Positions 1-37,664 of a stretch of DNA of 37,664 nucleotides are shown one piece after another. Source of the DNA: a virus. The notes under the pieces are model-generated. The model was given only the letters and a program-made list of their open reading frames with translations, made no database searches and had not been told where the DNA came from. Each line of letters opens with the position of its first letter. Positions within the stretch are counted from its first letter, which is position 1. The stretch lies in the UHGV virus genome UHGV-0120097; one strand, 5' to 3'. The position numbers and the translations under genes are program-made.

Positions 1-159
1 TATAAACTAGCTAATGGATTTACTGGAATAGAATCAACTTCTAGTGTAGATGATAAAAACTATTCAGAGGAAATAGGAGCTGAAATTCTATTAGAAAGAG
101 TTAAAAATCAAATATGGTATGGACTTGGATTTGCTTTAGGAATGGCACATAAAAAATAA
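1..159 (+). CDS. 3' end of an upstream hypothetical protein (partial)
   Basis: Frame 1 is open from the window edge to TAA at 157-159 (…GLGFALGMAHKK*). Codon usage matches the neighbouring genes. Confidence 0.4.
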   Translation, partial: YKLANGFTGIESTSSVDDKNYSEEIGAEILLERVKNQIWYGLGFALGMAHKK

Positions 160-270
160 AACTTTCTTAAAATAACTTACAACACACATAAAGCTAGAGC
201 TTATGCTCTAGTTAAAACATTTAAAGACTTGAATGTTTTAATTAGATTATAAGCAAAAAAGGGGGTAATA

Positions 271-561
271 ATGATAAATTTAGAAAGCTATAACTACATA
301 GTGGAATCAATCAAAGAAATAGTAGTTATAAATGGAGAAGAGTATAAAAGAATGGAATTTAAAGAATCATTTATAACTATGTATGAGGCAGCTAGATATT
401 TTTTTAGAATGAAACCTAAAGCTAAAAATCCTATAACAATACTAGAAAGAGGAGCAGAGGGCTGGAAAGAAATTAGTATTGAAAACTTATTAAAAAAGAT
501 AAAGAAAAATAAAACAGAAAAAGCTAGAAGAGCTTTAAAAGGAGTTGATGAAAAATGGTAG
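271..561 (+). CDS. hypothetical small phage protein
   Basis: 96-aa ORF with a strong SD (aaaagggggtaataATG). Confidence 0.5.
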   Translation: MINLESYNYIVESIKEIVVINGEEYKRMEFKESFITMYEAARYFFRMKPKAKNPITILERGAEGWKEISIENLLKKIKKNKTEKARRALKGVDEKW

Positions 562-890
562 ATATTAAAGTTATGGAGGTTGTAGATACATCATTTAGAA
601 AAAAATATAAACCTACAACTAAGTTAGTTCCTTCTGGACATCAAGTAAGTAATGCTAATGTTATCTTAAAATACAAAGATGGAGATTTAGAAATATCTAT
701 AAAACTATCTAAGAAACAAGCATTACAAGTATATTTTGACAATGAAAAATCTCAAGGAAAATACAAAAATGTAGATTATGATAAATTCCTTGAAAAATTT
801 GAAGCAGGACTAAGTCCAGAAGAGATAGAGGAAGCTATAAAAAAAGAGCAGTTACCATTCGATAAAGAGAAAAAAGGAGAAAAGAAATAA
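555..890 (+). CDS. hypothetical protein
   Basis: 111-aa ORF whose start overlaps the upstream stop (translational coupling). Confidence 0.5.
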   Translation: MVDIKVMEVVDTSFRKKYKPTTKLVPSGHQVSNANVILKYKDGDLEISIKLSKKQALQVYFDNEKSQGKYKNVDYDKFLEKFEAGLSPEEIEEAIKKEQLPFDKEKKGEKK

Positions 891-1153
891 TGAGTGGAAT
901 GATATATAGAAATATTGAAAGTAATTTCAGAGTAAAAGCAGTATTTTTTAATGGTAAAAACCACAAGGAAGTAGCAGAGGTATTATCAGACCATCAAGTT
1001 AGAAAAGTTGAGGACTGCATAATGATAGATTATGAGAAAGTAGAACCTAACAACTATATCTATACAGGTTTTGACAGTGTAGAGTGGTTTGTAAATCCAC
1101 CTAAAATATTTAATGAGAAGTTTCAGAAAGACAAGTGGGAACAGGAGGCGTAA
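890..1153 (+). CDS. hypothetical protein
   Basis: 87-aa ORF with an ATGA stop/start overlap with the upstream gene. Confidence 0.5.
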   Translation: MSGMIYRNIESNFRVKAVFFNGKNHKEVAEVLSDHQVRKVEDCIMIDYEKVEPNNYIYTGFDSVEWFVNPPKIFNEKFQKDKWEQEA

Positions 1154-1154
1154 T

Positions 1155-1469
1155 ATGGTAAAAGTAAAATTTAAAAGCGACCCACATTTTTACATAAAAG
1201 AAAAGAGTGGAATAAAAAATAATACAGTAAGAATATATGAAAAATTTTCAGAAGTAGATGAGAAAGATGAGAGATTTGCTATATTAAAGCAAAAGTATAA
1301 GAAACAATTAGAGAATGAAAATAAGTTACCAGATGATGAGGAATTATATATTGAAATAGTAAAAGCAAGTTCTGGAGAAAGCTTTATCAGAAAAATAAGA
1401 GATATAACAATTTTTGAAAATAATTTTGAAATGATTTTTATAATAACTTGGGAACATAAAGAGGTGTAA
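1155..1469 (+). CDS. hypothetical protein
   Basis: ATG at 1155 preceded by ggaggcg. The track ORF starts earlier at 1113 with no SD. Confidence 0.45.
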   Translation: MVKVKFKSDPHFYIKEKSGIKNNTVRIYEKFSEVDEKDERFAILKQKYKKQLENENKLPDDEELYIEIVKASSGESFIRKIRDITIFENNFEMIFIITWEHKEV

Positions 1470-1471
1470 TT

Positions 1472-1978
1472 ATGACATTAGATGAAAAATACTTAAATGA
1501 ACAGGCAGATAGCGTAATAATTGAAGAGAGTGGTTGTTATACAGGAGTTATAACAAAGGCAGAGTTATTTGAGGTAGGAGATAGCAAGGCAGTAGCATTA
1601 AATCTTACAATAAAGGTAAATGAAGATATATTGCCTCTAAGTCTTTTCTTTAAAGCTAAAGATGGAAAAGATATAGCATTTAATTTAAGACACATAGCAC
1701 ATCTTATGTATTTAACTAAGCACAAACCAGAACTAAATCCAGTAGTTAGAGGAGAGAAATTGGTTATTGAAGAACTTGAAGGTGCAGGTATTGGAGTTAT
1801 AGTTGAATGTAAACAAAATGATGTAAGAGTAGAAAGAAGAATCCAAACTTTTGTAGATATGAAATATAAAAGAACTGCAAAGGAAAATAAAGATGGTGTT
1901 GATACTCCAGTAACTTGGAATAAATATCGTGAAAAGTATGGAAAGGTAGTAGAACATGATGATGAGTTTCCATTCTAG
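1472..1978 (+). CDS. hypothetical phage protein
   Basis: 168-aa ORF with SD aaagaggtgtaattATG. Confidence 0.5.
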   Translation: MTLDEKYLNEQADSVIIEESGCYTGVITKAELFEVGDSKAVALNLTIKVNEDILPLSLFFKAKDGKDIAFNLRHIAHLMYLTKHKPELNPVVRGEKLVIEELEGAGIGVIVECKQNDVRVERRIQTFVDMKYKRTAKENKDGVDTPVTWNKYREKYGKVVEHDDEFPF

Positions 1979-1999
1979 GAGAGGAGGAAAGAAATTAAA

Positions 2000-2425
2000 A
2001 TGTTACACGGTATTACTGGCTTATCTCATGGCTTATTCAAAAATAATAAAGAAAAAATGGAAGAAGCAAGAAGAAAAGATTTTGAAAAATACACTGGAGT
2101 AAAACAAGTAAATACTAAAGTAAAAAATGATAAATTAATAAAATCGAATCCAGATATAAAACTCTTATTAGAAAACCAAAGTGTTGACGTCAACAAAATG
2201 ATAGCAGTAGAGGAATTATCAGAGTTGCAAAAAGAAATCTGTAAGGATTTAAGAGGTTTTAATAGGAGAGGAGAGATAAAAGAAGAGATGGCAGACGTTT
2301 ATATCTGCCTCCAACTTTTAAAAGAAATTTATAACTTTGATGATGAAGAGTTAGAAGAAGAGTATAAAAGAAAAATGGATAGGAATATAAAAAGAATCAA
2401 AGTCAAAAACAAGGAGATGAAATGA
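2000..2425 (+). CDS. MazG-like nucleoside triphosphate pyrophosphohydrolase
   Basis: An EELSELQKEI ... EEMADVYICLQLL motif pair typical of the MazG/all-alpha NTP-PPase fold. SD ggagaggagg. Confidence 0.6.
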   Translation: MLHGITGLSHGLFKNNKEKMEEARRKDFEKYTGVKQVNTKVKNDKLIKSNPDIKLLLENQSVDVNKMIAVEELSELQKEICKDLRGFNRRGEIKEEMADVYICLQLLKEIYNFDDEELEEEYKRKMDRNIKRIKVKNKEMK

Positions 2426-2501
2426 CAAGATCTAAAATTATATTAATGTTAGTAGTAGCAGTAATAGTAATTGATGTATTACAAAAGATAAGGGGGTAGA
2501 G

Positions 2502-2732
2502 TTGGAAAAAGTAAAAAATAAAGATTTAATCAATTACAACCCTAAATATCATTTTAATCATAATAAACCTTGGACAAGTAAAGACTTAGAGTATGCACTA
2601 GATTATAGAAATGATTTAAAAGATATTAGTTTGAAACTGGGTAGAACTATAAGTTCTATATTGCAAAAAAGAAAATTACAAAGATTTTGGAAAGAAGCAG
2701 ATAAATACTCAAGAGTTAAAATTATACCTTGA
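2502..2732 (+). CDS. hypothetical protein (TTG start)
   Basis: 76-aa ORF with TTG preceded by aagggggtagag. Confidence 0.4.
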   Translation: MEKVKNKDLINYNPKYHFNHNKPWTSKDLEYALDYRNDLKDISLKLGRTISSILQKRKLQRFWKEADKYSRVKIIP

Positions 2733-2751
2733 GGTATAAAAGGGGGATAAT

Positions 2752-3360
2752 ATGAGTTTTTTAGAAGATGATTTAAAGATAGCAGTGGCAATGTTTGAAG
2801 CATTTGATTTACCAAAAATACCAATTCAAAAAGACATTAATGATTTTGGAGAAGAGGTTACTACTTATATATTAGGAGAATTTTTAGGTGTAAGAACAAC
2901 TAAAAAAATATATGCTTGTGGATTGAAATATGACTTAACATTAGTTTTAATAACTGAAAAAACATACGTAGAAGCAGCAAGAGTTTTGGGAAGGTATTAT
3001 GAAAAGTTTTTCTTAACAGAACAAGAGGTTATAGAAGAGTTATTCTATTTGAATAACTATATAATGAAAATTGATAGTGTTGAAAAACCATCAAAAGAAT
3101 ATTTAGATATATTAAAAAAATTACTTAAAAGAATAGATAAAGAACCTATTGAGTGTCCTTGGGGAGTTGCACCTATTATTGAAAAGAAAATAAAAGAGAT
3201 AGAAAGAGCTAAAAAAATTTCTGAAAGGTGTGATGAGTTGATAGCTAAAAACTTAGAAAAAAACAGAAGATATTATGATGGTTTGATTACACCAGCACCA
3301 AAAGATGAAATAGAAATAAAATTTTATGGAATGGGAGATGAAAAAAATGATGAATTATAG
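2752..3360 (+). CDS. hypothetical protein
   Basis: 202-aa ORF with SD aaagggggataatATG. Confidence 0.5.
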   Translation: MSFLEDDLKIAVAMFEAFDLPKIPIQKDINDFGEEVTTYILGEFLGVRTTKKIYACGLKYDLTLVLITEKTYVEAARVLGRYYEKFFLTEQEVIEELFYLNNYIMKIDSVEKPSKEYLDILKKLLKRIDKEPIECPWGVAPIIEKKIKEIERAKKISERCDELIAKNLEKNRRYYDGLITPAPKDEIEIKFYGMGDEKNDEL

Positions 3361-3985
3361 AAATATGCCACCTTATGGTGTTTGTGCCACTCCTTTTAAA
3401 ACTCTAAAAAAAATAAAAATAGAATCATTGGAAGATATTTTAAATTTAAAAGGTTATGAAGATGAAAGAGTTAAAATAATTGATATATTAGGAATAGAAA
3501 AAAAGAAAAAAGAAGTTGATGAAAAGAATATACTTGGCATAACCAAAAAGATAATCAAAGAAGTAATAGCAGTTGAACGTAGTATAGACATAAAATTATT
3601 AATTAAACCTACTGGAGAAACTTGCGTATATTCATTTATTAGCACAAGTGCATTAATTCATATGATGAAAGGAATATTTGAAAAATTATATTCTAATGAA
3701 GTCATTGGATTTACTGGTAGAAATGTTGCTAACTTTATAAGAAAAAATTTAGATAAAAAATTTATAATTTTAACTTCTTTAGAAAAGTTTACTAGAATTG
3801 GAGGAGTTTTTTGTGGTAATAGTTCCAAAGAAATTAAAACGGGAATAATCATTCCTAAAGAACATTACGAAGATGCAATAGCTGGGTTTAAAGAACAAGA
3901 GATTTATTTTACAAATATAATAGGTATGGAATATTCAGATGGAATATCAGATTGCCCAGGTGGTTCATTTTCTGATTGGGAGTAA
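3347..3985 (+). CDS. hypothetical protein
   Basis: ATG at 3347 preceded by ggaga. The track ORF starts at 3326 with no SD. Confidence 0.45.
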   Translation: MMNYRNMPPYGVCATPFKTLKKIKIESLEDILNLKGYEDERVKIIDILGIEKKKKEVDEKNILGITKKIIKEVIAVERSIDIKLLIKPTGETCVYSFISTSALIHMMKGIFEKLYSNEVIGFTGRNVANFIRKNLDKKFIILTSLEKFTRIGGVFCGNSSKEIKTGIIIPKEHYEDAIAGFKEQEIYFTNIIGMEYSDGISDCPGGSFSDWE

Positions 3986-4225
3986 TAAAAATGAAAGCAC
4001 TGAATAGAAAGAAGAAACCAAAACATCATAGTAAAGTAAAATATAAGGTTTATCCTAAAAGAAAAGGAATAGTAAGTATAACTAGAGAGTGCAGATGTAA
4101 AAAATTTAAAAATTGTTATCTTGTACCAAAACAATTTTTTCTAATTATTTTAACTACTAATAGGAAATCTAAAAAATATAAAAAAGTATCAAAACAAACC
4201 TATAAAAAAAAGTATTAAAAGTACA

Positions 4226-4254
4226 TTGTTTTTTATCTCTAAAAATAGTATAAT
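4226..4254 (+). promoter_or_regulatory. sigma70-like promoter for the recombinase gene (TTGTTT-17-TATAAT)
   Basis: -35 TTGTTT at 4226-4231, a 17-nt spacer, then -10 TATAAT at 4249-4254. Confidence 0.4.
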
Positions 4255-4308
4255 TATGGTATTAAGTGAAACGAACGACAGAATAAATACTAAAAGGAGA
4301 GATAAAAG

Positions 4309-5004
4309 ATGATATATGGTTATTGCAGAGTATCTACAAAAAAACAAAATATTTTAAGACAGGTGGAAAATATCATAAAGATATATCAAACTGCTAAAGT
4401 ATTTCAAGAATCATATACAGGAACTACAACAGATAGAAAAGAATGGAGTAAGCTAAAAAAAATAGTTAAACCTGGAGATACAATTATATTTGATTCTGTT
4501 AGTAGAATGAGTAGAAATGCAGAAGAGGGAATAAAAGAATATTTTAATTTTGTAGAAAGAGATATTGAACTTATATTTTTAAAAGAGGGATATATTAACA
4601 CAGCCCTTTATAAAAAAGCTTTAGAGAATAAAATAGATTCAACAGGAAATAAAATAGCTGATATATACATAGATGCAACCAATGAAGTATTAAAGATATT
4701 AGCTCAAGAACAAATTAAAATAGCATTTGACCAAGCTGAAAAGGAAGTATTAGACCTTAGAGAAAGAACAAAAGAGGGACTAAGAGTTACCAAAGCTAAA
4801 GGAACTGTATTAGGTAGAAAACAAGGAGATACTTATACTACCAAGAAAGAAAAGGAGATGAGAGAGAAAATAAAAAAACTAGCTAAAGATTTTGGAGGAA
4901 ATCTTAAAGATATAGAAGTCTTTACACTGCTAGGAATAACTAAGAATACATATTACAAGTATAAGAAAAATATTATACTAGAGGAGGCACAAAATGAGAA
5001 ATAA
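4309..5004 (+). CDS. small serine recombinase (resolvase/invertase family)
   Basis: N-terminal MIYGYCRVSTKKQ (the YxRVSTxxQ catalytic Ser motif), DSVSRMSRN, and a C-terminal HTH-like segment. Confidence 0.75.
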   Translation: MIYGYCRVSTKKQNILRQVENIIKIYQTAKVFQESYTGTTTDRKEWSKLKKIVKPGDTIIFDSVSRMSRNAEEGIKEYFNFVERDIELIFLKEGYINTALYKKALENKIDSTGNKIADIYIDATNEVLKILAQEQIKIAFDQAEKEVLDLRERTKEGLRVTKAKGTVLGRKQGDTYTTKKEKEMREKIKKLAKDFGGNLKDIEVFTLLGITKNTYYKYKKNIILEEAQNEK

Positions 5005-5165
5005 ATTATTTTTAATGTTTTATAAATTAATGAGGTATCTATTAAAAAAGAAATATATTAAAACTAGAACTTTCTTTTTAGTTGTTGGAAGAGTAGGGAT
5101 TGAAGCAGCGACTACTCTTGAACAATTATCTGTCATAGAAAAACTTATAGATGGAGGTATTAATA

Positions 5166-5669
5166 TTGAAAAAGCACGAAGTGATTAGAGCAGCTATGCT
5201 AGAGCTTGGCTTTCCTTATGATGAGGCAGACCAGGAAACGGCATCAGCTTATAAGACAGGAAATAATTATTATATGATGATGATAAATGATATGTTACAA
5301 AATGAAAATTATGGAATTAATATAGATAAAGTGGTACTAAGAAAAGCTGATGTACAAAATATGCCTGGGAAGATAATTTACTTAAAACCAGATGGGTATA
5401 TAAAATCACTAACAAGTGGTGTAGAGGCTTATAGGGATAAATTAATCAGTTCAAAAAATAATTTTTTATTTAAATACTTGAAAAAGATAGACCCAGAAGA
5501 AATAGAGGAGAAATATACAAGACTTGCTAGTATATCTTTAGCCATTATGATGGCAGCTCCACTTTCTAAAGCTGGAGAATTAAGTAGATTGTATGAACTT
5601 TTCTTAGCAGAGCAAAATAAATTTATACATGACAATCCTCCAATAATTAATATAGAGGATTTAAGATAG
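5166..5669 (+). CDS. hypothetical virion-associated protein
   Basis: TTG at 5166 lies 8 nt after GGAGG. The track gives an alternative ATG at 5151 with no SD. Confidence 0.4.
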   Translation: MKKHEVIRAAMLELGFPYDEADQETASAYKTGNNYYMMMINDMLQNENYGINIDKVVLRKADVQNMPGKIIYLKPDGYIKSLTSGVEAYRDKLISSKNNFLFKYLKKIDPEEIEEKYTRLASISLAIMMAAPLSKAGELSRLYELFLAEQNKFIHDNPPIINIEDLR

Positions 5670-5678
5670 GAGGCAACA

Positions 5679-7475
5679 ATGAAATATTATGAAAAAAAGG
5701 GGAGGTTCTCTTTAGGGGAGATAGACCCACCACTATGTTTTAGGGTAGATACAGATATACCAAACAGAGGATTAGCCTATTTAGAAAATGGACTTATAAC
5801 CTCTTCAGCAGGAATAACTAATTTCCCAGCATTAAAAAAAGTTGCTACTATTCAAGCAGTTACAACTAAAACTATTATAAATGCTTTCAAGATTTTTAAA
5901 TATAAAATTCAAAAGAAAGATACCTCGCTTAGTGGGTATCTTTTTTTATTTAATGAATTAAAAGTAATTATATTAAGAGAAGATAACTTTGAAGTTATAA
6001 AGGAAATAGAAGTAAATTACACAGATGAAGAGATTGAGAATCTAAGTATAGCACAATTCCAAAATAGTGTTATAACTTGTGTAGCTAATAAAAAACCAGA
6101 GATGATAAGAGTTACAGAAGATAGTCAAGAGTTTGATGTAGTAGAGTATTGGGAAAATATAGTAAATCCTCCAGTAAAAAGAGTGGAAACTCAATATCAA
6201 TATACAGATGAAGAAAAACAAGTATTTCAATGGTATCAATCTGGAGCAAGTGTTGTCTTTGAATCTACTATCTCAAGTCCTGTATTTAAACCTACATTCC
6301 TGGACAAATTAAAAGAGGGAACTATTTCCTATATGGCTGGAGAATTTAGAATCAATAAAATAGAGAATAGAGATGGAAAACAAAAGATAACTACTACACA
6401 AGTTACAGCACCAGCAGCTGGAATAGATATTCCTACCTCATCAACTCCAGAAGCTGAAAGAAAAATAAATATCCTTGATATAACTTTCTCTGAATCCCTA
6501 TTCAATGGAGGATATCCAGCAGTAGTGGCAGAGTATAAAGGAAGAGTTATATTTGGGAATGTTGCAGGTAACCCATCAGCGATAGTATCAAGTAGAGTTT
6601 ATGATTCTACTAATTTCAGACAATCAACAGATGATAATGATGGATTTACTACCTTTGTTACTGGTAATGAAGTTAATACTGTTAAAGAGTTTATAGCTTA
6701 TAAATCCTTGATAGTAATAACAGATAGAGGAATTTATTCCACACAATTAAATGAGGGACTAACTACTGAAACATCAGCACTGTACGACCAAAAACTACCA
6801 AGACCTAAAGGGCTTGGGTATTGGACAGAGGCAGACGACGCAATATACTATGTTGACAGTTCCAATAGAATCTATCAAATACAAGACGTAGGGGCAGATA
6901 GTGCTTATGTAGTGCAGGAAGTAACACTATATTCTGGACACTTAATGGATAACATCAATGATATTTACTTTCATAAAATTGGTAAAAACAACATTATAGG
7001 AGTAGATACAGTAAGTGGTGGAAGAGCATTAAGTTATAATTATTCGGAAAATATATTATGTTGGACTAGAGTACCTAAATTGCCTGGAATAAATGAATAT
7101 CTTAATATAGATGATAAACTCTATATCTTCAATGCTAATAATGAAAATATAGATATATACACTTATTCAAGTACAGAGGTAGAACCTTTAAAGTTAAAAC
7201 TACCAAAAACAACTATGTCGCAAAACTACCAAATGCCAATTCCAGAATTTTTAATGAAAGCAAGATTTAAAAATTGTAAGATTTTGTGTTATGGAAATTA
7301 TAACTTAAAAATAAATAACCAAACTAAATCAGTAGGCTTTGGAGAAAATACAGATAATTTTTATGAAAAAATTCACTACATAGACATGGCCAACATTGGA
7401 AAAGAGGAATTAGTTATAGAGCAACTCAATGATGAGAAAATTGAAATAGTAGGAATATTTGCAGAAATAGGATAA
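5679..7475 (+). CDS. putative virion structural protein (tail/nozzle-like), 598 aa
   Basis: Large ORF with SD taggaggcaacaATG. It sits immediately upstream of the 178/703/1633-aa trio; the structural call rests on that synteny only. Confidence 0.45.
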   Translation: MKYYEKKGRFSLGEIDPPLCFRVDTDIPNRGLAYLENGLITSSAGITNFPALKKVATIQAVTTKTIINAFKIFKYKIQKKDTSLSGYLFLFNELKVIILREDNFEVIKEIEVNYTDEEIENLSIAQFQNSVITCVANKKPEMIRVTEDSQEFDVVEYWENIVNPPVKRVETQYQYTDEEKQVFQWYQSGASVVFESTISSPVFKPTFLDKLKEGTISYMAGEFRINKIENRDGKQKITTTQVTAPAAGIDIPTSSTPEAERKINILDITFSESLFNGGYPAVVAEYKGRVIFGNVAGNPSAIVSSRVYDSTNFRQSTDDNDGFTTFVTGNEVNTVKEFIAYKSLIVITDRGIYSTQLNEGLTTETSALYDQKLPRPKGLGYWTEADDAIYYVDSSNRIYQIQDVGADSAYVVQEVTLYSGHLMDNINDIYFHKIGKNNIIGVDTVSGGRALSYNYSENILCWTRVPKLPGINEYLNIDDKLYIFNANNENIDIYTYSSTEVEPLKLKLPKTTMSQNYQMPIPEFLMKARFKNCKILCYGNYNLKINNQTKSVGFGENTDNFYEKIHYIDMANIGKEELVIEQLNDEKIEIVGIFAEIG

Positions 7476-7490
7476 TAGGAGTGTGAGAAT

Positions 7491-8027
7491 ATGAATCCAT
7501 TAATGATAATGCAATTAGCAAGCACTGGACTAAGTCTATTCGGTTCAGTGGCAGACGCTGGAAGAGCAAAGAATCAAACAAAATTAAATAATTTAACAAC
7601 AGAAGTAAATGCAGCTAAAGAAACTACCAATACTATGAGGAGCTATACATCAGCTATGGAAGAGATGACTACTAGAATGAAATCTCAAAAAGCAGCTTTT
7701 GCTAATGCTGGAATAGATACAGCTAGCACATTATTTAGCAAAGGAATGACAGCACATGAAAAATCATTCCTAGAAGCTAAGACAGGACAGAGTGAAGCAC
7801 TGACAGATATACAAGGAGGGCTTAAACTAACTAAAGCTCAAAATAATTATAATTTAGGAGCAACTTATAAGCAACTTGGATTGAGTGCAGGGTTAAGTGT
7901 AGCTAATGCCTTTATGGACTACACACATATGAAAAAAATGGACGAAATAACAAGTATAAATAAAAATAAAGGTATTCAAAGTGGAGGATATGGAAGTATG
8001 ATAGGAAGTTTATGGGGTGGTAAATAA
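7491..8027 (+). CDS. putative internal virion/ejection protein A (178 aa)
   Basis: Hydrophobic N-terminus. It is first of three tightly coupled genes whose sizes recall T7 gp14/15/16 or P22 gp7/20/16. Confidence 0.45.
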   Translation: MNPLMIMQLASTGLSLFGSVADAGRAKNQTKLNNLTTEVNAAKETTNTMRSYTSAMEEMTTRMKSQKAAFANAGIDTASTLFSKGMTAHEKSFLEAKTGQSEALTDIQGGLKLTKAQNNYNLGATYKQLGLSAGLSVANAFMDYTHMKKMDEITSINKNKGIQSGGYGSMIGSLWGGK

Positions 8028-10138
8028 TGGCAGGAACACTAATACAACCTTTAAAAATAAATAGACCAAGTGGTAGAGCAGTACCACAATTAAATATAGC
8101 TGCAGATTTTGGAGTAGAGAGAAATGCAGCTACTAAAATAGAGGAACTTTTCCAGAAAAAACAAAAGCAAGACTTAATACAAGCAGAAACATTCGGGCAG
8201 CAATTTGCTGCCTCTATGTCTAAAATGATATTAGATAGAGATAACCAGGGAAAAATAAATAAAAAATTATTCCATAATTTTGATTCTTATAACTCTTTAG
8301 AAAGTGAAATAAAAGCTAATATAGAGCAATTTAAAAAAGATGGAAAGGAATTAGGAATAGATGATTCTATATTAGAAAAATATAGTTCTATGGTAACAGG
8401 AGAGCTTGAAAAATCAAATGTAAATTATTTAGTTGAATATAATGACTATAATGAGAAAATTCAAAAAGATGAAGCTACTAGAATTATAAGAATGAAAGGA
8501 GATAATCTTTCATCAGTTGCTATGCTTGGAGATTATCAAGGAGCAGTACAAGGTTTTTATAACGTAGCTCAAGATTTAGATAGAGCAATAGAAGCAGGAT
8601 ATATAGATGGTACAAAAGCTATTGAACTTGCTAGCAAGCAAAGACAAGATATTATAGTAAGTTATGTATCATCTTTTGTAAATCAACCAAATGGTAAATC
8701 AGTTCTTGAAAATATGTCTACTTGGAATACTTCTCAATTTATGGAAAAGTTTTCAGAACTTAACTTTAAAAATGATACAGGAGAATTTTATTTGACAGTA
8801 GATGACTATAACAAATTTCAATCTACTATAACAAGTGGACTTACAAGAATAAATAATAAAGAAAAATTAAATAATCAAAACACTATGGTTGAGAGATTAA
8901 AATATGAACAAAAGAAAAAAACAAATCCTTTGGAATTATCTTTAAAAGAAGACCAAGTAGCAGCAGATGGATATATACCAGAGAGTACAATGGTAAAAGC
9001 TATAAACTATAAAAATGGGGTAACTGTAACAGGAGTAAATGAAGCTATAAATTTAGGATATAGTATTCCTTGGAAAGAAAAAGGTTTAAATGATACCACA
9101 GAAGTATATAAAAATCCTAATTTAGCTGGGGAAGGGGTAATGAATTTTAGGCAACAAGAAGCTGAATTGATGGCTAATGGTTATGGATATGAAGCAGTAA
9201 AAAACTTCTATGATACCACAGATGAGAATATAATAGGTGGAAGTATGCTTATGGAAACATACCAGATGAATACTACCTTTAAAGATGAATTTGACAAAGT
9301 ATATAGTTCTGATAATAGAAAAATACTTGCTAATTTTGATAAAGTTCAAGTGACTGATTTTTCTACCTTAAAAGAATATAATACAGAATTTCAAGGAGTA
9401 GATGACCCATATTATGCTACTCCTACAAGCTTTATGTCTGGCCAGGTTAGTAGAAAACCACAAAAGACAATGTCAATAGCTGCAGGTGGTAAAATAGCAG
9501 GACTACAAGCTGCAGCTAATAATGGAAGTTTAGCAGCTACAAGAGCAACTAAAGATATAACTCAAATAGCAACTGACACACTAATATTAGAGTTGTATTC
9601 TAAATATGGTGGTGTAATAACAGATGATTTAGCTGATAAAGGAGGACTAAAAGAAAAATATGTAGGTCAACCTATAGCTAGTTTAACCCCAGAGCAACAA
9701 AGGACTTTCCTTAAAGGAGTTTTAGAAAATGATAAATCAATAAGAGAAACTGTAAATTCCAGGGTAGAAAATGTAGTTAATGCTATAACAGAGGGGCTAG
9801 ATACTATTAATCTAGGTAATAATAGAGTTATATTTGCACCTAAAATAATAAAAGAAGAGGAGAGAACTAACTTTATAACAGGTCAAATAGATAGAGGTTT
9901 CGTTGTTAAAGAAAGAGATATAGAAAAAACTCAAAAAGCTATAAATGAAATGATAGCTAAAAATACATATAAAGTTAATTACAATGGAACTATTAAAGAA
10001 ATAGGAGATAAGAAAAATATAACTTTTGTACAAGACATAGGAAGTACAAAGATAAGACTTTTCTATGGTGGGCAACCTGTATTTACTGATAATGGATATG
10101 CAGTATTTGATGTAGAAGAGTTTATTAAGGAGGAATAA
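8027..10138 (+). CDS. putative internal virion/ejection protein B (703 aa)
   Basis: ATGG overlap with the upstream stop; placed by synteny. Confidence 0.45.
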   Translation: MAGTLIQPLKINRPSGRAVPQLNIAADFGVERNAATKIEELFQKKQKQDLIQAETFGQQFAASMSKMILDRDNQGKINKKLFHNFDSYNSLESEIKANIEQFKKDGKELGIDDSILEKYSSMVTGELEKSNVNYLVEYNDYNEKIQKDEATRIIRMKGDNLSSVAMLGDYQGAVQGFYNVAQDLDRAIEAGYIDGTKAIELASKQRQDIIVSYVSSFVNQPNGKSVLENMSTWNTSQFMEKFSELNFKNDTGEFYLTVDDYNKFQSTITSGLTRINNKEKLNNQNTMVERLKYEQKKKTNPLELSLKEDQVAADGYIPESTMVKAINYKNGVTVTGVNEAINLGYSIPWKEKGLNDTTEVYKNPNLAGEGVMNFRQQEAELMANGYGYEAVKNFYDTTDENIIGGSMLMETYQMNTTFKDEFDKVYSSDNRKILANFDKVQVTDFSTLKEYNTEFQGVDDPYYATPTSFMSGQVSRKPQKTMSIAAGGKIAGLQAAANNGSLAATRATKDITQIATDTLILELYSKYGGVITDDLADKGGLKEKYVGQPIASLTPEQQRTFLKGVLENDKSIRETVNSRVENVVNAITEGLDTINLGNNRVIFAPKIIKEEERTNFITGQIDRGFVVKERDIEKTQKAINEMIAKNTYKVNYNGTIKEIGDKKNITFVQDIGSTKIRLFYGGQPVFTDNGYAVFDVEEFIKEE

Positions 10139-13100
10139 TGGCAGGACTTGTAACTTATGGTAATAAATTATCTTTAGAGGGTAATGATGATGCAATTAAA
10201 ATAAATAAAGAATATTATGAGGCTAACAAAGAAAATATAGAAAAATTCAACGTTGTAGGTAATAAAGTATCTTATGATATACCACAATTAGAAATTATAG
10301 GAGATATATTATCTAGTTCTAAAAATATTGCAAAATCAACTTACTATAGTTGGTTAGGAGCTGCATATAAAAGTGCAACAGGAGAAACAAAACCTATAGA
10401 TTTTTTAAAAACGGCAGAGGAAAACCATATAAAATATAAAGATTTTGCAAATAACTTTAAAGATAGCTTTAGAAAAAAAATAGAATTAGAACCCAATATA
10501 ACTCAAAAGTGGGCTATGAGTGCAGGAGCAGAGAGTTTAAGAGTTACTACTGATGTAAGACAACTCCCTGTATTACTTGGGACCACTCTTTTAACTCCAT
10601 ATGTTGCAGGATATATAGGAGCTACTTCTGTAGCTGGTAGACTTGGAACAACGGCAGTTTTAAATGGTATAGAAAATATGGTACAAGAAAGTGCAGATAT
10701 TTATATATCAGAGGGGAGAACTCCAGAACTTGATGAGATTATTTATTCTGGAGTTGGTGGAGCTGGTGCAGGACTTTTATTTGCTGGTCTAGGAATGGGA
10801 ATAGGTAAGGTAGCTAATAAAATAGAAACTAAGTTTGATAATATAGCAAGAAAAAAGAAATCCCAAGAAATAATAATAAATCTATTTTCAGAAGCTGATA
10901 AAAAAATACAAGAAAGCTCTATATTAAATAATGGAGATATGACTATAAAAGATTTAGAAAATACAGTAGGAATAAAAGATAATCTAGGTATTATAAACGA
11001 ATATAAAGGTTCTCAAGGTAGTGAAAGATTTTTATTTAAGCATTTATATATAAATGATGTTAATAAATTTCAAGCTGACTTATATGCTAGGGCTATTGTC
11101 TTAAAAATGATAGATGACCCAGATATAGACTTTATCAAAAATGGAGCTGACTTCAACAAAATTTTAAATGAAAATCCAATTCTTATAAGAAATTTAGCAA
11201 AAGAATATATTGATAGTGGAAAACTTGGAGAGGGAGAAAAGAAAGCTTTTGAGTTCTTTTTAGACTTAACTAACCCAGACAAGATAACTGATGTAAGAGT
11301 TGATGTTCCAGGAATGATGGAAGAGGTTGATAAAAATCTTAATGGCAATGATAGTGGCTATGAACCTTTATTTGAAGATATGAAAGTACAACATCATATA
11401 GTTGATAGCGAAACTTTTGAAAGAAAAAAAAGAAAAATAAAGCATAATTATAAAGACTTTCCCAAAGGGACATTACAAGCAAACCTTGAAAAAGATGGAA
11501 TTATTCCACCAGGTGCAAATGTTAAATATGTAAGAGGAGCTATTGAGAAAACACCATATCAAGACTTGGTACATATTACAGAACATGGAACTCCAATTAC
11601 TAGAAAAAAATGGTTAAAGGGAGATGCCCATATCAACTTTGAATATGAAATAGATGGTAAGAAATATTATGGAGATTATAGACTTACAGAGCAATATGGA
11701 TATTTAGGAGATACATACGAGCTTGATATTAATGCAGCACCAGGAACACAAAAAAATATAACACCCCAAAGAAAAGTAACTAATATAGTAGATGATATGA
11801 ATGGAACTCCAGAACCTACAAAGCCTATTAGTGCTGAAGAAGTAAAAAAAATAGTTTATAAAGAACTAGGTCTTGATAGTATAGTTGACAAGACACAAAT
11901 AAGAGATGTACATGAAAAAATAATAAAAAAAGCAGGGGAGACAGTTAGAAAAAAATATAATATAAACACTCCAGAAGAAATGGCTGAATTTTATAAGAAA
12001 AAATATAAAATAGATTTTGAATATTTAGGAGAAACTGAAGAGCAATTTACAAGTGTTTATGGAGTTACTAGAAGTAGGATAAATTCAAGTAACCAAAGAG
12101 AAATAAAAATAAGTTTAAATCCATTAATGATGAAAGATGATTTAGATTTAAAACTAGGTACTTTAAGGCATGAAATAGAACACGCAATAGACAAATACCA
12201 AGCTCCAGGATTTAAGAGTATAAAATTTCAAAAAAAAGATATAGCAGATATGACATTTGGAGAAGCTATAGAAGATATGACAAAAGGACATTTTTCTAAA
12301 TATCCAGATGTAAATTTTGAGATTAGTTATATAATAAATGACAAAATAAATAACATGTTAAAAGATGGTAAAATAAATTCTGAAACTGTAGAATTACTTG
12401 ATTTACAATTACCTAAAAATACAGGAACTGAAGACATAGTAGCATTTTCAAATATGATTGATTCTGTAAAAGGAATAAAAGACCCAGGTAAAAAAATAGC
12501 AGAACTTAGAAAAAGTTTTAGTAAGTATGCTAAGTGGAAAAATGATATACCAGAAATATTTTGGAAAGCTAAAGACGTTGGACAAGCTTCATCACTTATG
12601 AGTGAATATCTTGAAACAAATTTATTTATTCCATACGAGAAAACTAAGCAACAAATGGAAGGTATGCTAACTAATGCTTTCAATATAACTTATAAAGGCG
12701 AGAAATTGAATCCAGATAAATTAATAAGTTTATTTGAAGAGAATGGAGAAAATCTAACTCATTATCTATTTAGATGGAATTATAAAAGTTTACCAGATAG
12801 CTTAAAAGAGCTTGAACCAGAGATACTAAAATTAAGAGAAGAGTTTTATAGCACTATGAAAGAATTGACAAATGGTTATGAGATAACAGTAGATGACATT
12901 GTCAATAATTTTATGTTTGACCATAACCTAAGTGCAGAAAAATATATAAGACAAGAAGATATATTGAAATATTTAGGAGATGATAAAAAGGTTGATTTAG
13001 ATAAATTTATAAGAGGAGATTTGAGTTATGATAATTTAGTAGAACTTAATATCCCAGAAAGATTGCTTACTATAAGAAATGCTTTTGCAGAAGATAATTT

Positions 13101-15039
13101 AGAGTTCTTTGAATCAGCACCAGAAACTTTAATTAATAATCTTAAAGGAAAGAATAAAGCTCCTAAAGAAAAAATTATAAAATTAATGGCTAAAGCTAAT
13201 GAGTGTATGAGTTCATCAGATAAGAAAGCACTTGTTAAAAAATATAAACTTGAGGGAATACCACAAATAAAAGAATTTATTGAAAAATCAGACTTTTACA
13301 AAGAGGTAGATACTAACCTTATAGCTCAAAATATACTAGAAAGTAGGAAAAATAATGCTAAATATTTTTATACTATGGATATGATGAGTAAGAAAGGAAG
13401 TTACAAAAATAAATTTCTTGGAGGACATCTTCATAGATTTGGTAGATTTGATGACTTTATTAATGGAGAAAAAATTATAAAAAGAAAAAATCTAACAAGA
13501 CTTGTAAATAAAAATAAGACTTCTGATAGAACAGCTATTAGAAGATTTATAAGAGAAATTTCAGTAGCTAAAGCCATTAAAGATAATTTACCAGGGCATG
13601 GAATGAATGGTATAGAAAGAATCTTGAATGAAACCCAAAGGAAAACTGCAAATGATAGCTACAAAACTTTAATTAGAGCTATTGAACAAAAAATAGATGA
13701 TAGAATAGGAATGGATTTGGGAAGAATTACCAAACCACCAAAAGCAGCAGGAGAAAAAGCTTTTACTAATTTTTTAAGTTTTAGTAATAAAATTAGTCTA
13801 ACAGGGCTTAAATTTACAAAGGATTTCATATTCGAAGCACCAACAATGGCAAGGGCTAGCACTATGTTATATAATTCAGCAGGTATTACTGAAACTTATA
13901 AAAATTTTTTAAAGGCTGCACAAGTGCTATATCTAAGTAAAGAAATGTTTGATAAATATGATAAAGCTTTAGGAAGTAGATTTGAATATTCAGTACCTTT
14001 AAAATTTTTCAATTCTATTATGGATAAGGCAGATGATGTAACAGGAGAGATAGCAGAAAGGATAAATAAGTATGGTAGCAAATGGGAAAAGATAATTAGT
14101 GGAATAGACACAGGACTTAATAAATTAAATTTTTATGGTCATAGTCAAAAGGTTATGAAACTTGCAGCTTTTTTTGAGGGTGCAGAGATTTTAAGAAATA
14201 TGAGTAAATTTCAAGACTTAGATGATTTATTTAAAAATAATACTGCCTATATGGAAAATTTATTTAAAAATGTAGGTATAGATGATTTAGACTTTTATTT
14301 CATAAAAAAATTAAAAGATATTCCAGAATTTAATGAGTTGGGTGTATTTAATGAAGTTGACTTATTTGATTTTATAAATAAATCAGAAGTAGAAAAGCAA
14401 TTAGGAAGAGTTCTATACAATGAAGAATTTGACTTAATAAGAAAAAATATTACTGAAAAAATAACTAAGTTACATGACAAAATAGTTACTGATATTTCCC
14501 CTACTGAAACTAATGCTTCTATGAGAGCTGTCATTGAAAATATTGAAAATCCTATCCACAGAAATTTTATGAGGTTGATGGGTAACTTCAAAACTTCTAT
14601 ACAAGAACAGTGGAGAAGATTGGGAAGAGATTTATACGCCTCTAATATAGTAGATGGGCATTTTGATTGGGGTAATAAGATATGGCAAAAAAGATTATTC
14701 AAACATATCTTAGGAGTAACAGGACTATATGGAGGACTAGCACTTGTAACTGACTTAGATTTTTACACTGACCCAATAGCAACTATCAATGAAAAAATAG
14801 ATGATTTAATAGATAGTCCAGGTAGTGCATTTTGGGAAGTGCTAGATTCTCAAATAAACTCTTGGGCTTTAGTTAATGGTTCAGCAGTAGCAAGAAGGCC
14901 TATACAGATAGCTCATAATTTGTCTAAAGGAGATTTTGAAAAAGCTAGAGCAAATATTTTAAAACTAGGACTAGGTACATCAAATGTTAATATGGCTAAA
15001 ACAGGATATAGTTTAGCAGAAAAAATAGTAGGAGAATAA
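10138..15039 (+). CDS. giant internal virion/ejection protein (1633 aa) with embedded HExxH zincin motif
   Basis: Uninterrupted 4.9-kb ORF. It has a Gly-rich hydrophobic segment (SGVGGAGAGLLFAGLGMGIGKV) and LGTLRHEIEHAID (HExxH) around nt 12150-12190. Confidence 0.55.
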   Translation: MAGLVTYGNKLSLEGNDDAIKINKEYYEANKENIEKFNVVGNKVSYDIPQLEIIGDILSSSKNIAKSTYYSWLGAAYKSATGETKPIDFLKTAEENHIKYKDFANNFKDSFRKKIELEPNITQKWAMSAGAESLRVTTDVRQLPVLLGTTLLTPYVAGYIGATSVAGRLGTTAVLNGIENMVQESADIYISEGRTPELDEIIYSGVGGAGAGLLFAGLGMGIGKVANKIETKFDNIARKKKSQEIIINLFSEADKKIQESSILNNGDMTIKDLENTVGIKDNLGIINEYKGSQGSERFLFKHLYINDVNKFQADLYARAIVLKMIDDPDIDFIKNGADFNKILNENPILIRNLAKEYIDSGKLGEGEKKAFEFFLDLTNPDKITDVRVDVPGMMEEVDKNLNGNDSGYEPLFEDMKVQHHIVDSETFERKKRKIKHNYKDFPKGTLQANLEKDGIIPPGANVKYVRGAIEKTPYQDLVHITEHGTPITRKKWLKGDAHINFEYEIDGKKYYGDYRLTEQYGYLGDTYELDINAAPGTQKNITPQRKVTNIVDDMNGTPEPTKPISAEEVKKIVYKELGLDSIVDKTQIRDVHEKIIKKAGETVRKKYNINTPEEMAEFYKKKYKIDFEYLGETEEQFTSVYGVTRSRINSSNQREIKISLNPLMMKDDLDLKLGTLRHEIEHAIDKYQAPGFKSIKFQKKDIADMTFGEAIEDMTKGHFSKYPDVNFEISYIINDKINNMLKDGKINSETVELLDLQLPKNTGTEDIVAFSNMIDSVKGIKDPGKKIAELRKSFSKYAKWKNDIPEIFWKAKDVGQASSLMSEYLETNLFIPYEKTKQQMEGMLTNAFNITYKGEKLNPDKLISLFEENGENLTHYLFRWNYKSLPDSLKELEPEILKLREEFYSTMKELTNGYEITVDDIVNNFMFDHNLSAEKYIRQEDILKYLGDDKKVDLDKFIRGDLSYDNLVELNIPERLLTIRNAFAEDNLEFFESAPETLINNLKGKNKAPKEKIIKLMAKANECMSSSDKKALVKKYKLEGIPQIKEFIEKSDFYKEVDTNLIAQNILESRKNNAKYFYTMDMMSKKGSYKNKFLGGHLHRFGRFDDFINGEKIIKRKNLTRLVNKNKTSDRTAIRRFIREISVAKAIKDNLPGHGMNGIERILNETQRKTANDSYKTLIRAIEQKIDDRIGMDLGRITKPPKAAGEKAFTNFLSFSNKISLTGLKFTKDFIFEAPTMARASTMLYNSAGITETYKNFLKAAQVLYLSKEMFDKYDKALGSRFEYSVPLKFFNSIMDKADDVTGEIAERINKYGSKWEKIISGIDTGLNKLNFYGHSQKVMKLAAFFEGAEILRNMSKFQDLDDLFKNNTAYMENLFKNVGIDDLDFYFIKKLKDIPEFNELGVFNEVDLFDFINKSEVEKQLGRVLYNEEFDLIRKNITEKITKLHDKIVTDISPTETNASMRAVIENIENPIHRNFMRLMGNFKTSIQEQWRRLGRDLYASNIVDGHFDWGNKIWQKRLFKHILGVTGLYGGLALVTDLDFYTDPIATINEKIDDLIDSPGSAFWEVLDSQINSWALVNGSAVARRPIQIAHNLSKGDFEKARANILKLGLGTSNVNMAKTGYSLAEKIVGE

Positions 15040-15043
15040 AAAA

Positions 15044-15072
15044 GGAGGAGTGCTGCAACACTCCCCTTTTTT
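15044..15072 (+). terminator. rho-independent terminator after the structural operon
   Basis: GGAGGAGTG-CTGCAA-CACTCCCC hairpin followed by TTTTTT. Confidence 0.7.
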
Positions 15073-15200
15073 GACTAATTATAATGCAACTCTGTTTACT
15101 AAGAAAAACAGAATAACCAGTATTATTAGTCTTAGAACGAAATTCTTTATGATTTCCACCCCCTTTCTTAGTGGGCTAGAAACATTATAACAAAAACTTC

Positions 15201-15229
15201 TTGAAATTTCTAGTTGTTTTTGCTATAAT
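15201..15229 (+). promoter_or_regulatory. sigma70-like promoter TTGAAA-17-TATAAT (candidate late promoter)
   Basis: TTGAAA at 15201-15206, an exact 17-nt spacer, then TATAAT at 15224-15229. Confidence 0.55.
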
Positions 15230-15269
15230 TTAATTACTAAGAAGAACGGAATTTTTTATGTGCTTCACC

Positions 15270-15432
15270 GCTGGTATAGCTGCAACTATACCAGCCTTTT
15301 TCTTTTTATGGACTTTTTTAGTATTTAATGATATAATAATTTTAAGAAAATCAGGCAACCTTTTAGAGTTGCCTTTTTCCATTTACAGAAAAATCAAAGG
15401 ACAACCTAAAAGGGTTGTCCTTTTTTTATTTT
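15270..15432 (+). terminator. three tandem intrinsic-terminator-like hairpins downstream of the promoter
   Basis: Hairpin 1: 15270-15295 (10-bp stem) + CTTTTTCTTTTT. Hairpin 2: 15354-15372 + TTTTTCC. Hairpin 3: 15399-15420 (8-bp stem) + TTTTTTTATTTT. Confidence 0.55.
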
Positions 15433-15486
15433 CCAACTTTTAAAAGATGGAATTTCAAACCATCAAACAGGTAAGGAGGTGGAGTT

Positions 15487-16998
15487 TTGAATTTTTTAGG
15501 AAGAGCAGCAAAAAGAAGAGTAACTATTAGTTATAAAAAAGTTATTAAATATCTACACAAAGGACAGAAAGAACTTCTGGACAATGTCTTGGAAAATAAG
15601 AAAAAGTATTTTGCACTAATGGCTCATAGAAGATATGGAAAGGACTTTATTTCACTACTTATTATGATACTAGCAGCTATTCAACACCCAGGAAACTACT
15701 ATATCTATGCACCATACTTTAGACAGGTAAAAGAAATAGTTGTAGATGGAAAAACGTTAAACGGTTTACCTTTACTTGAAAATCTTATACCAGATGAAAT
15801 ACTAGCAAATCCAAGAGGACCTAAAGTTAATAAATCAGATTGGAGCGTAACTTTATTTAATGGAGCTAAAATCTTCTTTCGTGGAGGAGATAACCCAGAC
15901 GCAAGTGTAGGGGTAGGAGCTAGAGGAGTCATTTACACAGAGGCAGCACTTATAAAAGAAAAGTTCTATCAATATATGAAACCTGCAGTTGATATGGTTA
16001 TTAACAATACCGACTTCGGTTTTGTAATATTTATCTCTACACCAAGGGGTAAATATAATTGGTTTACTAAACTATTTATAGATTACTTCACTATCCTAAG
16101 TAAACCAGAAAATAAAGAAATTAAAGATATGTGGTATGTAGATATTCAATCTGGAAAAGATTCCTTGAACTATAAAGGGGAGAGGGTAATAAATGATAAA
16201 GAACTTAGAAAACAAGCTCTTACTATGGACCCAGATTCATACGCTCAAGAGTGGGAATGTAAAATCAATACTCATCTAGTTGGTGCTTGGTATGGAGAAC
16301 AACTAAAAAAAGCTTATGAAGATGAAAGGATAAAGTTTTATGGTAGGTATGAAGAGTTATTAGATAGTGTAAGTAGAAGATATACTCAAATATACACAGG
16401 GCATTTCTGGACACAACAACCTTTATATGTTGCTTGGGATATAGGAAAAAGGGACCATGCAGTATTGTGGTTTTTTCAAAAAAACCCTCACAATAATAGA
16501 ATTAGATTCATAAAACATTATAGAGTTACTGGGCAAGGACCAGACCACTGCTGCCAATATATAAAGAAATGGTGCAAAGATAATGGGTACTATATGCAGC
16601 CTACTATGGTACTACCACATGATGGAGATGTCGAGGAATGGAGTGCAACTTCAAAAAGAAGTGACTACATAAGATTAAATTATTTTAGTGATGTAAGAAC
16701 TCTATCTAAGACAGAGCTAGCTAAAAATGATATGACTACATTAATAAATCAAATCAACTATATAAGAAAGGAGTTTGAAAATGTAGAGATAGATAATAAT
16801 GAGTGTAACATAGGAGTTATACAATTAGGAGGCTATGTCAAAAAATATAACAAGTCCATGAACTGTTACTTAGATATACCAGACCACGACGCAAATGATA
16901 AAGCTTCTGATGACGCAGATTCATTTAGAACTGCTATGATATTTGCTAGCATATATCTAAAAGATAGTTTTGATGGACCACTAACAACTTATTATTAA
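15487..16998 (+). CDS. terL: terminase large subunit
   Basis: ATPase P-loop-like [12 protein letters not shown]; C-terminal RNaseH-like nuclease motifs [21 protein letters not shown] and DDADSF. TTG start after aaggaggtggag. Confidence 0.8.
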
Positions 16999-17018
16999 GA
17001 AAAGAGGTGTTTAAGCAA

Positions 17019-18386
17019 ATGTTAAATTTTAAAAAAGAGTATTTTAAGTTAGAAGAGAATAGACAACAGTATGCTACTAGCTTTTCAGACTTAATGACAA
17101 GTTGTGAAGTTTACGGAAAAAAACAAAATCCTATAACTAGCACAGCTTTTATATTCCTTATACCTAAAGATTATTACACATACAATGCTGGAAACATTGA
17201 TTTTACTAACTACCCAGATGGTATATGGAATGATTACACAGATATTAAGATAGTTAAGTCTGAACCTTATTTTGATTTAGATTTTACTTTTAGTAGTACA
17301 GGAGATATTACACCAGAAAATCTAAATAATATGTTTACTAAAATAAAAGCTGCAATACTTGGAACAGAAAAAGAAATTATAAAATCTCAATTATTTGTAG
17401 ATAGTGGAATACCCAAACAATTAGGTTTACCAGATTTACCAAAAGGTTCTATCTGGTATATGTCAGATGATGGGATAGCTACTTATCCTGTAACTACACT
17501 ATTTGAGAAATATCAAGAGTTGCTCAATAAGATTTATGAAGATACAAAAAAAATATTACTTGAAGATTTGGATAATAGAGTAAAAGAGCTAGTTATTCAA
17601 TTAGAAAAAGATTTAAAAGAAATTATTGATAATTATCTTAAAACAGATAGTTATTTAAAATTAGATAAATATACACAAGAAAAAATAGAAGAAGCAGAAA
17701 AAGAAATCCAAGATTATATAGACTATCATATGCAAGATTTAAAAGGAGAAAGAGGATACTCAATAGCAAGTGTTGGTTTTAATAAAGAATTACCAGAAGG
17801 AAACATCTATACAGTCTACCGTGAAGACGGAGAAATTATAGGAGAATTATTAGCACGAAGAGGTCCTCAAGGTATTCAAGGCAATGATGGACCAGAAGGA
17901 CCGAAAGGAGAGAGAGGAGAAAGAGGATTCAAAGGAGATAAAGGAGACCAAGGAGAAAGAGGGGAAAATGGACCTCAAGGTATTCAAGGAGAGCAAGGAA
18001 TACAAGGAGAAGTTGGACCTCAAGGTCCTCAAGGAATAACAGGTCCTCAAGGTATTCAAGGAATACAAGGGGAACAAGGCATTCAAGGAGAAAGAGGACT
18101 TCAAGGACTAAAAGGCGAACAAGGCATTCAAGGAATACAAGGAGAACAAGGACCTAAGGGAGAGCAGGGAGATATCGGACCTCAAGGTCCTCAAGGAATA
18201 CAAGGTCCTAAAGGAGATAAGGGAGATAAAGGAGATAATGGAACTGCTGTAATCACTCCTATAAATAGTCAGTACATATTCCAAATAGAAGATGGAAACT
18301 TAGTTGTATATTATAACGAGAATGATACTCAACCAAATTTTTCAATAGATGAAGATGGAAATTTAGTATTAGAAATTTTAGAATAA
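17019..18386 (+). CDS. collagen-like repeat tail fibre protein
   Basis: About 50 uninterrupted Gly-X-Y triplets ([13 protein letters not shown]...) between an N-terminal domain and a C-terminal beta-rich domain. ATG at 17019 after aaagaggtg. Confidence 0.65.
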
Positions 18387-18399
18387 GGAGGTTTTAATT

Positions 18400-19512
18400 A
18401 TGCCGAAATTAATTATAGGTAATGTTGTAGGTCCTCAAGGTCCTAAAGGAGAACAAGGAGATATCGGACCTCAAGGTCCTAAAGGAGAACAAGGAATACA
18501 AGGGGAACAAGGTATTCAAGGTTTACCTGGTGCAAAAGGAGAACAAGGAATACAAGGTCCTCAAGGTCCTAAGGGAGATACTGGAGAGCAAGGTATTCAA
18601 GGTCCTAAAGGAGATAAGGGAGATACTGGACCACAAGGTCCTCGAGGTCCTCAAGGTATTCAAGGACCTAAGGGAGATAAAGGGGAACAAGGTATAACTG
18701 GAAATACTGGTCCTAAAGGTCCTAAAGGAGATACTGGAGAGCAGGGTATTCAAGGTCCTAAAGGAGCTGATGGAGTAGGAGTAAAAAGTATAACATTTAA
18801 GAATACTAATGAAGATGGCGGAAATGTTTATACTGTGACTTTAACTAATGGTAGCACATATGATTTTACTGCCCCTAGAGGTCAACAAGGGATACCAGGA
18901 CAAAGCGGTCAACCTGGGACTACCGATTATGAAAAATTAATAAACAAACCAGATGTATATACTAAAACTGAAACTAATAATTTATTAGATGGTAAATTAG
19001 GTAAAGAAGATAAAGCAAAGAGTGCTACAACTGCTGATAGTGCTGGTGCTTGTACAGGGAACTCTGCTACTGCTACAAAATTACAAACTGCTAGAACTAT
19101 CAACGGAGTTAGTTATGATGGTAGTGCCAATATTACAATAGCTGATAATACAAAACTTCCAAAATCCGGTGGTACTATTAATGGAAACTTAACAGTAACA
19201 GGAGCTATTGTTTCAAACGGAGAAGTTACGGCTTATTCAGATAGAAGATTAAAAACTGATATAACAAAGATAACTAATGCTCTTAAAAAAGTAAATCAAA
19301 TCAATGGGTACACATTCACTATGTTAGGTACAGGACAAAGACAAGCTGGAGTTATAGCTCAAGAGATTGAAAAAGTATTGCCAGAAGTTGTGGTCAAAAA
19401 TGAGGACAATGGTTATTTAACTGTTATGTATGGACATATAGTAGCTTTACTTATTGAAGCTGTAAAAGAAATGAGTAAGGAAATAGAAGATTTAAAAGGG
19501 GGTAGGGTATAA
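18400..19512 (+). CDS. collagen-like tail fibre with C-terminal intramolecular chaperone (peptidase S74) domain
   Basis: GXY repeats; a tail-fibre repeat [25 protein letters not shown]; a C-terminal [11 protein letters not shown]...[20 protein letters not shown]...[20 protein letters not shown] typical of the self-cleaving S74 chaperone. Confidence 0.8.
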
Positions 19513-19916
19513 TGGCTATCACTATGAAAAATTTAAATGATAGAACATCAGCATTAGAGGGTAAAGCTTCAACTACTCCAATAACTATGAAAGGATTAGC
19601 TGATAGATTAGCAAATTTAGAAGCTACTGCTAAGAAATGGGAAGAGGCAACTCTTACTATCGGAACTGGTACAAATGTATATAACACTGTTAGTTTGCCA
19701 CTTCCACAAAATATAAAAAATATAGTTTCTGGAGCTAAAAGTTTAGCGACGGCCTCAGGAACAGTTCGTTGGTACACTAATGTTCGAGATGACACTGTAT
19801 CAGCTAATAGTGGCAGTATCAGAATAGATAATAATTATTTATACTATCAATTACGTCAAGGCTCTCGTAGCATAGCGAGTGGGGACATCACAATTAAATT
19901 GGTAGTATATAAATAA
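19512..19916 (+). CDS. small fibre-associated protein, paralog A (134 aa)
   Basis: Shares the N-terminal module (ALEGKA.TTPITMKGLADRLA..EATAK.W) with the 20729 gene, and the C-terminus diverges. Strong SD. Confidence 0.5.
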   Translation: MAITMKNLNDRTSALEGKASTTPITMKGLADRLANLEATAKKWEEATLTIGTGTNVYNTVSLPLPQNIKNIVSGAKSLATASGTVRWYTNVRDDTVSANSGSIRIDNNYLYYQLRQGSRSIASGDITIKLVVYK

Positions 19917-19931
19917 AATAAGGAGGTATAA

Positions 19932-20678
19932 ATGACAGTTTTTTATTATGATAAAGAAAAAGCAGAACAAGGAATACTATTTTGTTTAGGACAAGAAGAT
20001 AAAGTTCTTACTCAAGAAGAAATACAAGAACAAGGAAAATCAGAACTATATGAAAATGTAGTTACTTATACAGGAAATACAGTTCTAATAGGACACCCTA
20101 TTGTTGAGGGAGATACAGTTAGAAAAGCTACTGAAAAAGAACTTATAGATTTAGGCATAAAAGGACTAGAAGAGGGAGAAATACTTGAGGGGGATAATAT
20201 CAAGACAGTTGATAGACCTCAACCTTACCCAGAGGCTTACGAATGGCAAAATACTGCTTGGGTATTAAATCAAGATCTTTTACCAGATGGAGTATACCAT
20301 GATGGAAATAAATTTGTAGAGGTGCCTATACCAGATAACTATATAAAATATCACTGGGAAAGACCTAATTGGATAGATGATACTCAAGATATTGATAGAG
20401 TTGAAAAACAATATGCGGAATATTTAATCTTAAATAATCCATTAGATTGGTCAAAAATGGAAGAACAAGGAGTACTTGAAGATTACAAAACTTTTATGAA
20501 AGAAAATGAAGCTTATTTAGAAAGAGATTCTAAAGAGATAATTACACTAAGTAATATACCACAACCTAGTGAAAAGTTAACTTCTTTTTTCAGCAAAATA
20601 AAAAATCATAATTCTATTTCAATGGATAGAATGATAACAAAAAGTGTTATCTTAAACGGGGGGGGGAACAAAAACTAA
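19932..20678 (+). CDS. hypothetical protein (248 aa) ending in a G9 homopolymer
   Basis: SD aaggaggtataaATG. The last codons run through GGGGGGGGG at 20658-20666. Confidence 0.5.
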   Translation: MTVFYYDKEKAEQGILFCLGQEDKVLTQEEIQEQGKSELYENVVTYTGNTVLIGHPIVEGDTVRKATEKELIDLGIKGLEEGEILEGDNIKTVDRPQPYPEAYEWQNTAWVLNQDLLPDGVYHDGNKFVEVPIPDNYIKYHWERPNWIDDTQDIDRVEKQYAEYLILNNPLDWSKMEEQGVLEDYKTFMKENEAYLERDSKEIITLSNIPQPSEKLTSFFSKIKNHNSISMDRMITKSVILNGGGNKN

Positions 20679-20728
20679 TATTTAATCCTCTAAATAAAAA
20701 AATACAAAATAGAGCTAGTGTCATCACA

Positions 20729-21124
20729 ATGAGTAATCTAAATACTAGGATTGCTACATTAGAGGGCAAAGCTGCAACTACTCCAATAACTATGAAAGGA
20801 TTAGCTGATAGATTAGCTCAGGTGGAAGCTACTGCTAAAGATTGGGCTGTAGTTACACTAACAGGCACACAAACATCCCGATGGGCTATCCCTACGCAAT
20901 ATTTAAATGGATATAATTTTTATGTTGTTGGTTGGAGCGGGTTAAAAATGGGATCTTATTATGAACAAGAATATAGTAATAATAGAATAAACCATTATGT
21001 TACGAACGATGGGAGATATCGTTTTATCTATAAATTTGAAAGAAATGGTAATTATATACTATCTGTTAAAGAACAAAGTTCAAATCCTGTAATTGATAAT
21101 ATTACAGTAATGTTTTATAAATAA
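20729..21124 (+). CDS. small fibre-associated protein, paralog B (131 aa); no SD
   Basis: N-terminal module shared with the 19512 gene, with 43 nt identical. There is no recognisable RBS upstream of the ATG. Confidence 0.45.
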   Translation: MSNLNTRIATLEGKAATTPITMKGLADRLAQVEATAKDWAVVTLTGTQTSRWAIPTQYLNGYNFYVVGWSGLKMGSYYEQEYSNNRINHYVTNDGRYRFIYKFERNGNYILSVKEQSSNPVIDNITVMFYK

Positions 21125-21138
21125 GGAGTTGATAAATA

Positions 21139-21576
21139 ATGCAAACATCAGACAAAGGAATAGAATTCCTAATCAAAGAAGAAGGGGGAATAAGATTAAA
21201 AGCATATAAATGTCAAGCTGGCATCTTAACAATAGGAGTAGGTCACACTGGAAAAGATGTCAAAGAGGGAATGGAGATTACAGAGGAAAAAGCAATTGAG
21301 CTTTTAAAACTCGATTTAAGACGTTTTGAAGATGTAGTCAATAAAAATATCAATGTAACTTTAAAGCAACATGAATTTGACGCACTCATAAGCTTAGCTT
21401 TTAACATAGGGTGTGCAGCTTTCTCAAATTCAACCGTAGTTAAGAAAATAAATACGGGGGCAAAAATGTGCGAGGTAGAAGAAGCTTGGAAGATGTGGAG
21501 AAAAGGTGGAGGAAAAGTATTACCTATACTTGTAAGAAGAAGAGAAAGAGAAGTTAAGATGTATAAAGGAGAATGA
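21139..21576 (+). CDS. endolysin, GH24 (T4-lysozyme-like) muramidase
   Basis: GIEFLIKEEGGIRLKAYKCQAGILTIGVGHTG (catalytic Glu/Asp/Thr region) and EFDALISLAFNIG. Tandem stops TGA TAA. Confidence 0.85.
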   Translation: MQTSDKGIEFLIKEEGGIRLKAYKCQAGILTIGVGHTGKDVKEGMEITEEKAIELLKLDLRRFEDVVNKNINVTLKQHEFDALISLAFNIGCAAFSNSTVVKKINTGAKMCEVEEAWKMWRKGGGKVLPILVRRREREVKMYKGE

Positions 21577-21580
21577 TAAT

Positions 21581-21832
21581 TTGAATATTATAAATTCACT
21601 AATAGGAGTTCTAAAAGATACTCTAGGTATAATCTTTAAAAGGACTAGAAATGCCGAGGTAGACCAAGAGATAGAAAAGCAAAAACTAACAAGTTTTAAC
21701 TATTACCTTGGTACTGCCTTTATGATAATACTTTTATTGCTTATATTAGATAATATCTTAAATTTACAAATAACACCTTGGTTTTACAACATTTTCGAAA
21801 AGATACTAGACTATATGATAGGAGGAAATTAA
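21581..21832 (+). CDS. small membrane protein in the lysis cassette (TTG start)
   Basis: 83 aa with one hydrophobic helix (TAFMIILLLLILDNIL). Confidence 0.4.
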   Translation: MNIINSLIGVLKDTLGIIFKRTRNAEVDQEIEKQKLTSFNYYLGTAFMIILLLLILDNILNLQITPWFYNIFEKILDYMIGGN

Positions 21833-22287
21833 TGGGAGATTTTACTAGAATAGCAACAGATTTCTTTTGGTTGTTGGTTGATGTAATAAAAATTTTAAGT
21901 AATTGTGTAGCAATAGGAATAGGAAGTTTAGTAGCCTTTATCTTTATGATTACAGGTGGGCAAGATGAAGCTTTAAGAATATTACTTATACTTATGGCAG
22001 TTGATTATATATCTGGAGTTATCAAAGCTTATATTACTTGTACTGCTAATAGTAAACTAGGTATAATAGGAATGTTAAAAAAGGTTATGATAATTCTAGT
22101 TATAGTATTAGCTTATCATCTGGACATACTACTTGGTAGTAAATTAGGAATAAAGACTTTAACAATAGGAGTTTTTATTTCAAATGAGGGACTTTCTATA
22201 TTAGAAAATGCAAGTATCTGTGGAGTACCCATTCCAGAGAAAATAAAAAAAGTATTAGTTCAATATCAAGAGTATAAGAAAAAATAA
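21833..22287 (+). CDS. holin, TcdE / phage_holin_4 family
   Basis: Multiple TM segments. C-terminal ILENASICGVPIPEKIKKVL resembles the TcdE/holin-4 signature. ATG at 21833. Confidence 0.7.
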
Positions 22288-22331
22288 AATGTGAGCTTAT
22301 GAGCCTTAGAATAGGGTAGGTCAAAACAAAA

Positions 22332-22360
22332 AGAGAGGTAAATATATACCTCTCTTTTTT
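22332..22360. terminator. bidirectional rho-independent terminator between convergent operons
   Basis: AGAGAGGTA-aatata-TACCTCTCT, flanked by an A-run on one side and a T-run on the other. Confidence 0.65.
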
Positions 22361-22388
22361 AAACCTCTTAAAAACGATTTTAAAGGCT

Positions 22389-22646
22389 CTATTTTAATTT
22401 TAAATCAACCTTAAAATCAATTAAGTCAAAATAAAATATTTTATCTGTACTGTAATAACTTTCTGTATTTGCTTGGAACTCATCTAATTTTAAAGTAATA
22501 TCTCCAACAATAATTTTATATCCATCTTGTATGTCTATAATATCTAAAACTTCTACATCATTTTTAAAATATGTTATCAACCCATTTGTTATAGTTATAC
22601 TTTGAATATTTTCTCTATTTCCTTTTAATAAATCCTTTAATTTCAT
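22389..22646 (-). CDS. hypothetical protein
   Basis: 85-aa ORF, last gene of the minus-strand operon. Confidence 0.4.
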   Translation of the reverse strand: MKLKDLLKGNRENIQSITITNGLITYFKNDVEVLDIIDIQDGYKIIVGDITLKLDEFQANTESYYSTDKIFYFDLIDFKVDLKLK

Positions 22647-23311
22647 TAGCTCAACCCCTTTATCTTTTCTTTTAGTTCAGCCTTAACAGTTTTCAACTCT
22701 TTCAACTCTTCCTCTAATTTTCTGATTTTCGCCTCTACCTCCGATAGTCTGGATACCAGCTTATCTTTTTCAGATTCCTCTACTATCTCGGCATCTTCTA
22801 TTTCGAGCATGCTCGAAATAGCTTTCCTTATTTCTTTATCTGTTCTTATTCCAGAAGATAAAATATTCTCAAGTATTCTTACATTAACCTTTTTATTCAC
22901 TAAAGCTTTTACTTCTCTGTCTGAAAAATCTGAAATTAAATTGTTGTATTGTGGATAGCTTAAAGATAACTTATATCTCCCTCTAAGTAGTGATACTTGG
23001 TCTTTATTAAATCCTAAAGCTTGGTACCACTCCATATATGAACTTGGATTTTCAGAGTATCTATCAAATAGTTTTCTTGCCTCTTCCAAGTTTTGACCTA
23101 TTTGTAGTGCTAAAGAAGAGATATTTTCTTTTTTAGTGATAATACTTTTCTCAAATATAATTAATTGATTTTTATCATCATCTGAAAAATTTTCCAATTT
23201 GTTATAATCATATTTCAATATATCTTCTATATCATTTTTTTCTGGAATAATTACTTCTGTATTTTCTTTCTTTTTTAAAATTATAGGTTTTCTATTTATT
23301 TTTATTGCCAT
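22646..23311 (-). CDS. putative partition protein (ParB/centromere-binding partner of ParA)
   Basis: Lies immediately downstream of ParA and overlaps it by 10 nt. Charged coiled-coil C-terminus. No clear ParB box seen. Confidence 0.4.
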   Translation of the reverse strand: MAIKINRKPIILKKKENTEVIIPEKNDIEDILKYDYNKLENFSDDDKNQLIIFEKSIITKKENISSLALQIGQNLEEARKLFDRYSENPSSYMEWYQALGFNKDQVSLLRGRYKLSLSYPQYNNLISDFSDREVKALVNKKVNVRILENILSSGIRTDKEIRKAISSMLEIEDAEIVEESEKDKLVSRLSEVEAKIRKLEEELKELKTVKAELKEKIKGLS

Positions 23312-24060
23312 TTATTTAACAACTCCTTTGTAAGAGCTTTAAAATCCTTAGCCCCATTTGATGTAGAACTATATTCTATTATAAAATGTCCTGTCTGTGA
23401 GGCTTTAAATATTTTAAGATTATCTCTTATAGGAGTATCTAATATGTTATCAAAAGAATTTCTGACATCTTCAGTGGCTTCTAATATCTCTTTGTCATTT
23501 TGTAGCCTATTGATATAACCAAAATGAATGAATGGAGTGTTTAAATCCTTTTTAAGAGCTTGTATAAAGTTCTCTAATAATTCAAATCCTCTAAAACTAA
23601 ATAGATGAGCTTCAACAGGAGTGATAACATAATTACTGCACTTTAACACAGCCCTTTCTATTGCTCTCATATCTGGTCTACAATCTATAATTATATAGTC
23701 ATATTCTTGAAGTTGCTCTAGTCCCTTTTTTAAATCTAGGTAAATCATTTCCATATCAACACTGTCTTTTTTATATTCCAAGTCCTTTAAATTAAGACTT
23801 GCAGGTATTAAATCTAATATATGTTTTCCATCTCTTTCAATAGGAATTATATTTCCTTTTAAATCTTTCTCTTTTATAGCTCTAAAGATATTTTTTTCTT
23901 GGTCTGCTTCTATTAAACTTTCAGTTAGATTTTGTTGAAAGTCACAATCAATAAGCAAAACTTTTTTATTATGAACTAGAGATAGTACCCCAGCAACTTC
24001 TCTGGCACCAGTAGTCTTACCAGTGCCACCTTTTTCTGTTATGAATGATATTATTTTCAT
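23302..24060 (-). CDS. parA: ParA/Soj-family partition ATPase
   Basis: Deviant Walker A KGGTGKTT at the N-terminus (MKIISFITEKGGTGKTT). SD ataggggggtaaaATG. Confidence 0.8.
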   Translation of the reverse strand: MKIISFITEKGGTGKTTGAREVAGVLSLVHNKKVLLIDCDFQQNLTESLIEADQEKNIFRAIKEKDLKGNIIPIERDGKHILDLIPASLNLKDLEYKKDSVDMEMIYLDLKKGLEQLQEYDYIIIDCRPDMRAIERAVLKCSNYVITPVEAHLFSFRGFELLENFIQALKKDLNTPFIHFGYINRLQNDKEILEATEDVRNSFDNILDTPIRDNLKIFKASQTGHFIIEYSSTSNGAKDFKALTKELLNKWQ

Positions 24061-24069
24061 TTTACCCCC

Positions 24070-25194
24070 CTATATTAAATCCTTATATTTTTTTATATAC
24101 TCTCTTACTTCCTCTGGTTCATAACCAAAATCCTCTCCAGTAGCTTGATATATTTTCATAGCATTTTGATATTCTTCATTAGTTAGTGGAGTTGTTTTTT
24201 TCTTGACTACTGGCTCTTCAACTTCTTTTATTTTTTCTGCTTCCTTAGTTCTTCTTATAACTATTTTTCTTTTAGGTTTATTGATATTGTCCTCTATGAC
24301 TTTTACTAGGTAATTAAGACTTGTAAATTCTGTTTTAATTAAATCATAAGCAGCTTTCAATCCTTTTTCTAATTGTTCTTGGCTAAATTTATCTAAAAGT
24401 TTTATTATATTATCATCAGTCAAGAAAGGTTTTACAAATCTATTTTTCTCTGCTTTCTCAATAGCTGATAATAGCTCTTCTGAAATCTCTATTTCCTCTT
24501 CCTCTTCTATTGTTTCATCAACCTTGTTATCTTTCCAAGTAAACTCAAACCCACTTATAAATTTACCATCTTTTATTTTTTTTACTTTCAAACCTTCAAA
24601 ATATTGTGGTAACTCTTTCATAATAGGAGGCAATACTCTTTTGTTTATAACTGCTGTATCATAGCTTTCTGGAACTCCTAATTCTCTTCTGAAATCTTCA
24701 AGAGTTATAGTTACTTTTTTTATTTTATTCCACTTTTTCAAAATAGAATACATTAGTTGTGAATATCCAGATTTTAAATTAGAATATTCTATCAAAGCTT
24801 GAATTGTATAAGGAGCTTGTAAATGATTTAGCAAATATTTATAGTCTGGATTTATTCTTATTCTAACTGTTTTCTCTTTCTCATCTACTGAAAAGGTTGG
24901 AAACAAGACCATATTTGTAAATCCTTCATCTTTTCTTATTTGCATAACTTGTAATCTTAAAAGCTTATCACTTAATTCTTTTAAAAAGCTATAAATATTA
25001 TCTCCTTTTTTTCTTGCAGAATAATTTGCAATTTTTGAAATCTCTGAAACTTTAAAAGTTACAACTTCATCTTCCTGTTCCATAATCTTTAAACAAAGAG
25101 CTAAAAAAACTGCTCTTTCTTTTACTGAATAATTTTGTAATTGGAGATTATGGAAATCTTTATGATGTATTAGATTATATTTTTCTTGACTCAT
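24070..25194 (-). CDS. rep: Rep_3-family plasmid replication initiator
   Basis: Segments TIQALIEYSNLKSGYSQLMYSILKKW and ITLEDFRRELGVPESYDTAVINKRVLPPIMKEL match the Rep_3 initiator signature. An iteron array lies immediately upstream. Confidence 0.7.
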   Translation of the reverse strand: MSQEKYNLIHHKDFHNLQLQNYSVKERAVFLALCLKIMEQEDEVVTFKVSEISKIANYSARKKGDNIYSFLKELSDKLLRLQVMQIRKDEGFTNMVLFPTFSVDEKEKTVRIRINPDYKYLLNHLQAPYTIQALIEYSNLKSGYSQLMYSILKKWNKIKKVTITLEDFRRELGVPESYDTAVINKRVLPPIMKELPQYFEGLKVKKIKDGKFISGFEFTWKDNKVDETIEEEEEIEISEELLSAIEKAEKNRFVKPFLTDDNIIKLLDKFSQEQLEKGLKAAYDLIKTEFTSLNYLVKVIEDNINKPKRKIVIRRTKEAEKIKEVEEPVVKKKTTPLTNEEYQNAMKIYQATGEDFGYEPEEVREYIKKYKDLI

Positions 25195-25260
25195 ATATTC
25201 CCTCCAAAAATTTCACTAATTTTAGTATAACTTAATCAAAGGTACAATGTCAATATATAT

Positions 25261-25530
25261 GTACCTTTATTTTCTGGATTTTGTACCTTTATCTTTTTAA
25301 AATACTCTTTAAATCCTATTTACACTAGGTTTTTAACTATTATATAAATTTATAATAAAGGTACATCATTCTAATAAATGTCGTTAAAAGCACATTATAA
25401 AATATTTCGTACCTTTATAATTGGATTTTGTACCTCTATAATTGGATTTTGTACCTTTGAAAGTTGGATTTTGTACCTTTGTTTTCTGGATTTTGTACCT
25501 TTGAAAGTTGGATTTTGTACCTTTATCTTT
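25261..25530. repeat. iteron array (GGATTTTGTACCT, about 22-bp period, at least 5 tandem copies plus 2 more)
   Basis: Tandem copies start at 25423, 25443, 25465, 25487 and 25509. Additional copies lie at 25276 and partials near 25261 and 25408. Confidence 0.75.
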
Positions 25531-25844
25531 TTATAAAATGGCTTTTTTTCTAGCTTTTAAAGGTGCCGAAATATATAAAAGAATAAAAGAATAAAGATTC
25601 TTCTTAAAGGAGTGAGAAAGAATATATTTTTAAAATAAAAATAACTGACAAAACTTCACACTATAAAAACCAATAAAAATAAATACTCAAAAATTACTTT
25701 GACAAAATTTCACAGTATTATAATTTCTAAAAATATATTGACTTATATCAAAAAGTATATTATCCTCCTGTATCCAAATTTTTAACCCCATATAAGATGC
25801 TTTTTTTTAACATCATATGTTATTCGAGATTCTTTAATAAAAGT

Positions 25845-25873
25845 GGCAGGAATAAACCTGCCATTTTTATTTT
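25845..25873. terminator. bidirectional hairpin terminator
   Basis: GGCAGG-aataaa-CCTGCC followed by ATTTTTATTTT on the plus strand. Read in the minus direction the hairpin is followed by CUUUUAUU, directly downstream of the stop of the 25872 gene. Confidence 0.5.
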
Positions 25874-26495
25874 ATGCAGTTTTTAAACTTCTTAAAGTTG
25901 CTTTTAAATAGTTCAATTCTTTTTTACTTGCTGTGTAGATATTAAATTCAAATCTACCATTTTCCTTAACTAAGTATATAGCCTTGTCTATATCCTCTTT
26001 AGAGTATTTTTTATTTATAACTTCTATAAATTTAGCCCTCTCTTCTGGTGTAATTTGCTCTTCAACTTCCTTAACCTCTTTATCTTCTTTGGATTCCTTA
26101 TACTTTTCCAAATCCTCTCCAGTGTATAATGATAGTCCTATACCAAACATTGCTATATTTTTTACAAGACATCTCATTATACTGTCATTTATATCTCTAC
26201 TGTTAGGTTTGCTTATAGAATTATGTCTATTGTCCATGATAGGTAACATCATTTTTTTAGTTACTCCAAACATAGTAACAGTAGTTTTTACAAAGTGACA
26301 ATCCCCTCTTGAGAATAAAGGAAACCCCTCTAAATCTTCTAATATTTCATAACTCATTGATGGGTCTTGCTCCATAGCCATTTTGTAAGCATTAGCCCAG
26401 CTTATGTATGATAGTTTTCTTTTTCCTGTGTCTACTGTTTCTATCATACCTGTTAAATCTTTTAAATACATTTCTTGAAATTTTTCTTTAGTCAT
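25872..26495 (-). CDS. putative single-strand annealing protein (Sak/Rad52-like, DUF1071-type)
   Basis: KLSYISWANAYKMAMEQDPSMSYEI resembles the conserved core of the Sak-like SSAP family, and it sits next to a Gp157-like gene. The family call is from memory only. Confidence 0.4.
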   Translation of the reverse strand: MTKEKFQEMYLKDLTGMIETVDTGKRKLSYISWANAYKMAMEQDPSMSYEILEDLEGFPLFSRGDCHFVKTTVTMFGVTKKMMLPIMDNRHNSISKPNSRDINDSIMRCLVKNIAMFGIGLSLYTGEDLEKYKESKEDKEVKEVEEQITPEERAKFIEVINKKYSKEDIDKAIYLVKENGRFEFNIYTASKKELNYLKATLRSLKTA

Positions 26496-26513
26496 AAGAC
26501 CACCTCCATTTAA

Positions 26514-26557
26514 TTTTTAACAAGTCCCCCAAGTTCCTTGGGGAACCTATAAAAACT
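26514..26557 (-). repeat. 44-bp conserved element, copy A (7-3-7 palindrome CCCCAAG-TTC-CTTGGGG)
   Basis: Identical to copy C. Sits directly upstream of the RBS of the 26495 gene. Confidence 0.7.
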
Positions 26558-26560
26558 AAA

Positions 26561-27082
26561 TTATTTTATATATAAACTTGTACTTTGTTTAAGTTCTGCT
26601 CCTGGAACTTCTACCCCAGCCTTTAAAGCTTTTGAAATTTCAGTTTTTGAAATATCTTCAACATATTTTATTGTCTTAAATTCTGCAGGTATTTTGTCTT
26701 TGTCTATAAGCTCTACACTTGCAGGATTATTTTTTATTCCTATTATTCCAAAGATAGTATCTATTTTTTTTACTCCTATTCTTTCAAGAGTATATTTTAA
26801 AAAGTTTTTAAAATTTTTATCTTTATTCTCTAAAGATTTTTTTCTAGCTTCAAGCCTTTTTATTTCCTTGTCCAGCACTTCTATTTGTGCTTTATTATTT
26901 TGAAATACCTGTATAATTCTACCTGTTTTGCTGCTCAAATCTTGCTCTATTTCTTTTGTTAAAGCCTCTAAAGCTTCACACTCTTTTATCTCTCCTGTAT
27001 TCTCATCAATGGAATTTTCCCAAAGTTCATTTAATACTAATTTGTCCTCTAATAAATTCATTATATTTGCCATTAAAACCAC
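26561..27082 (-). CDS. siphovirus Gp157-like protein
   Basis: Coiled-coil centre; C-terminal ...KTEISKALKAGVEVPGAELKQSTSLYIK is typical of Gp157-family proteins found beside phage recombinases. Confidence 0.5.
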   Translation of the reverse strand: MVLMANIMNLLEDKLVLNELWENSIDENTGEIKECEALEALTKEIEQDLSSKTGRIIQVFQNNKAQIEVLDKEIKRLEARKKSLENKDKNFKNFLKYTLERIGVKKIDTIFGIIGIKNNPASVELIDKDKIPAEFKTIKYVEDISKTEISKALKAGVEVPGAELKQSTSLYIK

Positions 27083-27210
27083 TCCTCAATATTTAAAAGT
27101 TCTAAAAATTCTCTAAGCTCTTTTTCTGTCATATCTGCTGCAGCTTCTCTAACTTCTTCTAGTTCCTCATCAAAGTAATTATCAAGTCTTTCTAATCTAA
27201 CATAAGTCAT
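27073..27210 (-). CDS. small hypothetical protein (45 aa; start re-assigned)
   Basis: ATG at 27210 with SD ggaggtgg (MTYVRLERL...). The longer track ORF (to 27321) would read through repeat element B. Confidence 0.35.
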   Translation of the reverse strand: MTYVRLERLDNYFDEELEEVREAAADMTEKELREFLELLNIEEWF

Positions 27211-27230
27211 AAAGACCACCTCCAATTTAA

Positions 27231-27274
27231 TTTTTAATAAGTACCCCAAGGCTCTTGGGGAACCTATAAAAACT
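27231..27274 (-). repeat. 44-bp conserved element, copy B (CCCCAAG-GCT-CTTGGGG)
   Basis: Stem conserved and loop changed. Homology extends through the RBS and the first codons of the downstream gene (about 80 bp shared with copy A). Confidence 0.7.
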
Positions 27275-27277
27275 AAA

Positions 27278-27523
27278 TTATTTATCAAAAACATTTTCAA
27301 GCATTTTGAAAAAGTCATCAATTTCTTTTTCTACTTTTTCATCTGCTACCCTAAAGCTATTAAAATCTAATTTTTTCTCATAACTTACTGGTTTTTCTCC
27401 TACATATCCAGCAACTATGTTTTTTTTAAGTTCTCCACTAAAGAAAACTATATTGTTTTTTATCTCCCAAGCTAAATTTTTAATACTGTATTTTTCTTTT
27501 AAATTCTCCATTACTGCTAACAT
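27278..27523 (-). CDS. hypothetical protein
   Basis: 81-aa ORF with SD. Confidence 0.45.
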   Translation of the reverse strand: MLAVMENLKEKYSIKNLAWEIKNNIVFFSGELKKNIVAGYVGEKPVSYEKKLDFNSFRVADEKVEKEIDDFFKMLENVFDK

Positions 27524-27590
27524 TCTAATTCCCCCTACATTTTGCTATATTTAATTTTGAATTTTAATATATGTTTTATCCAAGCTATCA

Positions 27591-27866
27591 TTAATATCTA
27601 ACCCCTTGGACTGCCCAGTAAGCTGCTTCTCTGTCTTGCTCTTCTCTTTTTTTATCTTGGAAAGCTTCTTCAACTTCTTTTTCCCATTCTTCTAAAAACT
27701 CCATCATACTATCCATATCTACCTGGAACTTAACTTCTTTTTTACCAAGTCCAGAAAATACCATAAAATCTCCTGTCTTTGAGTTATAATTGTAAGAATC
27801 AATTAGTCCATCATCTTGTAATTGTTGCATTGTTTCAAATCCTTCTAATAATTCTTTATCTAACAT
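27591..27866 (-). CDS. hypothetical protein
   Basis: 91-aa acidic ORF. Confidence 0.45.
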   Translation of the reverse strand: MLDKELLEGFETMQQLQDDGLIDSYNYNSKTGDFMVFSGLGKKEVKFQVDMDSMMEFLEEWEKEVEEAFQDKKREEQDREAAYWAVQGVRY

Positions 27867-27869
27867 AGT

Positions 27870-28046
27870 TTTCCCTCCTCTTGACTATTAAGTGCTAAAT
27901 TTGCTATTGCTTCAGATACTGTTAAACCATATCCATGAAACTCTCCAGCATTTACTATATAAAATTTTTTAAATCTTCTTACTGTAAGAACTCCCCATTT
28001 CTCATTGATATATTTTAAGAACATCACATCTTGTGACATATTGCCA
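27870..28046 (-). CDS. small hypothetical protein (58 aa; below the track cutoff)
   Basis: ATG at 28046 after aaaggggggtggcaat, reading MSQDVMFLKYINEKWGVLTV.... Its stop overlaps the start of the 27866 gene. Confidence 0.3.
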
Positions 28047-28057
28047 CCCCCCTTTAA

Positions 28058-28101
28058 GTTTTTAACAAGTCCCCCAAGTTCCTTGGGGAACCTATAAAAA
28101 C
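28058..28101 (-). repeat. 44-bp conserved element, copy C
   Basis: Upstream of the RBS of the 28046 micro-ORF. Confidence 0.7.
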
Positions 28102-28105
28102 TTAA

Positions 28106-28447
28106 CTATGCTATCGCTTGTAGGTTGCTTCCTTGTACTCTTTGCCAACCATATTTTTGTTTTAACTCTTCATAATCTCCCTTGAATGTTCCTTTTCCTT
28201 TTTTCTCTCCAAAGTACCATTTTTTTCTTTTAGCACTCCATCTAAAACCAAGTTCTTTTAACTGTTCCTTGTATAAGAAAGTATTACCAGATACCCATAT
28301 CCAAGAGCCTACAACATCAATCTCTAAACCATGGAAATGTATTATTTTCTTTAGTATCTCCATAACCTCTGGAGCTATCTCTTCCCCTGCTTCCCTTGCT
28401 TGTTGTTTAAATCCCTCAAGTTGTATTCTTTCATACTCTGCCATCAT
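28106..28447 (-). CDS. hypothetical protein
   Basis: 113-aa ORF. Confidence 0.45.
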   Translation of the reverse strand: MMAEYERIQLEGFKQQAREAGEEIAPEVMEILKKIIHFHGLEIDVVGSWIWVSGNTFLYKEQLKELGFRWSAKRKKWYFGEKKGKGTFKGDYEELKQKYGWQRVQGSNLQAIA

Positions 28448-28607
28448 CTCTTTGAAGTCCTCTTCGTTTCCACCATGGTCTGGGTGTAATCTCTTACATA
28501 ATTCTCTATATTGTTTTTTAAATCCTCGTTACTGTTAAAGTATTTATACATATTACCAACTCCTTATATTTTCTACTTGCTTTTATGTTTTTTGTGGTTT
28601 ATAATGC

Positions 28608-28668
28608 AAGTAAATAACTTGTATATTTGACTATATAATACAAGTAATTTACTTGCTTGTCAAGTAAA
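28608..28668. promoter_or_regulatory. operator cluster of the lysogeny switch (half-site CAAGTAA/TTACTTG)
   Basis: CAAGTAAATAACTTG at 28608-28622 and CAAGTAATTTACTTG at 28641-28655, plus a half-site TGTCAAGTAAA overlapping the -35 of the CI promoter. Confidence 0.5.
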
Positions 28669-28685
28669 AATTTTTATTTTATAAT
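28657..28685 (+). promoter_or_regulatory. CI promoter (TTGTCA-17-TATAAT)
   Basis: TTGTCA at 28657-28662, a 17-nt spacer, TATAAT at 28680-28685. Confidence 0.5.
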
Positions 28686-28734
28686 AAAATTACAAGTTAA
28701 TTAGTTGCAAAACTAGAAAGGACAAGGTTTTTAT

Positions 28735-29391
28735 ATGGAAAAAAAGACAGGAGAAACTTTAAAAAATATTAGAAAAAAATATAACATTACAGGAGAAAAG
28801 ATGGCAGAAATTTTAGGGTGTAGCACTCAATTTATTTATGCAATAGAAAAAAATAAAAATAAATTTCCTGTAAAAAAATTAGAATTGATAAAAAATATTG
28901 TATCTGAAATCGATTATTTCGATTTAATAGAAGCAATAAAATTTGATACTGAACCTGCAAGCCTTAAAAACGAAGTTTTAAAAATCCAAAGTATAGAAGA
29001 GATAAAACAAAAGAAGATACCTTTTTATCCAGATATTGAAGCTTCAGCAGGGTATGGAAGATTTAATGATAGTGAAATTGTAGAGTTCTTAGAAGTTCCA
29101 GAAGATTTAGCAAGACCAGGAAATATAGCTATAAGAGTTGCTGGAGATTCTATGGAACCAGAGATTAAAGACGGAGATACTATTGTAATAGATACAAATT
29201 GTATAGAATGTATTTTAAATAAAATAATAGTTGTTAATTATCAAGGGGCAGTATATTTAAAAAAATATGTTGAAGAAAATGGAAAAATATTTTTAAAAAG
29301 TATAAATCCATATTACCCTAAAATTAGAATAGGAAACAGAGAAGAACTTAGAGTTATTGGGAAGTTAAAAAGTGTTATGAGGTATTATTAG
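28735..29391 (+). CDS. CI-like repressor (XRE HTH + S24 LexA-like peptidase domain)
   Basis: N-terminal LKNIRKKYNITGEKMAEILGCSTQFIYAIE HTH. C-terminal AGDSMEP (Ser nucleophile) with a downstream Lys. Transcribed divergently from the early operon. Confidence 0.85.
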   Translation: MEKKTGETLKNIRKKYNITGEKMAEILGCSTQFIYAIEKNKNKFPVKKLELIKNIVSEIDYFDLIEAIKFDTEPASLKNEVLKIQSIEEIKQKKIPFYPDIEASAGYGRFNDSEIVEFLEVPEDLARPGNIAIRVAGDSMEPEIKDGDTIVIDTNCIECILNKIIVVNYQGAVYLKKYVEENGKIFLKSINPYYPKIRIGNREELRVIGKLKSVMRYY

Positions 29392-29400
29392 GGGGATAAA

Positions 29401-30003
29401 ATGTATAGATTTTTAAATCATTTAATTTATACAATTGGAGAAACAATATTAGGATTTATTTTTATTTTAGGAATAATTTTTATTTGGGTATCTATTCAAG
29501 AGGGGATAAAAAATAAAAGTTCTAAAAAAATTGAAAAAAGCAAAGTCGAAGTTATAGAAAAAGAAATAGAAAATCCAAATATAAACAAAGCTAAAAAATT
29601 ACAAGATGAAAAAATTAATAGTTATTGTACATTTAATTTTTTTGAAAAACTAGATAAAACGTTTGAAAATATTAGTAAAATTTATCCAGATTCTATATTA
29701 ATTGAATGGCAGAATAATAAAACAGAATATGTCAAAAGTATAGATATAGATAAAAAAAATTTTGATTCAATAACAACTGCTATAAAAAGATTAAATTTTT
29801 ATATAACAAATTTTCAAAATAGTATAAAAGATTTTGTAACAGACATAAAAGAATTTGATTTGGTTAGAGAGAAACTTCAAAAAAATATATATATTTTTGA
29901 TGAAGATATGGATATTTTATATAGAGTAATTTTTTTTATTAAAGAAGATGGTGTTTTTTATTCTTTAAAAGTTCAAGTAAAAGAGATAGAAGAATTAAAT
30001 TAA
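29401..30003 (+). CDS. membrane-anchored protein co-transcribed with CI (candidate superinfection-exclusion / abortive-infection moron)
   Basis: N-terminal TM helix (ILGFIFILGIIFIWVSI) then a soluble domain. It is in the prophage-expressed position, followed by a terminator. Confidence 0.45.
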   Translation: MYRFLNHLIYTIGETILGFIFILGIIFIWVSIQEGIKNKSSKKIEKSKVEVIEKEIENPNINKAKKLQDEKINSYCTFNFFEKLDKTFENISKIYPDSILIEWQNNKTEYVKSIDIDKKNFDSITTAIKRLNFYITNFQNSIKDFVTDIKEFDLVREKLQKNIYIFDEDMDILYRVIFFIKEDGVFYSLKVQVKEIEELN

Positions 30004-30022
30004 AAATGTAAAATACTTACCA

Positions 30023-30050
30023 AGAGGAGAAATTTTTTCTCCTCTTTTTT
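30023..30050 (+). terminator. rho-independent terminator
   Basis: AGAGGAGA-aatttt-TCTCCTCT followed by TTTTTT. Confidence 0.7.
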
Positions 30051-30094
30051 ATTGCTTGAAACTTAGTAAAAATAGTACTTCACAAATACAACTA

Positions 30095-30180
30095 AATTAA
30101 TTGTACAACTTATTTACTTTTTTAATCTTGACAAAACAATTAATTTAGTTGTATTTTATATTATATAAAATATTGTGAGG
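30095..30180 (+). promoter_or_regulatory. promoter with inverted-repeat operators for the Cro-like gene
   Basis: ACAACTAAATTA ... TTGACA ... TAATTTAGTTGT inverted 12-mers flank a TTGACA -35. An AT-rich -10 region (tattatataaaat) follows. Confidence 0.45.
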
Positions 30181-30189
30181 TAAAATTTT

Positions 30190-30405
30190 ATGGATATAAA
30201 TATAAGAATAGCAGAAAATATAAAAAAAAGAATAAATAAGAAGTACAAAACAACTAAAGAAGCTAGTATTGCTGGAGGTTGGGGAGAAAAATATTTAACT
30301 AATATGATAAGCGACTTAAAGAATAAAAATAATTTTCCTAGTATTCCCCAACTTATAAAAATAGCTAATCTTTGTAATTGTGATATAAAAGAATTTTTCA
30401 AATAA
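30190..30405 (+). CDS. Cro/XRE-family HTH regulator
   Basis: 71 aa. TKEASIAGGWGEKYLTNMIS reads as an HTH. First gene of the rightward transcript. Confidence 0.55.
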   Translation: MDINIRIAENIKKRINKKYKTTKEASIAGGWGEKYLTNMISDLKNKNNFPSIPQLIKIANLCNCDIKEFFK

Positions 30406-30448
30406 CAAATAACATTTTAACACCAGGAAAACGAAAGGAGGTGCAGGA

Positions 30449-30586
30449 ATGGAAGAAACAAAAGAACTCGTTGAGACATTGAAGTATTTTAAAGAAGAGC
30501 TAGACAAAATGGACTTGAGAAATGAAGTCAAAGAACATATGTTAATGATGTTCTATGAAAGAAAAATAAGAGATATAGAATTTTAA
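30449..30586 (+). CDS. small hypothetical protein (45 aa)
   Basis: ATG after aaaggaggtgcaggaATG, reading MEETKELVETLKYFKEELDK.... Below the track cutoff. Confidence 0.3.
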   Translation: MEETKELVETLKYFKEELDKMDLRNEVKEHMLMMFYERKIRDIEF

Positions 30587-30613
30587 AACATACTAATAAA
30601 TATTTTTTTACCC

Positions 30614-30640
30614 AAAAAACGCAAAAAAAATTGCGTTTTT
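30614..30640. terminator. bidirectional hairpin terminator
   Basis: AAAACGCAA-aaaaaaa-TTGCGTTTT. Confidence 0.55.
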
Positions 30641-30844
30641 GAGGGTATAAAAGTAAGAAAAAATCTTCTGAAACTAGCATAAATTCTATGTTTTTAAAAA
30701 AATTTTTTGACATAAAATTATATATAATGCTCCCGTTTATATTAGAGAGAGCAGCATATAAAAAAATAAAATATACCTGATTTTCTTAGAGATAGTTTTA
30801 AAACTTAAAGCTATCTTTTAGAAAATTAAAAGGGGGTGGGTTAG

Positions 30845-31933
30845 ATTGTAGATACCGCAAGTATAAATTATTCAGTTAGACAAACTGACTTTGATTTTAT
30901 AATCGGGTCAGCTAATCTATTACTGAAAGAAGAGGCACAAGCAGAAAATAAAAGAATATTATATAAAAATATCCAGCTAAAAAAATTTAGCTGGTTAAAC
31001 TTTATAGGAGTAGAGGAGAAAAGAAACTCTATAACTATAACAATATCTTTTAGTTATTCCAGATATGATAACAATGACAATTACAAGCTAGCAAAAAATA
31101 AAAAAGTTATTGCTCAAGTACATCAAGAATTAATCTTAATACTTAGAAGCATAACAGGGGAACTTGTAAGAGAAGAGGATATAGTTATAACAAGTCTAGA
31201 CCTCTCAAACCAATTAGAAGTTGAGAACATTAGAAATTATTATCAAGTTTTAAATTTGATATACAGAGCCTATAAAAATATCTTTCCAACCTCAAGAATG
31301 TATTTTGATACAGACAACAAAAAAAGATTGGAACTTGACGGAGTAGACTTTAGAGAAAAAGGTAAAAGACCAAGAGATAGCAAGGCTTACTTTAAAATCT
31401 ATTCCAAAAGAAAAGAGATGGAAGATACGGGAAAAGAGGGAGTAAAGAAAAGACAAGCATTAAGAGGAGAGTTGACACTAAGACCTCCGCACCTCAAGAC
31501 CTACAACTTAAATCATCTGGGTGGAATAACTAAAGATAATCTAGCTGCAGCACTTAGAAAAACAATAGGAGCAATACTTACAGAGCAGATAGTCAAAGAG
31601 TTAAACTATGACATCACGGAATTAAAAAAGATAGTTGCTCCAGGAACTAAGGGGCTAGCAGAAAGACTTATGATGAAAGAGTATTTAATATTTGATATTA
31701 GATTACTTGATGTTGTAATGACTGAAAATAATATGAGTATTAAAAAAAGAGCTATTCAATACCAGAAAAAGAAAGTTATTGAAAAGCTGGAAGAGCTAGA
31801 AAAACTTGGAGAGATTAAAAAGTCTTATTCCAAGAACTTTGAAAGATTGGAAAAACTACTCAAAAAAATAGCTAAAGTTAGTATAAAAATAAGACTAGGA
31901 GAAGAGGGGGCAGAGTTAGAATGGCAGGAATAA
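30845..31933 (+). CDS. hypothetical protein (about 363 aa) with no canonical start codon; probable ATT initiation
   Basis: Frame 2 is open for 137 codons upstream of the first TTG (31256), starting right after the strong SD aaaagggggtggg at 30828-30840. The only triplet at the correct spacing is ATT at 30845. The 3' end overlaps TerS. Confidence 0.45.
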   Translation: MVDTASINYSVRQTDFDFIIGSANLLLKEEAQAENKRILYKNIQLKKFSWLNFIGVEEKRNSITITISFSYSRYDNNDNYKLAKNKKVIAQVHQELILILRSITGELVREEDIVITSLDLSNQLEVENIRNYYQVLNLIYRAYKNIFPTSRMYFDTDNKKRLELDGVDFREKGKRPRDSKAYFKIYSKRKEMEDTGKEGVKKRQALRGELTLRPPHLKTYNLNHLGGITKDNLAAALRKTIGAILTEQIVKELNYDITELKKIVAPGTKGLAERLMMKEYLIFDIRLLDVVMTENNMSIKKRAIQYQKKKVIEKLEELEKLGEIKKSYSKNFERLEKLLKKIAKVSIKIRLGEEGAELEWQE

Positions 31934-32409
31934 CCAAAGAGCAGGAAGAGAAGTTCATATCATCATTTCTAGTTTGTAAAAATGGAATGAAAGCCATGCA
32001 AGCTGCTGGAATCCCATTCGACCTAAAGCTAATGCACAAGCTAATGAGTAGTAAGAAAATCAACAAGCAAATAGAGGAACACTTAGAAATGGTGGACTTT
32101 ATGCTAGGTAGAGATAAAATGGGACACTTAGCAATAATGCAAGGGCTATTTGAACAGGCAGCAGGACTAGAAGATACAAAGATTATAAGACTTACAGACA
32201 AAGGACTACTAGAAAAAACAGGTAAATTTGTAGATTTTAAAGCAGCAGTTCAACTGTCGCAAAGAATAGAAACTCTGGCAGGCTGGGACAAGCAAGGTGG
32301 AACTAATAACATTGAGGTTTCATTAGAGCTGGGAGAAAAGACAGAGGACAAGCAAGAGCAAAGAGATGACAAGACTAAGAAATTCTTACAAGTTGAGGGG
32401 GTTGTGTAA
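31921..32409 (+). CDS. terS: terminase small subunit (Terminase_2-like)
   Basis: ITKEQEEKFISSFLVCKNGMKAMQAAGIP matches the TerS N-terminal HTH pattern (T.kQe.F...yl...N...A...AGY). Acidic C-terminus with ...AGWDKQ. Sits upstream of the head genes. Confidence 0.55.
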   Translation: MAGITKEQEEKFISSFLVCKNGMKAMQAAGIPFDLKLMHKLMSSKKINKQIEEHLEMVDFMLGRDKMGHLAIMQGLFEQAAGLEDTKIIRLTDKGLLEKTGKFVDFKAAVQLSQRIETLAGWDKQGGTNNIEVSLELGEKTEDKQEQRDDKTKKFLQVEGVV

Positions 32410-32889
32410 ATGCTTGAGGGAGTATCAAGAGAAGATAAAGCTTTTCTAGTGCTAAAAGAAATACTAGAAGAGGAGCAACAAGCAAACATTGAAAAGTATA
32501 AGTTTTTCACAGGTTCATTAGATGACCTAAATATAAAAGGGCTAGATGAACTGATGATGTTATCTATCAATGATGGACACATAGTAGGTTATATGGGCTG
32601 TATCTATAACATACCACATGACAAAATAATATCGCTAGACTTTATTTTTCTAGGAGATAACCTCACAGAGAGAAAAGAGTTCTTAGATGATTTCGCTAAA
32701 TTTTGTAGTATGCTTGATAAACTCTATAAAAAAATAGAATTAAATATAGTTCCAGAAAGTCCAGCATATAAACTGGCTATGAAGTTTTTTAAAAGATATA
32801 ACTTTAGAAAAGTTGGGACTTTTAGAAAAGCAAGAAAAATCCTTGATAAATTCTATGATGTAGAAGCATGGGAAAAGGAGGAGAGATAA
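32410..32889 (+). CDS. GNAT-like acetyltransferase-fold protein (tentative)
   Basis: C-terminal ELNIVPESPAYKLAMKFFKRYNFRKVG resembles GNAT motif B. It occupies the slot where TerL would normally sit. Confidence 0.3.
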   Translation: MLEGVSREDKAFLVLKEILEEEQQANIEKYKFFTGSLDDLNIKGLDELMMLSINDGHIVGYMGCIYNIPHDKIISLDFIFLGDNLTERKEFLDDFAKFCSMLDKLYKKIELNIVPESPAYKLAMKFFKRYNFRKVGTFRKARKILDKFYDVEAWEKEER

Positions 32890-32890
32890 T

Positions 32891-33166
32891 ATAAAATTTA
32901 AACCAAATATCCAATTGTTTGGTGGTGGTGGAAATGTATTAGGAGGACTTGTTGATACCATTACTTTAGGAGCTACTGACTTTAGTGGTACTAAAAAGCA
33001 ACAAAAAAGAATGGAAGAGGAACTCAAAAAGCAAAGAGAGGCAGAGGCTAAAAAGCAGCAAGCAGAAAAAGACAAGCAAAAGAATACTGCGATACAATTC
33101 CAAGAGAGCATAAGACAAGGTAATTTAGGACTACTAAAGAAAAGTAGTACCCAGACAATAGGATAA
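32891..33166 (+). CDS. small head protein with an N-terminal NIQLFGG Prp-cleavage-like motif; non-canonical start (ATA?)
   Basis: Frame 2 reads IKFKPNIQLFGGGGNVLGG.... The first canonical start (TTG 32915) is the Leu inside the conserved motif. SD aaggagga lies 9 nt before ATA 32891. Confidence 0.4.
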   Translation: MKFKPNIQLFGGGGNVLGGLVDTITLGATDFSGTKKQQKRMEEELKKQREAEAKKQQAEKDKQKNTAIQFQESIRQGNLGLLKKSSTQTIG

Positions 33167-33175
33167 GGAGATACT

Positions 33176-33766
33176 ATGGAAGATAGAATTAAAAATCTAT
33201 TTCGTAGTAGATTCCAGGAGGCACAACAGGAAAGAAATGTAATACTAGCTTGGTATTTGAAAGCTAGAGCACATTTTCTACCAAGAGAAATTAATTTAAA
33301 TGGTGTAGACAGTACAGGACTAGCATATGCTACTAAGTTAGCTAACAAGTTATCAGCTATGATACTTAATAGTAATCATATCTGGGCTTGGATAGAAACA
33401 CCAAGGTTTGAAGATATATCAAGAGATGACAAGATTATCTTTAGACGCATAACAGAAATAGTATTTGATGAGATTCAAGAAAATTCTAACTTTGAAACAG
33501 AGAAAGCTGTAATTCTTATGGACTACCTAATAGGAACGGCAGTTTTTAAAGTTAGATTTACTGGTAAAATTGCAAATCCCGTGGAATTTCAACCAGTACC
33601 CAATATAAATGTTTATCTTACTAAAAGAAGAGGTAAAGAACCTGGAGATGTATTCTACAATGCAGGCAAAGTGAGAAAACATCAGATTCTTAATCTTTTT
33701 GGAGAAAAGGCTTATAACTCTGAAAAAGTTCAAAGAATGTCGCAAGATGACGAGATAGAGTTGTGA
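33176..33766 (+). CDS. portal protein, N-terminal part (ends at an in-frame TGA)
   Basis: Strong SD. The position (TerS ... portal-scaffold-MCP) and the combined size (about 502 codons) fit a portal. A TGA at 33764-33766 interrupts the frame. Confidence 0.5.
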   Translation: MEDRIKNLFRSRFQEAQQERNVILAWYLKARAHFLPREINLNGVDSTGLAYATKLANKLSAMILNSNHIWAWIETPRFEDISRDDKIIFRRITEIVFDEIQENSNFETEKAVILMDYLIGTAVFKVRFTGKIANPVEFQPVPNINVYLTKRRGKEPGDVFYNAGKVRKHQILNLFGEKAYNSEKVQRMSQDDEIEL

Positions 33767-33796
33767 GAGGGGACAATATACGACCAAGAAACTAAA

Positions 33797-34684
33797 ATGT
33801 TTCATTATGTAGTTTCTACTTCGAATGAGTTCACAGACGTTTTAGATCACAGGATAGACACTTACAATCCGTGGATAGTTGCAAGATATGAAAGTATTGG
33901 AGATAGTCCATATGGTATAGGACCTTGTGTTAAAGCGATAATGGAGATTGAGGGGCTAAAAGAAGTTAAAGCTAACATCAGACGTATTGCTAAGAAACAG
34001 GCTAGACCAAGCTATTTAGGTTATGGGCAAGCTAAATATATTCAGAACTCAAGAATAGATGAGCCAGGAGCTATATCTTTAATGGGACAATCACCAGGGC
34101 AAAATCAGATAATACCATTCAACAGGGGAGAGAATGCTAACATGGAGTTCTTTAACCTGGATATGTACAAGGAACTTTTAAGAGATATATTCTATATCAA
34201 CCTAATTGAGAGTGTTCAGAACATAGACCAATTAAAGAATGTTACTGCAACAACAACTCAAGCAATAGTAACAGAGTTCTCAAGACAAATAGAGCCAACA
34301 TATGCACTAATGCAAAGGGAACTATTAAGAGAGATAGTTATAAAAGTTTTTCAATGCTTACAAAAGATTAGCATTATAGATATATCTAAAATTAAAGCTT
34401 TACAGGAAAACCCAAGATTAAAGATAAGATTCTACAATGCCTTGACTATTGCTCAAGACCAAGACGACCTCGAAAGAAATATGTTGTATTTCCAAAATAT
34501 AGCAAGCACTCTGGGACCTCAAGTTGCAGCAGCTAATATGAACCAAGCAGAATACATAAACGCTCAACAAAAAAGGTTTAGAATCAATAACAAAGAATGG
34601 AAATCTGGAGAGGAAACAGAAAAGCAAGTTGAGGAAATGAACGCTATGATAGCTGCACAACAAGGGGGAATGATAGAGCAATGA
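33797..34684 (+). CDS. portal protein, C-terminal part (same frame as 33176..33766)
   Basis: Frame 2 is continuous from 33767 through 34684. There is no SD before ATG 33797. Confidence 0.5.
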   Translation: MFHYVVSTSNEFTDVLDHRIDTYNPWIVARYESIGDSPYGIGPCVKAIMEIEGLKEVKANIRRIAKKQARPSYLGYGQAKYIQNSRIDEPGAISLMGQSPGQNQIIPFNRGENANMEFFNLDMYKELLRDIFYINLIESVQNIDQLKNVTATTTQAIVTEFSRQIEPTYALMQRELLREIVIKVFQCLQKISIIDISKIKALQENPRLKIRFYNALTIAQDQDDLERNMLYFQNIASTLGPQVAAANMNQAEYINAQQKRFRINNKEWKSGEETEKQVEEMNAMIAAQQGGMIEQ

Positions 34685-34902
34685 CAGAAGATGTAAAAGA
34701 ATTTGAAACCCTAAAGAGAAGATATAGAGATGATAGAGCTTTAAAAAGATTGTTTGAGTTATATCTAATACTTGAGCATAACAAAGTATCTATCATGAAT
34801 GAAAAAGGAGTTGATACAACAGGTAAAGTAAAGGAGATAACAGGAGCAAACAGTTTATATATTGAGATATTTACAAAGGAGGCAAAAGAAGAAAATGACT
34901 GA
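34681..34902 (+). CDS. hypothetical small head-module protein
   Basis: 73 aa with an ATGA overlap with the portal stop. Confidence 0.45.
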   Translation: MTEDVKEFETLKRRYRDDRALKRLFELYLILEHNKVSIMNEKGVDTTGKVKEITGANSLYIEIFTKEAKEEND

Positions 34903-35557
34903 TAAAGAAAGATTTAAATTTAATATCCAATTATTTGGAGGAGCAGAGGGAGGAGATACAGGAGGAGAACCTACACCAAATTCAGAGCCAACAATAAATA
35001 CAGGAGCTGGAGGAGAACCACCACAACCAAGTGGAGATAATAGAGCAGGGGCAGAACCTAAATTAGAGCCATTAACTTGGGAAGGAATAAAGGCAGAAGA
35101 TTACCAAGAGATTGGAGATATAGCACCATATATCGCAGAGGCTCAAGAAAAAGGTTACACTCCAGAGTACATTAAATCAAGACTAGATGATAGAAAAGCT
35201 TATCTAGCAGAACAAAAAGCAGCTTTCACTCCAGAACTTAATGCAAGTATGGAAGCAATAAATAACTTCATAGGAGCAGAGAAAGACACAGATAGACAGA
35301 TAGTATATAGAGCTATGGCAGAAAATGCAATAGGAGCTCAAATCCTAAAGGAATACATGGAAATGAAAGCAGGAAGTACAGGAAGTGTAGTAGGAGTTGG
35401 AAAAACACAGCTTTCAACAGATTATACACATGATGGATTCATTGAGGCTTATAATCAATCTTTAGATACAAATGATAAAGGTTTAATGAATAAATTAAAA
35501 GAATATGCACAAGCTAAAAAGCAAGATGACCCATTTTATTGGGATTTTATAAAATAA
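34895..35557 (+). CDS. scaffolding protein with an N-terminal Prp-type cleavage motif
   Basis: MTDKERFKFNIQLFGGAEGG..., a low-complexity Gly/Pro/Glu linker and an alpha-helical remainder. It sits immediately upstream of the capsid gene. ATG at 34895 after aaggagg. Confidence 0.5.
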   Translation: MTDKERFKFNIQLFGGAEGGDTGGEPTPNSEPTINTGAGGEPPQPSGDNRAGAEPKLEPLTWEGIKAEDYQEIGDIAPYIAEAQEKGYTPEYIKSRLDDRKAYLAEQKAAFTPELNASMEAINNFIGAEKDTDRQIVYRAMAENAIGAQILKEYMEMKAGSTGSVVGVGKTQLSTDYTHDGFIEAYNQSLDTNDKGLMNKLKEYAQAKKQDDPFYWDFIK

Positions 35558-35575
35558 GATTTTAAGGAGGAATAC

Positions 35576-36841
35576 TTGAGAAATGAAAAAACTTTATTAG
35601 GAAGCACAGGATTAAATATCCAGCTATTTGCTGGAGCTGGAGGATATGAATACGGAAACGTAAACCTTTCAGCAGGAGAACAGGCTAAATATGTAAATAG
35701 TGTAAAAAGAGCCTTAAATACAACAAACAAAATGCCACTTGAGGGTTGGTTTGAAAAATCAGCTTCAACAAAAGAGGCTTATTCTTTATTCTATGTATCT
35801 GGAAGATTAGAAGCTAGAGATATAGATGACACACAAGCTATGTCTGGACCTAATTATACACCAGGAGAGGTTAAAGGGCAAGATACAGGAACTTTCTTAC
35901 AAAGTATTAGAGTATATCCAACAGGAATGGAATGTCCTGTATATGTTAAGAGAAGAGATTTCGACCGTTCTCAACTAGATGAAAAATCGGTAATAATAGA
36001 TGCACAAATAGCTGCAACTCGTGGAAAATGTGCTAAAAGAATAGCTGAACTTTTCAAAGATTGTATAACAAATAAGAAAAGAACAGTTTATGACAATAAC
36101 AACAAAACATTTGATTTAACTATTCCAGAAAGTCAATTTTACGGAGATGAAACAAAAGAGTTTGATACTCCAGAAAATATAAAACTATTCAGACAAATGA
36201 TGTTACAAGCTCAAGAAGCAGCAGAAGCTCAAGGATTGAGAATAGCTATAGTGTCTGGTGTAGAAGGGAATACAGAGCTTGCAAATGCTGAAAGATTCTC
36301 AAGTAAAGATTTTGGAGAGGGAGAAACAAGAAAAACAGGAAAACCATTATCTATGTTGATGGGTGGACATGTAGAAAGCTTATTCCAATTTGACAAAACT
36401 TTATATCCAACAGGTAGTGAAGGAGTAGGATATTTTGTAGTTATGGTTGAAAGAAGTTTTGGACAAGATAACAAAGATGTATCAGTAACACCAGAAGCTA
36501 ACTATATAGCTGATAAAAAATCATACTTATTAGATGTTGAAGTGTATAACTCAACAGAATTATTAAATCCAGAGGGAGTATTCTTTTTCAAGTATAAGAG
36601 AACAACAGGAGCAGCTGCAGCCTCAGTAGAACCAGTATCTGCTATGGCTATGAATACAATGTCGTTAGCAAATAATGAACAACTAGAGCAGGAAAAAGAG
36701 ATTGAAAAAATGAGAATGGAGAGAGTAGAAAAAGAGTTAGAACTAGAAAGATTAAGAGCAGCTAACAAACAAGCAGCAGTTACTGAAACACAAGAAGCAC
36801 CAGCAACAACTACTACAAAAGCAGCTAAAAAATCAGAATAG
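35576..36841 (+). CDS. major capsid protein with an N-terminal Prp-type cleavage motif
   Basis: TTG start after taaggagg. N-terminus LLGSTGLNIQLFAGAGG. 421 aa, followed by a strong terminator. Confidence 0.55.
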   Translation: MRNEKTLLGSTGLNIQLFAGAGGYEYGNVNLSAGEQAKYVNSVKRALNTTNKMPLEGWFEKSASTKEAYSLFYVSGRLEARDIDDTQAMSGPNYTPGEVKGQDTGTFLQSIRVYPTGMECPVYVKRRDFDRSQLDEKSVIIDAQIAATRGKCAKRIAELFKDCITNKKRTVYDNNNKTFDLTIPESQFYGDETKEFDTPENIKLFRQMMLQAQEAAEAQGLRIAIVSGVEGNTELANAERFSSKDFGEGETRKTGKPLSMLMGGHVESLFQFDKTLYPTGSEGVGYFVVMVERSFGQDNKDVSVTPEANYIADKKSYLLDVEVYNSTELLNPEGVFFFKYKRTTGAAAASVEPVSAMAMNTMSLANNEQLEQEKEIEKMRMERVEKELELERLRAANKQAAVTETQEAPATTTTKAAKKSE

Positions 36842-36880
36842 ACAGGAAGCAACAATTTAATTTAACCATTACAACTGAAT

Positions 36881-36912
36881 AGAGGGATACTGCATTTTCC
36901 CTCTATTTTTTA
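36881..36912 (+). terminator. rho-independent terminator after the capsid gene
   Basis: AGAGGGA-tactgcatt-TCCCTCT followed by ATTTTTT. Confidence 0.7.
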
Positions 36913-36925
36913 TAAGGAGGAAAAT

Positions 36926-37234
36926 ATGGAAAAGATAAAAGGCTTAAATGTATTTATATTAGAATTAGACCCAGGAATGGAGGGGTATTTTGTAACTGAA
37001 TGGGATAATTTATACCAAGAAAATAAAGAAAGAAAAGACATAGATGATCTAACTAAAAAGGCAATATGTAGAATGTATGCAAAAATGTTAAAACAAATTT
37101 GGGGGCAAGAGTTGGAATATCACAAAAAAATAAAAGAAAATGGGAACTATCAAGGTATTAAAACACCTGAATTTGTAGATAAAATGATAGCAGTTTTAGA
37201 AAAGCAATTAAAAAAAATAGAAGTAGATTTATAG
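36926..37234 (+). CDS. hypothetical protein
   Basis: 102 aa with SD aaggaggaaaatATG. Confidence 0.5.
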   Translation: MEKIKGLNVFILELDPGMEGYFVTEWDNLYQENKERKDIDDLTKKAICRMYAKMLKQIWGQELEYHKKIKENGNYQGIKTPEFVDKMIAVLEKQLKKIEVDL

Positions 37235-37243
37235 GAGGAAAAT

Positions 37244-37351
37244 ATGAGTAGATTAATAATTGAATTATTTGGAGCAGTCATTGCAGTAGCTGGTGGTTTT
37301 GTATGGGGATATAGAAAATGTAAAAGAGATTATAAGATAAAAAATAAGTAG
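37244..37351 (+). CDS. small membrane peptide (35 aa)
   Basis: SD aggaggaaaatATG. MSRLIIELFGAVIAVAGGFVWGY is a single TM helix. Confidence 0.3.
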   Translation: MSRLIIELFGAVIAVAGGFVWGYRKCKRDYKIKNK

Positions 37352-37374
37352 GAATTGGTAGGAGGTAGTAGGAA

Positions 37375-37664
37375 TGAAAAAGCAATTTCTAACAACTAAG
37401 GTTGTAGAAGTAGAGGAAATGAGTAGGAAAGAATATTGTCAAAGCAGAGGTTGGGAGTTACCAGCTAATGAAGATGGAGATGAAAGAGTATTCAAAGTAT
37501 TCTATGAAGATGGATATGTTTCTATGTGTCCTAAAGATAGATTTTTAGAGCAAGCATATGAAATAGAGAATAATAAAATTCCAGAAAAATTAGTAGATGA
37601 CTTCATAGTAGAGAAAAATATCTACACTAAAATTATGTTTGGTAAGAAAACTACTGTAATGGAA
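37375..37664 (+). CDS. hypothetical protein (5' part; continues past the window end)
   Basis: SD ggaggtagtaggaATG. Open to the window edge. Confidence 0.45.

Follow-up and report, generated by a model that had tools for sequence, protein, structure and literature searches.

A length-variable poly-G tract at the junction of two reading frames in the tail-fibre module of an uncultured gut phage-plasmid

Described switches of phage tail proteins

The closest described counterpart of the locus reported here is found in the Fletchervirus phages, whose receptor-binding protein genes carry tracts of 7-11 G's according to the summaries given in two accounts of the original work (bioRxiv 10.1101/2025.10.21.683753 and PMC10579305, both citing Sorensen et al. 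2021, Cell Rep 35:109214). As in those phages, a G homopolymer lies in a gene of the tail or receptor-binding type, and shifts of frame would generate phase-variable forms and a phenotypically mixed population. The present tract differs in its carrier, an uncultured gut phage-plasmid of ~37 kb with Rep3, ParA and a podovirus-like terminase, and in its position at a domain junction, where it would add a C-terminal knob to a protein that is always made, whereas in Fletchervirus a whole receptor-binding protein is turned on or off. Relatives of the present phage also combine poly-G with a (GA)n repeat, and switching, demonstrated experimentally in Fletchervirus, is predicted here from sequence comparisons. 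The kind of switch is already represented by the poly-G receptor-binding proteins of Fletchervirus; what is new is the lineage and the fusion-type layout.

In bacteria, contingency loci made of poly-G/C and other simple-sequence repeats occur in surface-structure genes of Campylobacter, Neisseria, Haemophilus and Helicobacter. The contingency loci of the T2 and T4 phages are short (6 nt or more) runs of the A/T type in many gene classes, and coliphage tail-fibre genes are depleted in such repeats (bioRxiv 10.1101/2025.10.21.683753). Presumed slipped-strand mispairing at an in-frame repeat and length polymorphism among otherwise identical genomes are shared by both groups and the present locus, which differs from the bacterial loci in being encoded by a phage-plasmid and from those of T2/T4 in that its repeat is long, unique in the genome and placed in the tail module. 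A different mechanism operates in Mu (G segment) and P1 (C segment), where site-specific inversion by a serine invertase exchanges two alternative C-termini. There, as would be the case here, the switch alters the C-terminal, host-recognising part of a fibre-module protein beside a Tfa-type gene and gives progeny of mixed host range; the present locus, however, would add or omit a single C-terminus by a homopolymer frameshift. In lambda G/GT, a fixed slippery heptamer between the tail-tube and tape-measure genes sets the ratio of two products. The similarity lies in the short and C-terminally extended products made from one start in the tail region, with the extension in the -1 frame; in contrast to lambda, the site described here changes its length in the DNA and belongs to a fibre/lysis-proximal module.

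The tract, its reading frames and the proteins that it joins

The window, as the whole 37,664-nt stretch of viral DNA analysed here is called, has 30% G+C, with G making up 17.4% of its bases. A run of nine G's at 20658-20666 (plus strand; GGGGGGGGG) is its only G run longer than 5, next to 13 G5 runs and none of intermediate length; dinucleotide-preserving shuffles contain a G9 0.05 times on average, and one was present in 4 of 100 shuffles. The run is indeed, as an earlier sequence-only reading had described it, an outlier that ends the 248-aa gene (19932-20678, plus strand). It occupies the last codons of that gene, within a collagen/Peptidase_S74 fibre module, and has the properties of known contingency loci of this type, namely an uninterrupted G homopolymer of ~7-11 nt in the coding frame of a tail or receptor-binding-module gene.

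In the window the 248-aa ORF ends as AAC GGG GGG GGG AAC AAA AAC TAA (...NGGGNKN*). When the frame used by the gene downstream is followed (coordinate mod 3 = 2), the bases from 20657 read CGG GGG GGG GAA CAA and translate as R G G E Q K L I F N P L N K K I Q N R A S V I T, followed by the ATG at 20729; this -1 frame is free of stops from 20630 to the stop at 21124. One additional G in the window would join 245, 21 and 131 residues into 397 aa, and the loss of one G would produce the ending ...NGGGTKTNI*. The 21-codon linker (20666-20728, plus strand; EQKLIFNPLNKKIQNRASVIT), whose peptides include EQKLIFNPLNK, IQNR and ASVITMSNLNTR, is read only in the fused frame and corresponds in the window to an 'intergenic' gap and the last codons of the 248-aa gene. 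The sequence-only reading had predicted an open frame 2 from the tract into ATG 20729, a fusion of about 400 aa after a +1 change in length and a short ...GGTKTNI* tail after a -1 change, and each of these was found again in relatives. Genomes with G10 hold one 397-aa ORF with exactly the predicted linker, a real protein with the short tail exists, and the knob frame is open in 29 of 29 relatives, so that a stop codon in the gap, which would speak against a fusion, was looked for there and not encountered. The linker is nearly unchanged in these 29 and occurs in the fused proteins P0001, P0002, P0028, P0035, P0037 and P0039; its staying open (about 23 codons) has nevertheless a chance of ~1/10 as estimated from base frequencies, which counts against the reading preferred below.

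The first fused relative, with G10 and a 397-aa ORF (L001), is one of several. Fused proteins of 397 aa (P0001, P0028, P0035 and P0037), 396 aa (P0039) and 395 aa (P0002) coexist among relatives with unfused forms of 248, 250 and 251 aa. The tracts comprise G8+A, G9+A, G9+AA, G9+AAA, G10+AA and G11+AA, together with G10+AG, and the state follows a simple rule, the frame being fused (ON) when the number of G's plus A's before CAAAAAC is divisible by three (mod 3 = 0). G10+AA, G9+AAA, G8+A and G10+AG are ON and encode 395-397 aa, whereas G9+AA (the window), G11+AA and G9+A are OFF and encode 245-251 aa, that is, a knob-bearing protein of ~45 kDa versus a 28-kDa stump. With G8, G9, G10 and G11 all present in related genomes, the tract is not invariant at G9, an outcome that would have weakened the idea of a switch. 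Its length changes far faster than its flanks: four genomes with 0 differences over 1,600 nt of flanking sequence have G9 (L019 and L023), G10 (L024) and G11 (L027), and the A7 (20696-20702) and G5 runs of the same region, taken as controls, are invariant in every locus. Among the samples, ERZ27271538 and ERZ19694882 carry G9, ERZ27316054 and ERZ19694822 carry G10, and ERZ28639791 carries G11. As judged from these genomes, the tract functions in closely related gut phages as a genuine length switch that mutates rapidly.

The frequency of the two states was sampled through the adjoining phage lysozyme gene (21139-21576, plus strand), the downstream neighbour, which is a probe neutral to tract state in other genomes, and 5 of 10 places were fused. 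Every sampled genome of one clade (L009-L017) is OFF with G9+A, several of them being the same strain from related samples. Interrupted or eroded tracts also exist, namely G9+AAA in L021, G9TG in L044 and a G10+AC form deduced from proteins P0047, P0051 and P0054. Exact-protein look-ups yielded far more tract variants than DNA pattern scans, which gave one locus from IMG/VR and one from a JGI metagenome set. All sequences come from metagenomic short-read assemblies, in which homopolymers of 9-11 are error-prone, and the variation is that between consensus assemblies; the G10 fusion genomes come from independent human-gut metagenomes. Logan contigs from four SRA runs (SRR28284004, SRR11412673, SRR28426777 and SRR28282589) terminate within the tract, which fits real heterogeneity and poor read quality equally well.

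The module is defined upstream by a tail fibre with collagen repeats whose C-terminus is an intramolecular chaperone of the Peptidase_S74 type (18400-19512, plus strand), preceded by a second collagen-repeat tail-fibre protein (17007-18386, plus strand). The 248-aa protein, the N-module and OFF-state product, starts from a strong SD (AAGGAGGTA, -12.1 kcal/mol), and its residues 1-225 are modelled as a confidently predicted domain. Neither it nor the 131-aa protein gave anything significant in Pfam or PHROGs. Its first ~148 aa are common to sister proteins of 275-304 aa, DUF4376 is matched in the C-terminal half of such sisters (7 of 26 family members), and its best viral fold match is a DUF4376 protein. 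A DUF4376 identity for its own C-terminal half was rejected (hhalign probability 0.2%), this half being an unrelated helical segment. DUF4376 is given as a mark of Mu-type tail-fibre assembly (Tfa) chaperones in PMC7882524 and PMC7289586. Like TfaMu/U (PMC7882524, summarising North et al. 2019) and gp27 of Alteromonas phage V22 (PMC7289586), the 248-aa protein is encoded directly downstream of the fibre/tip genes, and it is connected to this family by the N-terminal ~148 aa that it has in common with its DUF4376-bearing sisters; unlike TfaMu/U, it has no C-terminal DUF4376 domain. The gene order, from the fibre (Peptidase_S74) through the knob and the family protein to the lysis genes, is kept in the window and in L002, L006, L009 and L050-L053. 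These fibre neighbours and the fold agree with the tail-fibre module proposed in the sequence-only reading, but a 'tail-fibre' role for both proteins was an overstatement, since it derives from context and fold only. We know of no Tfa/DUF4376-family chaperone with a phase-variable knob.

The knob ORF (20729-21124, plus strand), with which the fused protein of the ON state ends, is predicted to encode two helices at the N-terminus (TTPITMKGLADRLAQVEATAKDW), followed by a beta-sandwich of eight strands with the terminal residues ...MFYK (AlphaFold2 (AF2) model, pLDDT 81.5, with weak fold matches only). In the family alignment the helix is conserved and the beta-sandwich hypervariable, and the most likely role of the knob is that of an alternative receptor-binding tip. 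Its best anti-SD duplex upstream of ATG 20729 reaches -2.3 kcal/mol, where most genes attain about -8 to -14, and a predicted hairpin (z -3.1) includes the ATG among its paired bases. A convincing RBS, whose presence would have counted against a fusion, was not found in these computations. The claim that the 20729 gene is the only sizeable one lacking an SD is approximately right; 'only' goes too far, as values near 0 are also obtained for a few other ORFs from the mechanical list, whose starts, each the first possible one after a stop, are doubtful.

A paralogue of the knob, 134 aa long, is encoded just upstream (19512-19916, plus strand) as a stand-alone gene that has its own SD, is not repeat-gated and overlaps with its start the stop of the fibre gene. 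It matches PF16532 (Phage_tail_NK) below threshold (E 0.0096, 16 bits against a gathering cut-off of 27) and a Pfam search gave no PF16532 match for the 131-aa protein, so that neither qualifies as an Sf6-type tail needle knob, which would score above the gathering threshold. The two knob genes share their 5' helix-coding part as a 124-nt direct repeat, 82% identical (19518-19641 and 20723-20846, plus strand). The homology begins within the linker, 6 nt ahead of ATG 20729; where the paralogue has its true start codon, the 131-aa ORF region has AGT, and ATG 20729 corresponds to the internal Met5 of the paralogue.

The layout is also conserved in distant relatives. In L028-L030, whose protein identity is down to 41%, the junction again holds a G10, followed in the -1 frame by ~175 codons of knob domain that contain no ATG, GTG or TTG until about codon 100; because of this lack of a start codon, the domain can be made only as a fusion. 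The L028 phage gates two further knob genes, one with a 5' G9 and one with a (GA)14 repeat, and in-frame ON versions of repeat-gated knob genes are known as proteins P0083, P0084, P0088, P0095 and P0096. The tract is kept across different knob alleles (P0002/L049), and relatives without the tract have no second knob.

Proposed slipped-strand switching and its alternatives

The preferred reading, to which a probability of about 0.7 is assigned, is that G9 is a slipped-strand contingency locus at the domain junction of functionally one gene, toggling a C-terminal beta-sandwich knob on a tail-fibre-associated protein. During phage DNA replication, whether as a plasmid-prophage or in the lytic cycle, slipped-strand mispairing would gain or lose G's, presumably in a reversible manner. 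In the ON state, translation from the strong RBS at 19932 would pass through the tract and the 21-residue linker into the 131-aa ORF, and the product of 395-397 aa would consist of N-module, linker, helical stalk and beta-sandwich knob. In the OFF state, translation would end a few codons past the tract and leave the N-module of 245-251 aa alone, while the knob ORF would be expressed poorly or not at all, because it has no SD and its ATG is buried in a hairpin. If the product is incorporated into particles, the phage population would be a mix of virions with and without the second knob; carried by a Tfa-like, tail-fibre-associated protein, this putative receptor-binding tip may serve as bet-hedging against host surface variation and thereby influence host range.

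It is unlikely, though more probable than the other alternatives, that the tract is a mutational hotspot without adaptive role, at which an accessory 397-aa gene breaks often and mostly one way, the window being a frameshifted, decaying copy. Such decay would agree with the fact that about half or more of the sampled genomes are out of frame, with the clade that is OFF throughout, with the variants that interrupt or erode the tract and with the many relatives that do without any second knob. A decaying gene, however, would hardly preserve a long uninterrupted tract at the same junction down to 41% protein identity and across different knob alleles, nor a linker and knob ORF that are intact and open in every OFF genome. 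The ON state is reached by several length combinations (G8+A, G10+AA and G10+AG), which suggests that the frame has been repeatedly restored, and in sister phages other knob genes have repeats at their 5' ends, the classic layout of a selected switch.

Programmed recoding is less probable still. In that case the G run would act as a -1 ribosomal slippery site (G GGG GGG) or as an RNA-polymerase slippage site, and a G9 genome would make both proteins in a set ratio. A -1 slip on G9 would yield exactly the protein that G10 encodes, an SD is lacking for the downstream ORF, the codon GGG is expected to be rare at 30% G+C, and homopolymers of at least 9 are known for transcriptional slippage, mostly as A/T runs. 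Recoding sites are nevertheless conserved in sequence, and here genomes whose flanks are identical differ in tract length; in many alleles the fusion is already in the zero frame, where no recoding is needed, and the G9+A and G11+AA alleles would require a +1 or -2 shift. There is no fixed, conserved slippery heptamer, G GGG GGG fitting X XXY YYZ formally only. The stem-loop or pseudoknot expected 5-9 nt downstream was likewise not found, the first 21 nt after the tract being unpaired in minimum-free-energy and centroid folds; the sole notable hairpin nearby lies ~60 nt downstream, at the ATG. The locus is also outside the tail-chaperone slot between the tube and tape-measure genes. Of the two options in the sequence-only reading, a phase-variable or a programmed-frameshift switch, DNA-level phase variation gains support from the length variants, while programmed frameshifting is neither needed nor supported; in OFF genomes recoding may still supply some fusion protein, at a low level and as a secondary route.

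A sequencing or assembly artefact, with a uniform true length (always fused or always split) and differences due to short-read homopolymer errors, is given very little credence. The assemblies are metagenomic throughout, poly-G is a known problem sequence, and several Logan contigs end inside the tract. Against such errors, each state recurs across independent cohorts and assemblers (MEGAHIT k119/k141, SPAdes NODE, IMG and Logan), and contig coverage is up to about 34-315x as read from contig names, at which the commonest length should prevail in the consensus. The neighbouring A7 and G5 runs show no variation, substitutions adjacent to the tract (G8+A, G9+AAA, G10+AG) also keep or change the frame, and the same feature is present in the relative of 41% identity.

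Finally, that these are two ordinary separate genes, the 131-aa protein being made from its own ATG in a leaderless-like, reinitiating or SD-independent manner and the fused forms being incidental, can practically be set aside: the homology of ATG 20729 to Met5 of the stand-alone paralogue and the annotation of the 131-aa protein by gene callers in many genomes are outweighed by the lack of a usable SD, the pairing of the ATG in a hairpin, paralogue homology that extends upstream of the ATG into the linker with AGT in place of the paralogue's start, the equivalent L028 domain without a start codon until about codon 100, and the fusion encoded by half of the neutrally sampled genomes.

Going beyond the contingency locus itself, it is conceivable, with the odds somewhat against it, that the tract belongs to a combinatorial, repeat-gated repertoire of receptor-binding knobs in a family of human-gut phage-plasmids, possibly from Fusobacteriaceae, whose small knob proteins of helix and beta-sandwich are switched independently by 5' poly-G tracts, by a junctional poly-G that attaches a knob to a Tfa-like fibre-cap protein, and by (GA)n repeats. 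If so, a single lysogen would release up to 2^n virion types, and the N-module, chaperone-like as it is, would at the same time carry a phase-variable adhesin, a layout that to our knowledge has not been described for phage contingency loci.

The carrier phage-plasmid and the reading of host range

Host range of gut phages is usually read directly from the genome sequence. At the present locus a one-base change in length, easily dismissed as an assembly error or a pseudogene, decides between a 45-kDa and a 28-kDa product, and annotation pipelines split such fused genes. Predictions of host range, and designs for phage therapy, would be wrong for part of the population if they left the tract out of account. 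The genomes compared suggest that repeat-driven phase variation of tail proteins, which has been shown experimentally only for the Campylobacter Fletchervirus, extends to an unrelated, uncultured gut phage-plasmid lineage, and that a repeat can act by module fusion and not by simple on/off switching. As soon as a host is available, the many natural ON and OFF genomes would amount to an experiment already set up.

The phage is an uncultured human-gut phage-plasmid of ~37 kb, in which a Rep3 replication initiator gene (24070-25194), 22-nt iterons (25421-25529) and a ParA partition protein (23302-24060) are found together with terminase, tail, fibre and lysis genes on one replicon; related contigs cluster at 36.5-38 kb. 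The window also encodes a serine invertase (4309-5004), and an invertase-driven switch of the fibre genes was considered and rejected, no suitable inverted repeats flanking these genes. The terminase is podovirus-like, with 25-27% identity to those of Vibrio, Pelagibacter and Stenotrophomonas podophages.

A megablast of 18400-21600 against 50,697 phage records gave no match, a 1,633-aa protein had none in plasmids, and 185,579 species-representative genomes scanned with the 248-aa protein and then with the family alignment gave none either. Plasmid matches of ParA and the holin are taxonomically uninformative. Rep3, the only gene that points to any host group, has matches of 35-41% in plasmids of Cetobacterium and Fusobacterium varium and one of 45% in a metagenome-assembled genome (MAG) of Cetobacterium sp., from which the host is possibly a member of the Fusobacteriaceae and probably not Campylobacter. 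Each of the tract's two neighbouring proteins appears in >150 blocks of the assembly collection, and the phage-plasmid lineage is apparently common in the human gut.

Length states of the poly-G tract and the fusion they encode

In the 37,664-nt window, which has 30% G+C and 17.4% G, no G run exceeds five nucleotides apart from the nine G's at 20658-20666 (context ...TTAAAC GGGGGGGGG AACAAAAACTAA...). When the window is shuffled with its dinucleotides preserved, the expected number of G9 runs is 0.05 per shuffle. The tract is the outlier it had been taken for. The 248-aa gene product (19932-20678, plus strand), here called the N-module, ends in ...N GGG GGG GGG N K N stop. The 131-aa ORF (20729-21124, plus strand), whose product is referred to as the knob, lies in a frame that is open backwards through the tract as far as 20630, and therefore one added G gives a predicted fusion of 245 + 21 + 131 = 397 residues with the linker EQKLIFNPLNKKIQNRASVIT, while loss of one G gives ...NGGGTKTNI stop; these are exactly the products announced by the sequence-only reading. 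The fusion exists in nature: the IMG/VR contig L001, with 5 differences to the window in the 1,600 nt around the tract, carries G10 and encodes a single 397-aa ORF containing the predicted linker.

Among 5.8 billion proteins searched, fused (ON) forms of 397, 396 and 395 aa were found, as well as unfused (OFF) forms of 248 aa (...NGGGNKN and ...NGGGDKN), 250 aa (...NGGGTKTNI and ...NGGGAKTNI) and 251 aa (...NGGGGTKTNI). At the DNA level the relatives present G8+A, G9+A, G9+AA (the state of the window), G9+AAA, G10+AA, G10+AG and G11+AA, and the ON state results when the combined number of G's and of the A (or AG) bases between them and CAAAAAC is divisible by three. When frequencies were sampled through the adjacent lysozyme protein (gene at 21139-21576), blind to tract state, five of ten distinct places, from different cohorts and assemblers, were fused, four had the 248-aa form and one the 251-aa form. 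The knob frame is open from tract to ATG in 29 of 29 loci. The tract mutates at a much higher rate than the sequence around it: four loci whose 1,600 nt of flanks show no differences (L019, L023, L024 and L027) carry G9, G9, G10 and G11, and, as an internal control, neither the two A7 nor the four G5 runs of this region vary in any locus that contains them. The tract is also where four Logan contigs break off, which fits within-sample heterogeneity without being proof of it. One contig present in three samples (L044, 1076-1090) has an interrupted tract, GGGGGGGGG T G AACAAAAAC, with a TGA stop right after NGGG; the interruption could be either a substitution that erodes the tract or an error in sequencing.

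Independent translation of the 131-aa ORF seems poorly served. The strongest anti-Shine-Dalgarno (anti-SD) duplex 5' of ATG 20729 reaches -2.3 kcal/mol, where most genes have -8 to -14, and the ATG is base-paired in a hairpin, the one that stands out in this region (20728-20760; fold of 20667-20760, -13.2 kcal/mol, z -3.1 versus shuffles), a predicted structure that would further reduce initiation. The weak SD thus stands; the earlier statement that this is the only gene lacking one was too strong, because SD sequences are also absent from a few other mechanically listed ORFs, although the start codons of these are doubtful.

Proposed contingency locus and competing explanations

A slipped-strand contingency locus is the best-supported reading. 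Changes in tract length by slipped-strand events would add the C-terminal knob to the N-module or omit it, and the N-module would be made whatever the tract length. The most serious rival is that an accessory gene is being broken recurrently and non-adaptively. Four observations speak against such decay: the tract position is retained in a relative of 41% identity and whichever knob allele follows, OFF genomes have an intact linker and knob, the frame is restored by several different length combinations, and related phages have repeat-gated knob genes. The sequence-only reading had also allowed for a programmed ribosomal frameshift, for which there is no need and little support: the tract length is not fixed, many alleles are already in frame and no RNA structure occurs within 21 nt 3' of the tract. 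Low-level ribosomal or transcriptional slippage on G9 may still occur and would yield the identical protein. The phase-variable alternative of that reading is the one that the variable lengths and in-frame alleles support. A pure sequencing artefact is unlikely because every tract state recurs across cohorts, control homopolymers are invariant and the frame is kept or altered by neighbouring substitutions as well.

In Campylobacter Fletchervirus phages it is established that poly-G tracts of 7-11 nt render receptor-binding proteins phase-variable (Sorensen et al. 2021, Cell Rep 35:109214, relayed in bioRxiv 10.1101/2025.10.21.683753 and PMC10579305), and therefore the principle of poly-G phase variation is already known. 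The novelty lies in the lineage, an uncultured phage-plasmid from the gut and probably not one of the Campylobacter phages, together with the fusion-type layout at the domain junction of a Tfa-like protein, the natural evidence at population scale, and sister phages in which several repeat types gate paralogous knobs. The 2021 study reportedly also found, by genome survey, poly-G tracts in many other phage genera.

Module proteins and their repeat-gated relatives

The module comprises two collagen-repeat tail fibres (17007-18386 and 18400-19512, the latter carrying a Peptidase_S74 intramolecular chaperone), a 134-aa gene (19512-19916), the 248-aa and 131-aa genes, lysozyme and holin. The 134-aa and 131-aa proteins are paralogues, and the 5' parts of their genes match over 124 nt as a direct repeat with 82% identity (19518-19641 and 20723-20846), whose second copy begins inside the linker, 6 nt 5' of ATG 20729. 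The collagen-like Gly-X-Y arrays of both fibre genes (17862-18243 and 18421-18775) differ in length among near-identical genomes, the second fibre having 370 aa in the window, 331 aa in L035 and only 316 aa in L001, L021 and L026. The module thus shows repeat-length polymorphism of a second kind, one that leaves the frame intact.

In the AlphaFold2 model of the fusion, N-module residues 1-225 are confident (pLDDT 85-94), the linker is disordered and the knob less certain; modelled alone from a 39-sequence alignment, the knob reaches pLDDT 81.5, with two helices and an eight-strand beta-sandwich. The knob family combines a conserved helix (TTPITMKGLxDRLxNLEATAKKW) with a hypervariable sandwich ending in FYK, the usual pattern of receptor-binding tips, and a role as such is predicted. 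The first ~148 residues of the N-module are common to sister proteins, seven of which have a DUF4376 C-half, and its best viral fold match is a DUF4376 protein. Mu-type tail-fibre assembly (Tfa) chaperones and the chaperone of Alteromonas phage V22 have DUF4376 as their conserved domain (PMC7882524, PMC7289586). The domain was looked for in the 248-aa protein itself and is absent, and the protein is therefore termed Tfa-like, as its neighbourhood and shared N-domain suggest, rather than a Tfa family member.

In a phage of the same size class (L028-L030) the N-module is 41% identical and G10 lies at the same junction (L028 3727-3736, within 3001-4261), where the -1 frame leads into ~175 codons of a knob-type domain; since ATG, GTG and TTG are absent from its first ~100 codons, this domain is expressible only as a fusion. 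Two further knob genes are each gated a few codons past a good SD and ATG, one by a G9 (L028 2589-2597, within 2563-2980), its ORF stopping after 12 codons in this state, and the other by (GA)14 (4311-4338, within 4286-4756), giving three consecutive repeat-gated knob genes in L028 and also in L029 and L030. The L029 contig breaks off within the GA repeat, and that of L030 begins with the G9. In-frame versions of such 5'-gated genes occur among 42 knob-family members (e.g. MINKQIRVGGGVNRSTPIDL..., MINKQVKSSERERERES...). Tract-less relatives (the 224-aa and 235-aa N-module types and the 283-aa type with a DUF4376 C-half) never carry a second knob; thus tract and appended knob go together.

Comparison of window 20280-21576 with L002 4440-5276 and L034-L043 revealed a cassette exchange that breaks after approximately residue 148 of the N-module, the 134-aa knob being identical in both groups: one cassette holds the 248-aa-type C-half, G tract, 131-aa knob and T4-type lysozyme, the other lacks a tract and holds the 283-aa protein, whose C-half is DUF4376, together with a different endolysin of 134 aa. 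In the 114-kb and 124-kb contigs L006 and L011, the N-module-tract-knob-lysozyme cassette has different neighbours (a 193-aa gene upstream; 109/127, 99, 174 and 601 aa downstream), so that it either moves between phage backbones or sits in a larger element. A myovirus-like prophage (L033; Baseplate_J, Mu Gp48) with a 226-aa N-module-family member has, in the adjacent 251-aa gene, a G10 after 30 codons (2325-2334; ...FDNGGGEKY..., read in frame there), and poly-G gating thus extends to other tail modules of phages sharing this family.

Phage-plasmid backbone and possible host

The window appears, from its gene content, to be a complete ~37-kb phage-plasmid, with a Rep3 initiator (24070-25194, minus strand), five 22-nt iterons (TGGATTTTGTACCTTT...; 25253-25529), ParA (23302-24060), a probable ParB-like 221-aa gene (22646-23311), a podovirus-like terminase and tail genes; the plasmid maintenance module spans 22646-25530 and related contigs measure 36.5-38 kb. 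No close cultured relative of the window was found, nor any copy of the element in scans of species-representative genomes; the samples are human-gut metagenomes. The closest matches of Rep3 are initiators from Cetobacterium somerae and Fusobacterium varium plasmids (35-41%), its only named homologue in a large protein collection is from a Cetobacterium sp. metagenome-assembled genome (45%), and the 30% G+C of the window would fit Fusobacteriaceae as a possible host family. A DNA-invertase-type serine recombinase (4309-5004; phrog_125, E 1e-35) may be a plasmid resolvase; around the fibre genes there are no inverted repeats that could bound an invertible segment. A 67-nt intergenic element with the palindrome CCCCAAG..CTTGGGG occurs in three copies, 84-88% identical (26503-26569, 27220-27286 and 28048-28114), upstream of minus-strand early genes, and is probably a repeated operator, promoter or terminator.

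Follow-up and report, generated by a model that had tools for sequence, protein, structure and literature searches.

The locus considered here comprises an origin region and a rep-par transcription unit, which lie within a window of 37,664 nucleotides (the whole stretch of DNA that was analysed). Its features are the following:

22327..22359, both strands: terminator hairpin for both directions, with a U-run on each strand, in the interval that separates rep-par from the holin gene
22389..22646, minus strand: 85-aa ORF with which the rep-par unit ends, its start overlapping the partner stop
22646..23311, minus strand: ParA partner, 221 aa, with a 10-nt overlap with parA
23302..24060, minus strand: ParA partition ATPase, 252 aa
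24070..25194, minus strand: Rep_3-family replication initiator, 374 aa, with WH1 and WH2 domains
25224..25268, minus strand: rep promoter with predicted operator, -35 TTGACA (25253-25248) and -10 TATACT (25229-24)
25276..25288, plus strand: exact iteron standing alone (solitary copy), 82-94 bp ahead of the rep ATG
25402..25522, plus strand: array of six iterons in one orientation, spaced by 21-22 bp, of which five match GGATTTTGTACCT exactly and one is degenerate
25562..25610, no strand assigned: A+T-rich block adjoining the iterons, conserved in five of the five divergent module carriers aligned
25844..25863, minus strand: terminator hairpin just past the Sak gene (-17.1 kcal/mol, z -5.5), followed by UUUUAUU

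Six exact copies of GGATTTTGTACCT are found in the window, all on the plus strand (25276, 25423, 25444, 25466, 25488, and 25510). When up to two mismatches are allowed, eight matches are obtained against 1.36 expected, a count reached in none of 100 shuffles, and TRF reports an array at 25404-25526 with a period of 22 and 5.6 copies; the degenerate iteron, ATATTTCGTACCT, occupies 25402-25414. An earlier note on this DNA had placed at least five iterons of about 22 bp directly upstream of rep. While the five exact copies are indeed present, the tandem array is in fact set back from the rep ATG, 209-333 bp upstream, and only the solitary copy is promoter-proximal. The latter is found at the same position (-93/-94) in six relatives (L003, L005, L014, L017, L040, and L041). 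In relatives with a 65-100% identical Rep, the iteron core is repeated three to five times upstream of the gene, and the layout of the origin (A+T-rich block, array, solitary iteron, and promoter with inverted half-sites) is kept. The array is proposed to provide the binding sites of the origin for Rep monomers.

Apart from the iterons, the A+T-rich block is the sole intergenic stretch kept across the five divergent module carriers. It contains the palindrome AAGAAT-AAAG-ATTCTT (25587-25602), the counterpart of which in L013 is a symmetric variant, AAGAATAT-CTTT-ATATTCTT. The block is proposed to be the DNA-unwinding region, or could alternatively be a protein-binding site. A DnaA box is found at the origin of many, not all, Rep_3 iteron replicons; here, no TTATCCACA box was detected within one mismatch in 25195-25871, and the box is not enriched in the window.

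The initiator had been assigned to the Rep_3 type from its sequence, and an HMM search agrees, with both Pfam domains above their thresholds (Rep3_N, 4e-18, 66.6 bits for a cutoff of 22.4; Rep3_C, 3.6e-11, 43.6 bits for a cutoff of 21.1). At its C-terminus, Rep also carries about 150 further residues that are conserved and match no known family, and the closest plasmid Reps, from Cetobacterium and Fusobacterium, are 35-48% identical. Its promoter is sigma-70-like, with 11 of 12 consensus positions, and inverted half-iterons can be found on either side of the -35 box, namely AAAGGTACA (25238-46), located in the -35/-10 spacer, and TGTACCTTT (25260-68). From this arrangement, the half-iterons are proposed to be a site where Rep would repress its own transcription. 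A variant iteron class, ACTACAAAATCCA, occurs in L013, L038, and L039, where the promoter spacer half-site reads TGTAGTT; iteron and promoter covary in these three relatives, the change of GGTACA to ACTACA in the iteron being matched by that of TGTACC to TGTAGT in the promoter half-site.

Regarding transcription, the hairpin at 22327-22359 reaches -23.1 kcal/mol on the minus strand (z -5.6) and -20.1 kcal/mol on the plus strand (z -4.1), while the terminator at 25844-25863, whose sequence is kept in L005 and L013, stands between the early operon, which CI controls, and the origin and rep promoter. Transcription of the rep-par unit converges on the lysis and structural genes and shares the direction of the early genes (Sak, Gp157), opposite to cI, which is on the plus strand. 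The earlier view that the module sits on the strand and operon side expressed by a lysogen, divergent from the structural genes, must thus be abandoned; its independence stems from its own promoter (25253-25224) and the upstream terminator (25863-25844). With this promoter and terminators on both sides, the rep-par unit could run during lysogeny.

Since the unit is co-directional with early lytic genes and Rep_3 is the sole initiator, the module could simply be a lytic origin, like lambda O and its iterons. The element would then be an ordinary phage, virulent or in an unstable carrier state, and its circles virion or replicating DNA. Several observations are in line with this: Rep lies downstream of the early recombination genes and in the same direction, circular assemblies fit both states, and no lysogen was found in genome collections. 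However, the promoter and terminator insulation of rep-par argues against it, as do the partition genes and the lysogeny switch described below.

The Walker-A ParA announced by the earlier note is confirmed by a deviant Walker A motif (KGGTGKT, residues 10-16) and by matches to Pfam AAA_31 (3e-35) and CbiA (2e-12) and to the PHROG 'ParA-like partition protein' (2e-47); the match to NCBIfam ParA_partition (1.6e-21) is below the equivalog cutoff. As no N-terminal HTH is present, the protein is of type Ib size. The partner has a disordered basic N-terminus (1-28), a helical HTH core (about 44-170), and a C-terminal coiled coil (181-220), and is proposed to be a putative centromere-binding adaptor. 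It matches no Pfam family, and comparison of its sequence with the PDB gave nothing beyond coiled-coil noise. The PF02195 domain (ParB N-terminal, ParB/Srx, CTP-binding) is absent from the partner and from 40 diverse members of its family, so that the partner is not a canonical ParB, and a Pfam scan of the 41 partner-family members gave just three weak UPF0137 matches (best E 2.8e-4). The small overlapping partner described previously is thus recovered, whereas its likeness to ParB holds for the fold and not for the domain. The 85-aa ORF matches no family; all podovirus-type relatives have one, and it is missing after the partner in other backbones.

A similar ParA-partner pair can be found on plasmid p6 (NZ_CP143325.1) of a cultured Cetobacterium somerae, where it immediately follows an iteron-flanked gene other than rep. 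The order of iterons, large gene in the initiator position, ParA, and overlapping partner is the same, with ParA 30% and the partner 38% identical. Unlike the element, p6 carries no phage genes, and its 587-aa initiator-position protein is not a Rep_3 homologue and belongs to no Pfam family, so that it can be called an initiator only putatively. What a purely lytic phage would gain from a pair homologous to that of a true plasmid is not evident.

With regard to the centromere (parS), no repeated palindrome accompanies the module across its carriers. The GC-rich palindrome CCCCAAG-N3-CTTGGGG, present in three copies, was discarded, being confined to the podovirus-type early operon, within a 50-nt hairpin before ribosome-binding sites, as were two TGACAAAAYTTCACA repeats (25646-25738) that are not seen in the origin regions of L013, L014, and L017. 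Among the 11-mers common to all module carriers, none but the iteron resembles a binding site. The conserved palindrome of the A+T-rich block is a candidate centromere.

The lysogeny switch comprises two features:

28605..28709, no strand assigned: genetic switch, three palindromic operators of 17-19 bp interleaved with back-to-back promoters
28735..29391, plus strand: CI-type repressor with an HTH and an S24 self-cleaving peptidase (GDSMEP motif)

CI matches Peptidase_S24 (2.8e-24) as well as HTH_19 and HTH_3, and the cI-orf200 unit stops at a hairpin (30022-30046). The operators, RCAAGT-N5-ACTTGY, are located at 28606-24, 28638-56, and about 28689-707, together with a leftward early promoter (-35 at 28663, -10 at 28635) and a rightward cI promoter (-35 at 28657, -10 at 28685). 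In relatives, alternative immunity genes can be found in the place of cI. The S24 repressor, its three operators, and these heteroimmune variants indicate lysogeny, in accordance with the CI switch noticed earlier, and disfavor a purely lytic origin. Moreover, besides the cassette, myovirus-type relatives have a further initiator, RepA_N, encoded by the early operon, and this fits a maintenance role for Rep_3; the copy studied was assembled as a complete circle despite an apparent nonsense codon in its portal gene. Taken with the insulation of rep-par and its partition pair, this leaves the lytic-origin explanation improbable.

The window represents an uncultured temperate podovirus-like phage in full, its genome being a circle of 37.7 kb and its host probably one of the gut Fusobacteriaceae. 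The circularity of the assembly ends, which the earlier note proposed to check, is supported on two counts: a Phage_gp49_66 ORF continues in a single frame across the end of the window into its start, and the joined ends align collinearly over 1200 bp, at 99-99.5% identity, in six independent contigs. Contigs with the exact Rep measure 36.9-37.8 kb and have different breakpoints, none of the 84 blocks exceeding 50 kb (34 of the 84 are in the 20-50 kb class). The exact ParA is found on 161 contigs, the longest of 49.4 kb, and a 102-aa marker, the gene neighboring the junction-spanning ORF, in 169 blocks, again none above 50 kb; the host chromosome flanks that could have contradicted a phage-plasmid are thus seen in none of these sets. 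Contigs bearing the marker genes come from gut metagenomes, many of them of about 37 kb. Circularly permuted virion DNA or replicative DNA would likewise assemble as genome-length circles.

When 12 kb around the module was compared by megablast with cultured phages and PLSDB plasmids, no match was obtained; a tblastn of the capsid protein against 50,697 phage records likewise gave none, and no Rfam family was found in the window. TerL is about 26% identical to podophage terminases; other phage genes encode a T7-type portal, a holin, a lysozyme, tail proteins, and collagen-like fibers with an S74 chaperone domain. In two scans of genome contigs, the element was present in no isolate or species-representative genome, hence lysogens were not seen; these scans detected no close relative and only plasmid Reps of at most 48% identity, mostly in Cetobacterium and Fusobacteriaceae assemblies, so that no host genome bearing the element could be identified.

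The recombinase bears directly on whether the phage integrates:

4183-4308: candidate res region, upstream of the serine recombinase gene
4309..5004, plus strand: small serine recombinase of 231 aa, resolvase/invertase type

This enzyme matches the PHROG 'DNA invertase' (1.2e-35) and Pfam Resolvase (4e-20) and, more weakly, the PHROG 'integrase' (7.6e-11). It is proposed to be a putative multimer resolvase; two copies of the repeat AAAGTATYAAAA precede the gene, both here and in L014, and orthologues with 61-63% identity are found alongside the Rep-ParA-partner set on other backbones. An invertible segment under its control was also considered, and rejected in the lack of credible flanking inverted repeats. 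That it is the sole recombinase, as had been claimed, is upheld: no other ORF of the window matches integrase, transposase, or protelomerase families, PF00589 and large serine recombinases are absent from the window ORFs with no host-flanked contig, and no ORF matches an N15-type protelomerase family, the genome assembling as a circle. Known serine integrases are large proteins. It could be argued that the 231-aa enzyme, or an unrecognized protein, nevertheless inserts the genome, the plasmid-type genes being accessory: the weaker 'integrase' match and the PF00589 recombinases of relatives can be cited in favor, and some elements switch between integrated and plasmid states (PMC7969092). However, the enzyme is of resolvase/invertase size with DNA invertases as its best match, and among 84-169 blocks no contig is above 50 kb or has host flanks. 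The only oversized contig inspected (44.9 kb) runs into DNA of a related phage (95-100% identical to L045), not of a host, and the PF00589 genes of relatives sit in tail-fiber segments whose orientation varies among contigs, which points to an inversion switch. An integrating phage is thus highly improbable.

Considering a full plasmid maintenance kit and the lack of an integrase, the phage is most likely kept in its host as a low-copy plasmid, and we consider with good confidence that a temperate phage genome persists here unintegrated, replicating and segregating as such. Judged by the phage-plasmid definition of PMC7969092, the element has both the core functions of a phage (packaging, virion structure, lysis, and lysogeny control) and plasmid replication/partition genes (Rep_3 and ParA); as for the extrachromosomal state, the circle is closed, contigs are all of 50 kb or less, no integrase is found, and a lysogen is seen in no genome collection. 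The phage-plasmid put forward by the earlier note is therefore supported by Rep_3 with conserved iterons, the S24 CI with its operators, and the absence of a tyrosine or large serine integrase, the plasmid state being what we infer from the assemblies.

The present copy may still be a defective one, i.e., a plasmid with a phage genome no longer making virions. Compared with relatives, a TGG to TGA change splits the 503-aa portal protein into 196 and 295 aa, and a 1-nt deletion in an A-run leaves the first early gene product, a J-domain protein, with 113 instead of 148 aa. Against this, the genes are intact in most relatives, and with a coverage of only about 5.9x for the source contig (ERZ651902) both changes could be assembly errors; a defective copy appears rather unlikely, although less so than the two alternatives above.

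In the phage-plasmid model, Rep monomers (WH1-WH2) would bind the five 22-bp iterons beside the A+T-rich block and melt the origin so that the host replisome can load, the phage itself encoding no helicase, primase, or polymerase, while Rep dimers on the inverted half-iterons of their own promoter would limit transcription of rep-parA-partner-orf85. This unit, with its sigma-70-like promoter and its insulation by terminators from the CI-repressed early operon and the lysis genes, would be active in lysogeny. ParA and its HTH/coiled-coil partner may segregate the copies, the small serine recombinase may resolve dimers, and CI would keep the early operon off via its three operators. RecA-stimulated self-cleavage of CI would then launch the lytic program, with replication from the same origin aided by Sak, Gp157, and SSB.

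The phage-plasmid lifestyle is already known, and this element is a further example. Like the members of this class (P1, N15, SSU5, and the groups of PMC7969092), it combines a temperate genome with its own replication and partition genes, has a recombinase available for dimers and no integrase, and shares one plasmid-type cassette among different backbones. Unlike them, it has no DNA similarity to a cultured phage or PLSDB plasmid and is known from metagenomes alone. P1 relies on an iteron-controlled initiator (RepA/oriR), ParA-ParB-parS, Cre-lox, and the C1 repressor. The functional layout is comparable: initiation is controlled by iterons, ParA is of Walker type and followed by a DNA-binding partner, a site-specific recombinase is available for dimers, and a repressor governs the lytic program. 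In contrast to P1, the initiator of the element is a Pfam Rep_3, its ParA lacks the N-terminal HTH of type Ia and its partner the ParB N-terminal domain, its recombinase is a serine and not a tyrosine enzyme, and its repressor is lambda-CI-like (S24); it has one replicon instead of separate plasmid and lytic origins, a podovirus-like virion, and a genome of 37.7 kb versus 94 kb.

The replicon resembles Rep_3 iteron plasmids (pSC101, R6K, F RepE, pPS10, and those of Cetobacterium and Fusobacterium) in its WH1-WH2 initiator, its tandem iterons spaced by 21-22 bp next to an A+T-rich stretch, and the inverted half-iterons of its rep promoter. It differs in being embedded in a complete phage genome, in the absence of a DnaA box near the origin, and in the C-terminal extension of Rep. 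As in lambda O and ori-lambda, an initiator is associated with direct repeats and an early operon is divergent from a CI-type repressor, whereas the repeats precede the initiator gene, whose promoter is its own and is insulated by a terminator. This initiator is of a plasmid family, its gene is followed by a partition pair, and no integrase is present.

Phage-plasmids are well documented in Enterobacteria, Bacillota, and Actinobacteria, and lately among crAss-like phages; no mention of Fusobacteriota, the inferred host phylum, was found in the phage-plasmid surveys consulted. The element is common in human gut metagenomes, as judged from the contigs carrying its exact ParA, and genetic work on its likely hosts, gut Fusobacterium and Cetobacterium, is difficult. 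The compact replicon of about 3 kb, whose layout is known (origin, rep, parA, and partner), could seed shuttle vectors for them.

What the element shares with other backbones is limited to Rep, ParA, the partner, and the serine recombinase (plus, in one case, a holin and the adjacent lysis ORF). It can tentatively be hypothesized, with the odds slightly against, that these four form a portable 'plasmid-lifestyle kit' that spread across unrelated phage backbones of gut Fusobacteriaceae (podovirus-like of 37.7 kb, myovirus-like of 41-49 kb, and a 50-71-kb element) and made each a phage-plasmid, that at least two iteron classes are incompatibility types, and that the partner founds a new family of ParA adaptors with a KorB/SopB-like HTH and no CTP-binding domain. 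The related cassettes on several phage backbones can serve as natural test cases for the way in which a plasmid module converts a phage to a non-integrating lifestyle, and the two iteron classes with their matching promoter half-sites make initiator specificity and incompatibility directly accessible to study.

By the operational definition, under which phage core functions are combined with plasmid replication and partition genes, possibly with a dimer recombinase, and an integrase is not required (PMC7969092), the element is, as judged from its sequence, a phage-plasmid. The earlier note had proposed this as likely, and the proposal is supported although one of its supporting arguments was faulty. 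Phage-plasmid lifestyles are already known and the finding is no surprise; Fusobacteria are not mentioned in the phage-plasmid surveys PMC7969092 and PMC11652158 or in the tyPPing preprint, and no description of this element was found in the full-text literature on phage-plasmids and Fusobacterium. What is worth having is the clade and its prevalence, a portable cassette, two iteron classes and an unclassified ParA partner.

The note had advised checking the ends for circularity. ORFs run off both ends of the window and, when joined, encode one 149-aa protein with a Phage_gp49_66 domain across the junction. When the last 600 bp are joined to the first 600 bp, this artificial junction can be aligned without a break, at 99-99.5% identity, to six independent metagenome contigs. 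The ENA contig NODE_562_length_37719 has the coordinates of the window and is 55 bp longer, an excess that would fit a trimmed terminal assembly overlap. All this indicates that the window forms a circle and spans an entire phage genome, with the following genes outside the replication and partition module:

28735-29391, plus strand: cI, a CI-type repressor (HTH and S24)
4309-5004: serine recombinase of 231 aa, the sole site-specific recombinase in the window
Terminase large subunit, ~26% identical to podophage terminases
T7-type portal, holin and lysozyme
Tail proteins
Collagen-like fibres with an S74 chaperone domain
Recombination proteins Sak and Gp157
SSB-like protein and MazG-like protein

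The window encodes neither a helicase, a primase or a polymerase nor a second initiator, and its ORFs gave no match to integrase, transposase or protelomerase families; the note, too, had named the serine enzyme as the only recombinase. Compared with near-identical relatives, the portal codon at 33764-33766 is changed from TGG to TGA, which divides the 503-aa T7-type portal into pieces of 196 and 295 aa, and a 1-nt deletion in an A-run at ~28520 shortens the product of the first early gene (J-domain, HPD motif) from 148 to 113 aa. Both changes are likely to be inactivating in this copy; either could be an error, since coverage of the source contig is ~5.9x. Proteins from this genome are already held in GenBank as 'MAG TPA ... 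Caudoviricetes sp.' (DAU80121, DAU80124, DAU80126), i.e., the sequence was deposited with generic annotation only.

The module assigned by the note to 22646-25530, with iterons, a Rep_3 initiator, ParA and an overlapping partner, was recovered in full, including six exact repeats and the Rep_3 domains for which a profile search had been recommended:

24070-25194, minus strand: Rep_3 initiator of 374 aa, with Pfam Rep3_N (4e-18) and Rep3_C (3.6e-11) each exceeding its gathering score
23302-24060, minus strand: ParA, with AAA_31 (3e-35), PHROG 'ParA-like partition protein' (2e-47) and Walker A motif KGGTGKT
Overlapping the end of parA by 10 nt: partner, a 221-aa ORF
Coupled to the partner ORF: an 85-aa ORF
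22327-22359: bidirectional terminator at the end of the rep-parA-partner-orf85 unit, with the holin gene opposite

All six exact copies of the iteron GGATTTTGTACCT in the 37,664 bp lie on the plus strand, five in tandem with 21-22-bp spacing (25423-25522) and one solitary at 25276-25288, while a degenerate copy begins at 25402. With up to two mismatches, the iteron core gives eight matches against 1.36 expected, eight being reached in none of 100 shuffles, and TRF describes the array as 5.6 copies of period 22. The following origin order recurs in relatives with Reps 65-100% identical, which speaks for a functional origin:

First: conserved A+T-rich block (25562-25610 in the window)
Second: tandem iterons, 3-5 copies
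Third: spacer of ~140 bp
Fourth: solitary iteron at about -93
Fifth: rep promoter, with inverted half-iterons on both sides of the -35

The number of tandem iterons varies from three to five even among contigs with identical Rep, and the array is the break site of several contigs. No DnaA box was found at the window origin. In a variant class (L013, L038 and L039, homologous metagenome loci with Rep ~75% identical), AACTACAAAATCCA is found in place of AGGTACAAAATCCA, and the half-site in the promoter spacer covaries with it, from TGTACC to TGTAGT. This coupled change at two distinct sites is the best indication at sequence level that the iterons and the promoter half-site are read by one protein. 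In the textbook Rep_3 scheme, monomers bind the iterons and dimers the operator, and the covarying sites match this scheme. Upstream of its origin, each class retains remnants of the other: L012 (9500-9590), a further homologous locus, has repeats of the ACTACA type and an inverted TGTAGT half-site, and L013 (9620-9700) has GGTACA-type repeats, which points to recombination between these replicon types in the past. The stretch from the Sak terminator to the A+T-rich block contains two 39-nt direct repeats (25646-25684 and 25700-25738), each with the imperfect palindrome TGACAAAAYTTCACA; L003, L005 and L012 share them, and none was seen in the origin regions of L013, L014 and L017.

Regarding transcription, the note had placed the module on the side expressed in a lysogen, divergent from the structural genes. 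This does not hold: cI is on the plus strand and the module on the opposite one, where it runs towards the lysis and structural genes and in the same direction as the early genes. A short unit made up of cI and a 200-aa membrane ORF ends in a strong hairpin (30022-30046), and back-to-back promoters with three 17-19-bp palindromic operators (RCAAGT-N5-ACTTGY) separate cI from the leftward genes. The leftward early operon encodes the J-domain protein, small ORFs, Gp157 and Sak, and is closed by the following element:

25863-25844: hairpin with a U-run behind it (-17.1 kcal/mol, z -5.5)

The origin region and a promoter of rep's own, TTGACA-18-TATACT (11 of 12 consensus positions), follow only after this hairpin. 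The capacity to express the module in a lysogen would consequently rest on its own promoter and insulation, not on the strand. Within the early operon, a hairpin of ~50 nt occurs in three intergenic copies on the minus strand (26510-26560, 27227-27277 and 28055-28105), each stopping ~15-20 nt ahead of a ribosome-binding site, with the core CCCCAAG-N3-CTTGGGG; the first copy has a folding energy of -24.7 kcal/mol (z -4.8). Stems are kept and loops vary in all podovirus-type relatives, i.e., those sharing the window's backbone; the hairpin is absent from the other backbones, matches no Rfam family and may act in RNA processing or stability. A perfect 21-nt inverted repeat (AAATACAACTAAATTAATTGT / ACAATTAATTTAGTTGTATTT, 30084-30156) encloses a promoter-like site just 5' of a 71-aa HTH gene (30190-30405) at the start of the rightward late region. 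The small HTH genes at this position differ among relatives, and repeat and gene may form a second regulatory switch.

Contigs encoding the exact Rep measure 36.9-37.8 kb and have different breakpoints. The longest contig is of 20-50 kb in 34 of 84 blocks for exact Rep and longer in none; exact ParA is found on 161 contigs (longest, 49.4 kb), and none of 169 blocks with a 102-aa marker near the window junction exceeds 50 kb. The one oversized contig inspected, L002 (ENA scaffold_753, 44,920 bp), runs on into DNA 95-100% identical to a myovirus-type relative, not into host DNA: its head, early and replicon regions are podovirus-type (98-100% identical to the window), its tail-fibre region is 95-100% identical to that of L045, and the switch point lies near the holin gene; it represents a genuine recombinant or else a chimera from metagenomic scaffolding. 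Two genome scans found the element in no species-representative genome. These data fit a non-integrating element; by themselves, they suit a plasmid prophage and virion or replicative DNA alike. A plasmid prophage becomes the more probable of these in view of the repressor switch, the partition pair and the insulation of the rep promoter.

As to the host, a GC content of 30%, nearest Reps on Cetobacterium and Fusobacterium plasmids, a partner homologue (50% identity) filed in UniRef under Fusobacterium mortiferum and another on a plasmid of Cetobacterium somerae support assignment to the Fusobacteriaceae, though not to a species.

ParA has the size of type Ib and lacks an N-terminal HTH. Its partner belongs to no Pfam family in a Pfam scan; the family around it is small but real (51 proteins in an indexed search, 246 cluster representatives at E <= 0.001 in an exhaustive one). 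Searches for repeated palindromes and for sequences common to module carriers revealed no centromere. Weak matches to UPF0137, the family of the chlamydial plasmid protein Pgp6, encoded beside a ParA-like gene, were obtained for 3 of 41 diverse members (alignment A5; best E 2.8e-4) and may offer a lead on remote relatives. Plasmid p6 of a cultured C. somerae strain, on which no phage genes were found, encodes a ParA 30% identical and then an overlapping partner homologue (38% identical, E 1e-36), an operon that lends independent support to the predicted partition pair. Both follow a 587-aa gene without Pfam family, itself preceded by a repeat array (about five direct repeats CTCTCCTCATTAGTGAGGGGTAT, NZ_CP143325.1, 20830-21090). 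Because it occupies the place of Rep before ParA and partner, this gene may encode an uncharacterised iteron-type initiator.

Rep homologues 65-74% identical have surroundings different from those in the window. One backbone is myovirus-like (41-49 kb), with Baseplate_J, a sheath initiator, Rad52 and a separate RepA_N initiator, and the other is a 50-71-kb element. Only Rep (68-74%), ParA (50-55%), partner (44-52%) and the serine recombinase (60-63%) recur on them, except in L014, which also shares the holin and an 83-aa lysis ORF next to it. As the recombinase accompanies the replicon across backbones, a maintenance role, probably dimer resolution, is supported; no invertible segment flanks its gene in the window. 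Upstream of this gene, AAAGTATYAAAA occurs twice, both in the window (4183-4220) and in L014 (15160-15210), and is a possible res site, to which the recombinase would bind.

PF00589 tyrosine recombinases of relatives lie inside tail-fibre segments whose orientation varies between contigs. In myovirus-type L041, L042, L044 and L045 (~15.5-19.5 kb) and in L002 (14100-19200), the gene sits in a block between Gp10_C tail-fibre ORFs; order and orientation of the block vary among contigs, and BLAST detects internal matches in inverted orientation. The block resembles a tail-fibre inversion (host-range) switch operated by the tyrosine recombinase, which would be a fibre-switching invertase rather than an integrase. 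Within the RepA_N gene of myovirus-type relatives (1537-2601 in L041), three copies of the palindrome GGTCGAAA(A/G)T(G/T)TCGACC (1995-2073) suggest a second, internal origin, by which these elements would carry two replicons.

Follow-up and report, generated by a model that had tools for sequence, protein, structure and literature searches.

The repeat and the early operon

The window, meaning the whole stretch of 37,664 nucleotides of the virus genome UHGV-0120097 that was analysed, carries three copies (A, B and C) of one repeat, each placed between genes of the minus strand (Table 1). The three lie between a sigma-70-like promoter, which overlaps the CI operators (three 18-bp palindromes, ACAAGT-N6-ACTTGT, 28605-28708), and a terminator-like hairpin with a U-run. 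Judged by its match to the consensus, the promoter would drive the hairpin-bearing operon, and the terminator is probably the end of the transcript that contains the hairpins. Protein searches gave no function for the small genes between them.

An exact 44-mer was found at 26514-26557 and 28059-28102, where shuffled sequences are expected to give 0 matches. Copies A and C are therefore identical, as the first-pass annotation had stated; its starts for A and B (26514 and 27231) hold, and its third start, given as 28058, is corrected to 28059. Copy B (27231-27274) differs from the 44-mer at 5 of 44 positions, all in the 3-nt loop and two flank bases, which bears out the claim that it preserves the stem and changes the loop. 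The core CCCCAAG-NNN-CTTGGGG begins at 26527, 27244 and 28072 (three occurrences, 0.02 expected). Copies A and B are alike over about 80 nt, a stretch that begins with the stop codon of the upstream gene, takes in the Shine-Dalgarno sequence (SD) and ends at ATGACT; the likeness had been correctly described as reaching the start of the downstream gene.

Table 1. Positions of the hairpin copies and of the signals around them.
Feature	Position	Strand	Remarks
Terminator-like hairpin	25844-25863	-	Canonical, with U-run, after the Sak gene; -17.1 kcal/mol, z -5.5
SD and start codon, Sak-like gene	26493-26507	-	SD GGAGG (26507-26503), ATG (26495-26493); 3' of hairpin A
Hairpin copy A	26509-26562	-	24-25 bp; core 26527-26543; between Gam-like and Sak-like annealing-protein genes; CM 78.9 bits; fold -30.5 kcal/mol, z -5.4
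SD and start codon, 45-aa gene	27208-27223	-	SD GGAGG (27223-27219), ATG (27210-27208); 3' of hairpin B
Hairpin copy B	27226-27279	-	23 bp, loop AGC; core 27244-27260; between 81-aa and 45-aa genes; CM 81.2 bits; fold -28.2 kcal/mol, z -4.4
SD-like sequence and start codon, 59-aa gene	28037-28052	-	GGGGGGTGG, ATG (28039-28037); directly 3' of hairpin C; read from sequence
Hairpin copy C	28054-28107	-	24-bp helix; core 28072-28088; between J-domain gene and 59-aa gene; CM 79.2 bits (R1), 74.9 bits (R2); fold -28.7 kcal/mol, z -5.1
Sigma-70-like early promoter	28635-28663	-	TTGACA-17-TATTAT; 11/12 consensus positions; overlaps CI operators
Fourth, diverged hairpin	30775-30829	+	22 bp, like architecture; followed by AAAAGGGGGTGG and ORF 30845-31933

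Fold and strand specificity

On the minus (transcribed) strand each copy folds into a helix of 23-25 bp with one bulged U. The 7-3-7 palindrome first noticed is real as a core; it is only the tip of this longer helix and not the whole structure. The helix is A/U-rich, contains G·U wobbles, and carries the bulged U about 11 bp from its base. The copies in the window fold at -28 to -30 kcal/mol on the sense strand and at -16 to -20 kcal/mol on the antisense strand. A competing fold in which the start codon is sequestered was seen in a single copy type (L040:884) and was rejected as a general feature.

The fourth hairpin is a weak copy (27.8 bits, R2) and folds at -24.4 kcal/mol on the plus strand as against -12.0 kcal/mol on the minus strand. 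Its stems are invariant and its loop is variable in relatives with flanks about 79% identical. Searched against Rfam 15, it gave only sub-threshold miRNA-like matches, on both strands.

Conservation by compensatory change

The motif was sought in related phages, as the first-pass annotation had proposed, and 33 distinct copies with a conserved structure were found on about 30 viral and metagenomic contigs. The metagenome scan returned 120 DNA stretches, about 23 of them genuine; most were chance matches, such as coding sequence for GxGFIGS. Viral scans anchored on two inner-stem types added only chance matches, and the inner-stem pattern matched species-representative bacterial genomes only by chance, in unrelated, mostly G+C-rich MAGs. 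Trivial matches or none were returned by blastn of the region, the element alone and the structural genes against GenBank phages, and none by tblastn of a large structural-region ORF (5679-7475). No match in Rfam 15 (E up to 10) overlapped the three copies.

The sense strand was the more stable one in 33 of 33 distinct copies (means -21.3 and -13.2 kcal/mol). Pair cells were paired in 96.5% of cases across these copies, and in only 33-64% in slid controls. Compensatory changes that keep the pairing were seen at 12 of 24 pairs (80 cells, 21±4 in shuffles), counts that overstate the number of independent events because the copies are kin. Among pairs outside the search anchors, 11 of 13 had a compensatory change, and RNAalifold recovered the identical structure independently. 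The stem is under selection, as had been supposed. Of the cells that are not Watson-Crick, 91 are G·U when read on the sense strand and about 10 are A·C. The inner stem is exchanged wholesale (for example CCCCAAG/CTTGGGG for CTATGATT/AATCATAG), and the helix is kept at 20-26 bp in the 33 copies despite unrelated inner-stem sequences. The compensatory changes, the wholesale swaps of the inner stem and the excess of G·U over A·C on the sense strand argue for an RNA structure rather than a DNA operator.

At its middle (UAUAGGU / ACUUAUUA) the helix is conserved in sequence, with a G·U pair invariant in 33/33 copies and the bulged U conserved too, although part of this mid-helix invariance was imposed by the search pattern. 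The conserved middle could instead indicate a sequence-specific binding protein. Distant relatives (L041, L042) have shorter palindromes of 8-12 bp at equivalent junctions, so that a helix of at least 20 bp is not universally required.

Placement at gene junctions

Placement was tallied on 41 copies. All were in sense orientation and at gene junctions. In about 35 of the 41, the upstream gene has its stop codon ending at -1 to +3 nt relative to the first paired base; past the helix come the SD, which starts at +1 to +6 nt, and the start codon, at +14 to +20. In the window the upstream TAG stop of copy C ends 1 nt ahead of the first paired base, and the upstream TAA stops of copies A and B end at -1. 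The early description of the copies as lying just 5' of ribosome-binding sites in a minus-strand early operon was accurate, with the SD 1-6 nt past the helix.

Promoters overlapping the three copies were searched for on both strands, also by eye, and none was found at a threshold of at least 9/12 consensus positions; nor was there a consensus match with the inner stem taken as a 17-nt spacer. Within the family the only copies followed by promoters were L111:2362 and L111:5172.

Mosaic junctions

Homology breakpoints in the operon were compared with the positions of the elements. Ten of 16 breakpoints fell within the roughly 8% of sequence that the elements occupy. Extra hairpin-bounded cassettes are present or absent as wholes (L005, L040), and the recombination module is swapped at hairpin B, Gam/Sak in one arrangement and YqaJ in the other. 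Copies from the same genome are more alike than orthologous copies. In practice the element marks cassette boundaries in the early operon, and it is one cause of breaks in assemblies of these phages. The Logan contigs L038 and L039 terminate inside it.

Interpretation

On balance we lean towards an intercistronic hairpin for RNA processing, stability or insulation, most probably an RNase III substrate, which would double as a recombination patch. This reading builds on the observed structure, strand specificity, compensatory conservation, fixed placement and coincidence with mosaic junctions. A processing or stability hairpin was among the roles first listed, and it is now the best supported of them because of the strand-specific G·U pairing and the compensatory changes. 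RNase III is most probably the enzyme, on grounds of geometry and analogy. An ideal RNase III substrate has 22 bp (PMC3867540), and bulges lead to single-strand cuts that leave RNA-stabilising 3' hairpins (PMC3867540). Known sites have a helix of about two turns (around 20-22 bp), often with a bulge or internal loop at the target site (PMC3867540); the helices of the family measure 20-26 bp and share a conserved defect, placed about 11 bp from their base. The best matches of the Rep3 initiator are in Fusobacteriota plasmids, from which we infer a probable host in the Fusobacteriota; the ribonucleases that F. nucleatum expresses include RNase III, J, R and PNPase (PMC11039985). Two plasmids of Fusobacteriota whose Rep genes are related were considered as relatives of UHGV-0120097 and rejected as ordinary plasmids.

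In the proposed mechanism, the repeats would be cis-acting elements of an early polycistronic mRNA transcribed leftward from about 28635-28663. The predicted helix would span the gap between two cistrons, from the stop codon of the first to 1-6 nt before the SD of the second. Host RNase III would cut it near the central bulge, so that a stem would be left to protect the 3' end of the upstream cistron, a short A-rich leader with the SD would head the downstream one, and exonucleases would be barred from crossing cistron boundaries. The five RNase III signals of T7 early mRNA and the SP82 sites have this role. The conserved 54-80 bp may serve, as a by-product or in a second role, as homology patches at which related phages would come to differ by the insertion, deletion or replacement of early-gene cassettes. 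If their role is in processing or insulation, the hairpins are a natural, compact example of a temperate phage making its small early genes independent in stability and translation; such gene-by-gene independence would make the cassettes exchangeable without breaking expression. For Fusobacteriota-type phage-plasmids, on which hardly any molecular data exist, the family also provides a structured RNA motif whose compensatory support is unusually clear.

A stronger form of this idea, which we put forward tentatively and consider rather unlikely, treats the unit of stop codon, hairpin and SD as a standardised linker of this phage lineage, whose conserved 54-80 nt would be both an RNA-level insulator of each early-gene cassette and, for cassette exchange, a preferred DNA substrate of the annealing recombinases that the phage itself encodes (Sak/Gam, YqaJ-type). 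If it is true, small early genes, possibly with counter-defence functions, would be shuffled as frame-safe, expression-ready units, in a functional analogue of integron cassettes that is nevertheless homology-driven.

A translational device is unlikely. It would be either an operator at which an RNA-binding protein of phage or host controls the adjacent SD, or a coupling switch in which a ribosome, on terminating at the stop codon beside the helix base, would unwind the outermost 11 bp and leave the A-rich strand next to the following SD free. The position of the stop codon and SD relative to the helix in most of the 41 copies speaks for it, as do the conserved helix centre, including the invariant G·U and the bulged U, and the fourth copy, which stands in a leader just ahead of an SD; the ESAS repeats of cluster K, which share the layout, are suspected of a translational role (PMC3203893). 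The SD, however, is not sequestered in the fold, and protein searches identified no RNA-binding protein in the operon. The association with the stop codon is moreover retained where that with the SD is not: in L111 a complete promoter separates two copies from the SD, and a copy in L077 has no SD after it.

A role as a weak intrinsic terminator, or as an attenuator, is quite unlikely; it would give graded transcription of the operon, which has been proposed for the T4-type PeSL stem-loops. In its favour, PeSL stem-loops terminate efficiently (PMC2839356), the element comes after stop codons, and in L111 it stands immediately 5' of strong promoters with an extended -10. Copy B just passes a lax scan, with 5 T among the 8 bases past the inner stem; it alone does so, and no copy has a proper U-tract, in agreement with the earlier view that these are not classical terminators. 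The putative U-tract, ACUU(G/A)UUAAAAA, is not continuous and forms part of the paired, extended helix, and the sequence past the full helix is A-rich, whereas the true terminators in the window (that after the Sak gene and one at 30022-30046) have clean U-runs. The essential downstream genes (Gam-like, Sak-like) also have no promoter of their own. An intrinsic terminator defined by a G+C-rich stem and a directly following U-rich tract was rejected, the tail being GACUUGUUAAAAA.

Equally unlikely is the proposal that the element functions chiefly as DNA, either as a selfish miniature repeat or as a dedicated, attC-like recombination site for cassette exchange that folds in single-stranded DNA, with any RNA structure incidental. 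Such an element would account for the clustering of breakpoints, the gain and loss of whole cassettes (L005, L040), the exchange of Gam/Sak and YqaJ modules at hairpin B, the concerted evolution of copies within a genome and the breaking-off of contigs L038 and L039 inside the element, and the phage has its own annealing protein. It fits poorly with 41/41 copies in sense orientation at a nucleotide-exact position relative to stop codon and SD, and the wobble asymmetry suits RNA better than DNA. Among the ORFs scanned, a part of the total, there was no tyrosine recombinase and only a small serine resolvase (4309-5004); R'/R'' boxes are lacking, and the element is absent from species-representative bacterial genomes. 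Two specific candidates of this class were rejected. For an integron attC-like site, the arm ends misfit the R''/R' boxes (RYYYAAC / GTTRRRY), and the scanned ORFs included no tyrosine integrase. For a MITE or dispersed host repeat, chance matches were all that the 185,579 species-representative genomes yielded, and all 41 copies have one orientation.

That the palindrome serves in the DNA as the operator of a dimeric regulator (CI, Cro or some other early protein), as the dyad symmetry of the 7-3-7 core at first suggested, is highly improbable, since the inner palindrome is swapped across the family for unrelated sequences with pairing kept, its imperfections are strand-asymmetric G·U pairs, and the sites are intra-operon, far from any promoter. 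The supposed echo of the CI operator fails too: the ACAAGT in one flank is a lone half-site (copies A and C), where the CI operators have two, and it is missing from copy B and from 23/33 family members. ACAAGT occurs 36 times in the window, and in the family the half-site position varies between G and A, as a U·G or U-A pair.

Comparison with known systems

Among the intergenic palindromes of bacteria that act on mRNA, REP/BIME elements and the RNase III-cut Correia/NEMIS elements are transcribed together with the cistrons beside them and, as hairpins, change how stable these are, as is proposed for the hairpins here. They occur in hundreds of copies, in both orientations, dispersed over host chromosomes, whereas the present hairpin is confined to one phage group, one strand and one type of position.

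The T4-type PeSLs (promoter-early stem-loops) likewise form a repeated series of stop codon, stem-loop with G·T pairs and SD/start (PMC2839356, PMC4122927). They too are concentrated among small early genes, where insertions, deletions and replacements occur between related phages (PMC2839356, PMC4122927). The copies in the window differ in having neither a sigma-70 promoter nor a terminator tail, and their helix is much longer. Of the terminator or attenuator of a PeSL, the copies have the stem; a U-run is lacking, and their tail takes part in the pairing of the long helix.

The five RNase III signals of T7 early mRNA and the Bs-RNase III sites of SP82 are likewise hairpins that recur in related form, span about two helical turns and carry a helix defect (PMC3867540), and they too lie between the cistrons of an early polycistronic phage transcript. 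Single-strand cleavage at these sites leaves stabilising 3' hairpins (PMC3867540); the sites in early mRNA of the Bacillus phage SP82 are known here as cited in PMC4838370. There is no sequence relationship with the putative sites in the window, for which cleavage is proposed by analogy. The helices in the window are near-perfect, with one bulge and no large internal loop, and they abut the stop codon and SD with nucleotide precision, in both respects unlike the T7 and SP82 sites.

The ESAS/SAS repeats of cluster K mycobacteriophages are also imperfect inverted repeats with a variable spacer and a single orientation (PMC3203893, PMC12699233), and they also lie just 5' of the SD/start in a subset of non-structural genes. 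The resemblance is one of form, not homology. Host phylum and sequence are different, the 13-bp SAS consensus (GGGATAGGAGCCC) that marks the start site is absent here, and the sequences that follow the hairpins are GGAGG or GGGGG SDs with no SAS motif. Strand-specific RNA pairing and compensatory change, a further difference, are documented for the hairpin family. The function of ESAS/SAS is still unknown (PMC3203893, PMC12699233), and the hairpin family may bear on these long-unexplained ESAS-type repeats of other phages.

The repeat and its fold

The exact 44-mer TTTTTAACAAGTCCCCCAAGTTCCTTGGGGAACCTATAAAAACT occurs at two sites in the window (26514-26557 and 28059-28102), and dinucleotide-preserving shuffles gave no matches to it. 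Copy B (27231-27274) differs from it at five positions, three in the loop and two in the flanks. The three-copy repeat reported in the first-pass annotation was thereby recovered, with its starts at 26514 and 27231 correct and its third, 28058, one base short of the true 28059. The core CCCCAAG-N3-CTTGGGG was found three times (26527, 27244, 28072) against 0.02 expected; its presence at 27244 agrees with the earlier description of copy B as changed in the loop and preserved in the stem. Sequence comparison likewise upheld the similarity of copies A and B, which starts at the stop codon upstream, reaches the following gene's ATGACT and spans about 80 nt. The 7-3-7 palindrome singled out earlier is present, but is only the apical third of a longer helix.

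As minus-strand (transcribed) RNA, every copy folds into an almost perfect 23-25 bp helix that has a single bulged U (-28.2 to -30.5 kcal/mol; z -4.4 to -5.4). The complementary strand folds at no better than -16 to -20 kcal/mol, because sense G·U pairs turn into A·C mismatches there. Non-Watson-Crick cells in the family alignment comprise 91 G·U and about 10 A·C. Taken with the direction of the genes, this wobble asymmetry assigns the selected structure to the sense strand. The structure is most plausibly mRNA, the same strand as single-stranded DNA being less plausible.

Family search and covariation

Relatives were sought with sequence patterns, through look-ups guided by proteins, and with a covariance model of the hairpin family (R1). 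IMG/VR contributed about 12 contigs with the element, metagenomes about 23 and Logan several; one genome per bacterial species was also scanned and yielded chance matches only. All 33 distinct sequences fold to helices of 20-26 bp, and 33/33 are more stable on the sense strand (means -21.3 vs -13.2 kcal/mol).

Covariation was scored on a MAFFT alignment (A3) with a 24-pair structure. Standard pairs filled 96.5% of cells, compared with 86% after shuffling and 33-64% with slid partners, and 12 of the 24 pairs vary at both partners. Compensatory cells numbered 80 against 21±4 in shuffles, these cells not being independent events, as the sequences share descent. RNAalifold, run independently, gave the same helix with 12 compensatory pairs. 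The search anchor fixed columns 11-20 and 45-55 in most sequences, and invariance there is partly imposed; outside this constraint compensatory change was seen in 11 of 13 pairs, and the central motif and G·U wobble were kept in five copies that the model alone found. Across the family the inner stem is swapped whole among lineages (CCCCAAG/CTTGGGG, TTCCAAT/ATTGGAG, TCCTGA/TCAGGA, CTATGATT/AATCATAG, CTGCGATTAA/TTAATCGTGG and GGTTGACT/GGTCGACC). Basal pairs covary too (8-57 as G-C, G·U, A-U and U-A; 9-56 as U-A and C-G). The repeat is a structured RNA element with good support, and its sequences form a new family within a known type of phage feature; Rfam holds no family for it.

Genome and operon setting

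The phage genome has 37.7 kb and 29% G+C, and no GenBank phages resembling it were found. Its leftward operon opens with a J-domain gene and hairpin C. Three genes (59, 91 and 81 aa) lead to hairpin B, a 45-aa and a Gam-like/Gp157 gene lead to hairpin A, and the gene of a Sak-type single-strand annealing protein comes last. Past the operon terminator are iterons of 22 bp and the genes for a Rep3 initiator and a ParA-like ATPase. The palindromes at the divergent promoters are probably CI/Cro operators. The ORFs scanned in the window included no integrase, and the genome resembles that of a phage-plasmid whose origin carries iterons. The five best plasmid matches of the Rep protein all come from Fusobacteriota (Cetobacterium somerae, Fusobacterium varium, strain ZRK30), so the host likely belongs there.

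The J-domain gene, first in the operon, encodes an HPDHGGN motif and is frameshifted at 28514-28519, with 6 T in the window and 7 in 8/8 related contigs; either the homopolymer was misread in sequencing or the gene is a pseudogene. Two ORFs share the portal (PF12236 head-to-tail connector), one matching the N-terminal and the other the C-terminal half of the profile. A single 503-aa gene is present in related contig L038, and the split may be another frameshift or assembly error. Two ORFs with collagen-like Gly-X-Y tracts (9-nt period GGN-NNN-NNN) presumably encode tail-fibre proteins. A small serine recombinase among plus-strand genes may serve the phage-plasmid in multimer resolution or as an invertase.

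Features of the window and of distant contigs
Feature	Position	Strand	Remarks
CI-like repressor gene (HTH, peptidase S24)	28735-29391	+	faces leftward operon across divergent promoters
Leftward-operon promoter TTGACA-17-TATTAT	28663-28635	-	
Divergent promoter	28657-28685	+	
Three 18-bp palindromes ACAAGT-N6-ACTTGT (TRCAAGT..ACTTGY)	28605-28622, 28639-28656, 28691-28708		overlap divergent promoters
J-domain gene	28551-28106	-	
Canonical terminator	25863-25844	-	last in leftward operon, after Sak-type gene
Five 22-bp direct repeats (TGGATTTTGTACCTTTG...)	25253-25529		upstream of Rep3-family initiator and ParA-like ATPase
Rep3-family initiator, ParA-like ATPase genes	24070-25194 and 23302-24060	-	behind iterons
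Fourth hairpin, diverged	30775-30829	+	same architecture, 22-bp helix; R2 27.8 bits (weak)
Portal ORFs	33176-33766, 33797-34684	+	
Gly-X-Y ORFs	17007-18386, 18400-19512		long arrays at 17862-18775 (+)
Serine recombinase (resolvase N-terminal domain)	4309-5004	+	
124-nt direct repeat, 82% identity	19518-19641, 20723-20846		across two adjoining + strand genes
L041 junction palindromes	625-1462		CTTCCGGAAG-type stems and TAATAGGACA box
L042 junction palindrome ATGTTYCACGTGRAACAT	L042:655-1474 / L043:733-834		once followed by promoter TTGACA-17-TGgTATACT

Placement between genes

The element lies between two ORFs in sense orientation in 41/41 copies. The upstream stop codon ends -1 to +3 nt from the first paired base in about 35 of the 41, the Shine-Dalgarno sequence (SD; GGAGG or GGGGG type) starts 1-6 nt past the last paired base, and the start codon follows at +14 to +20. 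Two copies in metagenome contig L111 (2362-2480 and 5172-5290) are exceptions: contact with the stop codon is kept, and strong, complete extended -10 promoters (TTGACT-17-TGgTATTAT and TTGACA-17-TGgTATCAT) precede the SD. They are composites of a promoter and a hairpin like the T4-type promoter-early stem-loops (PeSLs). The element is thus tied more tightly to the end of the upstream cistron than to the downstream SD.

Action as a translational operator or as a coupling switch would account for the nearby SD and the conserved helix centre, but is unlikely, as the L111 copies do not fit it. Attenuation or termination, suggested by the position behind stop codons and by the promoters that follow in L111, is improbable given the absent U-run, a tail paired within the helix and downstream genes without promoters; the first-pass statement that the copies are not terminators holds for terminators of the classical kind.

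Mosaicism

The three elements, taken with their SD/start segments, cover about 8% of the operon and contain ten of the 16 homology breakpoints between it and related contigs. L004 matches the window at 98.8% identity to 27212 and is then unrelated, the divergence point lying inside hairpin B. Downstream of hairpin B, a YqaJ-type exonuclease gene replaces the 45-aa, Gam-like and Sak-like genes in L002, L004 and L006. The gene upstream of hairpin C differs in L001, L002 and L006, and L001-L003 have an additional 66-codon gene behind that hairpin. An extra cassette flanked on either side by hairpins was found in L005 and L040, and a variant hairpin with a small gene is inserted at the same place in L007. 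Across the family the genes behind hairpins are those of recombination and replication (YqaJ, DnaD-like, Gam-like, Sak). Loop and stem variants are common to copies of one genome and absent from orthologous copies elsewhere, which suggests that copies within a genome exchange sequence. The independently assembled Logan contigs L038 and L039 have their 3' ends at model position 35, inside the hairpin; assembly graphs are expected to branch at repeats, and this one breaks short-read assemblies of these phages.

Such mosaicism agrees with a repeat or recombination site acting primarily as DNA; this is nonetheless improbable, since it does not fit the strict orientation, nucleotide-precise placement and wobble asymmetry, and the ORFs scanned included no tyrosine recombinase. 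A DNA operator for CI or another dimer, one of the roles proposed at first pass, is scarcely credible, since the inner stem covaries and the ACAAGT echo of the CI half-site is solitary and non-conserved.

A fourth hairpin

A more sensitive covariance model (R2), run on the window with filters off, returned nothing beyond the three copies and one weak plus-strand match. This hairpin folds at -24.4 kcal/mol on the coding strand vs -12.0 on the opposite strand, and is followed by AAAAGGGGGTGG and ORF 30845-31933. It lies in a leader between a conserved TATAAT and a strong SD, and a 30-codon ORF has its stop codon at the hairpin base. In relatives with flanks about 79% identical the stems are invariant and the loop alone varies. 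For 137 codons ORF 30845-31933 offers no in-frame ATG, GTG or TTG; ATT 30845 may be its start.

Proposed mechanism

A sense RNA helix of about two turns, its compensatory upkeep, its stop-SD placement and its coincidence with recombination junctions are demonstrated. We lean slightly towards a combined reading of the helix as an intercistronic processing, stability or insulation signal; an RNase III step by itself is proposed tentatively, by analogy. Phage T7 early mRNA has five RNase III signals of this type. RNase III would be the most likely effector because of this precedent, that of SP82, in which the Bacillus enzyme cleaves early mRNA (as cited in PMC4838370), and two properties described in PMC3867540, namely a 22-bp helix as idealised substrate and target-site bulges that favour single-strand cuts, leaving stabilising 3' hairpins. 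If cut near the central bulge, the helix would give the upstream cistron a 13-bp stem at its 3' end, and the downstream cistron would keep a short A-rich leader with its own SD. Uncut, the helix would still stop exonucleases from either side and guard each SD against pairing with foreign upstream sequence, which would suit freely exchanged units.

Comparison with known systems

In look the element resembles the ESAS repeats described from cluster K mycobacteriophages (PMC3203893, PMC12699233), but it lacks the SAS motif. It evolves like T4-type PeSLs (PMC2839356, PMC4122927), from which it differs in having neither promoter nor terminator tail. It belongs to neither of these two groups. In more distant phages whose first gene is a homologous J-domain gene, other repeated palindromes occupy the equivalent junctions; hairpins at junctions are therefore a recurrent trait of these early operons in general, and the long-helix family is one lineage-specific version. 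In its proposed action the element would, by analogy, be most like the RNase III signals of T7 and SP82.

Follow-up and report, generated by a model that had tools for sequence, protein, structure and literature searches.

Why do three unrelated proteins from the head region of a phage genome begin with one and the same short peptide, and which protease could take it off? The question is raised by a stretch of 37,664 nucleotides (hereafter the window), which represents the complete circular genome (37.7 kb) of a temperate podovirus whose portal and tail-tube genes are of T7 type and which is maintained as a plasmid via Rep3 and ParA, i.e. a phage-plasmid. The first-pass annotation had pointed to the cleavage motif NIQLF'(G/A) (the apostrophe marks the predicted cut) at the N-termini of three head proteins, and to its likeness to the extension of ribosomal protein L27 that is removed by the bacterial cysteine protease Prp. 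The features concerned, in genome order, are the following:

32410..32889, plus strand: GNAT-like gene of 159 aa, with its stop codon right next to the small-gene start
32874..32893, plus strand: Shine-Dalgarno AAAGGAGGAGAG (32874-32885) and candidate non-canonical start ATA (32891-32893)
32891..33166, plus strand: gene for a small basic protein, immediately ahead of the portal gene, 91 aa if ATA 32891 starts translation
33176..34684, plus strand: T7-type portal gene (PF12236 Head-tail_con), interrupted by an in-frame TGA at 33764-33766
34681..34902, plus strand: 73-aa ORF, the sole gene between portal and scaffold, conserved in relatives
34895..35557, plus strand: scaffold-position protein, 220 aa, pI 4.6, between the portal and capsid genes
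35576..36841, plus strand: major capsid protein, 421 aa, predicted HK97 fold, TTG start

The two halves of the portal match positions 4-198 and 249-475 of the PF12236 profile; all relatives have TGG (Trp) in ELWEGTIY at the TGA site and an intact portal of 503 aa, and the broken frame is found in the window only.

The motif itself is no accident of composition. A degenerate pattern for N-I-Q-L-F-(G/A) matches the window exactly three times, on the plus strand at 32906, 34922 and 35615, and 0 of 100 dinucleotide-preserving shuffles gave any NIQLF(G/A) match. A looser six-frame protein scan of the window found no further copies, and none in its tail proteins. All three motifs fall in the first 10-18 codons of neighboring head-module genes, and their contexts agree with the first-pass annotation: IKFKPNIQLF'GGGGN in the small protein, MTDKERFKFNIQLF'GGAEGG in the scaffold and (M)RNEKTLLGSTGLNIQLF'AGAGG in the capsid. 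Positions P5-P1 are NIQLF at 3/3 sites, and the leaders, which end in (F/L/P)NIQLF, measure about 10 aa (small protein, if ATA is the start), 14 aa (scaffold) and 18 aa (capsid). The capsid has Ala at P1', the other two proteins have Gly, and the two residues interchange across relatives. To our knowledge, P1' is Ala in every known Prp substrate, so that cleavage of all three leaders by Prp would imply that Gly is tolerated there. Conservation at the nucleotide level, as claimed earlier, is present but modest: the 17-nt motif cores differ from each other at 1-3 positions, and the small-gene and scaffold leaders share about 75% nucleotide identity over 44 nt (hand count from the alignment), which is roughly what identical amino acids would give in an AT-rich genome.

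The capsid leader is encoded by 35576-35629, begins at TTG 35576 behind a GGAGG Shine-Dalgarno, and a predicted cut after F18 would expose AGAGGYEYGNVNLSAGEQAKY... In the AlphaFold model (pLDDT 74, pTM 0.68) residues 1-27 are disordered and the first helix spans residues 33-48; the leader is thus predicted to be a disordered segment ahead of the N-arm helix. A Foldseek search with this model against the PDB gave phage capsids at the top (LME-1, T5, DT57C and others) and also encapsulins, with E-values down to 1.8e-10, by which the modeled protein has the HK97 fold; Pfam and PHROG gave no sequence-family match. Capsid relatives retain LNIQLF(A/G) even where identity falls to 36%; F18 never changes and conservation of Q16 is at least 90%, while the leader and the linker behind the site differ in sequence and in length around a steady LNIQLF. 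A steady motif between varying flanks is the conservation pattern expected of a cleavage site.

The scaffold gene also begins with a good signal, ATG 34895 preceded by a GGAGG Shine-Dalgarno; its leader is encoded by 34895-34936 and the predicted cut after F would leave GGAEGGDTGG... The protein consists of the leader, a Gly/Pro-rich linker and a conserved C-terminal region and has no homolog by sequence in Pfam, PHROG or PDB. Its putative identity as a scaffold follows from synteny, and the position and the acidic pI of 4.6 fit. Among 16 representatives of its family some carry NIQLF or NIQIF leaders and some carry degenerate ones.

In the case of the small protein the N-terminal position of the motif, which stands for scaffold and capsid, holds only if translation starts at ATA 32891. 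This codon sits 9 nt past GGAGG and 1 nt past the TAA stop of the upstream gene. No ATG, GTG or TTG follows the upstream in-frame stop TAG (32861-63) before the motif is reached, and the only canonical start at the motif is the TTG that encodes L of NIQLF. The same place is occupied by ATA in L008, L014, L015, L016, L009 and L010 and by ATG in L023; because relatives keep ATA (or ATG) there, the conserved ATA is likely the start of the small gene in this clade, and the protein would have its leader in this clade only if it is translated from this non-canonical codon. The upstream GNAT-like gene, for which relatives give a weak PF13420 Acetyltransf_4 match, keeps its position in all relatives, and its abutting stop provides a setting for translational coupling. 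In the window's clade and in L015 an upstream ATG ATG is followed by TAG, and those relatives in which an in-frame ATG lies further upstream encode MMWNGGKRRRDSIKFKPNIQLF'GGGG, MGEGGERIKIKLNIQLF'GGGG and MVGKGGERTIKFKLNIQMF'GGGG. The leader (I/M)KFKPNIQLF is encoded by 32891-32920, and a predicted cut after F (between 32920 and 32921) would release GGGGNVLGGLVD..., a mature form of 81 aa with a pI of about 9.7. Among relatives the leaders vary (KFKP, KFNL, KIKL) before an almost invariant NIQLF'GGGG, with NIQMF in L014 as the single exception, and inside the motif the window differs from L008 and L015 by synonymous changes only. Family matches of this protein are weak (phrog_26964, function unknown); its gene position suggests a head protein.

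What is copied by these leaders becomes apparent from their alignment with Fusobacterium L27, the N-terminus of which reads M(Q/K)F(L/I)(F/L)NIQLF'AHKK. The alignment with database proteins bears out the proposed mimicry, with (L/F)NIQLF'AHKK in real Fusobacterium L27 (PMC9405229 Table 2). Identity with the phage leaders covers P6-P1 and in the capsid extends through P1' (LNIQLF'A); Phe at P8 is common to Fusobacterium L27, scaffold and small protein, and the small-protein leader, 10 aa if ATA is the start, equals the L27 leader in length. In contrast to bL27, the predicted cut is followed by Gly/Ala-rich linkers and not by the conserved AHKK, and the proteins are otherwise unrelated. We surveyed the 120 L27 proteins most similar to a Fusobacterium-type query: (L/F)NIQLF'A(H/K)KK was found in the closest matches (mostly metagenome proteins), in F. 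necrophorum and in several Fusobacteriaceae MAG proteins, whereas named Leptotrichiaceae have LNLQ(L/I)F'ASKK and Psychrilyobacter and ZRK30 have RIE(I/L)QLF'. In the published L27 listing NIQLF belongs to F. nucleatum only (PMC9405229 Table 2). F. necrophorum has both prp and an N-extended L27: the gene order is L21, Peptidase_Prp (PF04327) and L27, the L27 begins MKFILNIQLFAHKK, and the Prp has GHA and VCAA stretches where His and Cys are expected. Prp, the protease of pre-L27 (bL27), is C108 in MEROPS. In the S. aureus Prp complex, binding of P1-P3 is the main determinant, P5 Asn and P3 Gln contribute, and Prps are species-specific (PMC9261936).

Since the three leaders copy the part of Fusobacterium L27 that Prp removes, the phage probably borrows Prp. 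We propose that the capsid, scaffold-position and small basic proteins would be made with short N-terminal leaders ending like the host L27 extension, and that the host Prp, which normally cuts pre-L27 between F and A in ribosome assembly, would read P5-P1 of the leader (Asn, Ile, Gln, Leu, Phe) and cut after Phe. The predicted mature N-termini are AGAGGYEY... (capsid), GGAEGG... (scaffold) and GGGGNVLGG... (small protein). If the host Prp does the cutting, the phage needs no protease of its own. This would be an 80alpha-type use of host Prp on three head-region leaders in an unrelated T7-like phage-plasmid, probably of Fusobacteriaceae, and we put its probability at roughly 0.78. The basis for it consists of the motifs and their conservation, their identity to Fusobacterium L27 leaders, Prp beside L27 and no detectable phage protease.

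The precedent cited in the first-pass annotation is true: the capsid and scaffold proteins of Staphylococcus phage 80alpha carry L27-like leaders that are cut by the host Prp (PMC5744158, PMC9405229). The 80alpha scaffold gp46 and capsid gp47 resemble the proteins of the window in having L27-mimic leaders (13-14 aa versus 14 and 18 aa here) which end in (N)(L/I)Q(F/L/H)F and are followed by a small residue, and both phages have an HK97-fold capsid and no prohead protease (PMC5744158, PMC9405229). However, 80alpha is a siphovirus of an unrelated lineage, whereas here we have a T7-type podovirus kept as a plasmid, the likely host of which belongs to another phylum, the diderm Fusobacteriota; the motif is NIQLF and not NLQFF, a third protein bears it, P1' is Gly at two sites, and cleavage is predicted from sequence. 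The motif is also known on non-homologous proteins, the capsid of phage 80 and the major tail protein of phi13, so the leader is a portable module (PMC5744158). Similarly, the three carriers here are unrelated to one another, and gain or loss of the leader is seen among relatives, but in contrast to phi13 all carriers are in the head module.

This gain and loss bears on what the leader is for. It is absent from the capsid in L011, from the scaffold in L010 and L023, and from the small protein in L009, L010 and L023. Loss on individual proteins, together with the degenerate scaffold leaders, means that cleavage is not essential for each protein. One could suppose that the leader serves chiefly as a tag for assembly, folding or targeting, its cleavage being incidental or absent and its L27 likeness serving only for binding; it might be a capsid-targeting sequence or a handle recruiting Prp as a chaperone. 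The patchy distribution speaks for this, as does 80alpha, where assembly needs the scaffold leader but not its removal, and where the capsid need not be cleaved either (PMC5744158). Degenerate leaders such as ERILF'D, KVLF'D, QIFF'D and KIYY'D, found in about half of the scaffold family, end in (F/L/Y)'D and have lost Asn and Gln, but keep their hydrophobic, basic character and position. Nevertheless, conservation falls on exactly the residues read by Prp, namely P5 Asn, P3 Gln, P1 Phe and a small residue at P1', which are the same as at the L27 site of the host, and binding alone would not require the scissile-bond context to be kept. In addition, the leaderless L011 capsid and L023 small protein begin close to the predicted mature N-terminus, which suggests that the mature form is probably the functional one. 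In L001 scaffold and capsid share an unusual NIQIF'A, consistent with adaptation of both to a single protease. We thus consider a pure tag unlikely and favor removal by Prp, although the leader may well have some role before it is removed. The earlier claim of a capsid maturation that depends on Prp overstates the case, because cleavage of capsid and scaffold is dispensable in 80alpha (PMC5744158) and relatives without the leader exist; use of the host Prp is supported. As relatives manage without the leader on single proteins, its removal is probably helpful rather than essential.

Could the phage bring its own protease? In phage T4 several head proteins share capsid-targeting sequences that are removed by the prohead protease gp21. 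The window is similar in having a common short N-terminal peptide on several head proteins, with removal only predicted here, but the T4 protease is phage-encoded and reads another motif, whereas here none was detected and the leaders carry the motif of a ribosomal protein of the host. As stated earlier, no prohead protease lies between portal and capsid: besides the scaffold there is only the 73-aa ORF, which has no Pfam or PHROG match and, containing no cysteine, is unable to supply a Prp-type His-Cys dyad. Searches with Pfam (30 ORFs) and PHROGs (20 ORFs) and of the relatives' Pfam hits detected no head protease, the only peptidase-like matches in the window being an S24 repressor (via relatives' Pfam hits) and an S74 fibre chaperone. 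A Prp homolog was likewise not found, tblastn with F. necrophorum Prp giving a best E of 4.3 in the window and the scanned ORFs having no PF04327 match. Absence of a head protease is normal for T7-type podoviruses and therefore is not evidence by itself. In phage Cp-1 the capsid N-terminus is processed by a phage-encoded Prp-like protease (clan CR; PMC9261936, PMC9405229), which is of the same clan as Prp, but no such gene was found here. A protease too divergent for these searches would be compatible with the data, as many ORFs of the window have no family assignment. Yet a phage protease of an unrecognised family, to which the L27 match would be convergent or irrelevant, leaves the six-to-seven-residue identity with the presumed host's L27 site unexplained, and we regard it as very improbable.

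A further idea is a kind of host shut-off, in which the leader-bearing proteins are decoys that soak up Prp late in infection and slow the maturation of new ribosomes. Capsid and scaffold proteins are produced in large amounts, S. aureus cannot do without Prp and correctly processed L27 (PMC9261936, PMC9405229), and residues that line the substrate pocket of F. animalis Prp are under positive selection (PMC12341114). However, this is purely speculative: existing ribosomes would be unaffected, a temperate phage-plasmid would gain little late in infection, and leader loss in relatives speaks against a strong selective role. We hardly give it any credence.

Use of the host Prp leaves the question which host provides it. 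A Prp-containing host such as Fusobacterium, as proposed earlier, agrees with Prp lying beside L27 in F. necrophorum and with independent clues: Rep3 has its best matches in Cetobacterium and Fusobacterium plasmids (35-41% identity), the lysozyme is a single-domain P22/T4-type enzyme with best matches in phages of Gram-negative hosts, and the GC content is about 30% (26-37%). ParA and the resolvase have best matches outside Fusobacteria, and the motif was not found in Funu1 and Funu2, two characterised F. nucleatum prophages. There is some small chance that Prp is used but that the host is another Prp-containing bacterium, a member of Clostridia or Lachnospiraceae with the same L27 leader. The best resolvase matches are Clostridium plasmids, the L27 survey covered only the 120 proteins nearest to the Fusobacterium-type query, and the single match in the genome collection, a capsid relative of 47% identity, is in a MAG binned as Faecalimonas sp. 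This contig, however, is only 6.6 kb long and comes from a MAG, thus mis-binning is easy, and its motif is NIQIF, whereas the Lachnospiraceae-type L27 of Ruminococcus torques and Eubacterium rectale has NLQFF (PMC9405229 Table 2). The Rep similarity, the Gram-negative-type lysozyme and the exact NIQLF favor Fusobacteriaceae. Judged by Rep, lysozyme, GC and the copied peptide, the host is most likely Fusobacterium or a close Fusobacteriaceae relative, and the L27 peptide copied onto the head proteins of this phage doubles as a pointer to its host.

The pattern N-I-Q-L-F-(G/A) has three matches, all on the + strand of the window (32906, 34922 and 35615), while 0 of 100 shuffled sequences gave a match. 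This confirms the observation in the first-pass annotation that NIQLF'(G/A), where the apostrophe marks the predicted cut after Phe, stands at the starts of three head genes. Every copy sits at the beginning of a head-module gene, and a looser six-frame scan of the window found no further copies. The three carriers are:

32891-33166, +, small ORF immediately upstream of the portal gene, reading ...IKFKPNIQLF'GGGGN
34895-35557, +, acidic 220-aa protein in the scaffold position between portal and capsid (ATG 34895), reading MTDKERFKFNIQLF'GGAEGG
35576-36841, +, capsid of 421 aa (TTG 35576), reading (M)RNEKTLLGSTGLNIQLF'AGAGG

After leader removal the semi-specific N-termini would read AGAGGYEYGNVNLSAGEQAK and GGGGNVLGGLVDTITLGATDFSGTK. 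The 421-aa capsid has no match in Pfam, PHROG or the phage database; its AlphaFold model (17 relatives, pLDDT 74) is matched in the PDB by phage capsids of the HK97 fold (E values down to 1.8e-10) and places residues 1-27, leader included, in a predicted disordered segment before the first helix. The 220-aa protein is assigned as the scaffold from its gene position and its pI of 4.6; it has no homologs in Pfam or PHROG, and its profile gave only noise against PDB sequences. At its other end the capsid bears a C-terminal extension (36611-36841, residues 346-421), predicted to form a long helix (366-404) followed by an Ala/Thr/Lys-rich tail, which is absent from 344-aa relatives. An almost identical extension occurs in the relative L011 (4834-6009, P0033) on a leaderless capsid core only 30% identical to that of the window, which points to the exchange of capsid cores as modules.

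The consensus of the long form of ribosomal protein L27 is MLxx(D/N)LQ(F/L)F'A(S/H)KK, and the L27 of F. nucleatum, MQFLFNIQLF'AHKK, is the sole NIQLF in the published table (PMC9405229). The protein database was then queried with an L27 sequence whose first 14 residues were taken from that table and whose remainder was approximate, and the leader patterns were read from the best 120 proteins. Among these, the closest L27 matches (mostly metagenome proteins), F. necrophorum and several Fusobacteriaceae MAGs have (L/F)NIQLF'A(H/K)KK; the named Leptotrichiaceae (Leptotrichia, Pseudoleptotrichia, Sneathia, Caviibacter, Oceanivirga) have LNLQ(L/I)F'ASKK, and Psychrilyobacter and strain ZRK30 have RIE(I/L)QLF'. 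The L27 of F. necrophorum begins MKFILNIQLFAHKK, and in one genome of this species the genes for L21, Peptidase_Prp (PF04327) and L27 directly adjoin in this order. The capsid leader has seven consecutive residues in common with Fusobacterium L27 (LNIQLF'A), and the scaffold and small-protein leaders have NIQLF and a Phe at P8 in common with it. Structures of the S. aureus Prp indicate that binding of P1-P3 is the chief determinant of recognition, with contributions from P5 Asn and P3 Gln, and that Prps discriminate between species (PMC9261936). The positions read by the S. aureus enzyme are those conserved in the phage leaders. The proposal that these head proteins mimic L27 and are processed by Prp thus gains support from leaders identical to that of Fusobacterium L27 and from the Prp gene adjoining the L27 gene in F. 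necrophorum. We consider it probable, at roughly 0.78, that these are L27-mimicking leaders of a Fusobacterium phage-plasmid, most probably cut after Phe by the host Prp.

The same annotation had taken the lack of a prohead protease gene as an argument for Prp use. A protease was sought by Pfam on 30 ORFs, by PHROGs on 20 and in the precomputed Pfam hits of relatives. Together these turned up nothing protease-like beyond the S24 repressor and the chaperone domain S74 of a fibre, and tblastn with the F. necrophorum Prp found no Prp homolog in the window (best E 4.3). Podoviruses of the T7 type are not normally known to encode a protease for head maturation. A missing protease is therefore expected here and is not evidence in itself.

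Capsid relatives down to 36% identity retain (L/F)NIQLF(A/G), with F18 invariant and Q16 conserved in at least 90%, and the leader before the motif and the linker after it vary in sequence and length. An exhaustive search gave 16 representatives of the scaffold family (P0167-P0182, alignment A4). About half have an L27-mimic leader, NIQLF'A/G or NIQIF'A; the others have aligned, degenerate hydrophobic leaders ending in (F/L/Y)'D (ERILF'D, NICF'D, NLHL'D, KVLF'D, QIFF'D, KIYY'D), which may represent Prp sites that have decayed or may have a role without cleavage. The unusual variant NIQIF'A is found on both scaffold and capsid of the relative L001 (4553 and 5301). This looks like co-variation within one phage, whose host L27 may have the same variant. 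In other relatives the leader is missing from one protein or another: L011, whose capsid gene is a swapped one with no leader, still has leadered scaffold and small protein, L010 and L023 have the motif on the capsid only, and the small protein of L009 is without it. Phage 80alpha can do without cutting its capsid and scaffold proteins, although its assembly needs the scaffold leader itself (PMC5744158). The leader looks like a portable, useful, non-essential module. Of the claim that capsid maturation depends on Prp, the L27 mimicry holds, but the dependence is limited by the leaderless versions in these four relatives and by the dispensable cleavage in 80alpha.

The small gene has an unusual start. 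Relatives with an upstream ATG encode the leaders MMWNGGKRRRDSIKFKPNIQLF'GGGG, MWNGGKRRRDNIKFNLNIQLF'GGGG, MGEGGERIKIKLNIQLF'GGGG and MVGKGGERTIKFKLNIQMF'GGGG, which shows that these lineages do translate it. In the clade of the window, ATG ATG TAG precedes the motif in frame, and the sole canonical start is the TTG (32915) that codes for the L of NIQLF. We rejected it as the true start because it has no Shine-Dalgarno sequence within 30 nt and the codons upstream of it are conserved as protein with synonymous changes. The relative L015 (72% identical in protein) also has ATG ATG TAG and the ATA described below, yet it keeps INFKINIQLF'GGGG, with only synonymous changes in the motif. A frameshift fusion with the preceding GNAT-like gene was likewise rejected, as neither a slippery heptamer nor a prfB-like site was seen on inspection and the homologous codon of L023 is a plain ATG. 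The candidate that we prefer is:

within 32861-32893, +, candidate ATA start codon for the small gene, lying 9 nt beyond GGAGG and 1 nt past the stop of the GNAT-like gene

ATA occupies the equivalent site in seven lineages (the window, L008, L009, L010, L014, L015 and L016), and the leaderless small genes of L009 and L010 read ATA GGA AG(C/T), equivalent to ATG GGA AGT in L023. AUA initiation, perhaps by termination-reinitiation, is the best reading of these sequences, and it would give a leader of 10 residues, the length of the L27 leader. The GNAT-like gene (32410-32889, 159 aa) is conserved in all relatives, where it separates the small terminase-like gene from the small leader gene. Its relatives give a weak Acetyltransf_4 match, and that its product acetylates head-protein N-termini is only a guess.

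One relative runs uninterrupted across the two ends of the window (99.75% over 801 nt), which makes the window a complete circle of 37,664 bp; a Phage_gp49_66 gene spans the junction 37664/1. Its other features are:

22389-25194, 4309-5004 and 28735-29391, Rep3 initiator, ParA, resolvase and S24 repressor
15487-16998, large terminase, between a putative internal protein of 1633 aa and the fibre genes
17007-19512, two adjacent fibre genes with collagen triple-helix repeats, the second ending in an S74 intramolecular chaperone domain
31921-32409, small terminase-like gene beside the head module, about 16 kb from the large terminase
33764-33766, +, in-frame TGA in the T7-type portal gene (PF12236, by Pfam)
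tail genes of families phrog_394 and phrog_376, read as T7-type tail-tube genes, followed by three large proteins without a family match
lysozyme and holin

The large terminase is in a T7-like late position. No integrase and no tRNA genes were found in the element, which we read as a temperate podovirus maintained as a plasmid. Many near-identical metagenomic copies exist, of about 37 kb each. INPHARED GenBank phages and PLSDB plasmids contain no close relatives: the best matches there for portal and terminase reach only about 25% identity, the capsid has no INPHARED match, the head region has no nucleotide match in the plasmid collection, and the portal matches only a Legionella plasmid in it (23% identity). 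Where the window has the portal TGA, all relatives have TGG (Trp, in ELWEGTIY). Either a nonsense mutation or a sequencing error probably accounts for the TGA, and without read-through of the codon this copy would then be defective. An alternative genetic code (4 or 25) was rejected, because TGA ends several genes naturally, no other long ORF merges on read-through and the relatives have TGG.

Four clues point to a host in the Fusobacteriaceae and agree with the earlier suggestion of a Prp-containing host such as Fusobacterium: the L27-identical leader, the best Rep3 matches (Cetobacterium somerae, Fusobacterium varium and a Fusobacteria strain, 35-41% identity), a single-domain lysozyme whose best matches are in phages of Gram-negative hosts, and a GC content of about 30%. 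Against this host stands the sole match in the genome collection, a 47%-identical relative (L001) on a 6.6-kb contig binned as Faecalimonas, an assignment that is doubtful. Homologs of ParA and resolvase come from mixed taxa and were uninformative, and those of the lysozyme indicate a Gram-negative-type endolysin and nothing narrower. The F. nucleatum prophages Funu1 and Funu2 have the motif on no real ORF; thus the leader belongs to this phage family and not to Fusobacterium phages generally.

With Prp-cut leaders as the probable reading, the system belongs to the kind defined by 80alpha. It differs from 80alpha in that its phage lineage is unrelated, its probable host belongs to a different phylum, a third protein carries the leader and Gly occupies P1' in two of the three sites. 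The literature searched contained no paper linking Fusobacterium phages to Prp. Positive selection at the substrate pocket of the F. animalis Prp has been described with no cause named (PMC12341114), and exploitation of Prp by phages would be a testable one. A wider reading, which we hold only tentatively and think rather unlikely as a whole, is that the L27 mimic is a portable Prp-cleavage tag that arose independently outside Firmicutes, is passed around between the capsid, the scaffold and the small protein in an uncultured family of Fusobacterium phage-plasmids, follows the L27 variant of its host so closely that it could act as a barcode for host prediction and could drive selection on the Fusobacterium Prp pocket, while the small gene may use a conserved AUA start, coupled to the upstream gene, that keeps its copy number low.

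Fusobacterium is of medical interest. Prp is pursued as an antibiotic target (PMC9261936, PMC9405229), and further natural substrates, with Gly in the P1' position, would extend knowledge of its specificity. An inexpensive way to predict the hosts of uncultured phages would be to set the N-terminal leaders of their virion proteins against the L27 leaders of bacteria that have Prp; among the best 120 L27 proteins, NIQLF tells Fusobacteriaceae from the named Leptotrichiaceae (NLQLF). If our reading is true, this would be the first phage outside the staphylococcal phages and Firmicutes that delegates the processing of its head proteins to the ribosomal protease Prp, and its independent acquisition would mark Prp as a recurrent target of phages.

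Follow-up and report, generated by a model that had tools for sequence, protein, structure and literature searches.

Opal (UGA) mutants of phage structural genes are known from classical genetics as conditional-lethal or leaky alleles, and UGA is the leakiest of the stop codons. A programmed use of the same codon is found in phage Q-beta, where the A1 protein is made by tRNA-Trp reading through the UGA stop of the coat gene. Among phage structural proteins, the portal forms a dodecameric DNA channel, and each virion contains 12 portal subunits. The portal locus described here is comparable to the opal mutants, and to the pseudogenes of prophages, in that a one-base change from TGG to TGA has struck an essential morphogenesis gene with the remainder intact, and in that the phenotype is expected to hinge on suppressor or near-cognate tRNA-Trp activity. 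It differs in that the allele is natural and resides in an uncultivated gut phage-plasmid known from sequence alone. Any read-through at this site would share the chemistry of the Q-beta case, namely UGA decoded as Trp by normal tRNA-Trp, but the Q-beta stop is conserved and lies between a complete protein and an optional extension, whereas the stop reported here occurs in one lineage and truncates an essential core. The portal allele thus belongs to a familiar class of events, nonsense mutations in genes of mobile elements, and reveals no new mechanism of coding or regulation.

The window, by which is meant the whole stretch of 37,664 nucleotides that was analysed, carries the complete portal (head-to-tail connector) frame on its plus strand at 33176..34684. 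This frame translates into 502 sense codons and one internal stop, the TGA of codon 197 at 33764-33766 (...GAG TTG TGA GAG GGG ACA..., of which GAG TTG TGA GAG GGG is 33758-33772), and this TGA is all that separates two ORFs of the same frame, 33176-33766 (196 aa) and 33797-34684 (295 aa). A Shine-Dalgarno (SD) sequence, AAGGAG, precedes the ATG at 33176 by 9-10 nt, and the natural stop of the gene, also TGA (34682-34684), overlaps the ATG of the next gene as ATGA. The main product expected is a 196-aa N-terminal portal fragment (33176..33763) ending within a beta-strand of the wing domain. Beyond the stop, codons 198-502 (33767..34681) are open and conserved and encode the remaining wing, the stem, the clip and the crown. 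The first in-frame ATG past the stop is codon 208 (33797..33799), which has no SD and whose Met is not conserved, being K in the homologue P0001 and L in P0004.

Joined across the stop, the translation matches PF12236 (Head-tail_con, the T7-type portal family) at 99.3 bits against a gathering cut-off of 27, over profile positions 4-475 of 489. Each half also matches separately, the N-terminal one at 29.5 bits (profile 4-198) and the C-terminal one at 65.3 bits (profile 249-475), and the two matches are collinear. Given this collinearity and the joined score, the arrangement is not a chance juxtaposition and both ORFs belong to a single gene, which bears out the sequence-only reading that a single portal gene is interrupted by a single in-frame TGA. 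Since the family members related to it are uninterrupted polypeptides of about 500 aa and this one is closed by TGA at codon 197, the locus is a mutated member of PF12236, effectively a pseudogene or a conditional allele. For annotation, both ORFs are best recorded as one portal pseudogene (or opal allele) rather than as two genes.

A search of a 5.8-billion-protein collection returned uninterrupted homologues of 502-503 aa with identities of 95, 90, 89, 88 and 87%, followed by a large number of others that extend to about 40%. The close relatives examined (87-99% identical, 502-503 aa) all have W at the site of the stop codon. Of 23 full-length homologues, the most distant of which are about 40% identical, 18 have Trp in the column of the TGA, all the close ones included, and the adjacent Glu198 is invariant; the residues found at the site are W, I, V, T or Y, and never C. 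Furthermore, 13 additional members of the same 90% cluster, likewise uninterrupted, all read ...DDEIELWEGTIYDQETK..., and the TGA is confined to one lineage in this cluster of more than 130 distinct sequences. At the DNA level, nine related loci (L006-L014) have TGG at the position of the TGA, and the flanks of the codon match the window exactly in L006-L009 and L014, over 30 nt on the 5' side and 45 nt on the 3' side, so the lesion is one G>A transition at 33766. The comparison with relatives that had been proposed for this codon thus finds a sense codon, TGG for Trp, in all the close ones. Moreover, it answers two objections that could be raised against one portal gene, that relatives might encode two separate proteins here or that the ORFs might be unrelated to one portal family: the relatives encode one uninterrupted protein of 502-503 aa, and both halves fall in one portal family. 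The family profile also aligns with the solved portal of the Legionella phage LME-1 (9efk) at E = 3e-22 with the Trp residues in register ('idlWeat' against 'VDIWECA'), and judging from these alignments Trp at this site is deep-rooted in the portal family.

The likeness to the T7 gp8 and LME-1 orf12 portals (PF12236; 9efk, 7ey6, 6r21) consists of the near-full-profile HMM match, the Trp aligned to that of 9efk, and the predicted fold of an intact homologue; the differences are an identity of about 13-20% to the solved portals and the break at codon 197. For the fold, an AlphaFold2 model of the intact, 95%-identical homologue P0001 was used as a stand-in for the window protein (mean pLDDT 74, about 90 around the site). 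Foldseek with this model retrieved the LME-1 portal 9efk (E = 1e-20) as well as entries of T7 gp8, the latter with E of about 1e-13, and the predicted fold (wing, stem helices, clip and crown) resembles that of the solved portals. Residue 197 is predicted to lie in a wing-domain beta-strand (193-203), and C-terminal to it the model places a stem helix (250-276), strands, a second long helix (373-397) and a helical crown. Because the channel-forming parts are all located downstream of codon 197, the 196-aa product would have none of them. Without stem, clip, tunnel and crown, the fragment is predicted to be unable to serve as a portal.

The best explanation, to which we assign a probability of roughly 80%, is that an ordinary and recent TGG>TGA opal mutation at the conserved Trp197 truncates the portal and leaves this copy defective, or at best strongly attenuated, for the formation of particles. 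Of the origins first suggested for the interrupted frame, a nonsense mutation is therefore the one favoured by TGG in all close relatives and TGA in the window. The G>A change at 33766 turned the TGG of Trp197 into an opal TGA in the sole T7/LME-1-type portal gene of the element, and in the course of events proposed ribosomes starting at the ATG at 33176 would stop at codon 197 and release the 196-aa fragment in mid-strand of the wing. No dodecameric DNA channel would be built from a fragment of this kind. The 305 downstream codons would have no useful independent translation, as there is no SD and the 11 conserved residues W197-K207 would be missing. We infer that portal function is lost and that the portal-deficient copy would be kept through its own Rep3 initiator, ParA partition ATPase and S24 repressor by vertical plasmid inheritance. 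If full-length portal is made at all, its source would be an unprogrammed misreading of UGA by tRNA-Trp at the basal rate, and the protein so formed would be exactly that of the wild type.

The recent origin of the stop is indicated by the substitutions around it. Compared with three distinct relatives, 31 positions of the portal gene are specific to the window and, the stop aside, nearly all of them are synonymous third-position changes, including those 3' of the stop. In addition, no further stops or frameshifts were found in the 305 codons past the stop. Changes that are almost exclusively synonymous, also downstream, indicate that the gene was under purifying selection through essentially all of its divergence and that the stop is recent.

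By its gene set the element looks like a phage-plasmid, because structural and lysis genes are combined with Rep3 and ParA on one closed circle. The circle of 37,664 bp is closed by the contig of assembly ERZ917558, which runs from 37664 into 1. Plasmid-type maintenance is represented on the minus strand by a Rep3 initiator (Rep3_N/Rep3_C; 24070-25194) and a ParA-type ATPase (23302-24060). The phage genes include a tail protein (5679-7475; phrog_376), a weak terminase-large match below the Pfam gathering cut-off (15487-16998), a lysozyme (21139-21576; PF00959), a holin, a 1633-aa protein and two fibre proteins with collagen repeats, of which one also has an S74 chaperone domain. The element further encodes a 231-aa serine recombinase (resolvase) and an S24/HTH repressor, and it has recombination genes of the Sak and Gp157 types. 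Phage-plasmids of the P1, N15 and SSU5 type and LME-1-like elements share with it the closed circle, the structural, lysis and repressor genes and the Rep3 and ParA genes, the differences being that this element has no close record and that its plasmid maintenance is deduced from its genes. The earlier description of a defective prophage is accordingly upheld as to the portal defect but not as to integration, since Rep3, ParA and the closed circle point to a phage-plasmid instead.

As plasmid replication and partition need no virions, such an element could persist without particles. It would illustrate that phage-plasmids can carry knockouts of morphogenesis genes and still persist, and particle formation should not be assumed for a 37.7-kb circular genome because it looks complete. 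Relatives are common in human gut metagenomes and in IMG/VR as contigs of about 37-38 kb that have no host flanks, which is suggestive, though no more than suggestive, of extrachromosomal maintenance. The portal of one relative bears an NCBI name as a Fusobacterium gonidiaformans protein (WP_337742984.1; locus L013, GCA_037419695.1), and this one record name, together with a GC content of about 30%, suggests a Fusobacterium host with the standard code. Among cultured phage and plasmid records there was no close match, with neither a nucleotide nor a close protein match in the phage and plasmid collections searched; blastn against GenBank phages gave none, and IMG/VR contained no copy of an exact 35-mer. 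Of two scans of species-representative genomes, the first was empty and the second yielded only a 42%-identical match, in a metagenome-assembled genome labelled Faecalimonas, and PLSDB held nothing beyond a 23%-identical match on a Legionella plasmid.

The verdict of a defective copy may be too strong, for UGA is leaky, few portal subunits are needed and the strain occurs under several accessions. An alternative that we regard as unlikely is leaky but sufficient read-through, in which tRNA-Trp at its basal rate, or an opal suppressor of the host, decodes UGA often enough for some infectious particles to be made, the phage being attenuated and not dead. The stop falls exactly on a Trp codon, and near-cognate read-through would thus restore the wild-type sequence; the remaining genome looks intact, and with 12 portal copies per virion little full-length protein would be required. 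A TAA directly follows the TGA in two of the five ORFs ended by TGA (TGATAA at 21574-21579 and 34900-34905), which is compatible with a host in which UGA is leaky, and the presence of the strain under several sample accessions could mean that the element still spreads, in keeping with residual infectivity. In E. coli and B. subtilis, normal tRNA-Trp is known to misread UGA at low frequency (PMC5289835). In E. coli such misreading is reported to be favoured by A at position +4 (PMC5289835), whereas the base at +4 of the portal TGA is G. Similarly, no stimulatory structure is present, and the plasmid lifestyle accounts for persistence without particles. A 2026 NAR paper on bacterial tRNA-Trp with 4-bp anticodon stems makes no mention of Fusobacteria or phages.

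A more specific form of this alternative is slightly less likely still: the opal codon would be tolerated because it sits on a Trp codon, and misreading by the host's tRNA-Trp would restore the wild-type portal at a level of a few percent, which would suffice for the 12 copies of a virion and give an attenuated but transmissible phage-plasmid. If this were true, an attenuated transmissible lineage would explain the identical strain under several human-gut sample accessions, and the locus would be a natural 'self-suppressing' nonsense allele that throttles virion output in a plasmid-prophage. Presence of the portal peptide MSQDDEIELWEGTIYDQETK would show read-through as Trp. We nevertheless favour the opal mutation that leaves the copy defective or at best strongly attenuated.

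A sequencing or assembly error, with a true TGG codon and an intact portal, had also been suggested and is very improbable. The window corresponds to contig NODE_562_length_37719_cov_5.88 of ENA assembly ERZ651902 minus a 55-nt terminal overlap, and its k-mer coverage of only about 5.9x would leave room for a wrong base. The TGA-bearing portal is found, however, in the MEGAHIT assembly ERZ917558 (run ERR1578621, 38,887 bp), in the Logan assembly of ERR1578621 and in short contigs of ERZ28599229 (SAMEA104142377, three samples) and ERZ27262083, and each of these shows 100% identity with the window. Further fragments of the strain are present in ERZ919108 (ERR2017474, PRJEB21528). A literature search on PRJEB15111 returned no paper. 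Several of the assemblies that carry the allele may stem from the one run ERR1578621, but substitution errors seldom persist in the consensus across several assemblers and data sets, and here MEGAHIT, Logan and SPAdes assemblies as well as the short contigs agree. A read error is thus unlikely because the same TGA recurs in assemblies under several accessions, which do not necessarily represent different people.

Evolved recoding, whether as programmed read-through, as UGA read for Trp or Gly (codes 4/25) or as selenocysteine, is scarcely credible, the only point in its favour being that the UGA happens to fall on a Trp position. The stop is not conserved and is TGG in close relatives, and the part of the protein past it is an essential core and no optional extension. 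The predicted genes, with about 11,400 codons in total, use TGG 90 times and contain a single in-frame TGA, and when the six frames were re-scanned with TGA as a sense codon under codes 4/25 the portal alone gained meaningfully. A possible second TGA-for-Trp site, at the start of a 362-aa gene (30845), was discarded, as the stop codon in question is TAG and the probable start of the gene is ATT. The standard code is in use: stops number 35 TAA, 12 TAG and 6 TGA (the internal portal TGA counted), and TGA ends five ORFs, namely 2000-2425, 2502-2732, the lysozyme at 21139-21576, the portal at 34682-34684 and 34681-34902. Two of these five have an ATGA overlap with the next gene, and the portals of relatives also end at TGA. 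The claim that TGA is an ordinary stop here, ending a MazG gene, an endolysin gene and the gene at 2502, consequently holds for the codon, whereas the MazG label for 2000-2425 has no Pfam support (E<=0.001).

Similarly, no tRNA gene and no suppressor tRNA with a UCA anticodon was found in the element. The predicted RNA fold of 33750-33850 (101 nt) did not differ from shuffled sequences (z = 0.07), and no SECIS-like or read-through-stimulating element was seen in it. Selenocysteine was rejected on this lack of significant structure and on the lack of Cys at the site in homologues. Programmed read-through of the leakiest stop, which had been listed among the possible origins, consequently finds no support, the stop being unconserved, the structure unremarkable and the +4 base G.

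We give next to no credence to a two-piece portal, with separate synthesis of the 196-aa and 295-aa products and their assembly in trans. The ATG at 33797 is in the same frame only 30 nt past the stop, which makes termination-reinitiation conceivable. However, it was confirmed that no SD-like core lies within 20 nt of this ATG, whereas 35 of the 38 other starts in the window are provided with one, and Met208 is Lys or Leu in close relatives. Moreover, 11 residues would be lost, among them the conserved W197 and the invariant E198, the break falls inside a beta-strand of the wing core, and no relative is split.

The portal aside, an ORF-by-ORF comparison with relatives found all comparable ORFs at full length save at two homopolymer tracts. 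The first is in a minus-strand J-domain gene with its start at 28551, where a run of A (a T-run on the plus strand at 28514-28519) is A6 in the window, which shifts the frame after codon 12 and removes the HPD motif. The run is A7, in frame and with a 148-aa product, in seven relatives, and among divergent backgrounds it is A6 in L023 and A8 in L025. The second is a G-run at 20658-20666, which is G9 in the window and splits the ORFs 19932-20678 and 20729-21124, the ATG at 20729 having no SD; in locus L016 it is G10 and a single 397-aa ORF results. General decay of the element was considered and rejected, the other differences being just these two length variants. Because the variants recur in other strains, the tracts look hypermutable or slippage-prone, and this has no bearing on the portal verdict. 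The two length-variable tracts are more intriguing than the portal stop and deserve a look of their own.

The element is a complete closed circle (1-37664), as one contig continues past 37664 to position 1, and a SPAdes contig less its 55-nt overlap equals the window. This circle carries podovirus-type structural genes together with plasmid genes for Rep3 (24070-25194, minus strand) and ParA (23302-24060, minus strand), and the element is therefore probably a phage-plasmid. A resolvase gene (4309-5004) and an S24 repressor gene (28735-29391) are encoded on the plus strand. The family is frequent in human gut metagenomes, where it occurs as contigs of about 37-38 kb, and a search of cultured phage and plasmid records returned no close relative of the element. 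The only clue to the host is an NCBI record of Fusobacterium gonidiaformans.

Two homopolymer tracts distinguish ORFs of the window from those of its relatives. In this genome of 30% GC, a run of nine G residues is present on the plus strand at 20658-20666, within the stretch of ORFs 19932-20678 and 20729-21124. In the related locus L016 the run has ten G residues and the two ORFs are fused into a single 397-aa protein with 98-100% identity. The G9 form in the window shifts the frame, leading to a stop (TAA, 20676-20678), and the ATG that opens the second ORF (20729) has no Shine-Dalgarno (SD) core. Several other samples likewise carry the G9 form. The gene is located directly 3' of the collagen-like tail-fibre genes and 5' of the lysozyme gene. 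The tract is a candidate for slipped-strand phase variation, or alternatively for programmed frameshifting or transcriptional slippage, in what would be a candidate tail or receptor-binding gene.

The second tract lies in the leading gene of the leftward early operon, whose product in relatives is a J-domain protein of 148 aa that carries an HPD motif. In the window the A-run of this minus-strand gene (start ATG at 28551; T6 on the plus strand at 28514-28519, A6 in the gene sense) is one nucleotide shorter, resulting in a frameshift past codon 12, and the listed 113-aa ORF at 28106-28447 is the remnant of the frameshifted gene. Seven relatives have A7, the divergent strain L023 (SRR27418651) also has A6, and another such strain, L025, has A8; length changes at this tract therefore recur. 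With the run at A6, a heptamer of the classical -1 slippery type, A_AAA_AAC, arises in the zero frame; slippage by -1 at this site, if used, would restore the wild-type LKKQ reading.

Relatives encode 362-aa homologues of the 363-codon ORF at 30845-31933 (plus strand, phrog_36664), and the homology extends along the entire ORF. The ORF begins with ATT immediately 3' of a TAG, its first 137 codons hold no ATG, GTG or TTG, and AAAGGGGGTGGG, a strong SD, has its 3' end about 6 nt upstream of the ATT. The same TAG-ATT arrangement with an SD is found in two related loci (L006 and L010), while in a third, L007, TGG replaces TAG and the gene call begins at a GTG that lies within the SD. This arrangement points to a likely conserved, non-canonical ATT start codon.

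Five genes genuinely terminate at TGA; in two of them (21574-21579 and 34900-34905) the TGA is followed directly by TAA, and in the other three a second stop occurs within 3-6 codons. These second stops may simply reflect AT-rich sequence, or they may act as a back-up for leaky UGA.

In the related loci L006-L008, genes downstream of the 102-aa gene (e.g., L006 12544-13239) match the anti-defence families Sequestin (PF21825) and Tad2-like (PF11195) by Pfam. The window carries a different cassette at the same place, and the accessory content of this region therefore seems to vary within the family.
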